Source of the DNA: Nitriliruptorales bacterium
GTDB lineage: Bacteria > Actinomycetota > Nitriliruptoria > Nitriliruptorales > Nitriliruptoraceae
Assembly: GCA_041591915.1 (NCBI GenBank)
Contig: JBFHRB010000001.1
Span: forward strand, 1-53,959
Length of the DNA stretch: 53,959 nucleotides
Reading direction: 5' to 3'
Part shown: in pieces, positions 1 to 53,959 of the stretch
Layout of the letters: every line of letters begins with the position of its first letter
How positions within the stretch are numbered: the stretch's first letter is position 1
Translations under genes and position numbers: made by a program
Notes under the pieces: model-generated
Told to the model about the DNA's origin: nothing
The model's database searches: none
Seen by the model: only the letters and a program-made list of their open reading frames with translations

Positions 1-2
1 GC

Positions 3-599
3 GTGATCGACCAGGCGCTCTCGACGGACCCGTTCACGGTCGTCGACGAGATCCGGGCCCGCAGCGACCGCGCACGCCAGTTCGGTCGGGACGTCAACGA
101 CAACAACCAGAAGTACTACGACGAGGCGCAGAAGCGCCCCGGCGTCGCCGACATCGCGAAGCCCTACGTGGAGGCCCAGGTCCAGGACGTGAAGGACACG
201 GTCGAGAACGGTCCCAGCGGCCTCGAGGCCGAGCTCATGGCCATGAAGGCCGCGATCGAGGCCGAGGCCAACGCAACGGCAGCCAAGGTCCTCGCCGAGG
301 CCGAGGCGGCGAAGCAGAAGGTGCTCGCCGAGGCCGGCGCCGTGAAGCAGAAGGCGATCTCCGAGGCGGCCGCTGCCGTGCAGAAGGTCAACCAGGAGAC
401 GGCCGAGGTCCAGGCCAAGGTCGACGAGGAGCTCGGTGAGACCGACGACCAGGTCCAGGCGCAGGTCGACAACCAGACGGACCCGGAGGGTCCGGGCGCG
501 AAGTGGCGGGAGAACACCACCAACACGACGAAGAAGTTCGTGCAGGACGTCAGCCCCGTCGACCTCCCCAGCGCCCCGTCCGGGTCGCCGAGCCTCTAG
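3..599 (+). CDS. Partial (5'-truncated at the window edge) Ala/Glu/Lys/Gln-rich coiled-coil-like protein, function unknown
   Basis: The ORF is open to the left edge and stops at TAG 597-599. It has repetitive amphipathic segments (AKVLAEAEAAKQKVLAEAGAVKQKAISEAAAAVQKV). The antisense ORF 164-526 looks compositionally spurious. GC hairpins follow. No family recognised by eye. Confidence 0.55.
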   Translation: MIDQALSTDPFTVVDEIRARSDRARQFGRDVNDNNQKYYDEAQKRPGVADIAKPYVEAQVQDVKDTVENGPSGLEAELMAMKAAIEAEANATAAKVLAEAEAAKQKVLAEAGAVKQKAISEAAAAVQKVNQETAEVQAKVDEELGETDDQVQAQVDNQTDPEGPGAKWRENTTNTTKKFVQDVSPVDLPSAPSGSPSL

Positions 600-610
600 A
601 GGCTCTCCAC

Positions 611-665
611 GCCCCTGGCGGGAGGGGCACGGGACCGAGCGGTCGGCCTTCGGGTCGGCCGCTCG
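611..665. terminator. Two GC-rich hairpins between convergent genes (candidate bidirectional terminator)
   Basis: First hairpin: GCCCCT-ggcggg-AGGGGC (611-628). Second hairpin: a 13-bp stem CGAGCGGTCGGCC-ttcg-GGTCGGCCGCTCG (636-665, includes two G-U pairs). There is no U-tract, which is common in high-GC actinobacteria. Confidence 0.55.
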
Positions 666-677
666 GCCGTTCGCCGT

Positions 678-2060
678 TCAGCCGGCGTCGAGGATGCGCT
701 GGGCCTTGTAGCCGGAACGCGGCAGGGCCTCGCGGTCGAGGACCTCGACGTCCGCCTTGACGCCCAGCGAACCCTCGAGCGCAGCCGCGACCTCGTTGGC
801 GAGTGAGGTGCGGTCCTCGCCGGCGCCCTCGCCGACCTCCACCCGCACGACGAGGGGCAGGTCGCGCGCGTCGGGCGCGGGCCGGACCACCTGGTACTCG
901 AGGCTCGGCTTGCGGATCGCACGGACCGTTCGCAGCGCCGACTCGATCTCGAGCGGCAGCAGCGCCTTGCCCTGCACTCGGACGAGGTCCTTGAACCGAC
1001 CACCCCACCACCCGCGGGCGTGCGTGCAGTCGCTGTGGCCCTGGGAGCGGTCGACCTTGACCGCCTCCTCGAGGTCGTAGCGGACGAGGAAGTTGTCGCG
1101 ACCGAACGTGGTCACGACCAGATGGCCCCACTCGCCGTCCGGGACGGACCTGCCGGTGTCGGGATCGACGGCCTGGATGTAGCTGTAGTCGTCGGGGACG
1201 TAGGCGCCGCTGACGCCGGGCACGCTGACCCCCGCGTACGGGAGTGCCTCCGCGCCGCAGGTCATGAGGCCCATGGGCTCGCCCGGCACGTTGAGCTGCG
1301 GGGCGTTGCTGAAGTCGAGGCCCACGCTCTTCGGGTCGAGGCCGAGCTTGCCGGCGACCTCGAAGAACCGCCCGGTCGCGAAGCCCATGAAGGGGCGGTC
1401 CGGCGTGACGCGCTCCCAGAAGCGCAGTCCCTGCTCGGCCAGCTCGTCGGTCTCCGGCGGCGGCACCCACACCGACAGGCAACCGAGGTGCTCGTAGACG
1501 CCCTGCAGCATCGGCCCACCCGCGTACAGGTAGGCGGGGTGGGCGTGCGTCATGACCATCCCGGGCCGCACGCCCTGGCTCCAGAACATCCTCGCCCCGA
1601 GCTCGTAGTCCACGAGCAGGTCGTTGCGCGTCCACAGCGAGTGCGTGGGCGTCCCGGTCGTCCCCGTTGACGTGCCGATGCGGACGTTGTCGCGCAGCTC
1701 GGTGCCGCGGTAGTCGCCGACCGGCGGGTGCTCCGCCTCGGACTCACGCAGCTCGTCCTTGACGGTGAGCGGGACGGCATCGAGGTCCTCGATCGTCCCG
1801 AGGTCGGCGGCCGACTCGATGCCCGCCTCGGCGAGCTTGCGCGCGAAGAACGGGATCGGCCGGGTGAGTGCCCGGTCGACTGCGACCCGGGCCCGGTCGA
1901 GCTGGAGCTGTAGCAGCTGCTCGCGCGGCATGGTCTGCGTGGCCTCGTCGTACCACGTGCGGTCGACGTCGCCGAGCGTCTCCGGCGGGGACTGCCGCAA
2001 GGTCGCCCAGGGCAGGTTGGCGGCGGTGTCGGGCGCGTGCTCGGGCAAGTTCGGCTCCAT
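678..2060 (-). CDS. Phenylacetate-CoA ligase-like (PaaK / coenzyme F390 synthetase family) adenylate-forming enzyme
   Basis: Start taken at ATG 2060 (MEPNLPEH...). The first 65 aa of the track ORF (to 2255) cross the promoter/operator region and were rejected. PaaK-like features: PLTVKDELRE, GTSTGTTGTPT, a C-terminal small domain. Confidence 0.8.
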   Translation of the reverse strand: MEPNLPEHAPDTAANLPWATLRQSPPETLGDVDRTWYDEATQTMPREQLLQLQLDRARVAVDRALTRPIPFFARKLAEAGIESAADLGTIEDLDAVPLTVKDELRESEAEHPPVGDYRGTELRDNVRIGTSTGTTGTPTHSLWTRNDLLVDYELGARMFWSQGVRPGMVMTHAHPAYLYAGGPMLQGVYEHLGCLSVWVPPPETDELAEQGLRFWERVTPDRPFMGFATGRFFEVAGKLGLDPKSVGLDFSNAPQLNVPGEPMGLMTCGAEALPYAGVSVPGVSGAYVPDDYSYIQAVDPDTGRSVPDGEWGHLVVTTFGRDNFLVRYDLEEAVKVDRSQGHSDCTHARGWWGGRFKDLVRVQGKALLPLEIESALRTVRAIRKPSLEYQVVRPAPDARDLPLVVRVEVGEGAGEDRTSLANEVAAALEGSLGVKADVEVLDREALPRSGYKAQRILDAG

Positions 2061-2087
2061 CCCCGTGGTGGTCGCGCGCCGCAACCT

Positions 2088-2101
2088 TGACGCGCGTGTC
2101 A
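2088..2101. promoter_or_regulatory. Palindromic operator-like site, TGAC-N6-GTCA class (TGACGCGCGTGTCA)
   Basis: Lies in the divergent gap between the PaaK-like gene (-) and the DUF2889 operon (+). Context is CCTTGACGCGCGTGTCAGGGAA. On the minus strand a TACGGT -10-like hexamer directly precedes TCCCTGACAC. On the plus strand TAGCGT lies at 2110-2115. Confidence 0.7.
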
Positions 2102-2465
2102 GGGAACCGTAGCGTCCGGCGCCGCGGACCTGAAAGGTCGTCAGATACCGCAGCCGGACATCCTCGAGGCACCCCGGGACCCCTCGCGCCACACGCTCGA
2201 CCGGCGTGTCCCATCGGTTCGCCGTACGACCAGCCTCGACCTCGCGCTGGTCCACCCCGACCCGGACGACCTCGACTGGCAGGGCAGCTACGTCGACCTC
2301 GCCACCCGCCTCGCGTCACGCATCTCGGCCAGGGCGCGTGACCTCCGCACGACGGCTGACGGCGAGGACGTCGTCGACCAGGCCGTCATCGAGGCCACGA
2401 CCGATCCCGGTGGCCGGCTCGCCAGGATCGCCTCCGAACCCGGCGCGAAGGAGCTCGAGGCCCTC

Positions 2466-3179
2466 GTGGGGTCCATGCTCCACCGGGGGTTCCGGGCCCG
2501 GCTGGGGGAGGCAGCGGCCTCGCACGCGGGCACGGCGCTGTTCGCCCTGGCCCTCGACCTCCCGACGATCACGCTGATCTCGGGGTACGCCATCATGCGC
2601 GGCATGGCCGAGGCCGGCGCCCCTCCGGGCAACATCATCCCGGCCCCGGTCCTCCAGCGCGTCGCAGACGTCTGCTCCGGCTGGCGCGCCGACGGGACGA
2701 TGGTCGCGCGGGTCAGCGCCGCCGAGGGCGGGCCCACGGTCGACTGTCCGCCCGCCCCGGACCTCGCACGGCCCGACGACCCGGCCGCCTGGCACGAGAT
2801 GCCGGTGCTCGCGCCGCACCAGATGCGCCGACGTCGACGCATGGACGTGACACGCGTCGGCGACGAGGTCGTGCTCGACGCGACGTTCCGCGACTCCTAC
2901 GCCGACCGCGAGGGGACCGAGGTCGTGCTGCACGAGTACACGGTCGGCGGCTGGTTCGACGCCGACCTCCGGCTGACCGAGATCGTCGCCCGCCCCCACG
3001 TCCTGCCCTACGGCGAGTGCCCGCTCGCCGCGCCCAGGGTCGCCGCCCTCGTCGGGACGCGCGCCCCCGACATCCGCGACGCCGTGAAGCGCGAGCTCGC
3101 GGGCATCGCCGGCTGCACGCACCTCAACGACCTGCTGAACCACCTCACCGACGTTCCCGAGCTCGTGGCGCACCTGTGA
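2466..3179 (+). CDS. DUF2889-family protein (minimal ORF; the true start is probably upstream, see findings)
   Basis: The ORF runs from GTG 2466. The same frame stays open back to 2091 and encodes family-typical-looking sequence (VRRTTSLD, ARARDLRTTADG). The stop overlaps the next start (GTGA at 3176-3179). Confidence 0.7.
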   Translation: MGSMLHRGFRARLGEAAASHAGTALFALALDLPTITLISGYAIMRGMAEAGAPPGNIIPAPVLQRVADVCSGWRADGTMVARVSAAEGGPTVDCPPAPDLARPDDPAAWHEMPVLAPHQMRRRRRMDVTRVGDEVVLDATFRDSYADREGTEVVLHEYTVGGWFDADLRLTEIVARPHVLPYGECPLAAPRVAALVGTRAPDIRDAVKRELAGIAGCTHLNDLLNHLTDVPELVAHL

Positions 3180-4372
3180 GGCTGCGCTACGACGCCGCGA
3201 CCGAGGAGTTCCGCGACGAGCTGCGGAGCTGGCTCGACGCGCACGCGCCGTCGGAGGACGACGTCGCCGCAGAGCCGCGCGAGTCCTCGGCCCACCTTCC
3301 GGCGTGGGCCGTGCGCTTCCAGCGCCGGGCGTTCGACGATGGCTGGCTCGTGCCCGGCTGGGGTCCCGAGTTCGGCGGTCGCAACGCGACGCCGGAGCAG
3401 GTGATGGTCTACTTCGAGGAGTTCTCGAAGCTGCACGTGGCGCGCTCGGCCAACCCGCAGGGCCTCGGCATCGTCGCTCCGTCGCTGTACGACGAGGGCA
3501 CCGAGGAGCAGAAGGCGCAGTGGCTGCTGCCGACCCTGCGAGCGGAGATCTCCTGGTGCGTCGGCATGAGCGAGCCGGGCGCGGGCTCGGACCTCGCCGC
3601 GTTGAGCACGCGAGCGCTCGTCGAGGGCGACGAGTTCGTCATCAGCGGCCAGAAGGTCTGGACCTCCGGCGCCCATCACGCGGACGTCTGCCTGGCCTTC
3701 GTGCGCACCGACCCGGACGCGCCCAGGCACAAGGGCATCTCGGTCGTGATCGTGCCGATGGATGCCCCGGGCATCACCTGTCGCCCCCTGCCCGAGCTCA
3801 CGGCCCCCGACCACGCCGACTTCAACGAGGTGTTCTTCGACGAGGTCCGCGTCCCGCGCGACAACCTCGTCGGCGAGCTGAACCGCGGGTGGGCGATGGC
3901 GATGGGCTCGCTCGGGCACGAGCGCGCGATGCTCTGGGTGATGCAGGCCACGGCCATCGAGCGCAACCTCGCCAACCTCCTGGCGCTCGCGGACGACGTG
4001 CTCCCCGACGGCTCGAGACGTGGCGACGACCCGGCGTTCCGGGAGACCGTGGGGCGGCTCTACACCGACGCCCAGGCGGTGTGGTTCCTCGGCTACAAGG
4101 GCTTCGCGACGGCCAGGCACGGACAGCTCGCCCCCGAGCACCTGATCCTCAAGCTCTACTCGTCCGAGGTCCAGCAGCGACTCGCCGACGCCGGCATGCA
4201 GGTGCGCGGTGCCGCCGCCGTCGACGTCTCCGACGACCCCGGCGGCATGAGCTACGACCGCGGGTCGTGGTCGCTGCTGTGGCTGCGGTCGTTCGCGAAC
4301 ACGATCGCGGGCGGGACGTCCGAGATCCAGCGCAACATCATCGCCGAGCGCCTCCTCGGCCTGCCGCGCTGA
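3176..4372 (+). CDS. Acyl-CoA dehydrogenase family protein (ACAD-1)
   Basis: Starts at GTG 3176 (VRLRYDAATEEFRDELRSWL), overlapping the DUF2889 stop. Motifs: WCVGMSEPGAGSDLAAL and the C-terminal GGTSEIQRNIIAERLLGLPR. The N-terminal 53 aa of track ORF 3017 were rejected as Arg-rich overlap with the upstream gene. Confidence 0.85.
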   Translation: MRLRYDAATEEFRDELRSWLDAHAPSEDDVAAEPRESSAHLPAWAVRFQRRAFDDGWLVPGWGPEFGGRNATPEQVMVYFEEFSKLHVARSANPQGLGIVAPSLYDEGTEEQKAQWLLPTLRAEISWCVGMSEPGAGSDLAALSTRALVEGDEFVISGQKVWTSGAHHADVCLAFVRTDPDAPRHKGISVVIVPMDAPGITCRPLPELTAPDHADFNEVFFDEVRVPRDNLVGELNRGWAMAMGSLGHERAMLWVMQATAIERNLANLLALADDVLPDGSRRGDDPAFRETVGRLYTDAQAVWFLGYKGFATARHGQLAPEHLILKLYSSEVQQRLADAGMQVRGAAAVDVSDDPGGMSYDRGSWSLLWLRSFANTIAGGTSEIQRNIIAERLLGLPR

Positions 4373-4380
4373 GGGCCTCC

Positions 4381-5154
4381 ATGGCGGACGTGCGAGACCT
4401 GGCGGCGGTCGTGCTCGGCGCATCGTCCGGGCTCGGGGCAGCGATCGCCTCGGAGCTGGCACGAAGGGGCGCTCGAGTCACGGCGGTCGCCCGGCGCGCG
4501 GCACTCCTCGAGGGCGTCGTCGCGACGCTGCCGGGCGACGGCCACCGCGCGGTGGCCTGCGATCTGACGGACGCGCCCGCGGCGCGCGCCATGCTCGCCG
4601 AAGCGGAAGCCGTCCACGGCTCGGTGGACGTGCTGATCCACGCGGCGGGCATCGAGGAGCGCCGAGCGACGCTGGACGCCGACCTCGACCACTACCGCCG
4701 GATCCTCGAGACGAACCTGCTCACGGCCGTCACGGCGACGCTCGCGGTCCTGCCGGGGATGCATGCGCGCGGGCGGGGCTACCTCGCCTACCTGTCGTCG
4801 GACCAGGGGCGGGCACCGACCCCGATGACCGGGGCCTACGGCGCGAGCAAGGCAGCCCTCAGCGCCTTCGTGGACACGGTGGCCCACGAGTGCCATGGCA
4901 GCGGTGTGTACGCCCACACCGTCTACCCCGGCTGGGTGGACACACCGCTCGGCCGGTCGGCGGTCGAGGACGGCATGCCACTGCCGCCCCGGGCGGTGCG
5001 CCGACGTCCGGAGCAGGTCGCTCGAGCGACCGTCGACGGACTCGGTGGCAGGCGCATCGACATCAACGTCGCGCCCCTCGCCGCGCTCGCGCCGGTCATG
5101 CGCCCGTTCGCGCCCCGGTTCTACGCCCGCCAGATCCGTCGCGCCTCCGGCTAG
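4381..5154 (+). CDS. Short-chain dehydrogenase/reductase (SDR)
   Basis: Starts at ATG 4381 (MADVRDLAAVVLGASSGLGAAIA). Contains YGASKAAL (the catalytic YxxxK). It is the in-frame tail of the artefactual 616-aa track ORF 3304-5154. Confidence 0.85.
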   Translation: MADVRDLAAVVLGASSGLGAAIASELARRGARVTAVARRAALLEGVVATLPGDGHRAVACDLTDAPAARAMLAEAEAVHGSVDVLIHAAGIEERRATLDADLDHYRRILETNLLTAVTATLAVLPGMHARGRGYLAYLSSDQGRAPTPMTGAYGASKAALSAFVDTVAHECHGSGVYAHTVYPGWVDTPLGRSAVEDGMPLPPRAVRRRPEQVARATVDGLGGRRIDINVAPLAALAPVMRPFAPRFYARQIRRASG

Positions 5155-5933
5155 TCGCGTTCGTTGCGGTCCCTGAACCGCTGCATGCCCGCGCGGATCG
5201 GTCGGCGGAGCAGCGAGTAGCTCGCGGTGACGACGCCGTACTGGCGCGGTGCCGTGACGTAGGGGCGCTCGTGTCGCAGGGCGCCGACGATCGCGTCGGC
5301 GACGACGGTGGGCGGGTAGAGCCTGCCCTTGTAGTGGGCCTCGCCCTTGCCGCGGTCCCAGATCTCGGTGTCGATCGGGCCGGGCGCCACGACACCGACG
5401 TACACGCCGGTGTCGGCGAGATCGACCGCCAGGCCCTCGCTCCACCGTGACAGCGCCGCCTTCGACGCGCCGTAGCCCGCCTCGTTGGGCACCGGCATGA
5501 CCCCGGCCACCGACGTCACGTTCACGACGCCTCCGAAGCGTCGCTCGAGCATGCTCGGCAGCGCGGCCATCGTGACCCACACGGCCCCGAGGAAGTTGAC
5601 CCGCATGACCTCGTCGATGTCCTCGACGGAGGCCTCGGAGGCCCGGACGCGGTGGGGCATGCCGGCGTTGTTGACGAGGATGTCGGCGTGCCCGAAGCGT
5701 TCGTGCACCGCCGCAACGATCCCCTCGGCCGAGTCCCTGTCGCCGATGTCCGCCGGGTGGGCGAACGAGTCGGGGGAGTGGGCCCGGCAGCGCTCGACGA
5801 CCTCGTCGAGGCGATCCTTGCGTCGCGCCACGGCGACCACACGCGAACCCTGCCTGGCCAACGCCTCCGCAGTGGCGGCGCCGATCCCACTCGACGCGCC
5901 GGTGACGATGGCGACGCTGCGCTTGACGTCCAC
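5151..5933 (-). CDS. Short-chain dehydrogenase/reductase (SDR)
   Basis: Starts at GTG 5933 (VDVKRSVAIVTGASSGIGAA), 2 nt after the upstream ACAD stop. Motifs: NNAG and YGASKAAL. The 3' end overlaps the convergent SDR by 4 nt. Confidence 0.85.
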   Translation of the reverse strand: MDVKRSVAIVTGASSGIGAATAEALARQGSRVVAVARRKDRLDEVVERCRAHSPDSFAHPADIGDRDSAEGIVAAVHERFGHADILVNNAGMPHRVRASEASVEDIDEVMRVNFLGAVWVTMAALPSMLERRFGGVVNVTSVAGVMPVPNEAGYGASKAALSRWSEGLAVDLADTGVYVGVVAPGPIDTEIWDRGKGEAHYKGRLYPPTVVADAIVGALRHERPYVTAPRQYGVVTASYSLLRRPIRAGMQRFRDRNERD

Positions 5934-5935
5934 GC

Positions 5936-7144
5936 TCAGGCCTCGGGCTTCCGCGGCTTCTTCGGCATCTTCAGGGCACGGTCCGCGATGATGTTCTTCT
6001 GGACCTCGGTGGTGCCGGCCCCGATCGACGTGTACCGCTGGTAGGCGTACAGGCGTGCCCACTGGCCGTTGTCCACCGCGTCCTCGCTGTCCTTGAGCAG
6101 CAGCGCGCGTGGCCCGAGCAGATCGACGTTGAGCTCGGCGAGCGTCTGGGCGAGGTAGCTCCACTGCAGCTTCGCGAGCGGTACCTCGGGCCAGTTCTTC
6201 TGCCCGTTGAGGATCTTCGACAGCGCTCGGGCGTTGAGGAGCCGCGTCAGCTCCACCTGCGTGAAGGCGCGTGCGATGCGATCCCGCAGGAGCGGGTCGT
6301 CGAGCGCCTCCGGGTTGAGCTCACGTGTGCGCTCGATGACGTCGTTGAGCTCGGTGGCCATGGTGACGCTGAGGCCGGCCGTGCCGACACGCTCGTGCTC
6401 GAGCGTGCCCATCGCGACGAGCCAGCCCTCGCCGTCGCCGGCCAGCCGGTGCTCGACCGGGATGCGTGCGTCCTCGAACACCACCTCGCAGAACGACTCC
6501 TCGTCGACGAGGTCGCGGATCGGCGTGACGGTGATGCCGGGCGTCTTCATGTCGACGATGAACGCCGTGATGCCCTCGTGCTTGCTGCCACGCTCCAGTG
6601 CGGTGGGATCGGTGCGGAAGAGGAAGAGGCCCCAGTCCGCGAGGTGGGCGGTCGTCGTCCAGATCTTGCGCCCGTTGACGACGTAGTGGTCGCCGTCGCG
6701 GATCGCCATCGTCCGCAGGTTCGCCAGGTCGCTGCCCGCCTCGGGCTCGGTGAAGCCCTGACACCAGACCTCGTCGGCCGTCAGGATCCCCGGGCACCAC
6801 TTCTGGGCCTGCTCGTCGGTGCCGTGGTGGAGGATCATCGGCCCGATGTGCCAGATGCCGACGGCGTTGAGGATGCCCGGGGCCTTCGCCCGTGCCATCT
6901 CCTCGGAGTAGATGAAGTTCTGCATGATCGTGGCCTCACGGCCACCCCAGGACTTCGGCCAGTTGATGGCCGCCCAGCCGTGCTCGTGCATGCGGCGCTG
7001 CCAGGCCTTGCGACGTGCGAACGTGCGCGGAAGCCAGGGGTCGACGATCTCCGCGCCGTCCTTGAAGTCCGGCAGGTTCTCCTCGAGGAACGTCCGAAGC
7101 TCCTCGCGGAACGCCTCGTCCTCGGGCGTGTAGGCGAAGTCCAC
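5936..7144 (-). CDS. Acyl-CoA dehydrogenase family protein (ACAD-2, long type)
   Basis: Motifs: WCQGFTEPEAGSDLANL and the C-terminal GAGTTEVQKNIIADRAL. The start was moved to GTG 7144 (VDFAYTPEDEAF), which is preceded by GGGAGG. The track start, GTG 7168, lies inside a palindrome. Confidence 0.85.
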   Translation of the reverse strand: MDFAYTPEDEAFREELRTFLEENLPDFKDGAEIVDPWLPRTFARRKAWQRRMHEHGWAAINWPKSWGGREATIMQNFIYSEEMARAKAPGILNAVGIWHIGPMILHHGTDEQAQKWCPGILTADEVWCQGFTEPEAGSDLANLRTMAIRDGDHYVVNGRKIWTTTAHLADWGLFLFRTDPTALERGSKHEGITAFIVDMKTPGITVTPIRDLVDEESFCEVVFEDARIPVEHRLAGDGEGWLVAMGTLEHERVGTAGLSVTMATELNDVIERTRELNPEALDDPLLRDRIARAFTQVELTRLLNARALSKILNGQKNWPEVPLAKLQWSYLAQTLAELNVDLLGPRALLLKDSEDAVDNGQWARLYAYQRYTSIGAGTTEVQKNIIADRALKMPKKPRKPEA

Positions 7145-7162
7145 CCGGCTGCCTCCCTGTCC

Positions 7163-7175
7163 TGACACCTCGTCA
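7163..7175. promoter_or_regulatory. Palindromic operator-like site, N5 variant (TGACACCTCGTCA)
   Basis: Context is CCTGACACCTCGTCAGG. It lies in the 5' untranslated region of ACAD-2, between the putative -10 (TAGCGT on the minus strand, 7190-7195) and the GGGAGG/GTG 7144 start. Confidence 0.5.
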
Positions 7176-7202
7176 GGTCGTCCGCCCCGACGCTAGCATG
7201 AC

Positions 7203-7216
7203 TGACACACGCGTCA
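7203..7216. promoter_or_regulatory. Palindromic operator-like site, TGAC-N6-GTCA class (TGACACACGCGTCA)
   Basis: Lies in the divergent gap between ACAD-2 (-) and ACAD-3 (+). TAGCAT at 7194-7199 sits just upstream on the plus strand. The flank GTCAGGGTCGTCGC is identical to that of the site at 21806. Confidence 0.7.
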
Positions 7217-7252
7217 GGGTCGTCGCGTGCGGGTTCGATGTGGAGGGCGCGC

Positions 7253-8350
7253 GTGGATTTCCAGTTCTCGGAGGAGCAGCAGGCGTTCCGCCAGTCGGTC
7301 CGCGACGCCCTCGAGAAGGAGTTCCCGCCGGACCGTGTCCGCGAACTCGCCGACACCGACGCCGGGATCAGCGCCGAGGCGTGGTCGATGTTCGCGTCGC
7401 TCGGCTGGACCGGCGTCCTCGTTCCCGAGGAGCACGGCGGCCTCGGACTCGGCCTCGTCGATGCCATCATCCTCATGGAGGAGATGGGTCGGCTCCCACT
7501 GCCTGGGCCCTTCTGGTCCTCGGCTGGCCTGGCGACGCTCGCCGCGGGGCGTTTCGGCGCCCAGGAGCTCCTGGCCGGACTCGCCGACGGCACGAGCCGT
7601 GGCACGGTCGCCCTCGACGAGGGCGGCTCGCGTGACCCGCTCGACGCCATCCGGACGACCGCCGTGGCCGCGGGTGGCACGTGGACGCTCGACGGCGTGA
7701 AGCTGGCGGTGCCCGACGGGCACACCGCGGACTGGGCGATCGTGGTCGCACACACGCCCGACGGCCTCGGCGCCTTCCTGGTCGAGGAGCCCCATGCGAG
7801 CCTGCAGGCCACCATCGACCCGAGCCGCAAGCTCGCGCGCCTCGAGCTGCGCGGCACGCCTGCGCGGCAGCTGGACGCGGACGAGGGCGCGATCCGCCGC
7901 CTGCTGGACGATGCGGCCGTGCTCCTGGCGGCCGAGTCGGTCGGCGCGGCCGAGCGTGCGCTCGAGCTCGCGGTCGAGTACTCGCATCAGCGGGTGCAGT
8001 TCGGCCGGCCGATCGGCGCGTTCCAGGCCATGAAGCACCTTGCCGCCGAGATGCTGCAGCGCGTCGAGCTCGCCCGTGTGGGCGTCCACTACGCCGCGTG
8101 GACCTCGGACGAGGATGCGGACGACCGCGAGCGCGCGGCCGCCATCGCTGCGTCCTGGTCGGCCGAGGCCGCCATCGGCGTGACCGGCGACAGCATCCAG
8201 ATCCACGGCGGTGTCGGGTTCACGTGGGACGCGCACGTGCAGCTGCACTTCAAGCGGGCCAAGGTCAACGACGTGCTGCTGGGCCAGCAGGGGTGGCATC
8301 GCCAGCGCGTCGCCGACCTCGTGCTCGGCCCGGTGGGAGCAACCGCCTGA
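7253..8350 (+). CDS. Acyl-CoA dehydrogenase family protein (ACAD-3, short type; possible partner subunit of ACAD-2)
   Basis: Starts at GTG 7253 (VDFQFSEEQQAFRQ), preceded by GGAGGG. The track start 7238 is also possible. Contains IQIHGGVGFTWDAHVQLHFKRAK, a C-terminal ACAD motif. Confidence 0.8.
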   Translation: MDFQFSEEQQAFRQSVRDALEKEFPPDRVRELADTDAGISAEAWSMFASLGWTGVLVPEEHGGLGLGLVDAIILMEEMGRLPLPGPFWSSAGLATLAAGRFGAQELLAGLADGTSRGTVALDEGGSRDPLDAIRTTAVAAGGTWTLDGVKLAVPDGHTADWAIVVAHTPDGLGAFLVEEPHASLQATIDPSRKLARLELRGTPARQLDADEGAIRRLLDDAAVLLAAESVGAAERALELAVEYSHQRVQFGRPIGAFQAMKHLAAEMLQRVELARVGVHYAAWTSDEDADDRERAAAIAASWSAEAAIGVTGDSIQIHGGVGFTWDAHVQLHFKRAKVNDVLLGQQGWHRQRVADLVLGPVGATA

Positions 8351-8405
8351 CCCGCGGCCGCTTCTCGGCTACAAGGACGTGGCGCGGCAGCCGGAGGAGG
8401 GCGCC

Positions 8406-9749
8406 ATGGCCACGATCTTCCAGCCCGACCTCGAGACGATGGATCCGGCCGACCGCGCCGACCTGCAGTCGCGCCGGCTGGTGGCCCTGCTCCAACGGCT
8501 GATCCAGCTCGACTCGCCCTACTGGCGCGGCAAGCTCGACGGGGTCGATGTCGGGTCCGTCCGCGGCGTCGACGACCTGCACCAGCTCCCGTTCACGGTC
8601 AAGGCCGAGCTGCGCGACACGTACCCATTCGGGATGCTCGCCGTGCCGATGCACGACGTCGTGCGCGTACACGCCTCGTCCGGGACCTCGGGCAAGCCCA
8701 CGGTGGTCGCCTACACGGCCGGCGACATCGAGGTGTTCGCCGAGGTCAACGCGAGGTCCATCGCCTGCGCCGGAGGCACGGCCGACGACATCATCCACGT
8801 CGCCTACGGCTACGGCCTGTTCACCGGCGGCCTCGGCCTGCACTACGGCGTGGAGCGGCTCGGGGCGTGTGCCGTCCCCGCGTCGGGTGGCAACACGGGC
8901 CTGCAGGTGCAGCTGCTCGAGGACCTCGGCGCCGTCGGGCTGTGCTCGACGCCCTCCTTCGCGATGCTGCTCGCCGAGCGGGCGGAGGCCGATGGCCTCA
9001 TGGATCGGCTGGGTGTGCGGTACGGGATCTTCGGCGCGGAGCCGTGGTCGCAGGCGTACCGCGAGCAGCTGGAGGCCCACTGGTCCGCAGCCACCGGGTC
9101 GTTCGACGCCTGTGACATCTACGGCCTCAGCGAGATCATCGGCCCCGGCGTCGCGATGGAGGCGCGCGAGTCCAAGGGCGCGCTGTTCGTGTTCGACGAC
9201 CACTTCCTGCCCGAGATCGTCGACCCCGACACGGGGGACCCGGTGGCGGAGGGCGAGTACGGCGAGCTGGTGCTCACCACGCTCACCAAGGAGGCGCTGC
9301 CGATCCTGCGCTACCGGACGGGTGACGTGACGCGGTTCGTCGACGATGCCTGCCCGTCGGGGCGCACCCATCGGCGGATCGAGCGCCTCCAGGGTCGCGT
9401 CGACGACATGCTGGTCATCCGGGGTGTGAACGTCTTCCCGCGTGAGATCGAGGCCGTTCTGCTCGACGACCCGGCCGTGGGCGCGCACTACGGGATCGTC
9501 GTCGACCGGCGCGAGACGATGCCCCAGCTGCAGGTGCGGGCCGAGCTGCGGAGCTCGGCCGACGTCGGCCGCGTCCATGAGCTCCGTGACGTGCTGCAGG
9601 CACGCCTGCTCGAACGCTGCCGCCTCCGCATCGACGTCACGCTCGTCCCGCCGGGCGGGTTCCCGCGACAGGAGGTCGGCAAGGCGCGCCGGGTCTTCGC
9701 GTGGGAGCCCGGCGCGGACGACCCCTGTCCCGTGGACGCGACGGCCTAG
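8406..9749 (+). CDS. Phenylacetate-CoA ligase (PaaK) family protein
   Basis: Starts at ATG 8406 (MATIFQPDLETMD), preceded by GGAGGAGGG. Motifs: LPFTVKAELRDTYPFG and HASSGTSGKPTVV. The upstream 65 aa of the track ORF overlap the ACAD-3 3' end and were rejected. Confidence 0.85.
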   Translation: MATIFQPDLETMDPADRADLQSRRLVALLQRLIQLDSPYWRGKLDGVDVGSVRGVDDLHQLPFTVKAELRDTYPFGMLAVPMHDVVRVHASSGTSGKPTVVAYTAGDIEVFAEVNARSIACAGGTADDIIHVAYGYGLFTGGLGLHYGVERLGACAVPASGGNTGLQVQLLEDLGAVGLCSTPSFAMLLAERAEADGLMDRLGVRYGIFGAEPWSQAYREQLEAHWSAATGSFDACDIYGLSEIIGPGVAMEARESKGALFVFDDHFLPEIVDPDTGDPVAEGEYGELVLTTLTKEALPILRYRTGDVTRFVDDACPSGRTHRRIERLQGRVDDMLVIRGVNVFPREIEAVLLDDPAVGAHYGIVVDRRETMPQLQVRAELRSSADVGRVHELRDVLQARLLERCRLRIDVTLVPPGGFPRQEVGKARRVFAWEPGADDPCPVDATA

Positions 9750-10270
9750 GCGGGGAGCCGCTCGAGGACCCGACCGCCGCCGATCGTGACGTCGACGAGG
9801 ACGCCCTCGCCCTTGCCGAGCGGATCGATGGTCTCGCCGGTCAGGCCGCGGACGGCCGCCTCGTTGGTCGGGGAGTGGCCGACCACGAGCGCGACCTCGT
9901 CACCCTCCAGCCACCCGGCGATCTCCCGCAGCGCGCCACCGAGGGCCACGGACTCGACGTCGACCCACTCGGGGTCGACCTCCGCGAGGTCGTCGAGGTG
10001 GCCGGACCCGCACAGCGAGAAGGCCTTGCGCCAGCGGTCCTCGTCGCCGCTGCGGATCCCGCGATGGACGACGACTCCGCGCGGCACCACGAGGCCCGCA
10101 CCGGCCAGCAGGCACCCGACGGTCTGCGTTGCGCGCTGGGCGCCGGACGACACGGCGATGGCGTACCGCCGTGTCAGCGACGAGCCGATCGCCACGGCGG
10201 CGGCGACACCCTCGCGCGTGAGCGCGTCCCCGTCGTTGGCCGTGTGGCGGCGGATCTCGAGCTGTGGCAC
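9746..10270 (-). CDS. Histidine phosphatase (phosphoglycerate mutase-like) family protein
   Basis: Has an RH motif near the N-terminus (EIRRHTAND) and a later VVGHSP. It is small (174 aa) and sits 13 nt downstream of the ligase gene. Confidence 0.55.
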   Translation of the reverse strand: MPQLEIRRHTANDGDALTREGVAAAVAIGSSLTRRYAIAVSSGAQRATQTVGCLLAGAGLVVPRGVVVHRGIRSGDEDRWRKAFSLCGSGHLDDLAEVDPEWVDVESVALGGALREIAGWLEGDEVALVVGHSPTNEAAVRGLTGETIDPLGKGEGVLVDVTIGGGRVLERLPA

Positions 10271-10283
10271 GACGTCCTCCGGC

Positions 10284-11771
10284 TCAGAAGTCCTTGACGA
10301 GCTCGCGCTTGAGCACCTTGCCCATCGCGTTGCGGGGCAGCTCGTCGACGATCCGCACGTGGCGTGGTCGCTTGTAGTCGGCCAGCCGTTCCTCGCACCA
10401 CTCGGCGATGTCGTCTGCCGTCAGCGCCGCACCGTCCACCGCGACGATGGCGGCGCCGACGTCCTCGCCGAGGACATCGTGCGGCACGCCGACCACGGCC
10501 GCCTCCTGCACGTTCGGGTGCTCGTAGAGGACGTGTTCGATGTCCTGGCAGTAGATGTTGTTGCCACCACGGATGATGACGTCCTTCATCCGCCCGACGA
10601 TGTAGAGGAAGCCGTCCTCGTCGAAGCGGCCGAGGTCGCCCGAGTGGAGCCACCCGTCCTGCCAGGTCTCGGCGGTGGCCTCGTCGTCGTTGAAGTACTC
10701 GCGCTCGCGGCCGGGGTTGCGGATGACGACCTCTCCGACGTCCCCGGTCGCGACGTCGTCCCCGGCCTCGTCGACGATCCGGATCTCCAGCGGTGGGATC
10801 GGCTGGCCGACCGAGCCCGGCCGGTTGTGGAGCTCGCCCTTGGGCATGACGCAGAAGGCCGCCCCGGCCTCGGTCATCGAGTAGCTGTTGGACACCGCGG
10901 CGTTCGGCAGTCCCTCGGCGAACCGGTAGAGCGTGGCGGGTGCGATCGGGGCCGAGCCGATCGAGATCATCGCGATCGACGACAGGTCGCGTACTCCCCA
11001 GTCGGGGTGGTTCACGATCAACTCGACCATCGACGGGACGAGGAACCCCATGAGCACGGGCTCCTCCTCGGCGAGGCGCAGCCACTCGCCCGCGTCGAAC
11101 CGCGGCAGGTACAGCCCGGTGGTCCCCATCCGCGGTGGGACGGTGATGAAGCTGATGCCCGCGAACGTGAACAGCGGCGAGGCGTGGAACCACTTGAGCC
11201 CCGTCCAGGCGTCGGGCGGGCCGATCGGCATCTGGGTCGCGCGGTTGTGGCGCGCCACGACGCCCTTGGGTCGTCCGGTGGTGCCCGACGTGTACAGCAG
11301 GTCGGCCATCGCGTCATCCGGCAGGGCGACCTGGACGTCCTCGTCGTCGTCGGCGACCCAGTCGTCCCACTCGGACACGGCGACGATCCGCTGGATCGAG
11401 GCCACACCCGCGGCGGCCTCGCGGACGCGCGGGAGCAGCTCGTCGCTGGCGACGACCACCCGCGGCTCGCTGTGGCCGAAGATGTGGGCGAGCTCCCTGG
11501 TGCTCAGGCGTACGTTGGTCGGGACGGTCACGCCGCCGGCCTTGTGCACGCCCATGTAGGCCTGCAGGTGCACCAGGGCGTCGCCGGGCGAGCAGCAGAT
11601 CGCCACGCGCTCCTGGGCCCGCAGTCCCTCGTCGATCAGGCGGCGCGCGGCGCGGCTGGCACTGCGGTCCCACCCGGACATGGAGAGGGTCCCGACGCCG
11701 ACCACCTCGTAGGCGTCGACATCGGGGAAGCGCTCGGCGGCGAGGCGTACCTGGTCGCTGACGAGCGGCAC
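10284..11771 (-). CDS. AMP-dependent acyl-CoA synthetase/ligase (FadD-like)
   Basis: Motifs: LLYTSGTTGRPKGV and GWLHSGDLGRFDEDGFLYIVGRMKDVIIRGGNNIY. Confidence 0.9.
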   Translation of the reverse strand: MPLVSDQVRLAAERFPDVDAYEVVGVGTLSMSGWDRSASRAARRLIDEGLRAQERVAICCSPGDALVHLQAYMGVHKAGGVTVPTNVRLSTRELAHIFGHSEPRVVVASDELLPRVREAAAGVASIQRIVAVSEWDDWVADDDEDVQVALPDDAMADLLYTSGTTGRPKGVVARHNRATQMPIGPPDAWTGLKWFHASPLFTFAGISFITVPPRMGTTGLYLPRFDAGEWLRLAEEEPVLMGFLVPSMVELIVNHPDWGVRDLSSIAMISIGSAPIAPATLYRFAEGLPNAAVSNSYSMTEAGAAFCVMPKGELHNRPGSVGQPIPPLEIRIVDEAGDDVATGDVGEVVIRNPGREREYFNDDEATAETWQDGWLHSGDLGRFDEDGFLYIVGRMKDVIIRGGNNIYCQDIEHVLYEHPNVQEAAVVGVPHDVLGEDVGAAIVAVDGAALTADDIAEWCEERLADYKRPRHVRIVDELPRNAMGKVLKRELVKDF

Positions 11772-11810
11772 GCGTCGTCCTCCGGTGCGGGGCCTGGGTG
11801 GCCCTCGACG

Positions 11811-12737
11811 CTACTGCTGGACCGCGGGCGCCGCAGCGCCGAACGGCGGAACGCTGGGGTCGTGCTCGGCGAACAGCTGCTTCATGGCGTCGGTCAGCTC
11901 CTCGGCCTGCCACGCCCGACCGCCGGCCTGGACCTGCTCGACGACCTTCCAGCCGGACGCGAGCTCGATCGAGTCGCCCCAGACGACGAAGTTCTGGCCG
12001 CTGACGTGGCCGGCCTCGTCGGACGCGAGCCACGCGACGAGGGGCGAGACGTTCTCCGGGGCCACGGCCGACCACTCGCCGTCACCGACGTTGGCCAGGG
12101 GGCCCATGAGGTTCTCGGTCATGCGGGTGAGTGCGCGCGGGGAGATGGCGTTGACCGTCACGCCGATGCGCGAGAGCTCGCGCCCCATCGTGATGGTCAG
12201 CGCGGCGATACCCGCCTTGGCGGCCGAGTAGTTCGACTGGCCGACGTTGCCGTAGAGCCCTGCCTCGGACGAGGTGTTGATGATCCGGCCGCTGACGGCC
12301 TCACCGGCCTTGGACCGGGCGCGCCAGTGGCGTGCCGCGAAGTGGGAGGGGGCGAAGTGGCCCTTGAGGTGGACGTTGATGACCGCGTCCCAGTCCTCCT
12401 CGCTGATGTTCCACGACATGCGGTCGCGCAGGATCCCGGCGTTGTTCACGACGATGTCGAGCTGGCCCCACTCCTCGATCGCCTGCGTCACGAGGCTCTC
12501 GGCACCCGCGAAGCTCGCGATGTCGTCGAAGTTCGCGACGGCCTCGCCGCCGGCGGCGTTGATCTCGTTGGCGACCGCCTCGGCCGGCCGCTCGCCGGTG
12601 TCCGAGCCGTCGAGGGCCACGCCGATGTCGTTGACCACGACGCGCGCGCCGTGTCGGGCGAGCTCGAGCGCGTGGGCCCGGCCGAGGCCTGCGCCGGCCC
12701 CCGTCACGATCGCGATCTTGCCGTCCAGCAGCCCCAT
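11811..12737 (-). CDS. SDR-family 3-hydroxyacyl-CoA dehydrogenase-like protein (resembles the Hsd4A / Rv3502c N-terminal domain)
   Basis: GKIAIVTGAGAGLGRAHALELARHGARVVVNDIG, IVVNNAGILRDRM and NYSAAKAGI closely resemble the mycobacterial Hsd4A-type SDR. This comparison is from memory and was not aligned. Confidence 0.8.
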   Translation of the reverse strand: MGLLDGKIAIVTGAGAGLGRAHALELARHGARVVVNDIGVALDGSDTGERPAEAVANEINAAGGEAVANFDDIASFAGAESLVTQAIEEWGQLDIVVNNAGILRDRMSWNISEEDWDAVINVHLKGHFAPSHFAARHWRARSKAGEAVSGRIINTSSEAGLYGNVGQSNYSAAKAGIAALTITMGRELSRIGVTVNAISPRALTRMTENLMGPLANVGDGEWSAVAPENVSPLVAWLASDEAGHVSGQNFVVWGDSIELASGWKVVEQVQAGGRAWQAEELTDAMKQLFAEHDPSVPPFGAAAPAVQQ

Positions 12738-12762
12738 GGGGTTCCCCTCGTTCAGCAGTTTC

Positions 12763-12775
12763 TGACGGACCGTCA
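12763..12775. promoter_or_regulatory. Palindromic operator-like site, N5 variant (TGACGGACCGTCA)
   Basis: Context is TTTCTGACGGACCGTCAGGTTT, 26 nt upstream of the SDR start codon (12737). Confidence 0.5.
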
Positions 12776-12799
12776 GGTTTCTATCAGCCGGGCCCGGGC

Positions 12800-12820
12800 G
12801 CCGCCAACCCCGTGGGCGGC
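12800..12820. terminator. Short GC hairpin downstream of the TIM-barrel gene (weak terminator candidate)
   Basis: GCCGCC-aaccccgtg-GGCGGC. It lies 11 nt past the stop of gene 12831-13577 and separates that gene from the SDR promoter. Confidence 0.3.
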
Positions 12821-12830
12821 CGGCTCCGAG

Positions 12831-13577
12831 TCAGCCGAGCAGTGCGCGGACGTGCGCGACGCCACGGCGTACCGCGCTGGCCTCGCCCTCGGCGTCGATC
12901 CGTGGGCCGGCGAGCTCCAGCTCGATGGGCACACCTCGCCCGATCCGTGCGAGCAGGCGACCCAGCGGCACGGCACCGTCGCCGGGCACGGCCCGGTCCG
13001 GCGTCTGGTGCGTCGGCACGACGAAGTCGCTCACCTGGACGGCACGGATGCGGGGGTGCGAGATGAGGTCGTCGATCTCCCGCTCCATCCAGCACGCGTG
13101 CAACTCCGCCGCGATCCCGAGGTCGGTTGCCTTGCCGAGGGCGATCGCGTCGCGGATCGTGAAGACGAACGAGAGGTCGACGCGCAGCTGGTTCGTCTGC
13201 TCGACCAGGAGCTGGCCGTGCAGGGGCCGGACCAGCTCGGCGAACGCCGTCGCGGCATCCACGTACCGCCAGCCGATCGCGGGCCCCGTCGTGGTGCACA
13301 GTGGCGCGTCGAACGATGCGGCGAGGTCGAGGAGCTCCTGCGCGGTGCGGCGCTGCGACTCCCAGCTCGAGCGGTCGGCGAGGTCGAAGGGGGTGTGGGC
13401 GAGCAGTGACGTCGTGCTGATCCCGGCGGCTGCGAGGGCTTCGCGCGTGGCGTCCGCCCCGGCCGCGCGCACCGAGGGCGCGTACAGCGCCACGGCACCG
13501 ACCTCGAGCTCGTCCAGCAGGTCGATCTGCGCGGCCAGCGGGATGCTCCGCATGCTCACCTGGTGGATGCTCAGCAC
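12831..13577 (-). CDS. Sugar phosphate isomerase/epimerase-like (xylose isomerase-like TIM barrel) protein
   Basis: Starts at GTG 13577 (VLSIHQVSMRSIPL...). ATG 13553 is an alternative start. The N-terminal pattern and length (about 248 aa) are family-typical. The upstream 105 aa of the track ORF cross the intergenic operator and were rejected. Confidence 0.65.
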   Translation of the reverse strand: MLSIHQVSMRSIPLAAQIDLLDELEVGAVALYAPSVRAAGADATREALAAAGISTTSLLAHTPFDLADRSSWESQRRTAQELLDLAASFDAPLCTTTGPAIGWRYVDAATAFAELVRPLHGQLLVEQTNQLRVDLSFVFTIRDAIALGKATDLGIAAELHACWMEREIDDLISHPRIRAVQVSDFVVPTHQTPDRAVPGDGAVPLGRLLARIGRGVPIELELAGPRIDAEGEASAVRRGVAHVRALLG

Positions 13578-13624
13578 CCGTCGCCCCGTCCGTCCGCGCA
13601 GCCGCACGCTAGCCCGGTGATGGC

Positions 13625-13638
13625 TGACGCGGCTGTCA
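13625..13638. promoter_or_regulatory. Palindromic operator-like site, TGAC-N6-GTCA class (TGACGCGGCTGTCA)
   Basis: Context is GGCTGACGCGGCTGTCAGGTT, in the 67-112 nt divergent gap between the TIM-barrel gene and the cupin operon. The inner positions are less symmetric than at other sites. Confidence 0.55.
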
Positions 13639-13689
13639 GGTTCGGTGGTCGCACCGATACGCTTGGCGGCACCGACAGGAGCAGCCGCG

Positions 13690-14160
13690 ATGTCCCTGAC
13701 CGCCACGCCACCGATCGAGTCCCGGGTGGTCGATCCCGCGTCCCTGCCGTGGGCGATCTGGATGGAGGGGCTGTCGGTCAAGATCCTGCGCGCGAACCTC
13801 GAGACGAACGAGTACACGCTGCTCGTCCGCTTCGCGCCCGGCGTGGAGCTGCCGCGCCACCGCCACTTCGGCGCGGTCCACGCCTGGACCATCCAGGGAC
13901 GCTGGCACTACCTCGAGTACGACTGGGACGCGACGACGGGCACGTACGTCCACGAGCCCGCCGGCTCCGTCCACACCCTGAAGGTCCACGACGACAACGA
14001 TGGCGACACGGTGGTCCTGTTCGCCATGCAGGGAGGCCTCGTGCTGCTCGGGCCCAACGACGAGGTCTGGATGTACGAGGACGCCGAGTCGGCCCTCGAC
14101 CGGTACCGGATCGCGCTCGAGCAGCAGGGCGACGCCTTCCCCGACGCGATCCTGCGCTGA
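13690..14160 (+). CDS. Cupin-fold protein, 2,4'-dihydroxyacetophenone dioxygenase (DAD)-like family
   Basis: Starts at ATG 13690, preceded by AGGAG. The track start GTG 13645 is also possible. Cupin metal motif: PRHRHFGAVHAWTIQGRWHY...YVHEPAGSVHTL. Confidence 0.65.
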   Translation: MSLTATPPIESRVVDPASLPWAIWMEGLSVKILRANLETNEYTLLVRFAPGVELPRHRHFGAVHAWTIQGRWHYLEYDWDATTGTYVHEPAGSVHTLKVHDDNDGDTVVLFAMQGGLVLLGPNDEVWMYEDAESALDRYRIALEQQGDAFPDAILR

Positions 14161-14162
14161 TC

Positions 14163-14939
14163 GTGGCCCGGCCAGACGACACCGTCCCCCCGCACCTGCA
14201 GGCCCTGGTGTCCGGGCACGGGCGCCCGATCCTGCTGCTCCACGCCTTCGCGATGACCCCGATCGCGTACCAGGCGGTGATCGACTCCCTCACCGACCAC
14301 GCACTCGTGATCGCGCCGTGGTGGATGCGGGAGCCGCGTCGGGGGTGGACGTTCCGGGGGACCGTCGACGCGCTGGAGGCGCTGCTGGATCGCCTTCGCC
14401 TGGGGCGTGTGACCATCGTGGGGCACAGCTACGGCGGGGCGCTCGCGCTGGCCCTGGCCGCGCAGATGTCCGCGTGCGTCGAGCACCTCGTCCTGGTCAA
14501 CGCGCTCGCCCTCTCGCCGGGCCGCAAGGAGCTCGCGCGGATGGCGAAGCCCACCAAGGCCTTCCCGAACCTGGTGAGCCGGCCGGGCGCGGTCGGCTTC
14601 ATGGAGACCGTCCTCACCCGGCCTCGCAACGTGATGGCGGCGGGCTGGTCGGGTTACCAGCTCGACCTCGTGGACGAGGCACGACAGGTCGCCGAGCAGC
14701 GGGTGCCCACGTCCGTGCTGTGGGGCCGCAGCGACCAGATCCTCCCGCCGAGCCTCGGTCGGCGACTCGCCGACGAGACGGGCGGGACGTTCCACGACAT
14801 CGCCGAGGACCACAGCGGCCGCCCCCTCGACCACGACTGGCCGTTCCGCAGCCCGGAGCGCTTCCTGTCGGCGCTGCACGGGCTCGGAGTCGTCGGTCGT
14901 CGACGCGGGACCACCCCAACGGAGGAGACACCGGCATGA
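14163..14939 (+). CDS. Alpha/beta hydrolase
   Basis: Starts at GTG 14163, 2 nt after the cupin stop. Has the GHSYGG nucleophile elbow and a late HD pair. It is the in-frame tail of artefactual track ORF 13563-14939. Confidence 0.8.
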   Translation: MARPDDTVPPHLQALVSGHGRPILLLHAFAMTPIAYQAVIDSLTDHALVIAPWWMREPRRGWTFRGTVDALEALLDRLRLGRVTIVGHSYGGALALALAAQMSACVEHLVLVNALALSPGRKELARMAKPTKAFPNLVSRPGAVGFMETVLTRPRNVMAAGWSGYQLDLVDEARQVAEQRVPTSVLWGRSDQILPPSLGRRLADETGGTFHDIAEDHSGRPLDHDWPFRSPERFLSALHGLGVVGRRRGTTPTEETPA

Positions 14940-15514
14940 ACGCGTCCTTCACCCGGATGGACGAGTCCACCCAGGACGACTGGATGACCATCGCGTCGGC
15001 CTCGGTCACCTATGACCGCCAGGTCGTCGATCGGCTCTTCGGGATGCTCCAGGCACTCGGCGAGATCGACGGCGGCTTCGGCGTGACCCAGCTCGACCAC
15101 GCGCTGCAGATGGCCACCATGGCGAGGCGCGACGGGGCCTCGGACGAGCTGGTCGTCGCCGCCCTGCTCCACGACGTCGGCAAGGCCGTGTCGATGGTCA
15201 ACCATCCGGCCATCGCCGCCGAGATCCTGCGGCCGTGGGTCAGCGACGCGACGTACCAGATCGTCCGGACCCACCAGGACTTCCAGGGCCGCCACTACTA
15301 CCACCACTTCGGCGGGAGCCGGGAGCTGCGCGAGCAGTACCGCGACGAGCCGTGGTTCGCGGACGCCGAGCGGTTCACCGACGTGTGGGACCAGGCGGCC
15401 TTCGACCCCGAGTACGACCGGATGTCGCTCGAGGACTTCCGGCCGATCTGCGAACGGGTCTTCTTCGGCGAGGCTGCCGACGGCGTCAGTCGAGCCGAAG
15501 TGGCGGGAGGCTGA
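14936..15514 (+). CDS. HD-domain protein, PhnZ/MIOX-like (putative metal-dependent oxygenase or phosphohydrolase)
   Basis: Starts at ATG 14936, overlapping the hydrolase stop (ATGA). Motifs: LDHALQMATMA, AALLHDVGK, later conserved-looking His residues (VRTHQDFQGRHYYHH) and WDQAAFDP. Confidence 0.7.
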   Translation: MNASFTRMDESTQDDWMTIASASVTYDRQVVDRLFGMLQALGEIDGGFGVTQLDHALQMATMARRDGASDELVVAALLHDVGKAVSMVNHPAIAAEILRPWVSDATYQIVRTHQDFQGRHYYHHFGGSRELREQYRDEPWFADAERFTDVWDQAAFDPEYDRMSLEDFRPICERVFFGEAADGVSRAEVAGG

Positions 15515-17357
15515 ACCAGAACGTGCTCCCGGCCCCGGACCCCGACCCGACGCCGATCTCGCCCCCCATGGCCTCCACGAGCGCACGGCTGAGGTAGAGC
15601 CCGAGCCCCGTGCCGTCGGTGCCCTTCGCGTTGGGCCCTCGCTGGAAGCGGTCGAAGACGCGGGACAGGTCCCGCGGGGCGATCCCGTCGCCCTGGTCGC
15701 GCACCTCGACCCGCACGCGCCCGTCCTCGTGTCGGGCCGAGAGCGTGACGGGGGTGCCGCCGGGTGAGTACTTGATCGCGTTGGACACGAGGTTGGAGAC
15801 GACGAGCTCGATCCGTTCCCGGTCGCCCCGCGCGACCGGCAGGTCCTCGTCGACCTCGACGACCAGGTCGCGCTGGTCGTGGAACGTCCGGACGACGGCC
15901 CGGCAGACGTCGCCCACGTCGACCGGTTCCACACGGACGGGGACTCCGCGTCCGGCCTCGAGTGCGGAGTAGGCGAGGAAGCGCTGCACCAGGTACCGGA
16001 GCCGCGTCGTCTGCCGCAGCAGCGCCTCGCGCACGGCGGCGTCCTCCTCGTCGTCGGGATCGAAGTCGAGCGTGTCGAGGAGCCCGGCGATGACCGCGAT
16101 GGGAGTCTTCATCTCGTGGGACATGCCGGCGAGCAGCTCCTCGCGCGATCGCGCCGACTCCTCGGTCGCGATCTGGTCCGCGAGGCGGGCGTTCTCGAGG
16201 GCGGCGCTGGCGACCTGGGCGAGCTGCGCGAGGAGCACGTCGTCGGTCTCGGAGAACCGCTCGGTCGACGCCGAGCGCAGCCGGATCGAGCCGAGCAGCT
16301 CGCCGGTCCGGCCGACCATGGCAGCGGCGCGTTCGCGCGCGGGGTCGAGTTGGAGCTCGACGTAGTCCGCTGTCAGGGCCTCGGACTCGCGGGGCGCGAG
16401 CGAGACCTCGACCTCGTCGACGGGGAAGAGCCCGCCGGCCTCGTGCTCGATGAGGGCGACCACCTCGTCGTCGCGCAGGCGGGCATGCGCACGCGTCGCT
16501 GCCTGGACGAGCTGTCGGAGCCGCGCCGTGGTCGACTCCATGGCCCGGGCCTGCTGGAAGGCCGTGTCCTCGTGGGTGTTCAGGAGCTGTTCCAGTGCCG
16601 TGACACGCTCGGCCAGCGCCGTGCGTTCGTCGACCTGGTTGTCCGCGAGGATGTGCGGCAGCAGCCCGACACGCAGGCTCAGCGAGATCGTGCGGAAGCG
16701 GTCCGCGACCGGACGCCGGACGGGTTGCCGTGTGAACATGATCGCGGCGAGCAGGTCCCCGGTGACGAGCAGGCCACCGAAGCCGAGGACGCTCGCGATC
16801 CCGTAGCGCTCGACGAACTCCGCCTGCGCGGGGACGAACGGGCTGCCCGCGGCGTCCTCCACGTGGAAGACGTTGTAGGTCCGCTCGCTCGCATCGACCA
16901 GCACGTCCTCCGCGGGATCGACGACCGTCGCGATGTCGAGCCCCAGCTGGGAGATGAGGCGCGCGATCATCGGTGAGCGCTCGACCGCCTCCGTGCTCAC
17001 GAGCGGGAGCGCGAGGTGGCCGCGGGACCGCTCGGGGTCGTTCCAGTCGGGCTCGATCCCGCGCGTCGCCATCAGCCGGAGGCAACGCCGGCCCGTCAGG
17101 TCCTCGTCCGGGGCCAGCGCGGCCGCGAAGTCCTGGAGGTCCGGCGGGAGCTGCTCGAACGGTGTCGTCCGGAACACGCGGACGAGCGCGCACGCGCGAT
17201 CACCGGCGCGATCGCGCAGCGAGTCGTGGAGGAGGTCGACCACCTCTCGGCAGGCGTCCGCGAGGTCCGTGGCATCCGTCGTGGCGGCTCGCAGCCGCCC
17301 GCCGAGGTCGACCATGTCGCTCAGCGAGAAGGCGGTCAGCTCGTACGTCGCCCCCAC
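15486..17357 (-). CDS. Soluble sensor histidine kinase with a long N-terminal sensory region (GAF-like), no adjacent response regulator
   Basis: H-box MSHEMKTPIAVIAG, N-box NLVSNAIKYSP, G1 DQGDGIAP, G2 GTGLGLYLS. No hydrophobic transmembrane segments are evident. Confidence 0.9.
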   Translation of the reverse strand: MGATYELTAFSLSDMVDLGGRLRAATTDATDLADACREVVDLLHDSLRDRAGDRACALVRVFRTTPFEQLPPDLQDFAAALAPDEDLTGRRCLRLMATRGIEPDWNDPERSRGHLALPLVSTEAVERSPMIARLISQLGLDIATVVDPAEDVLVDASERTYNVFHVEDAAGSPFVPAQAEFVERYGIASVLGFGGLLVTGDLLAAIMFTRQPVRRPVADRFRTISLSLRVGLLPHILADNQVDERTALAERVTALEQLLNTHEDTAFQQARAMESTTARLRQLVQAATRAHARLRDDEVVALIEHEAGGLFPVDEVEVSLAPRESEALTADYVELQLDPARERAAAMVGRTGELLGSIRLRSASTERFSETDDVLLAQLAQVASAALENARLADQIATEESARSREELLAGMSHEMKTPIAVIAGLLDTLDFDPDDEEDAAVREALLRQTTRLRYLVQRFLAYSALEAGRGVPVRVEPVDVGDVCRAVVRTFHDQRDLVVEVDEDLPVARGDRERIELVVSNLVSNAIKYSPGGTPVTLSARHEDGRVRVEVRDQGDGIAPRDLSRVFDRFQRGPNAKGTDGTGLGLYLSRALVEAMGGEIGVGSGSGAGSTFWFSLPPLRLD

Positions 17358-17377
17358 GGATCCCTCCGCGCCGGACG

Positions 17378-18481
17378 CTAGCCGCGCCTCGCCCGCTCGA
17401 TGCTCGCCCCGGTCGCGACGAGGCGCTCCTCGCTGCCACGCGGCCCGATCAGCTGCAGGCTGGTCCGTCGGTCGTCCGTGACCGGCAACGACAGGGCCGG
17501 GACGCGCCCGAGGTTGACGGGGATCGTCAGCAGGCTCAGGTTCAGCTCCGCGAGGGCGAGGTCGCCGTCGAGACGCGGGATGTCGACGGGGATGGTCGGT
17601 GTCGCGATCGCGTCCACCTGCCCGAAGGCCTCCTCGAGCTCAGCCACCCACGCGCGGCGTGTCTCTCGCGCGGCGTCCAGTTGCTCCTCGGTCACGTGGT
17701 CCGCGCCGGCGAGCCGCTGGCGGACCTCCTCGCTCAGCCCCTCGCGCTCCAGCAGGTGGCCGGCGACCTCGCGCGACTCGACCAGCAGCAGCGTGGCCCC
17801 GGCCTCCCACGCGGCCTGCCACAGCGGGAGCTCGATCGGGACGACCTCGATGCCCGTCGCCGCAAGGGCCTCGTCGACCGCCTGGTCGATGTGTGCCGCG
17901 GTGAGCGGGTGGCGGAAGCGGCCGATCCGTCGGGCGGGCTCGCCGCGGGCGAAGTCCGGCTCGATCAGCTGCATGCAGCGTTCGACCCCGTCGACGTCCG
18001 CGGCCATGGGGCCGACGGAGTCGAGGGTCGTGGTGAGCGCCTTGACGCCGTCGAGCGGCACACGTCCGAACGTCGTCTTGAGCCCGACGATGCCGCAGCA
18101 CGCCGCCGGGATGCGGATCGAGCCGGCGGTGTCCGAGCCGTAGGCGACGTCCGCGTCGCCGGCACCGACCGCGGCGGCCGAGCCCCCGGACGAGCCGCCC
18201 GGCACGAGCGCGGGATCGAGCGGGTTGACCGGCGTGCCGAACGCCTCGTTGATCCCGGTCGCGCCGAAGCCGAGCTCGTGCAGGTTCGTCTTGCCCACGA
18301 TCCGCGCACCCTGGGCCAGGGCGGTCGCCACGACGCTCGCGTGCGCCGGGGCCGGGACGGCGTGGTCGGCGATCGCGCGGCTGGCGCAGGTCGTCGGCAC
18401 GCCCTCGATGTCGATGAGGTCCTTGACCGCGAGACGGAGGGGGCCGTCGCCGAGGTCGAGTCGGGTGATGAAGGTGGACAC
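17378..18481 (-). CDS. Amidase-signature family amidase
   Basis: Contains GGSSGGSAAAVGAG...GSDTAGSIRIPAACCGIVGLKTTFGRV and an upstream VKDLIDIEG (catalytic Lys region). It is short (367 aa). Confidence 0.85.
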   Translation of the reverse strand: MSTFITRLDLGDGPLRLAVKDLIDIEGVPTTCASRAIADHAVPAPAHASVVATALAQGARIVGKTNLHELGFGATGINEAFGTPVNPLDPALVPGGSSGGSAAAVGAGDADVAYGSDTAGSIRIPAACCGIVGLKTTFGRVPLDGVKALTTTLDSVGPMAADVDGVERCMQLIEPDFARGEPARRIGRFRHPLTAAHIDQAVDEALAATGIEVVPIELPLWQAAWEAGATLLLVESREVAGHLLEREGLSEEVRQRLAGADHVTEEQLDAARETRRAWVAELEEAFGQVDAIATPTIPVDIPRLDGDLALAELNLSLLTIPVNLGRVPALSLPVTDDRRTSLQLIGPRGSEERLVATGASIERARRG

Positions 18482-18514
18482 GTTCCGGGCCTGTCGTCGT
18501 GGTGGTCTCGGGAG

Positions 18515-19708
18515 TCAGATCGTGCCAGCGGCGAGGGCGGCATCGAACTCGGCTCGATCGAGCCCGACGAGGTCGCGCCAGACCGCCGCATTGTCCGCTC
18601 CGAGCTCGGGCGCGCCCCGGGGCGGTGGTGGGCGCCGCCCGTCGAAGCGCGGGTAGGGGGCCTGCTGGGCGATGGGCCCGGCGACCGGGTCGTCGACGAT
18701 GACGCGGTCGCCGCGTGCCGTCATGTGCTCGTCGTCGGCGATGTCCGAAGCCGTGTAGGCCCGGCCGACGGGGACGTTGTTGTCCACGCAGCGGCGCTCG
18801 ACCTCGTCGGCTTCCAGGGCCGCGCACCACTCCGCGACCATGCCGTGGAGCTCGTCGGTGTTGGCGACGCGGTCGTCGAGCGTGGCGAAGCGTTCGTCCG
18901 CGACGAGGTCGGGGCGCTGCATGGCGTCGCACAGGCGCGAGAAGTTCATGTCCGATCCGGCGGCGATCGCGACGTACTCACCGTCCGCGCACGCGAAGTT
19001 GTCCATGGGTGCGGAGGTCGGGATGCGGTTGCCGTGGCGGCCGCGGACGAGACCGAGGCGGTCGTGGCCGGCGATCGTCCATTCGAGGATGCGCAGGATC
19101 GACCCGTACAGCGGGGCGTCGATGACCCGGCCATGTCCGGTGCCGGCCACGTCACGCTCGTACAGGGCCGCCACGGTCGCCTCGGCGGCGAACACGCCGG
19201 TGAGGTAGTCCGACAGCGTGACCCCCGGGCGCACGGGTGGCCGCTCGGGCTCACCGGTGAGGTGGAGCAGTCCCCCCATCGCGATGCCGACGCGGTCGAG
19301 GCCGGGGCGGTCGCGGTAGGGGCCGTCCTGGCCGAACGCGGAGATGCGCGTGACGACCAGGCGGTCCGGCAGGTCGTCCGGGCCGATGTTCCACCGCTCG
19401 AGCGTGCCGGGCCGGAAGTTCTCGACGACCACGTCGGCGTGCTCGGCGAGCCGCCGGAAGAGGGCCTGGCCCGCCGGGGTCCGGAGGTTGCACGTGACGC
19501 TCTGCCGGCCGCGGCCCTCGACGGCCCACCACAGCGAGTAGCCGTCGTCGAAGGGCCCGATGCCCCGCATGAAGTCGCCGCGACCCGGATCCTCGACCTT
19601 GATGACCTCCGCGCCCTGCTCGCCGAGGATCCCGGCGCAGAACGGCGCAGAGATGCGCGTGCCGAGGTCGAGCACGCGCAGGCCGGCGAGCGGCTGCGGG
19701 GCGCTCAC
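18515..19708 (-). CDS. Family III CoA-transferase (CaiB/BaiF / alpha-methylacyl-CoA racemase-like)
   Basis: N-terminal sequence LAGLRVLDLGTRISAPFCAGILGEQGAEVIKVEDP. The GTG start overlaps the hydratase stop (GTGA). Confidence 0.9.
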   Translation of the reverse strand: MSAPQPLAGLRVLDLGTRISAPFCAGILGEQGAEVIKVEDPGRGDFMRGIGPFDDGYSLWWAVEGRGRQSVTCNLRTPAGQALFRRLAEHADVVVENFRPGTLERWNIGPDDLPDRLVVTRISAFGQDGPYRDRPGLDRVGIAMGGLLHLTGEPERPPVRPGVTLSDYLTGVFAAEATVAALYERDVAGTGHGRVIDAPLYGSILRILEWTIAGHDRLGLVRGRHGNRIPTSAPMDNFACADGEYVAIAAGSDMNFSRLCDAMQRPDLVADERFATLDDRVANTDELHGMVAEWCAALEADEVERRCVDNNVPVGRAYTASDIADDEHMTARGDRVIVDDPVAGPIAQQAPYPRFDGRRPPPPRGAPELGADNAAVWRDLVGLDRAEFDAALAAGTI

Positions 19709-20571
19709 GCGTCCTCGTCGGACGCGTCAGCGTCGGCCGGCGCACCCCGGTCGCGCGCCTCGAACACCTCGCGCATCGAGGACTTCTTCCGGCGCTCCTC
19801 GAACAGGCCGAGGGCGGTCTCGGTGTTGGACGTGAACTGGTGGATCATGAAGTGGTTGCGCCAGGCCGCGCGCAGGCCCATCAGGTCCTGCGCGTCGTTG
19901 ATCGAGCGCTTCACCATCTGCGCGGTGATCGGCGGGACCTTGCTGATCTGGTCGGCGAGGTCGGCCGTGGCCTTCTCGAGGTCTGCGCGGGCGACGACGC
20001 GGTTGACCAGCCCGAGCCGCCACGCCTCCTGGGCGTCGATCGTCTCGCCCGTGAGCAGGAACTCCTTGGCCTTGCGGAACCCGAGCTCGTAGGGCTCGAC
20101 GAGGAGCTCGACGCCGGCCCCGCTCATCCGCAGGACTGGGTTGCTGAAGAAGGCGTCGTCCGCGGCCACGATCAGGTCGCACATGCACGCGAGCATGAGC
20201 CCGGCGGCCACGCACGCCCCCTGCACCTGGGCGATCGTCGGCTTGCGGAACTCCCGGAGCCGCAGCGACGGGTCGTAGTACATGACCTCCTCGTGGAGGA
20301 GCTTGCCCTCCGCGGTGGCACGCATCCGGCGCCAGTCGTCGGCCTCGTCGGGGTCGAGGATGCCCTTGAGGTCGTGGCCGGCGTTGAAGTGCTCGCCCGC
20401 GCCGGCGAGGACGACGACGCGGACCTCGTCGTCCGCGTCGAGCTCGACGAGGGCCGCGTCGATGTCCTCGATCAGCTCGGTGCCGAGCGCGTTGCGGCGG
20501 TCGGGGCGGTTCATGGTCATCGTCGCGACCGGCCCGCGGCGGGTCACCTCGAGCCATCGGTACTCGCTCAT
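19705..20571 (-). CDS. Enoyl-CoA hydratase/isomerase (crotonase) family protein
   Basis: Starts at ATG 20571 (MSEYRWLEVTRRGPVATMTMNRPDRRNAL). Contains VVVLAGAGEHFNAGHDLK. The upstream 57 aa of the track ORF were rejected. Confidence 0.9.
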   Translation of the reverse strand: MSEYRWLEVTRRGPVATMTMNRPDRRNALGTELIEDIDAALVELDADDEVRVVVLAGAGEHFNAGHDLKGILDPDEADDWRRMRATAEGKLLHEEVMYYDPSLRLREFRKPTIAQVQGACVAAGLMLACMCDLIVAADDAFFSNPVLRMSGAGVELLVEPYELGFRKAKEFLLTGETIDAQEAWRLGLVNRVVARADLEKATADLADQISKVPPITAQMVKRSINDAQDLMGLRAAWRNHFMIHQFTSNTETALGLFEERRKKSSMREVFEARDRGAPADADASDEDA

Positions 20572-20605
20572 CCCGTCCCCTCCGTGCCGGTGGCCGGCGA
20601 TCGCC

Positions 20606-21790
20606 TCACGAGCGTGGCAGCCCGAGGATGCGCTCACCGATGACGTTGCGCTGGATCTCGCTGGTCCCGGCGAAGATCGTCGCCGCCAGGTAGTACAGCC
20701 ACGACCGCTGCAGGCGGCCGTCGCCGGGGTTGCCGGGCGCACCCTGCCAGAGCGGCGCGGCCGGGCCGAGCACCTCCATGAGCGTGCGGTGCAGGTCCTG
20801 GCTCCGCTCGGACCAGTAGAGCTTGAGGAGCGACCCCTCCGGCCCCGGGTCCTCGCCCTTCTCCAGCCGCGACAGCGTCCGCCAGTTGTGGAGCTGGAAG
20901 ACGCGGATGTCGGCGTAGGCCTGGGCGAGGCGCTGCTCGATGCGCGGGTCGTCGATGCGGCCGCTCTCGAGCGCGAGGCGGAGGAGCTCCTCGACGAGCT
21001 GGAGGTGCTTGACGAGCTGGCGCGGGCTCGTGCCGCGCTCGTGGGAGAGGGTCGACCGCGTGACCTGCCACCCGCGATCGACCTCGCCGATCAGCTGGTC
21101 GTCCGGCACGAAGGCGCCGTCGAGGACGACCTCGTTGAACTCGGCCTCCCCGGTGAGCTGGATCAGCGGGCGGATCTCGACCTCGGGCTGGTGCATGTCG
21201 ACGACGAGGTAGGTGATGCCACGGTGCTTGGGCGCGTCGGGGTTCGTCCGCGCGAGGCACAGCCCCCAGTCCGCGAACTGGGCGTAGCTGGTCCAGACCT
21301 TGCGTCCGGTCAGGCGCCAACCACCCTCCACGCGCTCCGCGCGAGTCGCGAGCCCCGCGAGGTCGCTGCCGGCCTCGGGCTCGCTGAAGAGCTGACACCA
21401 GAAGTGCGACGCATCGAGGATGTGCGGCAGCCACCGCTCCTTCTGAGCGGGCGTGCCGTGCGCGAGCAGTGTCGGCCCCGCGAGGTTCACGCCGATACGG
21501 CCCAGGAGCTCCGGCGCACCGGCCCGCGCCAGTTCCTCCTGCACGATGTAGTGCTCGGCCGGCCCGGTGCCGCGTCCGCCGTACGCCTGCGGCCAGGCGA
21601 CCGCCACCCAGCGGCCGGCAGCGAGGCGCTCCTGCCAGACGCGCAGGTAGGCGACCTCGTCGGCCAGGTCGTCGAAGTGCGGGTGCTCCGCGCGACCGTC
21701 CGGCCCCACCTCCCAGGTCCGGTTCTCGGCGAGCCACGCGCGCAGCTCGTCGCGGAAGGCGAGCTGGTCGGCGGTCCAGGCGAGGTCCAT
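20606..21790 (-). CDS. Acyl-CoA dehydrogenase family protein (ACAD-4, long type)
   Basis: Starts at ATG 21790 (MDLAWTADQLAFRDEL). Motifs: FWCQLFSEPEAGSDLAGL and the C-terminal AGTSEIQRNVIGERILGLPR. The 640-aa track ORF is an artefactual extension across the divergent gene. Confidence 0.9.
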   Translation of the reverse strand: MDLAWTADQLAFRDELRAWLAENRTWEVGPDGRAEHPHFDDLADEVAYLRVWQERLAAGRWVAVAWPQAYGGRGTGPAEHYIVQEELARAGAPELLGRIGVNLAGPTLLAHGTPAQKERWLPHILDASHFWCQLFSEPEAGSDLAGLATRAERVEGGWRLTGRKVWTSYAQFADWGLCLARTNPDAPKHRGITYLVVDMHQPEVEIRPLIQLTGEAEFNEVVLDGAFVPDDQLIGEVDRGWQVTRSTLSHERGTSPRQLVKHLQLVEELLRLALESGRIDDPRIEQRLAQAYADIRVFQLHNWRTLSRLEKGEDPGPEGSLLKLYWSERSQDLHRTLMEVLGPAAPLWQGAPGNPGDGRLQRSWLYYLAATIFAGTSEIQRNVIGERILGLPRS

Positions 21791-21797
21791 GGCGGTG

Positions 21798-21803
21798 ATG
21801 CTA
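21798..21803 (-). promoter_or_regulatory. -10-like hexamer TAGCAT, 7 nt upstream of the ACAD-4 ATG (leaderless candidate)
   Basis: The minus strand reads TAGCAT-CACCGCC-ATG. There is no purine-rich Shine-Dalgarno sequence. Confidence 0.5.
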
Positions 21804-21805
21804 GG

Positions 21806-21819
21806 TGACGCGCGTGTCA
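21806..21819. promoter_or_regulatory. Palindromic operator-like site, TGAC-N6-GTCA class (TGACGCGCGTGTCA)
   Basis: Centred in the 52-nt divergent gap between ACAD-4 and ACAD-5, flanked by the two -10-like hexamers. Confidence 0.75.
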
Positions 21820-21829
21820 GGGTCGTCGC

Positions 21830-21835
21830 TAGGCT
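21830..21835 (+). promoter_or_regulatory. -10-like hexamer TAGGCT, 7 nt upstream of the ACAD-5 ATG (leaderless candidate)
   Basis: The plus strand reads TAGGCT-CGCTCGC-ATG (21843). There is no Shine-Dalgarno sequence. Confidence 0.5.
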
Positions 21836-21842
21836 CGCTCGC

Positions 21843-22853
21843 ATGGACTTCGAGCTCTCCGCGGACCAGCGGGCACTGCGCGAGGCGGCGGCACGGCTGC
21901 TCGCCGACCGGGCCTCGCCCGAGCGCGTGCGCGCCATCGTCGATGCCGGGTCCGGGTTCGACGAGGAGCTCACCAAGCACGTCGTCGAGCAGGGCTGGCT
22001 CGCGCTCGACCTCCCCGAGGCCGAGGGTGGCATCGGCCTGGGCTTCGTCGAGCCCTGCGTGCTGGCCGAGCAGGTCGGCCGCCACGTCGCGCCGGTGCCC
22101 TTCGTCTCCAACGTGCTCGCGATCGAGGCGGCGCGGATCGCCGGGCGCGGGGACTGGGTCGAGCGGCTCGTGTCGGGTGTCGCGCGGGGCGCGGTGGCCT
22201 GGGGCGACGGGGTCGTGGCCGACCTGCCCGTCGCGGACCTGCTGGTGATGGTGGGCGAGCACCAGGTGATGGGTGCCGAGCTCACCGCACCGATCGAGGC
22301 CGTGCCCGTGATGGACGTCACCCGCGCGGTCGCGCGGATGCCGTCCGTCCTGCCGGACGTGTCCGTGCTCGGCGACGGCTCGGCCGCCTCTCGCCTCCTC
22401 GACCGGGGCGCGACGCTGCTGGCCTGCGAGCTCCTCGGCGCGAGCGAGCGGATGCTCGAGGTGGCGACCGAGTACGCGAAGATCCGCGAGCAGTTCGGCA
22501 AGCCGATCGGGTCGTTCCAGGCGGTCAAGCACCGACTCGCCGATGCGCTCGTCGACGTCGAGGGGATGCGCTCGGCGGCCTACTACGCGGCGTGGGCCGT
22601 CTCGGTCGACGCCGACGACGCCCCGCTGGCCGCCTCCACCGCGAAGGCCTGGTGCTCCGATGCGGCCGACCGTGTGATGCGCGCGGCGCTGCAGGTCCAC
22701 GGTGGCATCGGCTTCACGTGGGAGCACGACCTGCACCTCTACCTCAAGCGGGCGCAGCTCAGCGGGGTGCTGTTCGGCGACGCGGTGTTCCACCGCCGCC
22801 GCATCACTCGCCTGCTCCGGGAGCGTGTCGAGGCCGGCGCCGACCTCTGGTGA
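21843..22853 (+). CDS. Acyl-CoA dehydrogenase family protein (ACAD-5, short type; possible partner subunit of ACAD-4)
   Basis: Starts at ATG 21843 (MDFELSADQRALREAA). Contains LQVHGGIGFTWEHDLHLYLKRAQ. Length is 336 aa. Confidence 0.8.
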   Translation: MDFELSADQRALREAAARLLADRASPERVRAIVDAGSGFDEELTKHVVEQGWLALDLPEAEGGIGLGFVEPCVLAEQVGRHVAPVPFVSNVLAIEAARIAGRGDWVERLVSGVARGAVAWGDGVVADLPVADLLVMVGEHQVMGAELTAPIEAVPVMDVTRAVARMPSVLPDVSVLGDGSAASRLLDRGATLLACELLGASERMLEVATEYAKIREQFGKPIGSFQAVKHRLADALVDVEGMRSAAYYAAWAVSVDADDAPLAASTAKAWCSDAADRVMRAALQVHGGIGFTWEHDLHLYLKRAQLSGVLFGDAVFHRRRITRLLRERVEAGADLW

Positions 22854-22858
22854 GCTGG

Positions 22859-24301
22859 TCAGTCCGCCGCGGCCGCCGCGAGCGCGGCAACGGCGCGGCG
22901 GTCGGGCTTGCCGGCGTCGAGTCGAGGGACCGCGTCGACCGCGACGACGACCTCGGGGGTGGCGAAGCGTGCGACGCCGTGTGACTCGCAGGCCGTGGTG
23001 ACGTCGGCCAGCGCGGGCCGGGCATCCGCCTCGACCACCAGCGCGACGCGCTGGCCCAGCCGCTGGTCGGGGACGCCGACGACGACGGCGAGTCGGACGC
23101 CCGGCAACGTCGCGCAGGCGGCCTCGACCTCGGCGGGGGCGATGTTCTCGCCACCCCGGATGATCGTGTCGTCCGCGCGCCCGACGACGGTGAGCCAGCC
23201 GTCCTCGAGGCGGCCGAGGTCGCCGGTGTGGAACCAGCCGTCGCGCAGCGCCGACGCGGTTGCCTCCGGGTCGTCGTAGCCGAGGAAGAGCTCGGGGCCG
23301 CGGACGACGATCTCGCCGACCTCGCCGTCCGGGAGGTCGGTGCTGGTCGCGGGGTCGGCGATGCGGAGCTCGACGCCGGCCGTGGGGCGGCCGTCCGTCG
23401 CGCGCGTCCGCGCCGGGTCGTCGCCGACGTGGCCGGTCGTGACGGTCGGGGCCTCGGTCGAGCCGTAGGTGCGCTTCACGTCCGCCCCGAGCCGATCGCG
23501 GGCGCGGTCGACGAAGCCCGGCGTGACGCCGGCGCCGCCGGACGACACCAGCCGCAGCGACTCCACGCGGGTGGGGGAGAAGGACGGGGTGTTCCAGAGG
23601 TCGACGAAGAACGTGGGCGGCCCGATCATGAACGTGACCCCGTGCTGCTCGATGAGGTCGAGCGCCGAGTCGGCGTCCCAGCGGCCCATCAGCACGGTCG
23701 TCATCCCGGCCGCGCCCGGCAGCAGCACGCCGTTGAGGAGCCCGGAGATGTGCGCGAGCGGCGCGGGCATCAGCACGACGTCGTCGGAGGCCAGCCCGTG
23801 CGCGCCGGCCATCGTCTCGGCCTTGTGCCGCAGCCCGCCGTGGCCGTGGCGGACGAGCTTCGGCGTCCCCGTCGAGCCTGACGTGGCCAGCAGCACGGCG
23901 ACCTCCGGGTCGGCCGGTTGCTGGAGCACATCGCCCATCCCCACCAGTGTCGTGATCGGGTCGCCGGGACCGCCGACGTGGATGGCGCCATCGGGGTGGT
24001 CGCGTGCGGCGCTCAGGACGACCGCGGGGCGTGCACGCTCCAGGACGGCGCCACGTCGGGCGGCGCCGCCCCTGGGGTGCAGCGGCAGCGCCGTGAACCC
24101 GCCCTGCCAGCAGGCATGGAAGAGCGCGACCCCCTCCCAGATGTTGGGCAGCTCGAACGCGACCGCGTCGCCGGGTGACGCCCCGAGGCCGCCGAGGCCC
24201 GCAGCGATCGAGCGTGCCCGGTCGAGGAGCTCGTCCGGCTCGAGCACCCGCTCACCGTCGATGACACGCGGCGGTGACAGGTCGTGGAGCGAGTCGCTCA
24301 C
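22859..24301 (-). CDS. AMP-dependent synthetase/ligase (acyl-CoA ligase-like)
   Basis: Starts at GTG 24301 (VSDSLHDLSPP). Motifs: LATSGSTGTPKLV and GWFHTGDLGRLEDGWLTVVGRADDTIIRGGENI. The upstream 180 aa of the track ORF overlap ACAD-6 and were rejected. Confidence 0.85.
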   Translation of the reverse strand: MSDSLHDLSPPRVIDGERVLEPDELLDRARSIAAGLGGLGASPGDAVAFELPNIWEGVALFHACWQGGFTALPLHPRGGAARRGAVLERARPAVVLSAARDHPDGAIHVGGPGDPITTLVGMGDVLQQPADPEVAVLLATSGSTGTPKLVRHGHGGLRHKAETMAGAHGLASDDVVLMPAPLAHISGLLNGVLLPGAAGMTTVLMGRWDADSALDLIEQHGVTFMIGPPTFFVDLWNTPSFSPTRVESLRLVSSGGAGVTPGFVDRARDRLGADVKRTYGSTEAPTVTTGHVGDDPARTRATDGRPTAGVELRIADPATSTDLPDGEVGEIVVRGPELFLGYDDPEATASALRDGWFHTGDLGRLEDGWLTVVGRADDTIIRGGENIAPAEVEAACATLPGVRLAVVVGVPDQRLGQRVALVVEADARPALADVTTACESHGVARFATPEVVVAVDAVPRLDAGKPDRRAVAALAAAAAD

Positions 24302-24341
24302 GGGCGTCTCTCCGACGCCTGGTCGACCGCGCGAGGACGCC

Positions 24342-25538
24342 TCACCGCCAGGCGGGCCCGGACGGCGCCCGGCCAGCGGCCACGCGCGAGCCGACGAAGT
24401 TGCGCTGCACCTCGACCGTGCCGGCCCCGATGTTGAGGCCACGGATGTCGCGGTAGATGCGCTCGACCGGGAACTCGCGCGAGTAGCCGTAGCCGCCGAG
24501 GAGCTGGATGGCCTCGTCGCACACGTACTTGGCGGCGAGGTTCGCCTTCGCCTTCGCCATGCCGGTCTCGAGGGCGGGCGGCGTGCCGTGCACGTCGGCC
24601 AGGGCGACCGCCCGGTAGAGGAGCAACCGGGCGCTCTCGAGCTCGATCGCCATGTCGGCGAACTTCCACTGCAGGCCCTGCAGATCGCGCAGCGCCTTGC
24701 CGCCGATGACCCGGTCGTTGGCGTAGGCGACGGCGTGCTCGAGCGCTGAGTGGGCCGCCCCGACGCACATCGCGGCGTTGCCGCAGCGCTCGTGGTTGAG
24801 GTGGGCCAGCAGCGTCCGGAAGGCCGCCTCGTCGTCGCCATGGACGACGACGTCGTCGGGCGTGACCACGACGTCGTCGAAGACGAGCTCCGCCTCCGTG
24901 ACGCCCTTGAGGCCCATCTTCTTGTGCGTGCCGGCGATGCTGACGCCGTCCGCCGAGAGGTCGACGACCACCGAGCCGATGCCCTTGGCGCCCTGGCTCC
25001 CAGGGAAGCGCGTCCACACCAGGCACGCGTCGGCCTTGTGCCCGCCCGTGACGTAGTTCTTGTAGGCGTTGAGCCGCCACGTTCCGTCGCCGGCGTCGGT
25101 CATCGACGCACGCATCTCCATCACGGCGGAGCCGGCCTCGGCCTCCGTGATGCCGAGGCAGAACAGCGACTCGCCGGAGGCGGCGCGTGGGAGCCACCGG
25201 TCCTTGAGCACGTCGGTGCCGAGGTGCTCGATCGCGCGGGGTGCGCCGTTGTAGACGAGCTGCAGCAGGATGGCGCTCGACACGTCCCCGTGTGCGAGCT
25301 CCTCGAGGACGATGGTCGACTCGACGTCGCCCATGCCCATGCCGCCCCAACGCTCCCCGGTGGTGATGCCGTTGAGGCCGGCCTGCTGGTAGGCCTTCCA
25401 CGCCTCCTCGGGGAAGCGTTCGTGCTCGTCCCAGTCAGCGGCGCGCGGGGCGAGGTCGCGCTCGGCCACCTCGCGAGCCAGCGCTCGCAGGGCGGCCTGG
25501 TCCTCGGTGTCGGCGAGCAGGTCGCGTCCGGCGTCCAC
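24342..25538 (-). CDS. Acyl-CoA dehydrogenase (ACAD-6, canonical homotetramer-like type)
   Basis: Motifs: GITEAEAGSAV, GYGYSREFPVERIYRDIRG and GAGTVEVQRN. The GTG start is preceded by GAGGAG. Confidence 0.9.
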   Translation of the reverse strand: MDAGRDLLADTEDQAALRALAREVAERDLAPRAADWDEHERFPEEAWKAYQQAGLNGITTGERWGGMGMGDVESTIVLEELAHGDVSSAILLQLVYNGAPRAIEHLGTDVLKDRWLPRAASGESLFCLGITEAEAGSAVMEMRASMTDAGDGTWRLNAYKNYVTGGHKADACLVWTRFPGSQGAKGIGSVVVDLSADGVSIAGTHKKMGLKGVTEAELVFDDVVVTPDDVVVHGDDEAAFRTLLAHLNHERCGNAAMCVGAAHSALEHAVAYANDRVIGGKALRDLQGLQWKFADMAIELESARLLLYRAVALADVHGTPPALETGMAKAKANLAAKYVCDEAIQLLGGYGYSREFPVERIYRDIRGLNIGAGTVEVQRNFVGSRVAAGRAPSGPAWR

Positions 25539-25575
25539 GCGGGCTCCTCGATGTCGCGTGCGTGGCCCTAGCCTA

Positions 25576-25589
25576 TGACACGCGTGTCA
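25576..25589. promoter_or_regulatory. Palindromic operator-like site, perfect 14-mer TGACACGCGTGTCA
   Basis: Lies in the divergent gap between ACAD-6 (-) and the amidohydrolase (+). TAGCCT at 25569-25574 is immediately upstream on the plus strand; its reverse complement TAGGCT region serves the minus strand. Confidence 0.75.
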
Positions 25590-25604
25590 GGGAATGGGGA
25601 GTCC

Positions 25605-26753
25605 GTGCCGTCCGTCATCGATGTCGACCAGCACCTGTACGAGCCGCGGGGCATGTGGCGCGAGCACATGGACCCCGCCGACCGCGACGTCGCGCTCGAC
25701 CTCGTGGACGACGAGCTGGGCTGGACGTGGCTCACGCTCGGCGACCGGCGCCTCCACCTCGCCGAGCAGCACCGCCCCGGCAACATCGTGGCGCTGGGTG
25801 AGATGCGGCAGCGGGTCGAGCGTGGCCAGCCTCCGGAGGTGCACTACGACGAGTGGCTGCCGGCGAACTACGTCGACCCCGACGTGCGCCTGGGCTTCCT
25901 CGACGAGCACGGCCTCGACGCCACTGTCCTGTTCCCGAACCACGGCCTGCTCTGGGAGCGTCAGGTCGACGACCTGCGGACCCTGCAGGCGAACATGCGC
26001 GCGCACAACCGGTGGATCGGCGCCGTGACCCGCGGGGGGCGGGGCCGGCTGCACGGGGTCGGCCACCTCGACCTGCGCGACCTCGACTGGCTGCGGGCCG
26101 AGCTGGCCCGCCTGTCGGACGACGGCGTTCGCGCGGCGATGATCGCGCCCGGTCCGGTCGACGGTCGTTCGCTGGCGCACGCGGACCTCGATCCCGTGTG
26201 GGCAGCGTTCGTCGAGTTCGGCGTCGCCCCGGTGTTCCACGTCGGCGCGCACGCCCGCCCGTTCGTCGACGCCTGGTACGACCAGGAGCCCGACCCGGTC
26301 AACGCCGTGACGGACGCCGTGCTGCTCTGGGCCGGACCGGCGGTGGCGCTCACGAACATGGCGGTGTTCGGCGTCTTCGAGCGGCACCCCGAGCTGCGCG
26401 TCGGCGTCGTCGAGCTCACGTCGAACTGGGTGCCGACGTGGCTGTTGACGCTCGACGGCGGTCGCGCGTTCATCGCCTCGCTGATGGGTGGGCCGTTCGT
26501 CGACCTGCCGCTGCAGCCCAGCGACTACATCCGCCGGCAGGTCCGGGTCGCCGCGCTCGCGTACGAGCTCCCCGGCCGCCTCGTCGAGCAGGCGGGCGAG
26601 GACCTGTTCATGTTCGGGTCGGACTGGCCGCACGCCGAGGGGATCGCCGAGCCGGTCGCCGGCTACGCCTACGGGACCGAGGAGCTGACGGGGCGTGCAC
26701 GTGACCAGCTCTACGGCGGCAACGCCGCCTGGCTGCTGGGGCTCGGCGGCTGA
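25605..26753 (+). CDS. Amidohydrolase_2 (metal-dependent TIM-barrel hydrolase/decarboxylase) family protein
   Basis: Starts at GTG 25605 (VPSVIDVDQHLYEP), preceded by GGGGAG. Contains FMFGSDWPHAEG. The track start 25575 begins inside the palindrome. Confidence 0.8.
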   Translation: MPSVIDVDQHLYEPRGMWREHMDPADRDVALDLVDDELGWTWLTLGDRRLHLAEQHRPGNIVALGEMRQRVERGQPPEVHYDEWLPANYVDPDVRLGFLDEHGLDATVLFPNHGLLWERQVDDLRTLQANMRAHNRWIGAVTRGGRGRLHGVGHLDLRDLDWLRAELARLSDDGVRAAMIAPGPVDGRSLAHADLDPVWAAFVEFGVAPVFHVGAHARPFVDAWYDQEPDPVNAVTDAVLLWAGPAVALTNMAVFGVFERHPELRVGVVELTSNWVPTWLLTLDGGRAFIASLMGGPFVDLPLQPSDYIRRQVRVAALAYELPGRLVEQAGEDLFMFGSDWPHAEGIAEPVAGYAYGTEELTGRARDQLYGGNAAWLLGLGG

Positions 26754-26761
26754 CGACCTGC

Positions 26762-26807
26762 GGGTCGTGCTCCTCCGCTTCGGGGGTCGTGCTCGTCTCC
26801 GCTTCGG
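26762..26807. repeat. Imperfect tandem duplication (22 + 24 nt) downstream of the amidohydrolase
   Basis: GGGTCGTGCTCCTCCGCTTCGG followed by GGGTCGTGCTCGTCTCCGCTTCGG. Confidence 0.6.
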
Positions 26808-26951
26808 GCAGTGGTCGCCCTGCGGCGAGCCGAGAAGCCTCAAGACCAGCCTCGCCTACGGGCAACCATCCGCCCTTCGCTGGGGTGGGGTGTCTGAGCC
26901 GTCTCGGGCAGCCGTGTAGGCCGCGCACCGGGTGGGTGGCGGCTCGTCGGG

Positions 26952-28304
26952 TCAGTGGGGTCTTCGTCGGAGCCGCACGGTGTCGGCGGCGATGGTGACG
27001 GTGGTGTCGGTGGCGATGTGGCGCCAGGTGCGGGTGCCGTCGCGGTTGGCCGCGTGGGTCCAAGCGCCGTTGGTCTTGACGGTGTGGTGCCGCCGACAGG
27101 TCGGGGCGATGTTGGGCAGGTCGGTGCGTCCGCCGTGTCGCCACTCGTGGGCGTGATCGAGGTCGGCGGTGCGTGCGGGGCGTCGGCAGCCGGGGTGGAT
27201 ACAGGTGGAGTGCATCGCCAGGGAGGCGTCGCGTAGCCAGCCGGGTGGGATGCGGGTGCGGCGTCCGACGCCGATGGCGTCGCCGTGGTCGTCGAGCACG
27301 ATCAGCCGCACCGCGGCCCCGTCCTCGTCCATCAGCCGCCGAGCGGTCTTGCCGGTCACCCGGAGGCGTCCGCCGGTGAGGGTGGTGAGTAGGTGTGCGG
27401 GTCGGTGGGCGAGCCAGAGGAGGGTCTCGAGGTCGCAGGTGACCATCACCTTGGGCTTGGCCCTGCGCGGTCCGCTGTCGCCCTCGCCCGCGCTGGGGCT
27501 GCCGGCGAGCCACGCCTCGCACAGAGACACGAGCCGGTCAGCACGCTGGCGCCCGATCCGTTCACGGTTGCGGCCGCGCGACTCGTCATCGACCGAAGCC
27601 TCGAGCCCGTCAGTATCGGGCGTGAGCGCCTCGGCGATCGTCGCGAACCCCACGGCGTCGAACTCGCCGTACAGCTGACCGCCGGTGCCGTCGAGCCGCG
27701 GCTGCAAGGCGAGGAACGACCCCTCACGCGCCCGCTCCTCGGAGGTCTCGAGGTCTCGGTGGCGGATCTCGTCCACCAGCTCGGTCACCCGGTACAGGAT
27801 CGCCTCGGGCTCGGCATTGGCGAACACGTCCAACCGCTCCGAGATCGCCGCATCCACCTCGGCCGCCTGCTCGCTGCGCAGGCGTCGGCAGTCCAGCACG
27901 ATCGACCGGACCTGCCCCCACGACAATCGCCCGGCCCGGAACGCCCCGAGCGTCCGCGGCATCCGCCCCAACACGTCCGCGGCTGTCACGAGCATCCGTC
28001 GGTCCGCGGGCACCGCCCCACAGTTGCGCAGCAACCAGATCTCGACCGGCAACCCGGTCACGGCCTCGACCCCACCACGGCCCTGCAGCTCGACGAGCAG
28101 GCTGACCATGCGGGCCGTCATCTGATCCACGGCCTGCGCGAGGTCCACGAGCTCGGCCAGCTGCGGCACCGGCTGCCCGGCGTAGCCCTCTCGGTCGGGC
28201 ACTTCGACGGAGGCCCCGTACGTCGCCCGCGCCTCACACGCCAAGACGTCCCGCCGCTGCAGCAGCGGCCGATCACCAAGGCGGAGTCGCGAGGTCAACG
28301 TCAT
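26952..28304 (-). CDS. DUF222 domain + HNH endonuclease (REP13E12-like selfish gene)
   Basis: Starts at ATG 28304 (MTLTSRLRLGD). The C-terminal HNH region is CIHPGCRRPARTADLDHAHEWRHGGRTDLPNIAPTCRRHHTVK. It is flanked by about 200-nt non-coding stretches, unusual for this window. Confidence 0.85.
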   Translation of the reverse strand: MTLTSRLRLGDRPLLQRRDVLACEARATYGASVEVPDREGYAGQPVPQLAELVDLAQAVDQMTARMVSLLVELQGRGGVEAVTGLPVEIWLLRNCGAVPADRRMLVTAADVLGRMPRTLGAFRAGRLSWGQVRSIVLDCRRLRSEQAAEVDAAISERLDVFANAEPEAILYRVTELVDEIRHRDLETSEERAREGSFLALQPRLDGTGGQLYGEFDAVGFATIAEALTPDTDGLEASVDDESRGRNRERIGRQRADRLVSLCEAWLAGSPSAGEGDSGPRRAKPKVMVTCDLETLLWLAHRPAHLLTTLTGGRLRVTGKTARRLMDEDGAAVRLIVLDDHGDAIGVGRRTRIPPGWLRDASLAMHSTCIHPGCRRPARTADLDHAHEWRHGGRTDLPNIAPTCRRHHTVKTNGAWTHAANRDGTRTWRHIATDTTVTIAADTVRLRRRPH

Positions 28305-28515
28305 GCCAGCACCGTAGAACCGGGGTGTGACACGGATCCCGACGCTCACCACAGCCGTCCACACCCGAACGGCCGCCGCCCGCAAGGGCTCCGGCCTGTC
28401 CGGATCGCCGCAGGGCAGCCACCGCCCGTAGCGGACCGCAGCACGACCCCAGGACGCCCGCCCCCTAGGCTCCACCCCACCTTCCCCACCGCACGACACG
28501 ACACGGGGGAGAGGT

Positions 28516-29220
28516 GTGTCCGCACCGGACTTCCGAAGCACCATCGACCCGGGCTGGGCGACGGCACTCGAGCCCGTCGCCGACCGGATCCGCGAGCTCG
28601 GGGAGTTCCTGCGCGCGGAGCAGGCGGCGGGGCGGCCGTTCCTGCCGGCCGGCAAGGACGTGCTGCGGGCCTTCCGCACCCCGTTCGATCAGGTACGGGT
28701 CGTCGTCGTCGGCCAGGACCCGTACCCGACACCGGGCCACCCGATCGGGCTCTGCTTCGCCGTCGCGCCCGACGTGCAGCCGCTCCCGAAGAGCCTGCAG
28801 AACATCTACCGGGAGTACGTGGACGACCTCGGCCTTCCGATGCCGGCCAACGGCGACCTGACGCCCTGGACCGAGCAGGGCGTGCTCCTGCTCAACCGCG
28901 TCCTGTCCGTGCGCCCCGGAGCGCCGGCCTCGCACCGCGGCAAGGGCTGGGAGGAGGTCACCGAGCAGGCGCTGCGAGCCCTCGGCGACCGCGGGGGTCC
29001 GCTCGTGGCGGTCCTGTGGGGCCGCGACGCGCGCAACGCCCGCGCCTTCCTCGGCGACACCCCGGCGATCGAATCCCCGCACCCTTCCCCGCTGTCGGCC
29101 CACCGCGGCTTCTTCGGGTCGCGCCCCTTCAGCCGCGCCAACGCGCTGCTGGGGGAGCGGGGTGGCGAGCCGATCGACTGGCGGCTCCCGACGCCCGAGG
29201 ACCTCCGCGCGACCGCGTGA
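28516..29220 (+). CDS. ung: Uracil-DNA glycosylase, family 1
   Basis: Motifs: [17 protein letters not shown] and HPSPLSA. Confidence 0.9.
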
Positions 29221-29283
29221 CCCCCTTCCGCTGCGTCCCGCGCGGTCCTACGTTCGTCGCGGACGTCCAACGGGAGTACGCAC

Positions 29284-29793
29284 GTGACCGACATCGCGAC
29301 CGCCATCGGCAACGCCGTCGACTACCTGAGCCAGCACCGGGAGGAGGCCGCGTACACCGACTCGATCGCGACGGCAACGCTCGGCGACGCCCTGCGGGTC
29401 GAGATCGTCGGTCCCGACGGCGAGGCGCTCACCACCGACATGCCGCAGAGCATCGGCGGACACGGCGAGCAGCCCTCGCCCGGGTGGCTCTTCCGCGCAG
29501 CCATCGCGTCATGCAACGCCTCGCTCATCGGGATGCACGCGGCCCGCGCCGGCATCGAGGTCGACAGCCTGACGGTCGAGGTCGACTCCGCCTCGAACGA
29601 CCTCGGGATCCTCGGGATCGACCCGCACGTCCACGCGGGGCCGGAGCAGGTCTCCGTCAGGGTCACCATCGAGGCGGCCGACGCGGACGCGGAAACGCTG
29701 CGCGAGCTCGTCGAGGACGCGGTCGCCCACTGTCCGGTCCACGATGCGGTCGGCCGCGCCGTGCCGATGTCCGTCGACGTCACCGTGGCCTGA
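29284..29793 (+). CDS. OsmC/Ohr-family protein
   Basis: Size is 169 aa. It has the family-typical paired Cys context (AIASCNASL ... VAHCPVHD). Confidence 0.75.
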   Translation: MTDIATAIGNAVDYLSQHREEAAYTDSIATATLGDALRVEIVGPDGEALTTDMPQSIGGHGEQPSPGWLFRAAIASCNASLIGMHAARAGIEVDSLTVEVDSASNDLGILGIDPHVHAGPEQVSVRVTIEAADADAETLRELVEDAVAHCPVHDAVGRAVPMSVDVTVA

Positions 29794-29809
29794 GCCCCTG
29801 CGCCTAGGC

Positions 29810-29823
29810 TGACGCGCACGTCA
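29810..29823. promoter_or_regulatory. Palindromic operator-like site, TGAC-N6-GTCA class (TGACGCGCACGTCA)
   Basis: TAGGCT at 29805-29810 overlaps the first base of the site. GGGAGG and GTG 29838 follow. Confidence 0.7.
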
Positions 29824-29837
29824 GGGAGGCGCGTCGA

Positions 29838-31619
29838 GTGCAGGACACGGAGCCGGGGGTGGCAACCCGCGATGCCCCCGCGCCCGGCAAGGGCCCGATC
29901 CCGTTCGGGTCGGTTGCCGAGCTGCTGCGACGCAACGTCGACGCGCGGGCGGACGAGCCGTTCGTCCTCTTCGGCGACGAGGTCGCCTTCACGCATCGCG
30001 ACTACGCGGAGGCGTGCCGCCGCTGGGCGACCGTCCTCGCCGACCTCGCCGGCACCGAGGCGCCACGTCACGTCGGGCTGCTGCTGCAGAACACGCCGAC
30101 CTACCTCGCCATCCTCGGCGGGGCCGCGCTGGCAGGTGTGACCGTCGTCGGCCTCAACGACACGCGCCACGGAACCGAGCTGCGACGCGACATCGAGCAC
30201 ACGGACTGCCGGGCCGTGATCGTCGAGCCGGCGACCGCTGCGCTCCTCGCCGACCTCGACCTCGACGTGCCCGTGCTGACCACGTGGGCGTTCGCCAGCG
30301 ATGCCGCGCCAGAGGCCGCGGCACGCGCCCCCGCCGCCGGCTCGGACACCGATGTCGACGCGCTCGTCGCCGCGGCCGACCCTGTCGACCTCGAAACCCC
30401 GCCGCCCGACCTCGCGACCACCTGGTGCCTCGTCCTCACCTCCGGATCGACCAGCGCCCCCAAGGCCGTCATCTGCTCGCAGCGACGGCTGCTGCAGTCG
30501 GGGGAGCGGCTACGGATGCTGATCGGCGTCACGCCGGCGGACACGGCCTACGTGTCGATGCCGCTGTTCCACTCGAACTCGATCATGGTCGGGTTCCTGC
30601 CGGCGCTGATCGCGGGTGCGTCGATCGGGCTGGCCCGCAGGTTCACGGCGTCCGGATGGCTGCCAGACGTCCGCCGCTACGGGGCGACCTACTGGAACTA
30701 CACCGGCCAGCCCCTGAGCTACATCCTCGCGACACCGGAGGCCGACGACGACGCCGACAACAGCATCCGCCGGGTCTTCGGCAACGAGGCCTCGCCCGAG
30801 TCGCAGACGCGGTTCGCGGCGCGCTTCGGCTGTGAGGTCGTCGACATGTTCGGGGCGTCCGAGGGCGGCGTCGGGATCATCCCGTCACCCGACACCCCGC
30901 CCGGCGCGCTGGGCAAGCCCCCGCCGAACGTGCTCGTCCTCGACCAGACGGGCACGCCGTGCCCGACCGCCGAGTTCGACGAGCACGGCCGGGTCATCAA
31001 CCTGATGGACTGCATCGGCGAGATCGTCAACATCGAGGGCGCGGGCCCGTTCGAGGGCTACTACCGCAACGACGAGGCCAATGCCGTCGCCACCCGCTTC
31101 GGCTACTACTGGACCGGCGACCTCGGCTACGTCGACCGCGACGGGTGGCTCTACTTCGCCGGACGCGACGAGTCGTGGATCCGCGTCGGCGGCGAGAACT
31201 TCACGCCCGGACCGATCGAGCGCGTCGTCTCCCGCCACCCCGACGTGCTCGTGTCCACCGTGTACGGCGTGCCCGACGCGGACGCCGGCGACCAGGTCGT
31301 CGCGGCGATCCAGCTCGGCGACGGTGCGGAGTTCGACGGGGCCGGTTTCGCGACGTGGCTCGACGCGCAGGGCGACCTCAGCGCCACCTGGTCACCGCGC
31401 TACGTCCGGGTCTCGGACGAGCTCCCTCGGACCGCGACCAACAAGGTCCTGACGCGCCAGCTCCGCACCGAGGGCCTGCACCTGGATCGCATCGGGGCGG
31501 ACGAGGTGTACGTGCGCGACCGCGGTGCCGACGCCTTCCGTCCGTTCACGGCCGACGACGAGGCCGCGCTGGCCGCCGAGTTCGCTGCGGCGGGCCGCAG
31601 CCGGTTCTGGGAGCGGTAG
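29838..31619 (+). CDS. Long-chain acyl-CoA synthetase (FadD-like)
   Basis: Motifs: LVLTSGSTSAPKAV and YYWTGDLGYVDRDGWLYFAGRDESWIRVGGENF. Length is 593 aa. Confidence 0.9.
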   Translation: MQDTEPGVATRDAPAPGKGPIPFGSVAELLRRNVDARADEPFVLFGDEVAFTHRDYAEACRRWATVLADLAGTEAPRHVGLLLQNTPTYLAILGGAALAGVTVVGLNDTRHGTELRRDIEHTDCRAVIVEPATAALLADLDLDVPVLTTWAFASDAAPEAAARAPAAGSDTDVDALVAAADPVDLETPPPDLATTWCLVLTSGSTSAPKAVICSQRRLLQSGERLRMLIGVTPADTAYVSMPLFHSNSIMVGFLPALIAGASIGLARRFTASGWLPDVRRYGATYWNYTGQPLSYILATPEADDDADNSIRRVFGNEASPESQTRFAARFGCEVVDMFGASEGGVGIIPSPDTPPGALGKPPPNVLVLDQTGTPCPTAEFDEHGRVINLMDCIGEIVNIEGAGPFEGYYRNDEANAVATRFGYYWTGDLGYVDRDGWLYFAGRDESWIRVGGENFTPGPIERVVSRHPDVLVSTVYGVPDADAGDQVVAAIQLGDGAEFDGAGFATWLDAQGDLSATWSPRYVRVSDELPRTATNKVLTRQLRTEGLHLDRIGADEVYVRDRGADAFRPFTADDEAALAAEFAAAGRSRFWER

Positions 31620-31621
31620 GC

Positions 31622-32746
31622 GTGGACCTCTCGCTGACCCCCCAGCAGGAGGCGTTCGTCGCCGAGGCCGAGGCATGGCTGGCCGCCAACCACGAGCCGC
31701 CGCCCGACGGCCTGTCCGACGACGAGGCGATCGAGTGGGGGCGCCGGTGGCAGCGCCGCCTCGCCGAGGGCCGCTGGGTCGGGCTCGACTGGCCGACCGA
31801 CGCCGGCGGCCGGGGCGCGTCGGCCCTCGAGGTCGCGCTCTTCAACCTCGTCTACGCGCGCACCGGGGCGCCACAGCCCGTGAACCGCGTCGGGCTCTCC
31901 CACGCCGGGCCCACGATCATCGCCCACGGCACCGACGAGCAGCGCCAGCGGTTCCTGCCGCCGCTGCTGCGCGCCGACGAGATCTGGTGCCAGATGTTCA
32001 GCGAGCCCCAGGCCGGCAGCGACCTCGCGAGCCTGCAGACCACCGCGACCCCGACCGACGGCGGCTGGGTCGTGAGCGGCCAGAAGGTCTGGACCAGCTA
32101 CGCCCAGTACGCACGGTGGGGGATCTGCCTCGTACGCACCGACCCCGACGCGAAGAAGCACGCGGGGCTGAGCTACCTGGTCGTCGACATGCAGGCGGAC
32201 GGGATCGACATCCGCCCGCTCCGGCAGCTCACCGGCGAGGAGGAGTTCTCCGAGGTGTTCATGGACGAGGTGTTCGTCCCGCGCGAGCACCTCGTCGGAG
32301 ACGAGAACGACGGCTGGCGCGTCGCCGCCACGACGCTCGCCCACGAGCGCGGCATCGGGTTCCCGTTCAAGGAGCAGGCGGTGCAGGAGGTCTGGCTCCG
32401 CCGCCTCGTGGACACGGCGGCCGACCAAGGGCTCCTCGACGACCTGCTCGTGGCCGAGGACGTGGCCCAGGCCTACATCGACCTGCGCCTGCTCGCGATC
32501 GCCAACCTCCGCACGATCTCACGGCTCGAGGCGGGGGAGGAGGCCGGCCCGGAGACCAGCTGGGTCAAGCTCCAGTGGAGCAACCTCACCCAGCACCAGT
32601 CCGCCCTCGGTGCCCGGCTCTTCCCCGACGACCCCGAGTGGCAACGCCAGGGCCTGTGGTCGCTCGCCGCGACGATCGCGGGTGGCACCAGCGAGATCCA
32701 GCGGACGATCCTCGCGGACCGCGCGCTCGGCCTCCCGCGGGGCTGA
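31622..32746 (+). CDS. Acyl-CoA dehydrogenase family protein (ACAD-7)
   Basis: Starts at GTG 31622 (VDLSLTPQQEAFVAEAEAWL), 2 nt after the ligase stop. Motifs: WCQMFSEPQAGSDLASL and GGTSEIQRTILADRALGLPR. Confidence 0.9.
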   Translation: MDLSLTPQQEAFVAEAEAWLAANHEPPPDGLSDDEAIEWGRRWQRRLAEGRWVGLDWPTDAGGRGASALEVALFNLVYARTGAPQPVNRVGLSHAGPTIIAHGTDEQRQRFLPPLLRADEIWCQMFSEPQAGSDLASLQTTATPTDGGWVVSGQKVWTSYAQYARWGICLVRTDPDAKKHAGLSYLVVDMQADGIDIRPLRQLTGEEEFSEVFMDEVFVPREHLVGDENDGWRVAATTLAHERGIGFPFKEQAVQEVWLRRLVDTAADQGLLDDLLVAEDVAQAYIDLRLLAIANLRTISRLEAGEEAGPETSWVKLQWSNLTQHQSALGARLFPDDPEWQRQGLWSLAATIAGGTSEIQRTILADRALGLPRG

Positions 32747-32750
32747 CGGG

Positions 32751-33680
32751 CTAGCCGGCCTCCGCGAGGACGCGCCGGGTCTCCTCGATCACGAGGTCGG
32801 GGGCCTCGATCGGCAGGACGTGGGTCGCGCTCGGTACGTCGACGAGGACGGCGCCGTCGATGGCGTCCACGATCCGCGTCGCGTGGAACCGCGGGCTGGT
32901 CCAGTCCAGCGTCCCCTGCAGCACGCTGGTCGGGACCGTGACGGTGTCGAGGCCCGGGACCGCGGAGTGCTCCTGCATGCCGCGCATCATCCGCAGCAGG
33001 ACGCGCATGTCGCACCCCGCGAGGTGGTCGAACCAGCGCTCCATGTCCTGCCTCGACGCCTGGGGCCCCGCGAACACGGCCAGTCGGGTGAATGGGAAGG
33101 CGAGGGGCGAGCGCAGGAACGCCGACAGGGCCGTCCGGCCCGCGTTGGCCTCGAGCGGGAGTCGGGCGATGTCGAACAGGTGCTTGGCCGGGTTGAACGG
33201 CCCGAACGTGCCGACGGGGTGGCCGGCGGCACCGGCCACGCAGACGATGCCCGCGACCTCGTCGCGCAGGTCCTGCGCGGCCTGGCACACGACCTGGACG
33301 CCATAGCTGTGCCCGACCAGCACCGCGCGCCGGACCCCCGCAGCGGCCAGGACCGCGCGCAGGTCGTCGACCGTGTCCCGGACGTGGATGCGGCCGAGGT
33401 CTGCCGGCGGGTCCGAGAGGCCGTGGGCCCGGTAGTGCCAGCGGACGACCGGCACGTCCTCGGCCAGCGGCCCCCACACGTGCGTGTAGTAGGTCTCGTC
33501 ACAGCAGATGCCGTTGCACAGCACGACGGCGGTCCGGCCGGCGCGGACCCGGCCGGCCTTCGTCAGGCTGTCGGTCGGGCCGTCGACCCGGTAGGCGATG
33601 TTGGTGCCGTCAGCGCTCGTCGTGCGGCGCCATTCGACGGCGCGCAGTCCGGTGGCCGCCGTCGTCGCGGTCGACGTCAT
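32751..33680 (-). CDS. Alpha/beta hydrolase
   Basis: Has the GHSYGV nucleophile elbow and the typical fold length (309 aa). Confidence 0.8.
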   Translation of the reverse strand: MTSTATTAATGLRAVEWRRTTSADGTNIAYRVDGPTDSLTKAGRVRAGRTAVVLCNGICCDETYYTHVWGPLAEDVPVVRWHYRAHGLSDPPADLGRIHVRDTVDDLRAVLAAAGVRRAVLVGHSYGVQVVCQAAQDLRDEVAGIVCVAGAAGHPVGTFGPFNPAKHLFDIARLPLEANAGRTALSAFLRSPLAFPFTRLAVFAGPQASRQDMERWFDHLAGCDMRVLLRMMRGMQEHSAVPGLDTVTVPTSVLQGTLDWTSPRFHATRIVDAIDGAVLVDVPSATHVLPIEAPDLVIEETRRVLAEAG

Positions 33681-33769
33681 GTGGATCCCCTCACGTGCAG
33701 CGGCCCGGAGCCTAGGGGCGCCGTGAGTAGGCTCCCGAACCGACCGGTAGACGGCAGGCGGGGATCGAC

Positions 33770-34564
33770 GTGCGGCTCCATTCGGTGCACCGGGGCTCGG
33801 GTGAGCCGATGCTCCTCATCCACGGACTCGGGGCGAGCCATCGCGTCTGGGACCACGTCATCGACCTGCTCGCGCAGCATCACGAGGTGAACGCGCTCGA
33901 CCTCCCGGGCTTCGGCAAGTCCGCGCCACTGCAGCAGCACCCCACGCCCGTCAACCTCGCGGACGCCGTGGCGTCGCACATGGCGGCGCTGGGATGGGAG
34001 ACCGCGCACGTCGTCGGCAACTCCCTCGGTGGGCTCGTCTCCATGCAGCTCGGCCGCCTGGGCCACGCCCGCAGCATCACGGCGCTCTCGCCCGGCGGCA
34101 TGGCGCAGGGCCTCGACCACGCGTGGGCGATGGGCCTCCTGCGTGCCCAGGTCACCGTCGGCAAGCCGCTGCGGGATCGCCTGCCGGCCCTCGCGAGGAC
34201 GCGCGTCGGTCGCGAGGCCCTGCTGCGCGGCGTCGTCGAGCGCCCCGGCAACATCGACCCCGAGCTCGCCGTGCACATCGCGACGAACTTCGTCGACTCG
34301 CCGTCGACCAGCGATGCGATCGAGCACTTCGACCCGGCCCCGATCGTCGACCACCTCGACGAGATCCACTGCCCGGTCACGATCGCGTGGGGCACGAAGG
34401 ACCGGCTGCTCGTCAAGGCGCAGGGCGAGCGCTACAAGCGGGCCATGCCGCAGGCACGGCTCATCGCGCTGCGCGGGCTCGGCCACATGCCCATGAGCGA
34501 CGACCCGCACCTCGTGACCGAGGTCATCCTGCGGACCACCGGCGCACTGGCCTCGGGTGGCTGA
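33770..34564 (+). CDS. Alpha/beta hydrolase
   Basis: Motifs: LLIHGLGASHRVW and the GNSLGG elbow, with a late GHMP His. Confidence 0.85.
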   Translation: MRLHSVHRGSGEPMLLIHGLGASHRVWDHVIDLLAQHHEVNALDLPGFGKSAPLQQHPTPVNLADAVASHMAALGWETAHVVGNSLGGLVSMQLGRLGHARSITALSPGGMAQGLDHAWAMGLLRAQVTVGKPLRDRLPALARTRVGREALLRGVVERPGNIDPELAVHIATNFVDSPSTSDAIEHFDPAPIVDHLDEIHCPVTIAWGTKDRLLVKAQGERYKRAMPQARLIALRGLGHMPMSDDPHLVTEVILRTTGALASGG

Positions 34565-36128
34565 CCTCCCGCCCGACGAGGACCTGATCGGCGCCCCGGC
34601 CGCGGAGGAGCCGTCGCTCACCCGACGCACGATCTCGGGCCTGCAGTGGACGTACGCCCAGACGGGCGTCAACGCGGTGCTGCAACTCGCGGTCGCGGCG
34701 GTCCTCGCACGCCTGCTCACACCCGAGGCGTTCGGCCTGGTCGCGATCGGCGACCTCACGCTGCGCTTCGTCAACTACATCGCGCGTGCCGGCATCGCGC
34801 AGGCGGTCGTGCAGAAGCCGGACCTCGACGAGCGCGACGTCCGCGCCGCCTTCCTCGACAGCACGGGCCTGAGCATCGTGTTCTTCGGGGTCGCGTGGCT
34901 CATCGCACCGGCCGCCGCCGCACTCTTCGAGGCGCCCGACGCCGTGCCGGTCCTGCGCTGGATGGCCCTGAGCCTGCCGCTGTACGGCATCGGCGCCGTC
35001 GCCGACGGGCTGCTCCGGCGCGACCTGCGGTTCAGGGCCGTGGCGCTCCGCGACATCGCGTCGTACGTCCTGGGCTACGGCATCGTCGCGATGATCGGAG
35101 CCGCGCAGGGGTGGGGCGTGTGGGCGCTCGTCGCCGCGACGCTCACCCAGACCGGCTCGAAGTCGGTGCTGGCCTTCATCGCCCGCCCACACGCGGTGCG
35201 GCCGACGATCGACCGTGCGGCGCACCGGGCGGTACTGGGCTTCGGCAGCCGTGTCTCGCTGATCAGCTTCTTCGAGTTCCTCGGTGGCGAGCTCGACACC
35301 ATCGCGGTCGGCCGGTTCGCCGGGACGAGCGCACTCGGCCTCTACAACCGCGCCTACCTGATCGTGCGGCTGCCCGTCTACCACCTGACGACCAGCCTCT
35401 CGAAGGTGCTGTTCCCGGCCTTCAGTGCCGTGCAGCGCGAGACCGAGCGGCTCCGGAGCGCGTACCTGGGCGCCGTCCGCGTCACGGCCGCGCTCGTGAT
35501 CCCGACGGCTGCCGGCATCGCGGCGGCGCGTGAGGAGATCGTCCGCGTCATCCTCGGCGACCAGTGGCTCGACGCCATCCCCGTCCTGCCGTGGATCGCG
35601 GTCGCGTCGGCGCTGGGCATGATCACCCACTTCGCGGCGCTGGTGGCCGAGGCGCAGGCAGCGCTCAACCGCAAGATCGTCCTGGCGATCTCGAAGGTCG
35701 TCGTGCTCGCCGCGCTGCTCGCGGGTGCCTCGCTACAGGACGAGCTGTGGGCGTACGGCGCTGCGCTGGCCGGGGCGGCGCTGTGGGTCCACCTCGGGTA
35801 CCTGCTCCTGATCGGACGGCTGCTGCAGATGCCCGCTCGCACGCCGGTCCTCGCCTACGCGCCCGCCGTGCTCGCCGGCGCCATCGTCGCCGGGGCGATC
35901 TCCCTCGCCCGCCTCCCCCTCGTCGCCGACCACGTCAACGACGTCGTGGTGCTCGTCGTCGAGGTGATGGTCGGGGCGATAGCGTTGCCGCTGATGGTGC
36001 GCTTCGGCCCGCTGACGGCCGTCCGCGACGAGATCGGGCTGAGGCTGCACAACGCTGGTCTCACGAGCGGATCGGGCCGCCGCGCCCGCTGGGCGCGCCG
36101 TCTCGGCGGCGACCCGACCGACAGGTGA
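34557..36128 (+). CDS. Polysaccharide/oligosaccharide flippase (Wzx-like, MOP superfamily)
   Basis: Multi-pass hydrophobic protein. The N-terminal pattern (ISGLQWTYAQTGVNAVLQLAVAAVLARLLTPEAFG) is family-typical. Confidence 0.8.
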   Translation: MADLPPDEDLIGAPAAEEPSLTRRTISGLQWTYAQTGVNAVLQLAVAAVLARLLTPEAFGLVAIGDLTLRFVNYIARAGIAQAVVQKPDLDERDVRAAFLDSTGLSIVFFGVAWLIAPAAAALFEAPDAVPVLRWMALSLPLYGIGAVADGLLRRDLRFRAVALRDIASYVLGYGIVAMIGAAQGWGVWALVAATLTQTGSKSVLAFIARPHAVRPTIDRAAHRAVLGFGSRVSLISFFEFLGGELDTIAVGRFAGTSALGLYNRAYLIVRLPVYHLTTSLSKVLFPAFSAVQRETERLRSAYLGAVRVTAALVIPTAAGIAAAREEIVRVILGDQWLDAIPVLPWIAVASALGMITHFAALVAEAQAALNRKIVLAISKVVVLAALLAGASLQDELWAYGAALAGAALWVHLGYLLLIGRLLQMPARTPVLAYAPAVLAGAIVAGAISLARLPLVADHVNDVVVLVVEVMVGAIALPLMVRFGPLTAVRDEIGLRLHNAGLTSGSGRRARWARRLGGDPTDR

Positions 36129-36129
36129 G

Positions 36130-37062
36130 GTGAGCGTGGGGTTCAAGCAGCAGGTCAAGGGCGCGCTCGAGAAGGCGTTGCCGGAGGCCGCGTTCGAGCG
36201 CCTCGACCGGGGCGTCGACATGGCGCGCTACGAGGCGTTCCGGCGTCGGTGGGCCCGCTCGGCCGGCAACCCGACGAAGGCGCGCGGCACGATCCTGTTC
36301 TACCCGCGGCTCCCCACCGAGTGGCACAGCTTCTGGAAGCTCGCGGCGGCGACCAACCACCACATCACCGACGACCCCGCGGCCGACGGCATCGTCGCGG
36401 CCATCCGCTTCTACGACCGCACCGACTGGGTGCCGGACGAGGCGTTGCGTGCCGTGGCGAAGCGGCTGCCGGTCGCCAACCTCGAATGCAACGACATCTC
36501 GAAGTCCCACGTCAACGACGTGTTCGCGGAGACCTTCGGGTACGAGCTGGGGGTCGACCCCCTCACCCACGACGGCACGATGGTCGTCAAGTCCGAGGAG
36601 AACGCGACGCACGACGGCCGCTTCGTCGAGGGCCCCATCGGCGAGCGCGAGCCGGAGATGAGCTATCAGCGCTACGTCAACGCACGCCCCGAGGAGGGTG
36701 CCGACCACATCGTCGTGCTGCGCACCCCGATCGTCGGCGCGGACATCCCGCTCGTCTACCGCAAGTACCGCACGCTCGAGCACCAGCTCTCCAACGAGAA
36801 GTTCCGCGTGACCATGCACGCGACCGACGAGGTCTACAGCGAGGAGGAGCGCGCGCAGATCCTCGCGTTCTGTGCCGCCTTCAACCTCGACCTCGGCGAG
36901 ATCGACGTGCTGCGAGACCTCCACGACGGGCGCATCTACATCGTCGATGCCAACAACACGCCCTGGGGCCCGCCGCGCGGGATGCCGGAGGCGGACGAGC
37001 GCCGCGCGATCGAGCTGCAGGTCGACGCGTTCCAGCGCCTCCTCGACCGCGGACGCGGCTGA
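36130..37062 (+). CDS. ATP-grasp-fold protein of unknown function (sugar-transfer-associated ATP-grasp-like)
   Basis: The C-terminal GEIDVLRDLHDGRIYIVDANNTPWGPP resembles the ATP-grasp Mg/ATP loop. VVKSEENATHDG resembles the central Lys region. It starts 1 nt after the flippase stop. Confidence 0.55.
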   Translation: MSVGFKQQVKGALEKALPEAAFERLDRGVDMARYEAFRRRWARSAGNPTKARGTILFYPRLPTEWHSFWKLAAATNHHITDDPAADGIVAAIRFYDRTDWVPDEALRAVAKRLPVANLECNDISKSHVNDVFAETFGYELGVDPLTHDGTMVVKSEENATHDGRFVEGPIGEREPEMSYQRYVNARPEEGADHIVVLRTPIVGADIPLVYRKYRTLEHQLSNEKFRVTMHATDEVYSEEERAQILAFCAAFNLDLGEIDVLRDLHDGRIYIVDANNTPWGPPRGMPEADERRAIELQVDAFQRLLDRGRG

Positions 37063-37071
37063 CCGGGCCGC

Positions 37072-39126
37072 TCAGCCGACGCGCAGCTCGAACGTGCCGG
37101 ACGCGTCCAGCGTCAGGTGCTGGCCCGGGGCGACCACGATCACCGTGAACGGCTCCTCGACGATCGCCGGCCCCTCGATACGGACCCCCGCGCCCAGCCT
37201 CGGTCCCGCGAAGACCGGCGTGGTCACGAAGCCGTCACCGAAGTGGACCTCTCGCTCGCCGGTCCGGGCTGCCTCGGGGTCATCGACGTCGCCGGTGACA
37301 CCGAGGCTCTGGGGCTTGTTGGTCTCGCCGGTGACCACGAGGCGGACCGAGCGCAGCAGCGGGCCCTGCTCGCGGAAGCAGTAGCCGCGGTCGGCCTCGT
37401 GCAGGTCGTGGAAGTCGGCGGCGAGCCTCGCGAGGTCGATGTCCTGGCCGGCCGGGACGGGGACGGACAGGTCGAAGTTCTGGCCCGGATAGCAGGTGTT
37501 GGCGAACGCCTGGAAGTGCACCCGGTCGGACGGGAGGCCGGCCGGCGCCAGGTCCTTGCGGGCCTCGTCGGCGAGCTCGTCGACCAGCCGTCGCAGGGTC
37601 GCGGGGTCGGCGCCGGCGACCGGCGTGACGTACGACTTCGCGAGGTCGACCACGTAGTCGGCGACGAGCAGGCCGAGGGCCGAGAACGCCGGGGCGGTCC
37701 GCGGGATCAGGACACGGTCGATCCCGAGCTCCTGCGCCTGCGCCCAGGCGTGGACCGGCCCGTTGCCGCCGTAGGCGACGAGCGCGAGCGTGCGCGGGTC
37801 GACGCCCTTCGTCGACAGCACGCGCCGGACGGCATCGGCCATCGTCGCGTTTACGACGCGCTCGATGCCCCAGGCCGCCTCCGTGACGTCGATGCCGAGC
37901 GGCTCGGCGACGTCGCGGGTGATGGCCTCCCGTGCGGCGTCGACGTCGAGCGTCATCCGGCCACCTGCGAAGCCCTCGACCGGCAGGTAGCCCAGCACGA
38001 CGTCTGCGTCGGTCACGGTGGCGCGCGTCCCGCCCCGGCCGTAGCAGGCGGGCCCGGGGTCGGCGGCGGCGGACTCCGGCCCTACCCGCAGGATGGAGGC
38101 CTCGACCGTCGCGATCGATCCGCCCCCGGCGCCGACGGCCTGGACGTCCACCATCGGGATGTCCACGTAGTACCGGTGCCGCCAGTTCCAGAACGTCGAG
38201 ATCTCCGGCTGCCCGCCACGGACGAGGCCCACGTCGTAGCTGGTCCCGCCCATGTCCACCGACACGAAGTCGCTGACGTCGGCGTCCCCGGCGGCCCGGG
38301 CCGCACCGAGCACCCCGCCCGCGGGCCCGCTGCCGAGCAGCGTCACCGCCCGTGACGTGACGTACTCCGGGGTCATCACGCCGCCCGTCGCCTGCATGAT
38401 CAACAGTTGCCCGCCGTACCCGCCGTCGCGGAGCCGTTCGACGAGCCGCTCGAGGTACGCGGCGAGGACCGGCGCCACGTAGGCGTTCACCAGCGTCGTG
38501 GAGACGCGCTCGAACTCGGGTGCCTTCGGCAGGACCTCGTGGCTGAGCGAGATGTGCCGGACGTCGGGGTACTCGTCGAGGATCAGCTCGCGGGTCCGCA
38601 GCTCGTGCGTCGGGTCGACGAACGAGTAGAGGTAGCAGACGGCGATCGACTCGACGTCGAGCTGGCGGAGGCGCCGGACGCCGCGCCGGACGGCGTCCTC
38701 GTCGAGTGGGAGCAGGACCTTGCCGCGGTGGTCGATCCGCTCGGGGATGGCGATGCGTGCGCGGCGACGGGCGATCGGGTGTGGCGGCGGCGCGGCCGGG
38801 TCCCAGATGTCCTCCTTGTAGCCGCGGCGGAGCTCGATCTCGTCGCGATGGCCCTCGGTGGTGAGCAGGCCCGTGCGCGCCCCGTTCATCTCGATCATCG
38901 TGTTGTCGGCGGTCGTCGTGCCGTGGACGACCGCGTCGAGCTGCTGGCAGAAGGCACGCGCCTCGAGCCCGAACCGCTCGGCCAGGAGCTCGATCCCGGC
39001 CATCACACCGACACTGCGATCCGCCGGCGTGGTCGGCGTCTTGTCGAGCACGACCTCGCCCTCGGGCGTGACGCAGATGAGGTCGGTGAACGTCCCGCCG
39101 ACGTCGATCCCGATCCGGTAGCCCAA
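37072..39126 (-). CDS. hyuA: Hydantoinase/oxoprolinase family protein, A (beta-type) subunit
   Basis: The N-terminal MGYRIGIDVGGTFTDL (ASKHA-fold ATPase) and the 684-aa length are typical of HyuA, N-methylhydantoinase A and acetone carboxylase beta. Confidence 0.9.
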   Translation of the reverse strand: MGYRIGIDVGGTFTDLICVTPEGEVVLDKTPTTPADRSVGVMAGIELLAERFGLEARAFCQQLDAVVHGTTTADNTMIEMNGARTGLLTTEGHRDEIELRRGYKEDIWDPAAPPPHPIARRRARIAIPERIDHRGKVLLPLDEDAVRRGVRRLRQLDVESIAVCYLYSFVDPTHELRTRELILDEYPDVRHISLSHEVLPKAPEFERVSTTLVNAYVAPVLAAYLERLVERLRDGGYGGQLLIMQATGGVMTPEYVTSRAVTLLGSGPAGGVLGAARAAGDADVSDFVSVDMGGTSYDVGLVRGGQPEISTFWNWRHRYYVDIPMVDVQAVGAGGGSIATVEASILRVGPESAAADPGPACYGRGGTRATVTDADVVLGYLPVEGFAGGRMTLDVDAAREAITRDVAEPLGIDVTEAAWGIERVVNATMADAVRRVLSTKGVDPRTLALVAYGGNGPVHAWAQAQELGIDRVLIPRTAPAFSALGLLVADYVVDLAKSYVTPVAGADPATLRRLVDELADEARKDLAPAGLPSDRVHFQAFANTCYPGQNFDLSVPVPAGQDIDLARLAADFHDLHEADRGYCFREQGPLLRSVRLVVTGETNKPQSLGVTGDVDDPEAARTGEREVHFGDGFVTTPVFAGPRLGAGVRIEGPAIVEEPFTVIVVAPGQHLTLDASGTFELRVG

Positions 39127-39135
39127 GGGTCGTCC

Positions 39136-39777
39136 TCAGTTCGTGCTGGGGTCGGCGCCGCCGTGCCTCGTCAGCAGGAAGCAGGCGAAGTTGGTCGACG
39201 GTGGGGGCTCCGGGAGCCGCTCGATGTCGAAGTCGTCGGCGAAGAGTTCGCCGACCTCGTGCGGCTCCAGGCCCGGGTAGAGGCGCGACGGGCCCTCCAT
39301 GGAGAACAACGGCAGGTCCGAGCGTGCCGCGTGGAAGCACCAGAAGACGACCTCTGACCCCGGATGGGACAGACGGCGGATGGTCGCCGCCATCCGGGCG
39401 CGGTCCTCGCCCTGGAAGTCGTCGAGCACGCCGAAGTCGACCAGCAGGTCGTAGGTGGGGAGCAGACCGTCGATGTGGTCGGCCAGGAGGTCGCCCTCGA
39501 CCCAGGTGATGGCATCCGCGACGCCGGCGTCGACGGCGCGGGCCCGCGCCTTGTCGAGCGCGACGGGGGAGAAGTCGACGCCGGTCGCGTCGAACCCCTG
39601 CTCCGCGAGGTACACGACGTTCGCCCCGGTCCCGCACCCGAGGTCGATGGCGGTCTGGTGCGTCTGCGGCGTGACGCGCCCCGACTCGACGAGCCCTCGC
39701 AGCTCCGTGCGGATACCGACGGCGTCCCATGGTGCCCAGACGCGGTACATCCAGTCGTAGACGCGCTTGCCGACCAT
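39136..39777 (-). CDS. Class I SAM-dependent methyltransferase
   Basis: Motif I is AIDLGCGTGANVVYLAEQG, followed by the acidic loop GVDFSP. Confidence 0.85.
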   Translation of the reverse strand: MVGKRVYDWMYRVWAPWDAVGIRTELRGLVESGRVTPQTHQTAIDLGCGTGANVVYLAEQGFDATGVDFSPVALDKARARAVDAGVADAITWVEGDLLADHIDGLLPTYDLLVDFGVLDDFQGEDRARMAATIRRLSHPGSEVVFWCFHAARSDLPLFSMEGPSRLYPGLEPHEVGELFADDFDIERLPEPPPSTNFACFLLTRHGGADPSTN

Positions 39778-39780
39778 CGC

Positions 39781-41613
39781 CTACCCCCCGGTTCGTGCGG
39801 CCCGCAGCTCCGCACGCCGGGCCGCTGTCGCCCCAGCGTCCACCTCCAGGGTGAGGTCGTCCAGCGACCCCGCCAGCACCACCCCGTAGTCGCGGTCAGC
39901 CCCCTCGACCGAGACGTACTCGTCGAGGACGTCGTCGAGCACCGCCTCGGGGTCGCGGTCGAGCGGGTCGCCCCAGCCGCCACCGCCGCCGAACTCGTAG
40001 ACCACGCGGTCGCCGGCCTCGTGCGGCACCCACTCGGCCGTGAAGTCGACGTCGACCTCGTGCTCGGTCCCGGCGCGCAGCAGCAACCGGTTCGGGCGCC
40101 CGTCGTGGCCGCCGGCGATGCCGGGCATGGGGTACTTCTTGCCGACGACATAGGTGTGCACGGCGGCCGGGACGGTCGTCTCCTTGACGTACAGCGAGCC
40201 GCAGCCGCCCCGCCATCGCCCCGGCCCGCCGGAGTCGGTCAGGTAGTCGCGGCTCCACAGCACGTGCGGGGTCGAGGGCTCGTGCAGCTCGGCCGGGGCC
40301 TTGAAGAGGTTGCCGAAGGCCGCGTTCTTGGCGCCCCAGCCGTCCTGTCCCTCGACCGCCTGCACCCACGCGGCGAACACCTCGCCGCCGTGGTCGATGA
40401 AGCGGTTCCCGTCCTCGTCGTCACCGGCGAAGATGATCGGGATGCCGAGCTTGTAGATCTGCGGCGCGGCCCGCCCGGGCATGACGTGGGCCATCGCGAG
40501 CGCCACCGCCTCGCCGACCTCGGTCCCCGGATGGTGCGAGCCCGCACTGACGGGCTTGGGGTGGCGGGGGTTCAGCACGCAGCCCTCGGGGATGACGAGG
40601 GTCACGTTGTCGAAGAAGCCCTCGTTCTTGGGGATCTCGGGATCGACGAGCGAGGCCAGCTGCGCGATGACGTACCCGCGCGTGTTGCCGTACGTCGACC
40701 ACGCCTGGATCTCGTCGCGCTCGTCGCTGCCCGTGAAGTCGACGACGAGCTCGTCCCCGTCGATCGTGACCTCGCAGTGGATGTGGATGTCGGTGTGCCC
40801 GAGGGGGTCGTGGTCGAGGTAGACGTCCGCGGCATACGTGCCGTCCGGCCAGGACGCGACGGCCTCGCGGAACCTCCGTGCGGCGTAGTCGACGGAGAAG
40901 TCCATCGCGCCCTCGGCGGTGGCCACGCCGTGCTGGGTGATGATGGCCTTGAGGCGTTCGGCGCCCAGCTGTGCCGCCCCGATCTGCGCACGGATGTCAC
41001 CGATGAAGCCGGGCAGGCGGGTGTTCGAGGCCATCGCGTAGAGGAGGTCGCGGCGCTCCTCGCCGCGGTCCACGACCTTGACCGCCGGCCACCGCACGCC
41101 CTCGGCCCAGATCTCGGTCGCGCTGACGTTGTAGCCGCCGGGGGAGGAGCCGCCCGTGTCCCCGTGGTGGCACTGGATCGACGCGATGCAGACCAGCTGG
41201 CCGTCGACGATCACCGGCGCGTAGACGTTGTAGTCCGGGAGGTGGCCACCGCCGTGGTAGGGGTCGTTGCTCACGAAGACGTCGCCCTCGCGCCACTCGT
41301 CCGGCTCGAAGAAGCCGAGGGCGAACCGCACCGGCAGCGTCGAGGTGAGCATGAACTGCGGGATGCCGACGCTGAGCGCGACGAGGCGGCCGTTGCGATC
41401 GAGGATCGTGGCGTTGCGTTCGTTGCTCTGGTTGAGGATCGGCGTCGTGGCGGTGCGCGAGACGTAGGTCGCCATCTCGAAGCACACCGTCTCCATGCCG
41501 GAACGGATGACCGATGCGGTGACGGCGTCGCAGGCCCCGGCCTCGCGCAGGCGCGGGCGTTTCGCGGCCAGCGCCTCGACGTCCGTGAACGTCGTGCTCG
41601 CTCCTCGAGCCAC
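39781..41613 (-). CDS. hyuB: Hydantoinase B/oxoprolinase family protein
   Basis: The GTG start is preceded by GGAGGAGGG. Length is 610 aa. HyuB-type sequence runs throughout (DPYHGGGHLPD, GGGGWGDPLDRDPE). Confidence 0.9.
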   Translation of the reverse strand: MARGASTTFTDVEALAAKRPRLREAGACDAVTASVIRSGMETVCFEMATYVSRTATTPILNQSNERNATILDRNGRLVALSVGIPQFMLTSTLPVRFALGFFEPDEWREGDVFVSNDPYHGGGHLPDYNVYAPVIVDGQLVCIASIQCHHGDTGGSSPGGYNVSATEIWAEGVRWPAVKVVDRGEERRDLLYAMASNTRLPGFIGDIRAQIGAAQLGAERLKAIITQHGVATAEGAMDFSVDYAARRFREAVASWPDGTYAADVYLDHDPLGHTDIHIHCEVTIDGDELVVDFTGSDERDEIQAWSTYGNTRGYVIAQLASLVDPEIPKNEGFFDNVTLVIPEGCVLNPRHPKPVSAGSHHPGTEVGEAVALAMAHVMPGRAAPQIYKLGIPIIFAGDDEDGNRFIDHGGEVFAAWVQAVEGQDGWGAKNAAFGNLFKAPAELHEPSTPHVLWSRDYLTDSGGPGRWRGGCGSLYVKETTVPAAVHTYVVGKKYPMPGIAGGHDGRPNRLLLRAGTEHEVDVDFTAEWVPHEAGDRVVYEFGGGGGWGDPLDRDPEAVLDDVLDEYVSVEGADRDYGVVLAGSLDDLTLEVDAGATAARRAELRAARTGG

Positions 41614-41638
41614 GCGCCCTCCTCCGGTCGGCGCTCCC

Positions 41639-41652
41639 TGACGCGCGTGTCA
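41639..41652. promoter_or_regulatory. Palindromic operator-like site, TGAC-N6-GTCA class (TGACGCGCGTGTCA)
   Basis: The minus strand reads CTACCGTTCCCTGACACGCGCGTCAGGGAG. TACCGT, a -10-like hexamer (41657-41662), lies immediately upstream. Same layout as the 2088 site. Confidence 0.75.
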
Positions 41653-41675
41653 GGGAACGGTAGTGGACGGGACGG

Positions 41676-44471
41676 TCACGGGTCGAGCACACATCCGCGT
41701 TGGGTCCCCAGCGCCTCCAGCCCGCGCAGGTCCGGGGGGCGGAAGTAGACGGGCCCGCCGAGCGGGCTGGGGGCCATCAGCCCCTCGGCGTGGTCGAGCC
41801 CGATGAGGTGGCCGAACTCGTGGAGGATCACCTCACCCCAGTTCACGTCGGCACCGTCGTAGCCGGGCGCGACCTGCCCGATCGCGTTCGCGTTGAACCG
41901 GACCAGTGCCGTCGTGATGACCTGCTGCCCGCGCGCGTTCGTCCACCGTCGGTTGGTGACCCGCCCGAGCACCCCGCTCCCGGTGAAGGGCCCGAGGTCC
42001 GTCCAGCCCACCCAGACGGGCGGGTAGCGGCCGGGGTCGTCGCGGTCGCCGGGGTTGGCCGGCTCGGGCTCCGTCGTCGTGCCGTCGAAGACCAGGTCGA
42101 TGCCGGTCAGCTGCTCGACCCGTCGAGCCCCCTCCAGCAGGTCGTCGAGCGCGGTCGGGTAGGCGCCGGACACGTTGGCGACCCAGTGCAGCGGTCGACA
42201 CGGGTTCCAGCGGGCGGCGGTCGCGTCGGGGTTGATGGTGATCACCCGAAAGGCGAAGAGCCCCTCGCGGCCCAGCGTTCCCTCGAGCACCGGGTCGATG
42301 ACGGCCGTTCCACCCAGGAGCACGAGGCGACCGGGGTCGTGCTGCGTCGCCAGCGCGAAGCGCGCGCCCTCGAGCAGCCACTCGTCCACCAGGGTGACGG
42401 GTGCGCGCATCAGGCCCGCGAGCGCGCCACCGGCCAGCGCGTCCGGGAACGAGCGTCCCGTCGCGAGGAAGGCGACCGTGCTCGAGGGAACCGATGTCCG
42501 GACGATCTCCGAGGACGTGGCGTACCGGCTCGGGCCGGACACCCGCGTGACCCATGCCCCGCCCTGGCCGAGCTGGGTCGCCACACCCTCCGACACCGCC
42601 GCAACGCCACCGAGAACGACGATCGTCGTCGGGCGCAGGCGCGCGAGCTCGTCGGCGGTGGCCGCGGGGATGGAGTCCCGCGTGACGAGCAGGATCGGAG
42701 CGCCGTCCGCAGCGGCGGCCGGGACGCCCGACAGCGCGTCCGGGAAGTTCTCGCCCGTGGCCACGTAGACGGTCTCGACGGCCGTCGGGAAGAAGGCCCG
42801 CGAGATGTCCGCCGCCGTCGCGTAGCGGTTCGCGCCCGAGCGACGTTCGACGGGCTCCGTGGCATAGCCAGCGAGCTGCGTGGCCACGGCCGCTGACACG
42901 GCAGCCGTGCCGCCGAGCACGACGATGCGGCGTGGGCGCAACCGCTGCAGCTCGGTGGCCGTCGACGACGGGATCGAGTCCGGCCGGACCAGCAGCACCG
43001 GCCCGTCGACCAGCGACGCCACGGGTCCGCCCGCGAGCGCGTCCGGGAAGGCCTCGCCCGTCGCGACGAGGACCGTGTCGACGCCGGGCGCGAAGCCCAG
43101 TTCGGAGACGGCCGCGGCCGTGGCATAGCGGTCGTTGCCGGAGGCGCGGGTCATCGTGACGGGGTCGGCGCCGTCGCCGGCGGCGAGGTCGCACCACGGG
43201 TGGCCGTCCCGGTCGCCCGATGGGGTCAGCCGCGCGACCACGGGCTGGCGAACCCCACTGGAGATGCGGGTGCCGGCCACGAGCACGTCGGCCTCCGGCG
43301 CATCGCTGACGGCGGTCGGGAAGACGAGGGCCGTCGCGTCGCGGGAGCGCGGGGTGAACGTCGCCATCTCCCCGCCGGCGAATCCCGGATGGCGTGCCAG
43401 CGTGGGGGTCAGGCGGTGGACCTCGAGGTCCCGGCGGTCGCTGAGCGAGAACAGGGTGTTGAGGCCGACGATGCCGCCGTCGGCGGCGAACACGACATCC
43501 TCGAGGCCGCGCGTGGTGTCGGTGGTCGCCGTCGCCACGCCGTCGGGGCCGTTCGTCGCGTCAGGGGCCCCGTCGAGGCGGAGGCGCAGCGTGGCCACGC
43601 CGACCGCATCGGTCGTCGCGAGGACCGTCACCGCATCCGCGTCGAGGCGCAGGTCCGTGATCCCGGTCGAGGCGAGGGTCGCGTCGCTACGACCGTCGCC
43701 GTCGAACGACGTGACCGGGGCGCCATCGGCGCCGAGGAGCCAGACCGTCGCCGAGCTCCCGTCCGCCCCGGCCGCCGCGATCCCTGTCGCTCCCGATGCG
43801 ACCGCACCGACCGCCGGGCTCGACGGCAGGTCGACGTGGCCGTCGCCGTCGAAGGTCGTGTCGAGGGCGCCGCCGGCGGTGATCCGGCTCAGGCGTTGCA
43901 GGCCGGTCGTGTCGTCGACGGTCGCGACGAGCAGGCCCCCGCTGGGGTGGGGGGCCGCGGCGCGCAGCCGGTGGCCGGTGAGCGACAGCGGCGTGCCGGC
44001 GGGCCGGCCGTCGGCGCCGACACGCAGCACCTGCACCGTCGCATCGCCGGTCGTCGTCGTGTCGGCCACCGCCCACGTGTCGGTGGCGGCCCCGGTCGCG
44101 ACGAGCTCGACGACGTCGACAGCGTCCGTGCCGAGGTCGCTCACCCGGCCCGTGATGCCGACCGCGGCAGCGGGTGCGCCATCGGCGTCGAGCCGCCAGA
44201 CGACCAGGCGATCACGTCCGTCCGTCGCCCGCTGGACGTCCGCGACGACCGTCCCGCCGTCACCGTGCGAGAGCACCGTCGTCCGCGCGAGGGTGCCGCG
44301 CTCGCCGGCATCGAGGAAGGCCGCGCCGCAGAAGCCGAACAGGATCGGGCGGGGGTCCGTGGCGGCCGCGGACGGCGCGACGGGTGCGATGACCGTGGTG
44401 GCGGCGATGAGCAGCGCGACGACGGCGCTGGACAGCGACCTCGACCGGGCGTGTGGACGTCTGTGTGACAT
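41676..44471 (-). CDS. Secreted multidomain metzincin-type zinc metalloprotease with three cell-wall-binding (CWB2-like) repeats
   Basis: Starts at ATG 44471 with a Sec-type signal (MSHRRPHARSRSLSSAVVALLIAATTVIAPVAPSAAA). The N-terminal region is repetitive (FDGDG motifs). There are three xxRYATAA...FPDAL...VLGG repeats. The C-terminal motif is HEFGHLIGLDH. Confidence 0.8.
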   Translation of the reverse strand: MSHRRPHARSRSLSSAVVALLIAATTVIAPVAPSAAATDPRPILFGFCGAAFLDAGERGTLARTTVLSHGDGGTVVADVQRATDGRDRLVVWRLDADGAPAAAVGITGRVSDLGTDAVDVVELVATGAATDTWAVADTTTTGDATVQVLRVGADGRPAGTPLSLTGHRLRAAAPHPSGGLLVATVDDTTGLQRLSRITAGGALDTTFDGDGHVDLPSSPAVGAVASGATGIAAAGADGSSATVWLLGADGAPVTSFDGDGRSDATLASTGITDLRLDADAVTVLATTDAVGVATLRLRLDGAPDATNGPDGVATATTDTTRGLEDVVFAADGGIVGLNTLFSLSDRRDLEVHRLTPTLARHPGFAGGEMATFTPRSRDATALVFPTAVSDAPEADVLVAGTRISSGVRQPVVARLTPSGDRDGHPWCDLAAGDGADPVTMTRASGNDRYATAAAVSELGFAPGVDTVLVATGEAFPDALAGGPVASLVDGPVLLVRPDSIPSSTATELQRLRPRRIVVLGGTAAVSAAVATQLAGYATEPVERRSGANRYATAADISRAFFPTAVETVYVATGENFPDALSGVPAAAADGAPILLVTRDSIPAATADELARLRPTTIVVLGGVAAVSEGVATQLGQGGAWVTRVSGPSRYATSSEIVRTSVPSSTVAFLATGRSFPDALAGGALAGLMRAPVTLVDEWLLEGARFALATQHDPGRLVLLGGTAVIDPVLEGTLGREGLFAFRVITINPDATAARWNPCRPLHWVANVSGAYPTALDDLLEGARRVEQLTGIDLVFDGTTTEPEPANPGDRDDPGRYPPVWVGWTDLGPFTGSGVLGRVTNRRWTNARGQQVITTALVRFNANAIGQVAPGYDGADVNWGEVILHEFGHLIGLDHAEGLMAPSPLGGPVYFRPPDLRGLEALGTQRGCVLDP

Positions 44472-44508
44472 CTGGGAAGTAGATGTCCACGCGGCAAGAG
44501 ATGTCCAC
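44452..44508. repeat. Nested direct/inverted decamer repeats (GTGGACATCT family) spanning the protease start codon
   Basis: The minus strand reads GTGGACATCT-N8-GTGGACATCT-N7-AGATGTCACA-N2-AGACGTCCAC. The ATG lies inside the third unit. Confidence 0.6.
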
Positions 44509-44519
44509 ACAGTGATGGG

Positions 44520-45323
44520 TCAGCGTCCCTCGAAGCGCGCGTCGCGCTTCTCGCGGAAGGCGGCCATGCCCTCCTGGACGTCGCGGGTGCCGGCCACGAG
44601 CGCCTGGAAGTGGCGCTCGCGCTCGAGGAGGTGTCCGAGGTCGGATTCGAACGACGAGTTGAGGAGCTGCTTGTTGAGCCCGATGGCCCGGGTCGCCCCG
44701 GCGGCGAGCTCGACGGCCAGGGCGTCGGCCTCCTGCGCGAGCTCGTCGGCCGATGCGTACGCGCGCAGCGCGAGACCCTCGCGGACGGCGTCGGCTCCCA
44801 CGATCGAGCCCCCGCGCAGCAGGAGCTCCTTCGCGCGTGGCATGCCCACCAGGCGCGGCAGGAGGTAGGCGCCGCCCGCGTCGGCCACCAGCCCCCACCT
44901 CGCGAAGTTCCAGATGAACCGCGTGGCGTCGCACGCCAGGACGAAGTCGCAGGCCAGTGCGAGGTGTGCACCCGGTCCCACCGCGGCCCCGTTCACGGCC
45001 GCGATGGTCGGCTTGTCGAGCTCCCAGAGCTCGGTCACGATGGCCTGCAGGCCGCGGCGCAGCGCCTCCGAGGTGGTGCGTGGGTCGAAGTCCTTCGACC
45101 CGACGTCCTTCAGGGTCGACGCGGTCAGGTCCATGCCCGCGCAGAAGGCGTCCCCCGCGCCCGTGAGCAGCAGCGCGCGGACGCCGCGATCGACCCGCGC
45201 CTCGCGCACCGCGGCCAGCAACGCCTCGCGCATGCCCGGCGTGATCGCGTTCTTGGCGTCCGGCCGGTCGAGCGTGATCCGGCAGACGTGATCGCCACCC
45301 ACCTCAACCCGGACGCCCGTCAT
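44520..45323 (-). CDS. Enoyl-CoA hydratase/isomerase (crotonase) family protein
   Basis: Motifs: ITLDRPDAKNAI and LLLTGAGDAFCAGMDL. Confidence 0.9.
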   Translation of the reverse strand: MTGVRVEVGGDHVCRITLDRPDAKNAITPGMREALLAAVREARVDRGVRALLLTGAGDAFCAGMDLTASTLKDVGSKDFDPRTTSEALRRGLQAIVTELWELDKPTIAAVNGAAVGPGAHLALACDFVLACDATRFIWNFARWGLVADAGGAYLLPRLVGMPRAKELLLRGGSIVGADAVREGLALRAYASADELAQEADALAVELAAGATRAIGLNKQLLNSSFESDLGHLLERERHFQALVAGTRDVQEGMAAFREKRDARFEGR

Positions 45324-45324
45324 C

Positions 45325-46500
45325 TCAGCCCTCGTTCGTCGTGAGGATGTTCACCACGCTGACGCCGGACCCGCGGCCCCCCACGTTGTGCTGGAGCGCG
45401 AACCCGTTGCGGGTCGCGACCTGGCGGTCGTCGGCCTCGCCGCGCAGCTGCCAGTAGCACTCGGTGAGCTGGGCGACGCCCGTCGCGCCGATCGGGTGCC
45501 CCTTGGCGATCAGGCCGCCGCTGGGGTTCACCGGGAGGCGCCCGTCGAGCGCGGTCTCGCCGGCGAGCGTCGCGTGGCCGCCCTTGCCCTTCTCGACGAA
45601 CCCGAGGTCCTCGATGTCGAGGATCTCCGTGATGGTGAAGCAGTCGTGGACCTCGGCCATGTCGATGTCGCCCGGCCCGACGCCTGCCATCGCGTAGGCC
45701 CGCTTGGCGGCATGGACGGTGGCCGGCAGCTCGACGAACGACTGCTTCTCGTGCAGCGCCGGATGGTCGGTCGCGACGCCGAAGCCGGCGACGTAGACCG
45801 GCGCGTCCGTGAACTCCTTCGCCCGGTCGGCCCGGACGAGCACCATCGCGGCGGCCCCGTCGGTCTGGGGGCAGCAGTCGAGGAGGTGCAGCGGTTCGCA
45901 CACGAGCGGCGAGCTGAGGTAGCGGTCGAGGTCGATCTCCTGCTGGAAGTGCGCGTACGGGTCGAGCGTCGCGTTGTGGCGGTTCTTCATCGCGACGGCG
46001 CCGAGCATCTCGCGGGTCGTGCCGAAGTCGTGCATGTGGCGGGTCGCGAACGGCGCGAACAGCACGGGTGCCGTCTCCCCGCGGTTGTAGATCGGGTGGC
46101 CCGAGGCGGCGCGGGCGAGCAGGCCCTCCTCGGCCGACTTGTCACGCATCTTCTCGACGCCGATGACGAGGGCGATGTCGTACACACCGCTCGCGACGGT
46201 CATCGCGGCGATGCGGAAGGCGTCGGAGCCCGACGGGCAGGCGTTCTCCACGCGCGTGCACGGGACGCCGTTGAGGCCGATGGCGCTGGGGATGGTGTTG
46301 CCGCCGATGCCCTCCTGGCCCCACAGCGTCCCGCGCTGGGTCGAGAGGATGACGTTGTCGATGAGTGCGGGGTCGAACCCGTGGTCGACGCTGCCGACCG
46401 CGGCGTCGAACGCCTGCTTCGCGAGCTGCTCGTAGCTGCGATCGAAGAGCTCACCGAATCGGATCAGCCCGGCGCCGACGACGGCGACCTGGTTCCACAT
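45325..46500 (-). CDS. Thiolase-fold protein, SCP-x / lipid-transfer-protein (Ltp)-type
   Basis: Starts at ATG 46500 (MWNQVAVVGAG). Motifs: ENACPSGSDAF (Cys nucleophile region), NPSGGLIAKGHPIGATG and HNVGG. The 789-aa track ORF is an artefactual extension. Confidence 0.85.
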   Translation of the reverse strand: MWNQVAVVGAGLIRFGELFDRSYEQLAKQAFDAAVGSVDHGFDPALIDNVILSTQRGTLWGQEGIGGNTIPSAIGLNGVPCTRVENACPSGSDAFRIAAMTVASGVYDIALVIGVEKMRDKSAEEGLLARAASGHPIYNRGETAPVLFAPFATRHMHDFGTTREMLGAVAMKNRHNATLDPYAHFQQEIDLDRYLSSPLVCEPLHLLDCCPQTDGAAAMVLVRADRAKEFTDAPVYVAGFGVATDHPALHEKQSFVELPATVHAAKRAYAMAGVGPGDIDMAEVHDCFTITEILDIEDLGFVEKGKGGHATLAGETALDGRLPVNPSGGLIAKGHPIGATGVAQLTECYWQLRGEADDRQVATRNGFALQHNVGGRGSGVSVVNILTTNEG

Positions 46501-47900
46501 CAGCCCTGTCCTCTCGTCGCGGCCGGGGCCGCCTTGTAGCCGTAGACCGGCGCCCCACGTTCGCGGGCGTAGCGACGCAGGACGAGCTCGATCCCACCGT
46601 CGATCTGGAACGCCGTGCCCGCGAGCCCCTGCAGTTGCAGGCGCGTGCCGTCGACGAGGTCCGCGATGACGACCGGCAAGGGCGCCTCGAACGGCGCCGG
46701 CATGGTCTGGTTCACCACGAACGTCACGACCGTCCCCGCGCGCGGGAGATCGACGATCTCGAACGACGAGCCGCCACATCCGGTGCAGGCCGGGTGCACC
46801 GATGGGGGCGTCGACACGGTCCCGCAGTCGGTGCATCGGGCGCCGTGCAGGCTGAGCAGCTCGGCTCCGCCCCGCACGAAGCCCGCACCCCCCGGCGGGA
46901 CGCCCATCTGGACGGGCTCGCCCGCCGGGCTGAGCTGGCCGCGGGCACGCAGCACGGTGGCGTAGGAGGCCGGGCGCCCCTCGGCGGTGACGGCGTCGAG
47001 CAGGTCGGCGCCGGGCACCGCGCCGTTGACGTCGATCGTCAGGGTCACGGTCTCGCCGCCGCCATAGGCGACGAGGCCCACGGTCCCTCCGCCGCCGAGG
47101 GCCGCGATGGCCCCGAGCAGCGGGGCCGCGGCGCCGGTGTCGCCGAACGCGGCGTACGGGCCGGCGGACGGCGGCTCGCCGGCGCCGACCTCCTTGGCGA
47201 TCAGGCGGCCGAGGCGCCCGTCGGGGTCGGGCAGTGACCACGCGCTGATCGGGGTGGCCTCGTGCAGCGCCCGGGCCGCCCCCACCACCGACGGGACGAA
47301 GACCTCCTCGCGGAAGAGGCGCCCGTCGTACGCGTCGCGGGTCGCGGCCTCGTCGCTGCCGCGGTAGCGATCGAGCACGGGGCGCAGCCTCGTCGTCGCC
47401 GCACCCAGGATCGCAGGCCCGTCCCCGGCCTCGAGGACGAACGCCGACCCGGCGGCGCCGGCGCGGTGCTCGTGCCGCGAGCCCAGGCCCGGCAGGACGT
47501 CGTCCGAGACCACGACGAGCGCGCGGGAGCAGCGCCCGGCGGCGATGGCATCGGAGGCGGCGAGCAGGGCCTGCACCCCGCACGTGTCCGTCCCCGAAAC
47601 GATGGCTCCCACGACCGTGTCCGGGAGTCGGAGCGTCGCCGACAGGTAGGCGCGGGACGGGCCCTGGCCGAACGGGGGTGTGGGCGTGCCCCACCAGAGG
47701 CCGTCGATCGAACCCGGGTCGCTGCCGGCGGCCTCGAGGGCACGGACGGCGGCCTGCCAGGCCAGCGTGAGCGTGTCCTCGTCCGCCGCGCAGGCGGCGA
47801 ACCGACCTCGCGCGCTTGTTCCCCAGGCGTCTGCGACGTCACTCGCCTCGCAGCGCAGGCTCCCGGCGGCGGCACCCACCCCCGTTATCGCGACCGGCAT
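46500..47900 (-). CDS. Fusion protein: HMG-CoA synthase/KAS-III-like thiolase-fold domain + DUF35 (Zn-ribbon/OB-fold) domain
   Basis: The N-terminal roughly 300 aa are thiolase-fold-like (VSGTDTCGVQALLAASDAI). The C-terminus has the CTDCG...CTGCG zinc ribbon followed by an OB-like segment (GTVVTFVVNQ). The stop overlaps the thiolase ATG by 1 nt. Confidence 0.65.
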   Translation of the reverse strand: MPVAITGVGAAAGSLRCEASDVADAWGTSARGRFAACAADEDTLTLAWQAAVRALEAAGSDPGSIDGLWWGTPTPPFGQGPSRAYLSATLRLPDTVVGAIVSGTDTCGVQALLAASDAIAAGRCSRALVVVSDDVLPGLGSRHEHRAGAAGSAFVLEAGDGPAILGAATTRLRPVLDRYRGSDEAATRDAYDGRLFREEVFVPSVVGAARALHEATPISAWSLPDPDGRLGRLIAKEVGAGEPPSAGPYAAFGDTGAAAPLLGAIAALGGGGTVGLVAYGGGETVTLTIDVNGAVPGADLLDAVTAEGRPASYATVLRARGQLSPAGEPVQMGVPPGGAGFVRGGAELLSLHGARCTDCGTVSTPPSVHPACTGCGGSSFEIVDLPRAGTVVTFVVNQTMPAPFEAPLPVVIADLVDGTRLQLQGLAGTAFQIDGGIELVLRRYARERGAPVYGYKAAPAATRGQG

Positions 47901-47925
47901 CGGCGCCTCCCTCCCGGACGAACCC

Positions 47926-47939
47926 TGACTCTAGCGTCA
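47926..47939. promoter_or_regulatory. Palindromic operator-like site (TGACTCTAGCGTCA) within the 26-nt inverted repeat GAACCCTGAC-TCTAGC-GTCAGGGTTC
   Basis: Lies upstream of the fusion gene (start 47900). The minus-strand TAGAGT -10-like hexamer sits in the centre of the palindrome. GGGAGGGAGG precedes the ATG. Confidence 0.65.
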
Positions 47940-47945
47940 GGGTTC

Positions 47946-47958
47946 TGACGGGGTGTCA
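47946..47958. promoter_or_regulatory. Palindromic operator-like site, N5 variant (TGACGGGGTGTCA)
   Basis: Lies 6 nt from the 47926 site, so the two form a tandem pair in a 77-nt gap. Confidence 0.45.
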
Positions 47959-47977
47959 GGTCCGGGTGGCGCGCCGC

Positions 47978-49204
47978 TCAGCGGAGGTCGAACGCGACCT
48001 TGACCGCCCCCGTCTCGTGAGCGCGCAGGATGGTCGTGAACGCCTCGCGCCAGTCCTCGAGCCGGTAGGTGTGGGTCAGCATGCCGTCGAGGTCGATCCG
48101 CCCGGCACGGACGAGGTCGAGGTAGTGCTGCATGGCGTGCTGGCGGAGCCCGTCCACCTCCTCGATCCCGAACGCGTTGCTGCCGACCAGCCGCAGCTCC
48201 TTGAAGTACCACGGGGTCCATTCGAAGCGCCCCGGCGTGGCCACCCCGGTCAGCACCATGGTCCCGCGGGGCCGGGTGATCCGCACGCCCACCTCGAGGG
48301 TCTCCGTCGAGGCGACGGTGTCGTAGACGACGTCGGCGCCCCCGGGCTGCAGCATCGGGGCGCCGAGGAACGGGGTCCGGACGCGTGCTCCGGTTGCGTC
48401 CCCCACGGCGGCCACGATGGCCTCTGCCGACGTGCTGGTGATCGCGGTCGCTCCGAGCCGCTGGGCCAGCGCGGCCTGGTGGGGGTGCTGGCAGACGGCG
48501 AGCACCTGGACGCCGGGATGGAGCGCACGCAGGATCTCGAGCGTCGTCGTGCCGAGGGCCCCGATGCCGTAGACCACCGCCGTCCCACCGTCGGGCGGCG
48601 GGTTCCGCGTCACGGCGTGCAGCGACACCGAGAAGGGATCGGCCAGGACGGCCACCTCGTCGGGCACGTCGTCCGGCAGGGGGATGCACATGGAGGCGTG
48701 TGCCGGGAGGAACTCGCCGAAGCCGCCCGGCGCGTCGGCCGAGTTGCCCACGTGGATGCCCGGCTGCAGCCGGCCCTCGGCGAAGTTGTGGCACAGCGAC
48801 AGGTCGCCGTCGGCGCAGGCCGGGCACACGGGCGCGATGCCCCGCGGGGCGCAGGACAGCCAGGGGTTGAGCAGGACGCGCTGGCCGATGTCGAGGCCGC
48901 TGGCGTCCGCGCCGACCTCGGCGACCTCGGCGACGACCTCGTGCCCGAGCACCTGGGGGAACGAGATGAGTGCCGTCATCGCGTTGTCGGGATCGCCGTC
49001 CGCCAGCACCTGCTTGGTGTCGGAGCCGCAGATCCCGGTCATACGCGTCCGCAGCCGCACCCAGTCGGGGCCGGGGAGCTCCCCGGGCTCGACGTCCTGC
49101 AGGGCCATGGGCGTGACCGCCAGGCGGCGCTCGCCCTCCGGGAGGGTCGGATCGACCTCGTCGGGCTGGACGGCCGGGGCCACCCCGTAGACCAGTGCTC
49201 GCAC
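47978..49204 (-). CDS. Zinc-dependent alcohol dehydrogenase (MDR family)
   Basis: Starts at GTG 49204 (VRALVYGV); 49207 is an alternative start. Motifs: GICGSDTK, GHEVVAEV and a structural-Zn Cys cluster (CAPRGIAPVCPACADGDLSLC). The upstream 117 aa of the track ORF were rejected. Confidence 0.85.
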   Translation of the reverse strand: MRALVYGVAPAVQPDEVDPTLPEGERRLAVTPMALQDVEPGELPGPDWVRLRTRMTGICGSDTKQVLADGDPDNAMTALISFPQVLGHEVVAEVAEVGADASGLDIGQRVLLNPWLSCAPRGIAPVCPACADGDLSLCHNFAEGRLQPGIHVGNSADAPGGFGEFLPAHASMCIPLPDDVPDEVAVLADPFSVSLHAVTRNPPPDGGTAVVYGIGALGTTTLEILRALHPGVQVLAVCQHPHQAALAQRLGATAITSTSAEAIVAAVGDATGARVRTPFLGAPMLQPGGADVVYDTVASTETLEVGVRITRPRGTMVLTGVATPGRFEWTPWYFKELRLVGSNAFGIEEVDGLRQHAMQHYLDLVRAGRIDLDGMLTHTYRLEDWREAFTTILRAHETGAVKVAFDLR

Positions 49205-49259
49205 CACGTTCGCTCCGGTCGGCGTAAGGTCGCGGCAGGGCCGCAGGAAAGGTGTCGCA

Positions 49260-49655
49260 ATGAGCTCGGTCGAGGACCGCGAGTCGATCCGCGAGACGCT
49301 CGCTCGATACTGCCACAGCATCGACGACGGACGCTGGGACGAGTTCGAGTCGCTCTGGACGGGCGACGCGAGCATGGAGTTCGCGGGCCGCCACGTCGAG
49401 GGCCGTGGCGAGATCCTCACGTTCATGCAGAAGGCGATGCCCGAGCACATGCGCGGCCGCCACCTGACGACGAACTCCGTCATCGAGATCGACCACGACC
49501 GGGCGTACGTGACGAGCGACTTCCTGTGGGTCGGGCCGGACGGCGACGGCGGCACGAGGCAGACGACGGGCCGCTATCGCGACGTGCTGACCTGTGACGC
49601 CGAGCGGTGCTGGTCCTTCGCCCGCCGCCACATCGAGCTGGATGGCGGCAGATGA
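49260..49655 (+). CDS. SnoaL-like / NTF2-fold protein
   Basis: 131 aa. Has the typical N-terminal helix (DRESIRETLARYCHSIDDGRWDEFESLW). Confidence 0.7.
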   Translation: MSSVEDRESIRETLARYCHSIDDGRWDEFESLWTGDASMEFAGRHVEGRGEILTFMQKAMPEHMRGRHLTTNSVIEIDHDRAYVTSDFLWVGPDGDGGTRQTTGRYRDVLTCDAERCWSFARRHIELDGGR

Positions 49656-50083
49656 CCGCGCCGGCCGGCTGGTACCCGGACCCGCGCGAGGCGTTCGACT
49701 ACCGGTGGTGGGACGGCACCCGCTGGACCGAGCGCGTGACCGAGGAGGGCGTCGAGGCGACGAGCCCCCTCCCTGCCGACCTGCACCCCGCGGCGCCGGA
49801 CACCGCGGAGCGACGCGCGGCCCCGGTGGGCGATCGGGAGGGCGACGCCACGTCCGGGGCGGGATCGGCCCCGTCGGCCAGTTCGCCGTCCGACACGCCG
49901 ACGTCGTCGACGCCCCAGCCGACCGCGCAGGCGAAGCCACAGCGCGTCCTCGCCCTCGCCGTCGCGATCGCACTGCTGGGGCTGGGCCTGATGTTCGCGA
50001 TCACGGCCGGAGCGGGCGAGGGCGAGCCGGAGGACGACGAGACGGACGCCCCGTTCGGCATGGTGCTGGTCGACATCGAGTAG
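49652..50083 (+). CDS. DUF2510-domain membrane protein
   Basis: Starts at ATG 49652, overlapping the previous stop (ATGA). Has GWYPDP...YRWWDGTRWT, a Pro/Ser/Thr-rich linker and one hydrophobic helix (VLALAVAIALLGLGLMFAI). Confidence 0.75.
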   Translation: MTAPAGWYPDPREAFDYRWWDGTRWTERVTEEGVEATSPLPADLHPAAPDTAERRAAPVGDREGDATSGAGSAPSASSPSDTPTSSTPQPTAQAKPQRVLALAVAIALLGLGLMFAITAGAGEGEPEDDETDAPFGMVLVDIE

Positions 50084-50152
50084 CGCCGCGCCCTGGCCGA
50101 CGTGGCGGCGCCGCCCCTAACCTCCGGCCCGCTGCCGCGATGGAGACCACGC

Positions 50153-50839
50153 GTGTCGTACTTCACGAAGAAGACCTTCGACTTCCTGTTCGACCTCGAC
50201 GTCAACAACAACAGGGCGTGGTTCGAGGACAACCGCAACCGCTTCGAGCAGCACGTCCGTGAGCCGATGCTGGCGTTCATCCGTGACATCGAGGGGCCGC
50301 TCCACAAGAAGGTCAGCAAGCACCTCGTCGCCGACGCCCGCAAGCAGGGTGGCTCGATGTTCCGCATCCACCGCGACGTGCGGTTCTCCAAGGACAAGTC
50401 GCCGTACAAGACCAACGTGGGCGCGCACTTCCGCCACGAGCTGGCCAAGGACGTGCACGCGCCGGGGGTGTACCTCCACCTCGAACCCGGCAACTGCTTC
50501 ATGGGGACCGGCATGTGGATGCCGGACACGCCGAGCCTCACGCGGATCCGTGACCGGATCGTCGACAAGCCTGCTGAGTGGAAGCGCGTGCGCAACGGCA
50601 AGTGGCTCGACGAGCACGGGTACACGCTGCAGGGCGAGCAGCTCAAGCGTGCCCCGAAGGGCTACGACCCCGAGCACGACCTCATCGACGACCTCCGGCG
50701 CAAGTCGTTCATGGTCGGGGTCGACCTCAAGGACGCCGAGGTCAAGCGCAAGACCTTCCTCGACGACTTCGTCGAGCGGGCCGCGGCCGCCAAGCCCCTG
50801 ATGCGGTTCCTGTGCCGCGCCCAGGGCGTCGAGTTCTGA
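50153..50839 (+). CDS. DUF2461 (TIGR02453-like) family protein
   Basis: Starts at GTG 50153 (VSYFTKKTFDFLFDLDVNNNRAWF). Contains FRIHRDVRFSKDKSPYKT. Confidence 0.8.
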   Translation: MSYFTKKTFDFLFDLDVNNNRAWFEDNRNRFEQHVREPMLAFIRDIEGPLHKKVSKHLVADARKQGGSMFRIHRDVRFSKDKSPYKTNVGAHFRHELAKDVHAPGVYLHLEPGNCFMGTGMWMPDTPSLTRIRDRIVDKPAEWKRVRNGKWLDEHGYTLQGEQLKRAPKGYDPEHDLIDDLRRKSFMVGVDLKDAEVKRKTFLDDFVERAAAAKPLMRFLCRAQGVEF

Positions 50840-50851
50840 CGCCTCGCGGGC

Positions 50852-51511
50852 TCAGCTCGGCGGGGTGCCGCGCAGGTACTTGTAGACGTTCACGAAGTTG
50901 GCGTTGACCTCGTCGGGCAACGGCACCATCTCGCCGAGCTGCCGCGCGCCGTGGATGATCTGCGCGGCGCGTTCCACCAGCGACGCGATGTGCAGCGTGC
51001 GTTCCAGGCTCGGCCCGATGGAGACGAGGCCGTGGTTGGCGAGGAGGGCCGCACCGACCTCGGTCATCAGCTTCGTCGCGTTGTCCGCGAGGTCCTGGGT
51101 CCCGCTCGGCGCGTACTCGGCGACCGGCACGCCGCCCCCGACGTACATCGTGAACTCGTCGACGATGGGCGGGATCGCCTCGCGCGTGATCGCGAACATC
51201 GTGGCGTAGACGGGGTGGGTGTGGATGACGGCGTTGACCTCGGGGTAGGTCACGTAGTTGGTCGTGTGGAGCGCCTTCTCCGACGACGGGTAGACGCCCT
51301 CGCGTCCCTCGACGAGCTCGCCCTGCATGTCGATGATCGTGAGGTCGTCGATCGTCATCGTCTCGTACGGGATCGACGACGGGGTGATGCAGCACCGCTC
51401 GTCGTCGATCCGCATGGAGACGTTGCCGGACGTCCCGGCCACGAGCCCCTTGGTGAGCATGTCCTTGGCGATGTGCAGGACGTGCTCCTTGACCTCGCTG
51501 ACGTCGCTCAC
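50852..51511 (-). CDS. Class II aldolase/adducin-family protein (fuculose-phosphate aldolase-like)
   Basis: Starts at GTG 51511, overlapping the upstream stop (GTGA). Motifs: GTSGNVS and AVIHTHP. The 624-aa track ORF is artefactual. Confidence 0.85.
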   Translation of the reverse strand: MSDVSEVKEHVLHIAKDMLTKGLVAGTSGNVSMRIDDERCCITPSSIPYETMTIDDLTIIDMQGELVEGREGVYPSSEKALHTTNYVTYPEVNAVIHTHPVYATMFAITREAIPPIVDEFTMYVGGGVPVAEYAPSGTQDLADNATKLMTEVGAALLANHGLVSIGPSLERTLHIASLVERAAQIIHGARQLGEMVPLPDEVNANFVNVYKYLRGTPPS

Positions 51512-52482
51512 TTCAGGACCTCCGGGTTCGCGCAGTGCAGTGGCTTCTGGCCTGCCAGCAGTCGCTGGAGGTCCGAGGCGATCATCTGGGAGTGGTTGGC
51601 CTCGGTGTCGTAGGTCGCGCCGCCGATGTGGGGGGTGAGGACCACGTTGTCCATCGCGCAGAGCGGGTGGTCCGGCGCGAGGTACTCGTTGGGGAAGTGG
51701 TCGAGCGCCGCGGCGGCGAGCTTCCCCGACTCGAGTGCGGCGACGAGGGCGTCCGTGTCGTGGAGCTTCGCGCGGGCGGAGTTCACGAAGATGGCGCCGT
51801 CCCGCATGTGGTCGAACTGCTCGGCGCCGATCAGGCCCTCGGTCTCCGGCACGACGACGGCGTGCATCGTGACGACGTCCGCCTCCGCCAGGAGGTCGTC
51901 GAGCGAGTGCGTCGCCTCGTCGTTGTAGGGGTCGTACGCGATGACGTGCATGCCGAGCCCCTCGAGCCGCCACTTCACCGCGCGGCCGATCGCTCCGAGG
52001 CCGACGATGCCCGCCGTCTTGCCCTTGAGCTCCCAGCCACGGAACCGCTGGTAGGGGAGGACGCCGTCCTTGAACATCTCGCCCGCGCGGACGTCGCGGT
52101 CGGCAGGGACGATGCGCCGGGCGGCAGCCATCAGGAGCGCAACCGTGATCTCGGCGACGCCGTCGGCGTTGCGGCCCGGGGCGTGCAGGACGGGGATGCC
52201 CTTCTCGGTGGCAGCTGCGAGGTCGACGTTGGTGGGGTCCCCGCGCGTGGAGCCGATCGCGACGAGGGGGACGTCGAGCACCGCGCCCTTCACCGAGTCG
52301 GCCTCGCAGATGAGGATGTCCGCGCCGAGCTCGGCGAGTCGGTCGGCCATCTCCTCCTCGCCGTGGAGCTTGACCGGTCGATGGTCGATCCAGGGATCGA
52401 GCGTCACGTCGGCGAGCTGACGGAGGAGGTCGAGTCCCGGACCGGTGAACGGTGCGGTGACGAGCGCGTGGTGATCCGGCAC
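51508..52482 (-). CDS. D-isomer-specific 2-hydroxyacid dehydrogenase (PGDH-like)
   Basis: Motifs: GKTAGIVGLGAIGRAV and the C-terminal LTPHIGGAT. Confidence 0.9.
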   Translation of the reverse strand: MPDHHALVTAPFTGPGLDLLRQLADVTLDPWIDHRPVKLHGEEEMADRLAELGADILICEADSVKGAVLDVPLVAIGSTRGDPTNVDLAAATEKGIPVLHAPGRNADGVAEITVALLMAAARRIVPADRDVRAGEMFKDGVLPYQRFRGWELKGKTAGIVGLGAIGRAVKWRLEGLGMHVIAYDPYNDEATHSLDDLLAEADVVTMHAVVVPETEGLIGAEQFDHMRDGAIFVNSARAKLHDTDALVAALESGKLAAAALDHFPNEYLAPDHPLCAMDNVVLTPHIGGATYDTEANHSQMIASDLQRLLAGQKPLHCANPEVLK

Positions 52483-52568
52483 GGGTTCCCCTGGCAGGTG
52501 GACAGCGTGGACCGCTGGCGTGATGATGCTCGCTCGGACCGGGCGTTGTCATTCGGAGGAGCGAACTC

Positions 52569-53873
52569 GTGGCCGTCACCGTCGGCATCGACATCGGCAC
52601 CACCTCGGTCAAGGCGGTCGCCGTCGACGACGACGGGAACGTGCTGCGGCGCACACGGGTACCACACGACGTCCACTTCCCGACGCCGACCCGCTTCGAG
52701 CACGACGCGATGGAGGCGTGGTGCACTGGGCCGAGGAAGGCCTGGGCCGACGTGCAGGGTGACGACGTCGAGGCCGTCGCCGTCTCGGCGATGGTGCCCA
52801 GCCTCTGCGCCGTGGACGACGACGGCTGCCCCCTGACGCCGGGACTGCTCTACGGCGACGAGCGGGGCGACGTCGCCGATCCGAGCCTGCCGACGGGCCT
52901 CGCGGGCGAGGGGACGGGCTTCCTCAGGTGGAGTGCGATCAAGGCGCCGGACGCCCACGGGTTCTGGCCCGCCCAGGCGGTCGCGAACTTCGCGCTGTCC
53001 GGCGTCGCCGCCATGGACCAGACCGCGGCCGCGGCCCTGTACCCCGTGTTCGACGGGACGACGTGGGTGGGGGAGGAGTTCGGCGCGACGCCCGAGATGT
53101 TCCCGGAGGTCGCGCCCCTGGGAGCGTCGATCGGCCGGGTCGGTGCCGAGGGGCCCGTGCTCGCCGGAGGCACGGTCGACGCGCTGGGTGAGCAGCTCGT
53201 GGCCGGCGAGACCCAGCCCGGTGACGTGCTCATCATGTGCGGGACGACGTTGCTCGTCTGGGTCGTGATCGACGAGTACCGGACGGTCGACGGGCTCTGG
53301 ACCATCCCGCACGTCATCCCCGGCCAGTTCCTGATCGGCGGCCCGTCGAACGCGGGCGGGCTGTTCCTCACCTGGGCGCGCGACCTGGTCGTCGACTCGC
53401 GTGGTCACGTGGACGCGGGGGAGGTCCCGGTCTGGCAGCCGTATCCGCGAGGCGAGCGCGTGCCGCTGCACGACCCGGCACGGCGGGCGAGCCTGCACGA
53501 CCTCGACATCGTCCAGCACCCGCAAGCCGTGCTGCGCGCGGCCTACGAGGCCAGCGGATTCGTGGCCCGCCGGATCATCGAGGCGTCGGGAGTTGCGCCG
53601 GGACGCCTGCTCGCGGTCGGCGGCGGCACCAAGGTGGAGACGTGGATGCAGGCGCTCGCCGATGCCACGGGCATCGATGTGCTGCCGGCGGCGAACCCGG
53701 AGGGCGGCGCGCTGGGCGCCGCGTGGGTCGCCCGCATGGCCGCGGGGCTCGAGACGGAGCTCGCTGCCGCCACCCGCTGGGGGCGGCACGGCGACCCCGT
53801 CGAGCCGGACCCTGTGTGGTCGGCCGCCATGGAGTCGCGCTACGCCCGGTTCCTGGAGTTGACCGAGGGGTAG
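52569..53873 (+). CDS. FGGY-family carbohydrate kinase (xylulokinase-like)
   Basis: The GTG start is preceded by GGAGGAG. Has VGIDIGTTSVKAV and a C-terminal GGG motif (LLAVGGGTK). Confidence 0.85.
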   Translation: MAVTVGIDIGTTSVKAVAVDDDGNVLRRTRVPHDVHFPTPTRFEHDAMEAWCTGPRKAWADVQGDDVEAVAVSAMVPSLCAVDDDGCPLTPGLLYGDERGDVADPSLPTGLAGEGTGFLRWSAIKAPDAHGFWPAQAVANFALSGVAAMDQTAAAALYPVFDGTTWVGEEFGATPEMFPEVAPLGASIGRVGAEGPVLAGGTVDALGEQLVAGETQPGDVLIMCGTTLLVWVVIDEYRTVDGLWTIPHVIPGQFLIGGPSNAGGLFLTWARDLVVDSRGHVDAGEVPVWQPYPRGERVPLHDPARRASLHDLDIVQHPQAVLRAAYEASGFVARRIIEASGVAPGRLLAVGGGTKVETWMQALADATGIDVLPAANPEGGALGAAWVARMAAGLETELAAATRWGRHGDPVEPDPVWSAAMESRYARFLELTEG

Positions 53874-53928
53874 GCCCTTCCGTCCACACCCCGGCGGACA
53901 GGGCCCCCGACGCAACTTCCCTGTTCCC

Positions 53929-53942
53929 TGACACGCGTGTCA
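53929..53942. promoter_or_regulatory. Palindromic operator-like site, perfect 14-mer TGACACGCGTGTCA, at the right window edge
   Basis: Context is TTCCCTGACACGCGTGTCATATATGGT. TATGGT (53945-53950) follows on the plus strand. The target gene would lie beyond the window. Confidence 0.65.
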
Positions 53943-53959
53943 TATATGGTGCGGCAGGA

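Follow-up and report, generated by a model that had tools for sequence, protein, structure and literature searches.

The 52-nt gap between the divergent genes ACAD-4 and ACAD-5 probably holds two leaderless promoters of the housekeeping-sigma type, which would be co-repressed through one shared operator and would serve genes for partner ACADs. The gap lies within a 53,959-nt stretch of DNA, referred to here as the window, and this reading is drawn from comparison of sequences. In the proposed mechanism the two promoters stand back to back, and transcripts would begin at, or a few nt from, the ATGs, making both mRNAs leaderless. The TAGCAT promoter on the minus strand would drive ACAD-4 and four downstream genes, and the TAGGCT promoter on the plus strand would drive ACAD-5. 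One dimer of a putative DNA-binding protein, which we infer to be a repressor rather than an activator, would bind TGACGCGCGTGTCA. Because this site abuts the -10 hexamer of ACAD-4 and covers the -35 zone of ACAD-5, a single bound protein could keep RNA polymerase away from the two promoters at once. With only 53 bp between the predicted start sites, polymerase footprints would overlap and the promoters would also compete. Both promoters would be released together by an inducer, probably the acyl-CoA of a lipid or steroid or else a metabolite related to it, and at least eight other promoters of the catabolic cluster may be controlled by the same operator.

Direct reading of the gap agrees with an earlier note on this DNA with regard to its length of 52 nt, the two hexamers, the lack of Shine-Dalgarno sequences and the presence of a palindrome between the hexamers. 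On the minus strand the ACAD-4 ATG corresponds to CAT at 21788-21790, while the ACAD-5 ATG begins at 21843 on the plus strand. Both start codons are well supported, since matches to the N-terminal Pfam domain start at residue 6 of ACAD-4 and residue 7 of ACAD-5, public gene calls in four assemblies (99.0-99.5% identical) give identical products of 394 and 336 aa, and orthologue alignments obtained with tblastn begin at residue 1 for both proteins. A longer ACAD-5 starting at the in-frame ATG 21789 was considered and rejected; its 18 additional codons have only 72% GC3 and include rare codons, and the extension is found in no orthologue. ACAD-4 is the first gene of a minus-strand operon, with public gene calls in agreement on start and gene order. 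ACAD-5 appears to be monocistronic because the next gene, an AMP-ligase gene (22859-24301, minus strand), is convergent (Table 1).

Table 1. Genes, predicted promoter elements and operator copies in the window
Feature	Position	Strand	Remarks
ACAD-4, 394 aa, alpha-type subunit	20606-21790	minus	Pfam N, M and C ACAD domains, from residue 6
Enoyl-CoA hydratase	19705-20571	minus	second gene of ACAD-4 operon
CoA-transferase III	18515-19708	minus	third gene of ACAD-4 operon
Amidase	17378-18481	minus	fourth gene of ACAD-4 operon
Histidine kinase	15486-17357	minus	fifth gene of ACAD-4 operon
ACAD-5, 336 aa, beta-type subunit	21843-22853	plus	Pfam N and C domains only
Predicted ACAD-4 -10 hexamer TAGCAT	21798-21803	minus	7 nt (CACCGCC) before ATG 21790-21788
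Predicted ACAD-5 -10 hexamer TAGGCT	21830-21835	plus	7 nt (CGCTCGC) before ATG 21843
Operator TGACGCGCGTGTCA, TGAC-N6-GTCA palindrome	21806-21819	no strand	6/7 pairs
Second operator copy, identical 14-mer	2088-2101		between AMP-binding-family gene (minus) and DUF2889 gene (plus)
Operator copy	7203-7216		gap of paralogous divergent alpha/beta ACAD pair, 5936-7144 (minus) and 7253-8350 (plus)
Operator copy	13625-13638		between AP_endonuc_2 (xylose isomerase-like TIM barrel) gene (minus) and cupin gene (plus)
Perfect operator copy	25576-25589		between ACAD 24342-25538 (minus) and amidohydrolase gene (plus)
Operator copy	29810-29823		upstream of AMP-ligase gene ~29850-31619 (plus); overlaps TAGGCT 29805-29810
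Operator copy, identical 14-mer	41639-41652		start of hydantoinase B, methyltransferase and hydantoinase A genes (minus)
Operator copy	47926-47939		upstream of minus-strand operon: 466-aa protein, thiolase, enoyl-CoA hydratase
Perfect operator copy	53929-53942		upstream of cytochrome P450 gene just past window end

The ACAD-4 hexamer appears as ATGCTA in the plus-strand letters at 21798-21803. Neither GGAG, GAGG nor AGGA occurs upstream of the two ATGs, and both start codons begin with a purine. Shine-Dalgarno-like motifs accompany about two thirds (approximately 20 of 30) of the publicly called genes of the same species. Within this set of 30, a TANNNT hexamer lies 6-7 nt from the start, without a Shine-Dalgarno sequence, at ACAD-4, ACAD-5 and a DUF222 gene, and eight genes have the hexamer 26-31 nt from the start together with a Shine-Dalgarno sequence. 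Both ACAD starts thus combine a TANNNT hexamer some 6-8 nt upstream with the lack of a Shine-Dalgarno sequence in an organism that uses them, the pattern associated with leaderless genes. Start-site studies in M. tuberculosis, M. smegmatis and Streptomyces have reportedly found corresponding leaderless mRNAs. Such mRNAs are common in Actinobacteria, with a figure of 33% quoted for C. glutamicum in PMC5401885; a literature search returned no paper tying them to Acidimicrobiia. A generic scan for sigma-70 promoters and terminators gave no match, a result of little weight for Actinobacteria because the scan demands a -35 match.

Orthologous gaps, whose comparison the earlier note had proposed as a check, were compared for these features. 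Of 80 Acidimicrobiia loci, 47 retain the divergent ACAD pair. Their gaps measure 19-116 nt, and together with the window's own they make up the 48 compared. A strict TANNNT with a spacer of 5-10 nt precedes 47 of 81 ACAD-4 sequences (58%) and 36 of 65 ACAD-5 sequences (55%, mostly at 6-7 nt). Among control ATG/GTG codons in related DNA the hexamer was found at 5-10 nt in 311 of 50,928 (0.6%), which makes it approximately 90-fold enriched at both starts across the orthologues. Shine-Dalgarno-like motifs precede only 10 of the 81 ACAD-4 and 12 of the 65 ACAD-5 sequences. Gaps of 19-28 nt are too short to hold both a promoter and a leader and as such argue for leaderless starts; in orthologues with gaps of 19-20 nt (L019-L023, L027, L030 and L048) the hexamers TACCAT and AATGGT overlap. 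Conserved -10 hexamers at leaderless spacing, the lack of Shine-Dalgarno sequences and the short gaps support the view, already put forward in the earlier note, that ACAD-4 and ACAD-5 both look leaderless. The commonest spacer is 9 nt in ACAD-4 orthologues and 6-7 nt in ACAD-5 orthologues. Since most ACAD-4 orthologues have a spacer of 9-10 nt, their transcripts would carry a leader of 2-3 nt rather than a strictly leaderless 5' end. While the hexamers, the operator and the divergent pair recur in the orthologous gaps, the exact 7/7 spacing does not, and the mirror symmetry once claimed for the promoters is therefore not a conserved property. Only 7 of the 48 gaps contain a strict -10 hexamer on both sides as well as the operator.

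The motif TGACN6GTCA is found in nine exact copies in the window, compared with 1.07 expected, a number reached in none of 100 shuffles. Every copy adjoins or overlaps a TANNNT hexamer at a gene start, and the neighboring genes encode ACADs, enoyl-CoA hydratases, AMP-ligases, an amidohydrolase and a P450. The copies at 25576 and 53929 are perfect palindromes (TGACACGCGTGTCA). At site 2088, TACGGT (minus strand) lies 4 nt and TAGCGT (plus strand) 8 nt from the motif. Site 25576 abuts two -10 hexamers that overlap at 25569-25575, a plus-strand TAGCCT and a minus-strand TAGGCT. At site 47926, -10-like hexamers of the two strands (TAGCGT and TAGAGT) lie within the centre of the operator. Site 7203 shares with site 21806 the 10 nt that follow the operator (gggtcgtcgc); both of its flanking ACAD genes have Shine-Dalgarno leaders. 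The eight further sites went unmentioned in the earlier note.

Across the 80 loci the motif occurs 66 times, compared with 4-10 times in shuffles, and is flanked by CC..GG. Among the 48 divergent gaps, 25 contain it (the window's own and 24 of the 47 orthologous ones), with conserved half-sites and a variable centre, and it was also detected in Binataceae and in one Mycobacteriales MAG. The nine window copies beside -10-like hexamers and the recurrence in orthologous gaps identify TGAC-N6-GTCA as the likely operator of a regulon.

An alternative to leaderless transcription is that one or both promoters lie further upstream, inside the opposite gene, in which case the mRNAs would have leaders without Shine-Dalgarno sequences and -10 elements other than the TANNNT hexamers close to the ATGs would be at work. 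A candidate for ACAD-5 is the weak plus-strand hexamer GATGCT at 21797-21802, 3 nt before the operator, from which a leader of about 35 nt with the operator inside it could arise, in the manner of sites 7203, 25576 and 29810. Its spacing to the operator equals that of TAGCAT at site 7203, other operator sites in the window have a -10 hexamer 0-4 nt upstream together with a leadered gene, and in some orthologues one of the two starts has no strict -10 hexamer close by. However, GATGCT is missing the first T of the consensus, and the leader so produced would contain no Shine-Dalgarno sequence, whereas leadered targets in the window have clear GGAGG-type sites. The enrichment of TANNNT at 5-10 nt from both starts and the 19-28 nt gaps also count against upstream promoters. 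We regard this arrangement as unlikely, although GATGCT could give ACAD-5 a second, leadered transcript in addition to the leaderless one.

With leaderless promoters as the preferred reading, the position of the operator can be related to the predicted start sites. The operator lies 2 nt from the -10 hexamer of ACAD-4 and 10 nt from that of ACAD-5, and it covers -16 to -29 of the former and -24 to -37 of the latter. The palindrome reported earlier does lie between the hexamers, but its pairing is not perfect, the mismatched pair of TGACGCGCGTGTCA being G/T at positions 5 and 10. Similarly, the operator overlaps both core promoters and in that sense is shared, but it is not central, since its own centre (21812.5) and the mirror centre of the promoters (21816.5) differ by 4 bp. 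A palindrome that recurs at several promoters and here overlaps core elements of two supports the identification of TGACGCGCGTGTCA as a real operator overlapping both core promoters, as far as can be judged from sequence. In most operator-bearing gaps the operator abuts one -10 hexamer (-2 to 3 nt), and this is the feature that recurs among orthologues. In several other gaps it is located 18-21 nt upstream of a -10 hexamer, over the -35 zone, and one locus (L071) has a geometry equal to that of the window.

The palindrome might instead be the site of an activator or of a dual regulator. In several orthologues the operator centre is approximately 42.5 nt from one start codon, which resembles the position of a class II activator. 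In most of these gaps, however, the distance between the site and the other start is about 21.5-26.5 nt. At further places the palindrome is adjacent to a -10 hexamer or includes one (site 47926 and loci L005, L010 and L044), and at sites 7203, 25576 and 29810 it is placed just downstream of the -10 hexamer, over the predicted start site. Close spacing to the other start, abutment or inclusion of a -10 hexamer and overlap with predicted starts are positions expected of a repressor, and activation is in our estimation quite improbable.

Repression is proposed from the position of the site, since neither the window nor the surroundings of the motif in approximately 200 loci yielded a regulator gene. 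Pfam scans of essentially all GC3-supported ORFs in the window gave no DNA-binding protein, only a histidine kinase. No recurring transcription factor emerged when the genes beside the motif were clustered in the 80 orthologous loci or in 118 loci with the exact 18-mer CCTGACACGCGTGTCAGG, nor from a phmmer sweep for TetR-like ORFs. In L166/L207 the 18-mer separates a thiolase gene from a divergently oriented TetR gene, which was rejected as a candidate because its orthologues in L208-L210 carry a different upstream palindrome, ATAATCATGTGATTAT; the TGAC site at L166/L207 probably serves the thiolase gene. The gene following site 53929 was excluded as the regulator since it encodes the P450 (9233-10462 in locus L081). 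A literature search on the operator motif returned no matching paper.

The gap was also analyzed for RNA structure. An Rfam search of the gap gave no match, and its predicted fold of -25.2 kcal/mol has a z-score of only -2.0, marginally better than shuffles, so an RNA element was dropped from consideration. Such an element would in any case be at odds with two leaderless mRNAs, which would leave the gap untranscribed. That the motifs are short sequences coinciding in a short gap without regulatory meaning would fit this marginal fold, the empty promoter scan and a weak wider dyad that, like the 7/7 symmetry, is not kept in orthologues, but the strong enrichment and conservation of hexamers and operator across species make coincidence extremely improbable.

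The products of the two genes offer a reason for common control. Among PDB entries ACAD-4 best matches Tcur3483 (6wy8_B/6wy9_A, ~4e-54) and 4x28_A (2e-53), while ACAD-5, a short protein for which no Pfam match to the middle domain was obtained, best matches Tcur3481 (6wy8_A, 2.9e-37) and 4x28_D (1e-30). We infer that ACAD-4, as the alpha-like subunit, and ACAD-5, as its beta-like partner, would combine into a heteromeric alpha2beta2 ACAD of steroid type. As alpha and beta chains of one enzyme type, their co-regulation would be explained; the roles of the two chains in alpha2beta2 ACADs are described in PMC11153573. The earlier note did not recognize the two proteins as partners of one enzyme.

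The class Acidimicrobiia is an abundant, mostly uncultured group of Actinobacteria, and to our knowledge nothing has been established about its transcription signals or regulons. Tentatively, CCTGAC-N6-GTCAGG may be the operator of an undescribed repressor, widespread among Acidimicrobiia, of a steroid/lipid-type catabolic regulon, in which ACAD alpha and beta subunits are co-expressed from mutually exclusive divergent leaderless promoters rather than from an operon, an arrangement compressed in some members, in the course of evolution, to gaps of 19-28 nt, in some of which the operator centre holds both -10 hexamers. The locus offers a concrete promoter/operator model for the class, and with the operator consensus a catabolic regulon of lipid/steroid type can be followed through many MAGs. 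The locus also suggests that a shared bidirectional leaderless region can take the place of an operon in co-regulating the partner subunits of an obligate heteromer, which bears on stoichiometry and expression noise.

Blocking of overlapping divergent promoters by a repressor is textbook knowledge for Actinobacteria, as are leaderless mRNAs, and the locus is a neat and conserved instance of a design already known from this phylum, not a new mechanism. The closest parallel is KstR, a TetR-family regulator of the lipid/cholesterol catabolic regulon in Mycobacterium and Rhodococcus, whose 14-bp palindrome overlaps the -10 element (PMC1995591). In the KstR regulon and in the window alike, a 14-bp palindrome is repeated through a cluster of ACAD, CoA-ligase, hydratase and P450 genes, many copies lie between divergent genes, and the site overlaps or abuts a -10 element, where it blocks RNA polymerase (in the window, presumably). 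The design, whose degree of symmetry the earlier note had called unusual, is as such not unusual, given the palindromic repressor sites that overlap -10 elements between divergent lipid-catabolic genes of the KstR regulon (PMC1995591). The operators themselves differ, with TGACRCGCGYGTCA in the window and TnnAACnnGTTnnA for KstR having only the inner AC..GT and the outer T..A in common, and TGACGCGCGTGTCA does not carry the AAC..GTT of the KstR operator at positions 4-6 and 9-11 (PMC1995591). Unlike the KstR systems, the window yielded no KstR-like or other regulator gene, and its host is outside the Mycobacteriales.

With actinobacterial leaderless mRNAs the two ACAD genes share a TAGNNT-type -10 hexamer 6-7 nt before the ATG, the lack of a Shine-Dalgarno sequence and a purine as first base; what differs is that the window pairs two such predicted promoters, arranged back to back with 53 bp between their start sites. 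Transcription in both directions out of a single compact region also characterizes the bidirectional promoters of Warman et al. 2021, defined by start sites 7-25 bp apart and reciprocally overlapping -10 elements as described in PMC10268837. On this definition the window gap falls outside the group, with predicted starts 53 bp and -10 hexamers 26 bp apart, whereas the 19-20 nt orthologous gaps and window site 25569-25575 fit it.

As for the enzymes, the steroid ACADs of alpha2beta2 type include ChsE4-ChsE5 (FadE26-FadE27), which we take to be PDB entry 4X28, and Tcur3481-Tcur3483 (6WY8), with ACAD-4 matching their alpha and ACAD-5 their beta chains. In M. tuberculosis the genes for alpha2beta2 subunits are adjacent, in the same direction and within operons. 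In the window and in 47 related loci, in contrast, they are divergent and have the promoter region in common.

The best-supported model for the 52-nt gap between the divergent acyl-CoA dehydrogenase (ACAD) genes ACAD-4 and ACAD-5 is joint repression of divergent leaderless alpha/beta ACAD promoters. A putative regulator would jointly repress two overlapping promoters of this kind, both serving partner subunits of an alpha2beta2 ACAD, and its operator would define a cluster-wide regulon conserved across Acidimicrobiia. The earlier note had described mirror-symmetric leaderless promoters around one central operator. Its two promoters with one shared repressor site proved largely right, but their symmetry and rarity were overstated.

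Gene models were drawn from a GC3 frame plot and Pfam. Public gene calls in four assemblies (99.0-99.5% identical to the window) agree on the 394-aa and 336-aa proteins and on the 52-nt gap, and one of the four carries a single substitution, confined to the operator centre. An in-frame ATG at 21789 was rejected as a longer start, as it adds 18 codons of low GC3 with rare codons and the extension is found in no orthologue. The top PDB sequence matches are Tcur3483 (6wy8_B, 6wy9_A) and 4x28_A for ACAD-4, and Tcur3481 (6wy8_A) and 4x28_D for ACAD-5; the two sets of matches correspond to the distinct alpha and beta chains of alpha2beta2 steroid side-chain ACADs. In such enzymes it is the alpha chain that bears the catalytic Glu and binds the isoalloxazine of FAD, while the beta chain touches the ADP-ribose moiety (PMC11153573; PMC6678751). 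ACAD-4 and ACAD-5 are most likely partner subunits of one enzyme, which would give a clear reason for strict co-regulation. ACAD-4 leads a minus-strand operon continuing with enoyl-CoA hydratase, family III CoA-transferase, amidase and histidine kinase genes, and an AMP-ligase gene lies convergently downstream of ACAD-5. The histidine kinase gene, last in the operon, has no adjoining response regulator; as an operon member it would fall under the same operator.

Features of the ACAD-4/ACAD-5 region and operator copies in the window
Feature	Position	Strand	Remarks
ACAD-4	20606-21790	minus	394 aa; Pfam ACAD N, M and C domains from residue 6
ACAD-4 ATG	A at 21790	minus	read from sequence
ACAD-4 hexamer TAGCAT	21803-21798	minus	7 nt before ATG
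Palindromic 14-mer	21806-21819		6/7 pairs matching
ACAD-5 hexamer TAGGCT	21830-21835	plus	7 nt before ATG
ACAD-5 ATG	21843	plus	read from sequence
ACAD-5	21843-22853	plus	336 aa; Pfam N and C domains only, from residue 7
Histidine kinase	15486-17357	minus	
Paralogous alpha/beta-type ACAD pair, divergent	5936-7144; 7253-8350	minus; plus	gap 7145-7252
Extra palindrome TGACACCTCGTCA	7163-7175		5-nt centre; in paralogous pair's gap
Overlapping hexamers TAGCCT, TAGGCT	25569-25575	plus; minus	abut perfect operator at 25576
Operator copy TGACTCTAGCGTCA	47926-47939		-10-like hexamers TAGCGT, TAGAGT on both strands in centre
TGACN6GTCA sites	2088, 7203, 13625, 21806, 25576, 29810, 41639, 47926, 53929		

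The window has a G+C content of 72%, and its plus strand at 21780-21850 contains ...gtcCATggcggtgATGCTAggTGACGCGCGTGTCAgggtcgtcgcTAGGCTcgctcgcATGgac... On direct reading the hexamers and ATG codons lie at the positions and spacings first reported, and the claim that neither start has a Shine-Dalgarno sequence held, with no GGAG, GAGG or AGGA upstream of either. The palindrome is imperfect, though six of its seven pairs match, and it is only approximately central: the axis of symmetry between the two starts is at 21816.5, and its own centre (21812.5) is 4 bp away. It is separated from the ACAD-4 hexamer by 2 nt and from the ACAD-5 hexamer by 10 nt. Relative to the predicted starts it spans -16 to -29 (ACAD-4) and -24 to -37 (ACAD-5). 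The RNA fold of the gap (21791-21842; -25.2 kcal/mol, z-score -2.0) is a reflection of a weak wider dyad spanning all 52 nt, probably a by-product of two outward-facing TAG-type -10 boxes; should both mRNAs be leaderless, this dyad would stay untranscribed. GCTAGG occurs twice in the gap, at 21800-21805 and 21828-21833. An Rfam search of 21600-22000 gave no match, and a generic sigma-70 scan returned no promoter, as expected where the -35 is non-consensus.

Within the species (L203 and L081, loci 99% identical to the window), a Shine-Dalgarno-like motif precedes about 20 of the 30 genes with public calls. TANNNT stands 26-31 nt before the start in eight genes with a Shine-Dalgarno, and 6-7 nt before it in three without (ACAD-4, ACAD-5 and a DUF222/HNH gene near 28302-28316). 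This two-group pattern makes the hexamers credible as promoter markers and the missing Shine-Dalgarno at both ACAD genes meaningful. Leaders in this organism, the sequence suggests, are very short and uniform.

Relatives of ACAD-4 in species-representative genomes are nearly all from Acidimicrobiia MAGs (65-71% amino-acid identity), and in 47 of 80 loci a divergent ACAD-5 orthologue adjoins across a gap of 19-116 nt, alignments of both proteins beginning at residue 1. A strict TANNNT stands 5-10 nt ahead of 47/81 ACAD-4 and 36/65 ACAD-5 starts, against 311 of 50,928 control ATG/GTG codons (0.6%); Shine-Dalgarno-like motifs precede 10/81 and 12/65. The comparison of orthologous gaps supports the proposal in hexamer enrichment and in the operator motif, present in 25 of 48 gaps (the 47 divergent loci plus the window's own) with half-sites kept and the centre variable. 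The 7/7 symmetry, however, is no conserved trait, since the spacer is most often 6-7 nt in front of ACAD-5 orthologues and 9 nt in front of those of ACAD-4, many of which may have a 2-3 nt leader. Gaps of 19-20 nt occur in eight loci, seven with TACCAT on one strand overlapping AATGGT on the other. At L010 and L044 (27-28 nt gaps) the palindrome fills the gap with both -10 hexamers in its centre (GCTAGC or GTTAGT), the fused layout also seen at 47926. L071 matches the window exactly in geometry: its gap is also 52 nt, and its starts lie 30.5 and 22.5 nt from the middle of the operator.

The window contains nine copies of TGACN6GTCA where 1.07 would be expected, a count reached in 0 of 100 shuffles. 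All nine sites lie at a gene start, beside or overlapping a TANNNT hexamer, and most have GGG after or CCC before. The 80 related loci hold 66 copies (4-10 in shuffles) with CC..GG flanks. The motif adjoins genes for ACADs, enoyl-CoA hydratases, AMP-ligases, amidohydrolases, P450s, phosphotransferase-like and SRPBCC proteins. Operators abut the -10 (gap -2 to 3 nt), cover the -35 zone at 18-21 nt upstream, contain the -10, or sit just downstream of it over the predicted start site; all four placements are repressor-type positions. On sequence grounds, the palindrome is a regulon operator. The exact 18-mer CCTGACACGCGTGTCAGG has more than 118 occurrences, mostly in Acidimicrobiia, with some in Binataceae (L086, L087, L098, L112) and in one Mycobacteriales MAG, SMAG_U6203, with five copies (L096, L110, L118, L158, L159). 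The cognate regulator is probably distributed across phyla.

The paralogous pair is 38% identical to ACAD-4 and 36% to ACAD-5, and both its genes have GGAGG-type Shine-Dalgarno leaders. Its operator (7203-7216) is followed by gggtcgtcgc, 10 nt identical to those after the 21806 copy. The two look as if one control cassette had been duplicated and had then diverged into leadered and leaderless forms; the control region is very plastic. At 25575 the publicly called amidohydrolase ATG overlaps the operator by two bases, and GTG 25605, preceded by GGGGAG, looks the likelier start.

The 54-kb window yielded no transcription factor gene, the gene past its right end is a P450, and no transcription factor recurs among genes adjoining the motif in related loci. 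A TetR candidate (L166/L207) was ruled out, its orthologues having a different palindrome upstream. In L208-L210 a repeated AT-rich palindrome, ATAATCATGTGATTAT, lies directly upstream of the TetR gene's own start, presumably an autoregulatory operator unrelated to TGAC-N6-GTCA. From the symmetry and positions of the sites we infer repression by a dimeric protein. Our literature search found no paper mentioning the motif.

Leaderless mRNAs are frequent among Actinobacteria (33% in C. glutamicum), the -10 being TANNNT (PMC5401885). Bidirectional promoters, in the definition of Warman et al. (PMC10268837), have starts 7-25 bp apart, most commonly 18 bp, with overlapping -10 elements. The window's gap fails this definition, its predicted starts being 53 bp apart, while some orthologues and the site at 25569-25575 would fit. 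Among known systems the KstR regulon comes nearest; its 14-bp palindrome TnnAACnnGTTnnA partially overlaps the -10, with many copies between divergent genes and ACAD-rich lipid and cholesterol catabolic targets (PMC1995591). The window operator does not match TnnAACnnGTTnnA and is therefore not a KstR site. In M. tuberculosis, alpha-type and beta-type ACAD genes are adjacent and run in the same direction, whereas here they are divergent, and this order is the less usual aspect of the arrangement.

Follow-up and report, generated by a model that had tools for sequence, protein, structure and literature searches.

A pseudo-HMG-CoA synthase fused to DUF35 as the probable partner of a thiolase in a proposed beta-oxidation-type operon of a Nitriliruptorales bacterium

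The stretch of Nitriliruptorales DNA analysed here (53,959 nucleotides, hereafter the window) carries a gene that fuses an HMG-CoA synthase (HMGS)-like domain to a C-terminal DUF35 module, next to genes for a thiolase and a crotonase. Taken as a whole, the evidence is best explained, with a probability that we put at roughly 0.7, by a fusion pseudoenzyme that partners the sole catalytic thiolase of a beta-oxidation-type operon. An enzyme of this type, PfACAT/HMGS-DUF35 of Pseudomonas fluorescens, was assayed in 2026 and only cleaves acetoacetyl-CoA (Liao et al., Nat Commun 2026, PMC12960953). The find is therefore real but not new, and the pseudo-HMGS::DUF35 protein reveals no new mechanism.

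All three genes lie on the minus strand. The fusion gene (46500..47900; 466 aa plus stop) was defined by its open reading frame, domain matches, an AlphaFold2 model and full-length homologues. It is followed by a gene for an SCP2/archaeal-ACAT-type thiolase (45325..46500; 391 aa), assigned from PRK06064, PDB 6esq_A and its motifs, and by one for a PaaG-like crotonase-fold enzyme (44520..45323; 267 aa; Pfam ECH_1, 3.3e-51). At a TGATG junction the fusion stop TGA (46502-46500) shares its A with the thiolase ATG (46500-46498), and one G lies between the thiolase TGA and the crotonase ATG, which thus starts 1 nt past the thiolase stop; the ORF coordinates agree with the junctions claimed by an earlier, sequence-only reading of this DNA. 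A Shine-Dalgarno-like stretch, GGGAGGGAGG (47906..47915, minus strand), was read from the sequence 5 nt before the fusion ATG.

The HMGS/PhlA-like thiolase-fold domain covers about residues 1-295 (47016..47900, minus strand), as placed by a phmmer alignment to 6esq_I and by Foldseek. The DUF35 module takes up residues 339-466 (46503..46886, minus strand) and comprises, by the Pfam matches and the secondary structure of the AlphaFold2 model, an N-terminal helix, a Cys4 zinc ribbon (353-381) and an OB fold (383-459). In the profile searches that had been proposed as a check on the domains, residues 2-283 resembled archaeal HMG-CoA synthase (NCBIfam PRK04262, E 1.5e-20) at 73.5 bits against a cut-off of 244, and the score for TIGR00748 was 40.8 bits against a cut-off of 353. 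Pfam placed zf-ChsH2 (PF12172) on residues 353-381 and OB_ChsH2_C (PF01796) on 383-422, both as weak matches; the four cysteines of the CxxC...CxxC ribbon (C356, C359, C372 and C375) show little or no variation across 63 homologues. The same Pfam search detected no MaoC domain in the fusion and, down to E 0.1, no match to PF08541, the HMGS probe used in genome mining (PMC12960953).

Among PDB sequences, the N-terminal domain best matches PhlA (9skh_A, 1.4e-10), and the DUF35 part matches the DUF35 of ChsH2 (6ok1_B, 8e-08), BbsA (7pxp_A) and the DUF35 protein of 6ESQ (6esq_E). AlphaFold2 placed both domains in one confident model (pLDDT 93.9, pTM 0.94), for which the best Foldseek matches were the HMGCS of 6ESQ, PhlA (5M3K, 9SKH) and MucA (9VBO), with target TM values of 0.81-0.84. 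The N-terminal fold is that of HMGCS, PhlA and MucA in three solved tripartite complexes. Together the domain and PDB matches bear out the three-part logic of HMGS-like domain, DUF35 and SCP-x-type thiolase that had been proposed from the sequence.

The catalytic residues of the HMGS fold are missing from the fusion. A competent HMGCS, with 6esq_I as the reference, uses Glu82, Cys114, His238 and Asn270; in the phmmer alignment the positions of this E-C-H-N tetrad are occupied by P73, D105, P224 and D254. Alignment column counts found the tetrad kept in 0 of 63 diverse fused homologues, whereas R180 is among the residues conserved throughout the family. The cysteine that the sequence-only reading had pointed to is C107 (in TDTCG), which lies two residues past the canonical nucleophile position at D105 and is Ala in most homologues. 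Judged by its residues, the HMGS-like domain of the fusion is catalytically dead, and the proposal of a second active site with channelling finds no support. That reading had also held that it would fail if the domain had no catalytic residues and the fusion belonged to a known family, which is essentially what was found: the tetrad is replaced, and the family has been assayed. Additionally, a true HMGCS is absent from the assembly, a MAG of 87.5% completeness. A second HMGS-like match, on contig C210, proved to be an ordinary FabH adjoining FabG.

The neighbouring thiolase, on the other hand, retains a full set of motifs: NACPSGS (Cys88), VHDCFT (H285) and KGHP (H335) are present, and the corresponding CxS, HDxF and GHx elements (C88, H285-D-C-F and G-H335-P) are invariant in 65 thiolase orthologues. 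It scores 420.5 bits against NCBIfam PRK06064 (cut-off 420) and 387 against the equivalog NF053570 (cut-off 600). In the PDB its best match and closest solved relative is the archaeal ACAT 6esq_A (6.3e-79), far ahead of Ltp2 (6ok1_A, 2.3e-35) and PhlC (1.6e-30); with the HMGCS of 6ESQ as the best fold match for the fusion, this supports the suspected kinship to the archaeal thiolase/HMGCS/DUF35 complex. The earlier view that the chemistry could not be read from the sequence stands only in part, since Cys88, HDCF and GHP narrow it to the pattern of the thiolysis-only PfACAT/HMGS-DUF35. Across the same loci, identity is 71-81% for the thiolase and 51-60% for the fusion; the thiolase is thus far more conserved, which is what one would expect if it is the catalyst and the fusion its scaffold. 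The fusion is most likely the non-catalytic partner of the adjoining thiolase.

The best PDB matches of the crotonase are PaaG of Thermus (6slb, 3hrx) and of E. coli (4fzw_C). In alignments to 3hrx and 6slb, its D148 falls on Thermus PaaG Asp136, a residue with a catalytic role (PMC7497051). Both hydratase Glu positions are non-acidic, the first being an invariant His, and all of 47 orthologues share H120, F140 and D148. The protein thus resembles PaaG, a 1,2-epoxyphenylacetyl-CoA / delta3,delta2-enoyl-CoA isomerase, in sharing the catalytic Asp and in missing the hydratase Glu; it differs in that invariant His and in a score against TIGR02280 (PaaG) of 197 bits, below the cut-off of 345.15. 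Another gene of the same genome is a better candidate for PaaG. We consider the crotonase more likely to be a double-bond isomerase than a classical hydratase. As both hydratase Glu residues are missing, the operon alone does not account for an ordinary hydratase reaction.

A 26-nt inverted repeat with the core CCTGAC-N6-GTCAGG (47920..47945) separates the fusion ATG from the dehydrogenase gene upstream and is adjoined by a shorter palindrome, TGAC-N5-GTCA (47946..47958), also read from the sequence. The core recurs at nine gene-start or intergenic sites of the window, with one weaker intragenic match, and is common to the operons of the acyl-CoA dehydrogenase (ACAD), ligase and hydantoinase type. 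The palindrome at 47920..47945 is a likely repressor operator. The gene upstream of it encodes an MDR dehydrogenase whose profile resembles threonine/polyol dehydrogenases. As an operon member or enoyl reductase this gene was rejected: its profile is generic, the operator lies in between, and it is not conserved, as just one of the 80 loci has it next to the fusion, with 25% identity.

These loci came from a search built on 13 close sequences of the fusion, in which neighbour clusters were counted only where Pfam, or tblastn queried with proteins of the window, bore them out, since antisense shadow ORFs, typical of high-GC DNA, otherwise enter such clusters. Nearly all of the 80 loci had the fusion-thiolase pair, and 47 had the crotonase. 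An SDR gene, homologous to that at 11811-12830 of the window, came next in 40 loci, and an ACAD gene, homologous to that at 24342-25586, was nearby in 12, in most of them directly upstream. The order fusion-thiolase-crotonase, with SDR and ACAD in part, is conserved mainly in Acidimicrobiia MAGs.

Based on these results, we propose that the fusion, thiolase and crotonase genes make up one operon, which serves the C-C bond-cleaving end of a beta-oxidation-type pathway. The dead HMGS-like domain and the fused DUF35 zinc-ribbon/OB clamp would dock the neighbouring thiolase, much as HMGCS and DUF35 hold the archaeal thiolase and PhlA and PhlB hold PhlC; a physical complex of the fusion with the thiolase is the best inference. 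The thiolase alone would be catalytic, with Cys88 being acylated and the histidines of HDCF and GHP assisting, and would split a 3-oxoacyl-CoA using CoA. The dead domain probably aids assembly and helps to form the interfacial chamber for CoA and the acyl group. The PaaG-like crotonase would act on an enoyl-CoA of the same pathway, and expression is probably under a repressor that binds the palindrome found also at the other acyl-CoA genes of the window.

More tentatively, the pair may serve specifically as the thiolase of a conserved module under repressor control, made up of ACAD, the fusion, the thiolase, the PaaG-like isomerase and SDR, which would break down one certain acyl-CoA of an unsaturated, branched or cyclic kind. 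In that case the empty synthase cavity and DUF35 would have been kept because they shape an acyl/CoA chamber for a bulky substrate. The module would have been acquired sporadically by the lineage of the window, as it was found in 2 of the 143 genomes from the window's class and the closest relatives lie in Acidimicrobiia. Such a module would not be the evolutionary intermediate without a pathway as which the P. fluorescens example was treated (PMC12960953); we regard this extended proposal as possible but less likely than not.

A condensing complex, in which the thiolase runs in the Claisen direction, for example in CoA-dependent chain elongation with the upstream MDR protein perhaps as reductase, is conceivable because thiolases are reversible, and a thiolase/DUF35 route of fatty-acid synthesis has been proposed for archaea (bioRxiv 10.1101/2024.07.05.601840). 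However, the loss of the tetrad leaves no exergonic HMGS reaction that could drive condensation, the P. fluorescens complex made no acetoacetyl-CoA from acetyl-CoA (PMC12960953), and the conserved neighbours of the fusion include ACAD, a catabolic enzyme. The MDR gene, although directly upstream, is the poorly conserved one behind the operator. We consider this direction unlikely.

The match of the DUF35 part to ChsH2, together with the steroid-type acyl-CoA ligase and ACAD genes of the window and the shared operator, would fit a retro-aldol lyase of the Ltp2-ChsH2(DUF35) or Sal-Shy kind, cleaving a 3-hydroxyacyl-CoA side chain such as that of a steroid. Ltp2 is not known to have the nucleophilic Cys. 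Here Cys88 and the HDxF and GHx motifs are intact, Ltp2 is distant from the thiolase, and in the known aldolases DUF35 is joined to a MaoC hydratase, not to an HMGS-like domain, all of which makes a lyase quite improbable.

We give very little credence to a Friedel-Crafts C-acyltransferase of the PhlACB/MucABC type, which would acetylate phenolic or tetramic-acid acceptors as part of secondary metabolism. The dead domain does resemble PhlA, with a common GDTGAA motif and Asp for the HMGS Asn, and the fold matches both PhlA and MucA. Those acyltransferases, however, have lost HDxF from the thiolase-like subunit (PMC12960953), whereas the HDCF found here is invariant and the thiolase is far nearer to archaeal ACAT than to PhlC. 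Furthermore, a scan of the window ORFs, covering all but a few gaps, turned up no PKS/NRPS domains, and there are none among the conserved neighbours in relatives, which are SDR and ACAD.

Finally, that an assembly error or frameshift has united two separate genes is next to impossible, since hundreds of independent full-length fused homologues from many sources exist and one confident model spans both domains; nothing was found in its favour. The search returned 880 homologue matches; 120 of 120 among the matches listed were full-length (458-506 aa), and many further, more distant fused representatives were also found. In the window's own class the family is patchy (2 of 143 genomes). The fusion has also been mentioned for Streptomyces albus, as cited in PMC11522927. 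Mycobacterium nebraskense is a cultured carrier of an orthologue, which could make the question experimentally testable.

The fused proteins are widely annotated as hydroxymethylglutaryl-CoA synthase, a label that can cause false mevalonate-pathway calls in Actinomycetota, Chloroflexota, Bacillota and Deltaproteobacteria; by its catalytic positions, no fused member examined can make HMG-CoA. The conserved context of PaaG-like crotonase, SDR, ACAD and shared operator provides a catabolic setting for the enzyme class, one that is missing from its one biochemical study.

Several known systems share parts of this arrangement. BbsAB, the benzoylsuccinyl-CoA thiolase, and Ltp2-ChsH2, the steroid aldolase, similarly pair DUF35 with an SCP2-type thiolase-fold partner in catabolism, but they have no HMGS-like domain and their sequences are less close; BbsA is a stand-alone DUF35 protein, and the DUF35 of ChsH2 is fused to its hydratase. 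PhlACB of Pseudomonas protegens (5M3K) and MucABC of Streptococcus macacae (9VBO) combine a dead HMGS-like subunit, also with Asp for Asn, with DUF35 and a thiolase-like catalytic subunit, and MucB has no activity unless its partners are present (PMC12960953). Their thiolase-like subunits are without HDxF and acylate small non-CoA acceptors in biosynthetic clusters, whereas HDCF is retained here in a catabolic context.

The archaeal thiolase/HMGCS/DUF35 complex (6ESQ) has the same three modules. Its HMGCS is active and channels acetoacetyl-CoA, and its DUF35 is a separate protein; here, with a dead synthase site and a fused DUF35, two-step channelling of that kind is impossible. The P. fluorescens complex has the likeness, in architecture and motifs only, of an HMGS-like domain with C-terminal DUF35, a lost tetrad, a thiolase with Cys, HDxF and GHx, and no PKS/NRPS. 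It belongs to another phylum, and what sets the present locus apart from it is the PaaG-like crotonase and the shared operator within an acyl-CoA catabolic island.

On the minus strand of the window (GC content about 72%), the three genes run head to tail: the fusion (46500-47900, 466 aa), the thiolase (45325-46500, 391 aa) and a crotonase-fold protein (44520-45323, 267 aa). The source genome was assembled from a metagenome; its 346 contigs total 3.2 Mb, and its completeness is 87.5%. A Shine-Dalgarno sequence, GGGAGGGAGG, precedes the fusion ATG. The fusion/thiolase junction reads TGATG, with one base common to stop and start, and the thiolase/crotonase junction reads TGA-G-ATG, confirming the gene boundaries and junctions proposed in the sequence-only reading. 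Upstream, a Zn-dependent dehydrogenase gene (47978-49555, minus strand) is not kept beside the fusion in relatives; its longest ORF encodes 525 aa, and since the Pfam domains begin only at residue 162, its true start is probably much later.

Residues 2-283 of the fusion match archaeal HMG-CoA synthase models with scores far under the cut-offs (PRK04262, 73.5 bits against 244; TIGR00748, 40.8 against 353), and residues 350-456 weakly match BbsA and two DUF35 Pfam families. By sequence, the nearest solved structure to the N-terminal part is PhlA-type 9skh_A (1.4e-10), with 6esq_I, the HMGCS subunit in the Methanothermococcus complex, at 5.3e-08; those nearest the C-terminal part are the ChsH2 DUF35, BbsA and archaeal DUF35. 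An AlphaFold2 model built from 63 homologues was confident (pLDDT 93.9, pTM 0.94), with lower confidence in the linker near residues 320-340, and Foldseek ranked the 6ESQ HMGCS, PhlA (5M3K, 5MG5, 9SKH) and MucA (9VBO) highest, at target TM values of 0.81-0.84. A homologue search gave 880 matches at E <= 1e-05, of which the 120 listed are all full length (458-506 aa) and 54-62% identical to the fusion. These fused homologues rule out an artefact of two joined genes. An exhaustive search recovered many fused representatives, with identity down to about 25%; the named ones belong to Chloroflexota, Bacillota, Clostridia and Deltaproteobacteria. The assembly itself holds at least six more DUF35 OB-fold matches (contigs C39, C37, C142, C253 and C111), two of them within long open frames (593 and 573 aa), which might encode further DUF35 fusions.

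The catalytic tetrad of archaeal HMGCS is E82, C114, H238 and N270 (Liao et al., PMC12960953). In the fusion, P73, D105, P224 and D254 occupy these positions when residues are counted along the phmmer alignment. Across an alignment of 63 diverse fused sequences, the column of the Glu holds T/S/A/C/P/V/L, the Cys column L/T/P/A and others but never Cys, the His column a single His and the Asn column mostly Asp, such that the full tetrad is kept in none of the 63. The synthase site of the HMGS-like domain is thus predicted to be dead. The cysteine to which the sequence-only reading had drawn attention, C107 in TDTCG, sits two residues past where the nucleophile should be, and 40 of the 63 sequences have Ala there; the zinc-ribbon cysteines, by contrast, vary little or not at all. 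JGI and several NCBI records (P0007-P0122 and P0273-P0293 in our set) name tetrad-less fusions "hydroxymethylglutaryl-CoA synthase", probably a systematic misannotation. The only other HMGS-model match in this genome (contig C210, L003:163-1931) belongs to an ordinary FabH with FabG after it, and the 87.5% complete assembly yielded no true HMG-CoA synthase.

The thiolase barely reaches the PRK06064 cut-off (420.5 bits against 420). Its best solved relative is the 6ESQ archaeal acetoacetyl-CoA thiolase (6.3e-79), followed by weaker matches to BbsB (2.2e-48), Ltp2 (2.3e-35) and PhlC (1.6e-30). Its CxS (C88), HDCF (H285) and GHP (H335) motifs are intact, and each is invariant in 65 orthologues from related loci. 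Over the same loci, identity to the window's copy is 71-81% for the thiolase versus 51-60% for the fusion, a gap that fits a constrained catalyst and a freer scaffold.

The best structural relatives of the third protein are Thermus and E. coli PaaG. His120 and Phe140 stand where a hydratase has its two Glu, and Asp148 aligns on Asp136 of Thermus PaaG, which is catalytic (PMC7497051). All three residues are invariant across 47 orthologues, and the protein is, from its residues, predicted not to be a classical hydratase. Its score falls under the PaaG cut-off, and a better PaaG candidate is present elsewhere in the genome. In the PaaJ/PaaG pairing, thiolysis of a 3-oxo-5-enoyl-CoA gives a 3-enoyl-CoA that needs isomerisation; a gene order of thiolase and then delta3,delta2-type isomerase is reminiscent of this pairing and offers a lead.

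Gene order is conserved across 80 related loci, most of them from Acidimicrobiia MAGs, with Mycobacterium nebraskense also represented. Wherever the DNA extends far enough, the thiolase comes after the fusion, and the crotonase follows in 47 of the 80. An SDR homologous to that at 11811-12830 occurs in 40/80, directly after the crotonase where inspected, and an ACAD homologous to that at 24342-25586 lies near the fusion in 12/80, mostly directly before it; in the window both are dispersed. The cultured M. nebraskense DSM 44803 (NZ_LQPH01000081.1, locus L007) carries the fusion (57% identity) and then the thiolase (73%), with no crotonase after them. Distribution of the fusion is patchy: with this query it turned up in only one other genome among 143 of the window's class and in 2/301 sampled genomes of the phylum, absences being provisional because only some candidates were scored per genome, and the close subfamily occurs in about 240 species genomes.

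A palindrome with the core CCTGAC-N6-GTCAGG has ten matches in the window, where about five are expected by chance with two mismatches allowed. Nine are at gene starts or in intergenic gaps (CTGAC-N6-GTCAG at 2086, 7201, 13623, 21804, 25574, 29808, 41637, 47924 and 53927), at genes for ACADs (the ACAD pairs included), acyl-CoA ligases, a cupin, an amidohydrolase, a hydantoinase-type operon and the fusion operon, whose copy precedes the fusion ATG by 20 nt. The positions of the sites, and the near-perfect copies among them, speak for a genuine regulon. One copy is at the open-frame start of an acyl-CoA ligase (29808-31619, plus strand) nearest to the steroid-22-oyl-CoA synthetase CasI and the FadD1/FadD17 models (521 bits, under the cut-off of 900). 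Ligases at 678-2315 (minus strand) and 8184-9749 (plus strand) both have a PaaK-type C-terminal domain (AMP-binding_C_2), which together with the PaaG-like crotonase hints at CoA activation of aryl or unusual acids in the island. A 944-aa ORF (41676-44510, minus strand), which has CWB2 repeats and a region resembling a beta-propeller, separates the crotonase from the HyuB-methyltransferase-HyuA operon. Since one related locus (L071) has a HyuB homologue (5431-7254, 65% identity) about 1.6 kb after the crotonase, the fusion and Hyu operons may be neighbours elsewhere too.

We propose that the fusion would dock the thiolase via its DUF35 clamp and dead synthase domain and help to shape the CoA/acyl chamber. 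The thiolase would use Cys88 to cleave a 3-oxoacyl-CoA by thiolysis, the PaaG-like enzyme of that pathway would shift or hydrate a double bond, and ACAD and SDR genes of the common regulon would supply oxidative steps. We infer complex formation, reaction direction and substrate alike. Of the channelled complex suggested by the sequence-only reading, the complex of fusion and thiolase probably stands, while a second catalytic site and channelling fall with the lost tetrad. In practice, what matters most is that such proteins are widely misannotated as HMG-CoA synthase and that the context is catabolic.

The fusion architecture was previously known. DUF35 fusions to thiolase-superfamily domains were reported in 2010, PMC11522927 cites a Streptomyces albus HMGCS with DUF35 fused at its C-terminus, and in 2026 a study of MucABC, a streptococcal complex, used mining of bacterial genomes to choose a Pseudomonas fluorescens locus of fused HMGS-DUF35 and ACAT (PMC12960953). 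The Phl/Muc acyltransferases share the fold ranked highest for the fusion; however, the Friedel-Crafts enzymes PhlACB and MucABC (MucB alone is inactive) are told apart by loss of HDxF (PMC12960953), and the window's thiolase keeps HDCF, so we reject this assignment. An archaeal-type synthase complex, to which the thiolase's best solved relative belongs, is rejected since the HMGS-like domain lacks the tetrad. An Ltp2-type aldolase is dismissed on the thiolase's match to Ltp2 (2.3e-35) versus the 6ESQ thiolase (6.3e-79). In the P. fluorescens complex, the HMGS part likewise lacks E-C-H-N while Cys, HDxF and GHx are all retained in the ACAT; the complex forms no HMG-CoA and no acetoacetyl-CoA, and cleaves acetoacetyl-CoA in a reaction that needs the His of HDxF (PMC12960953). 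With the same fused HMGS-DUF35, tetrad loss and ACAT motifs, the window's fusion/thiolase pair is, by architecture and motif pattern, a predicted member of the P. fluorescens type.
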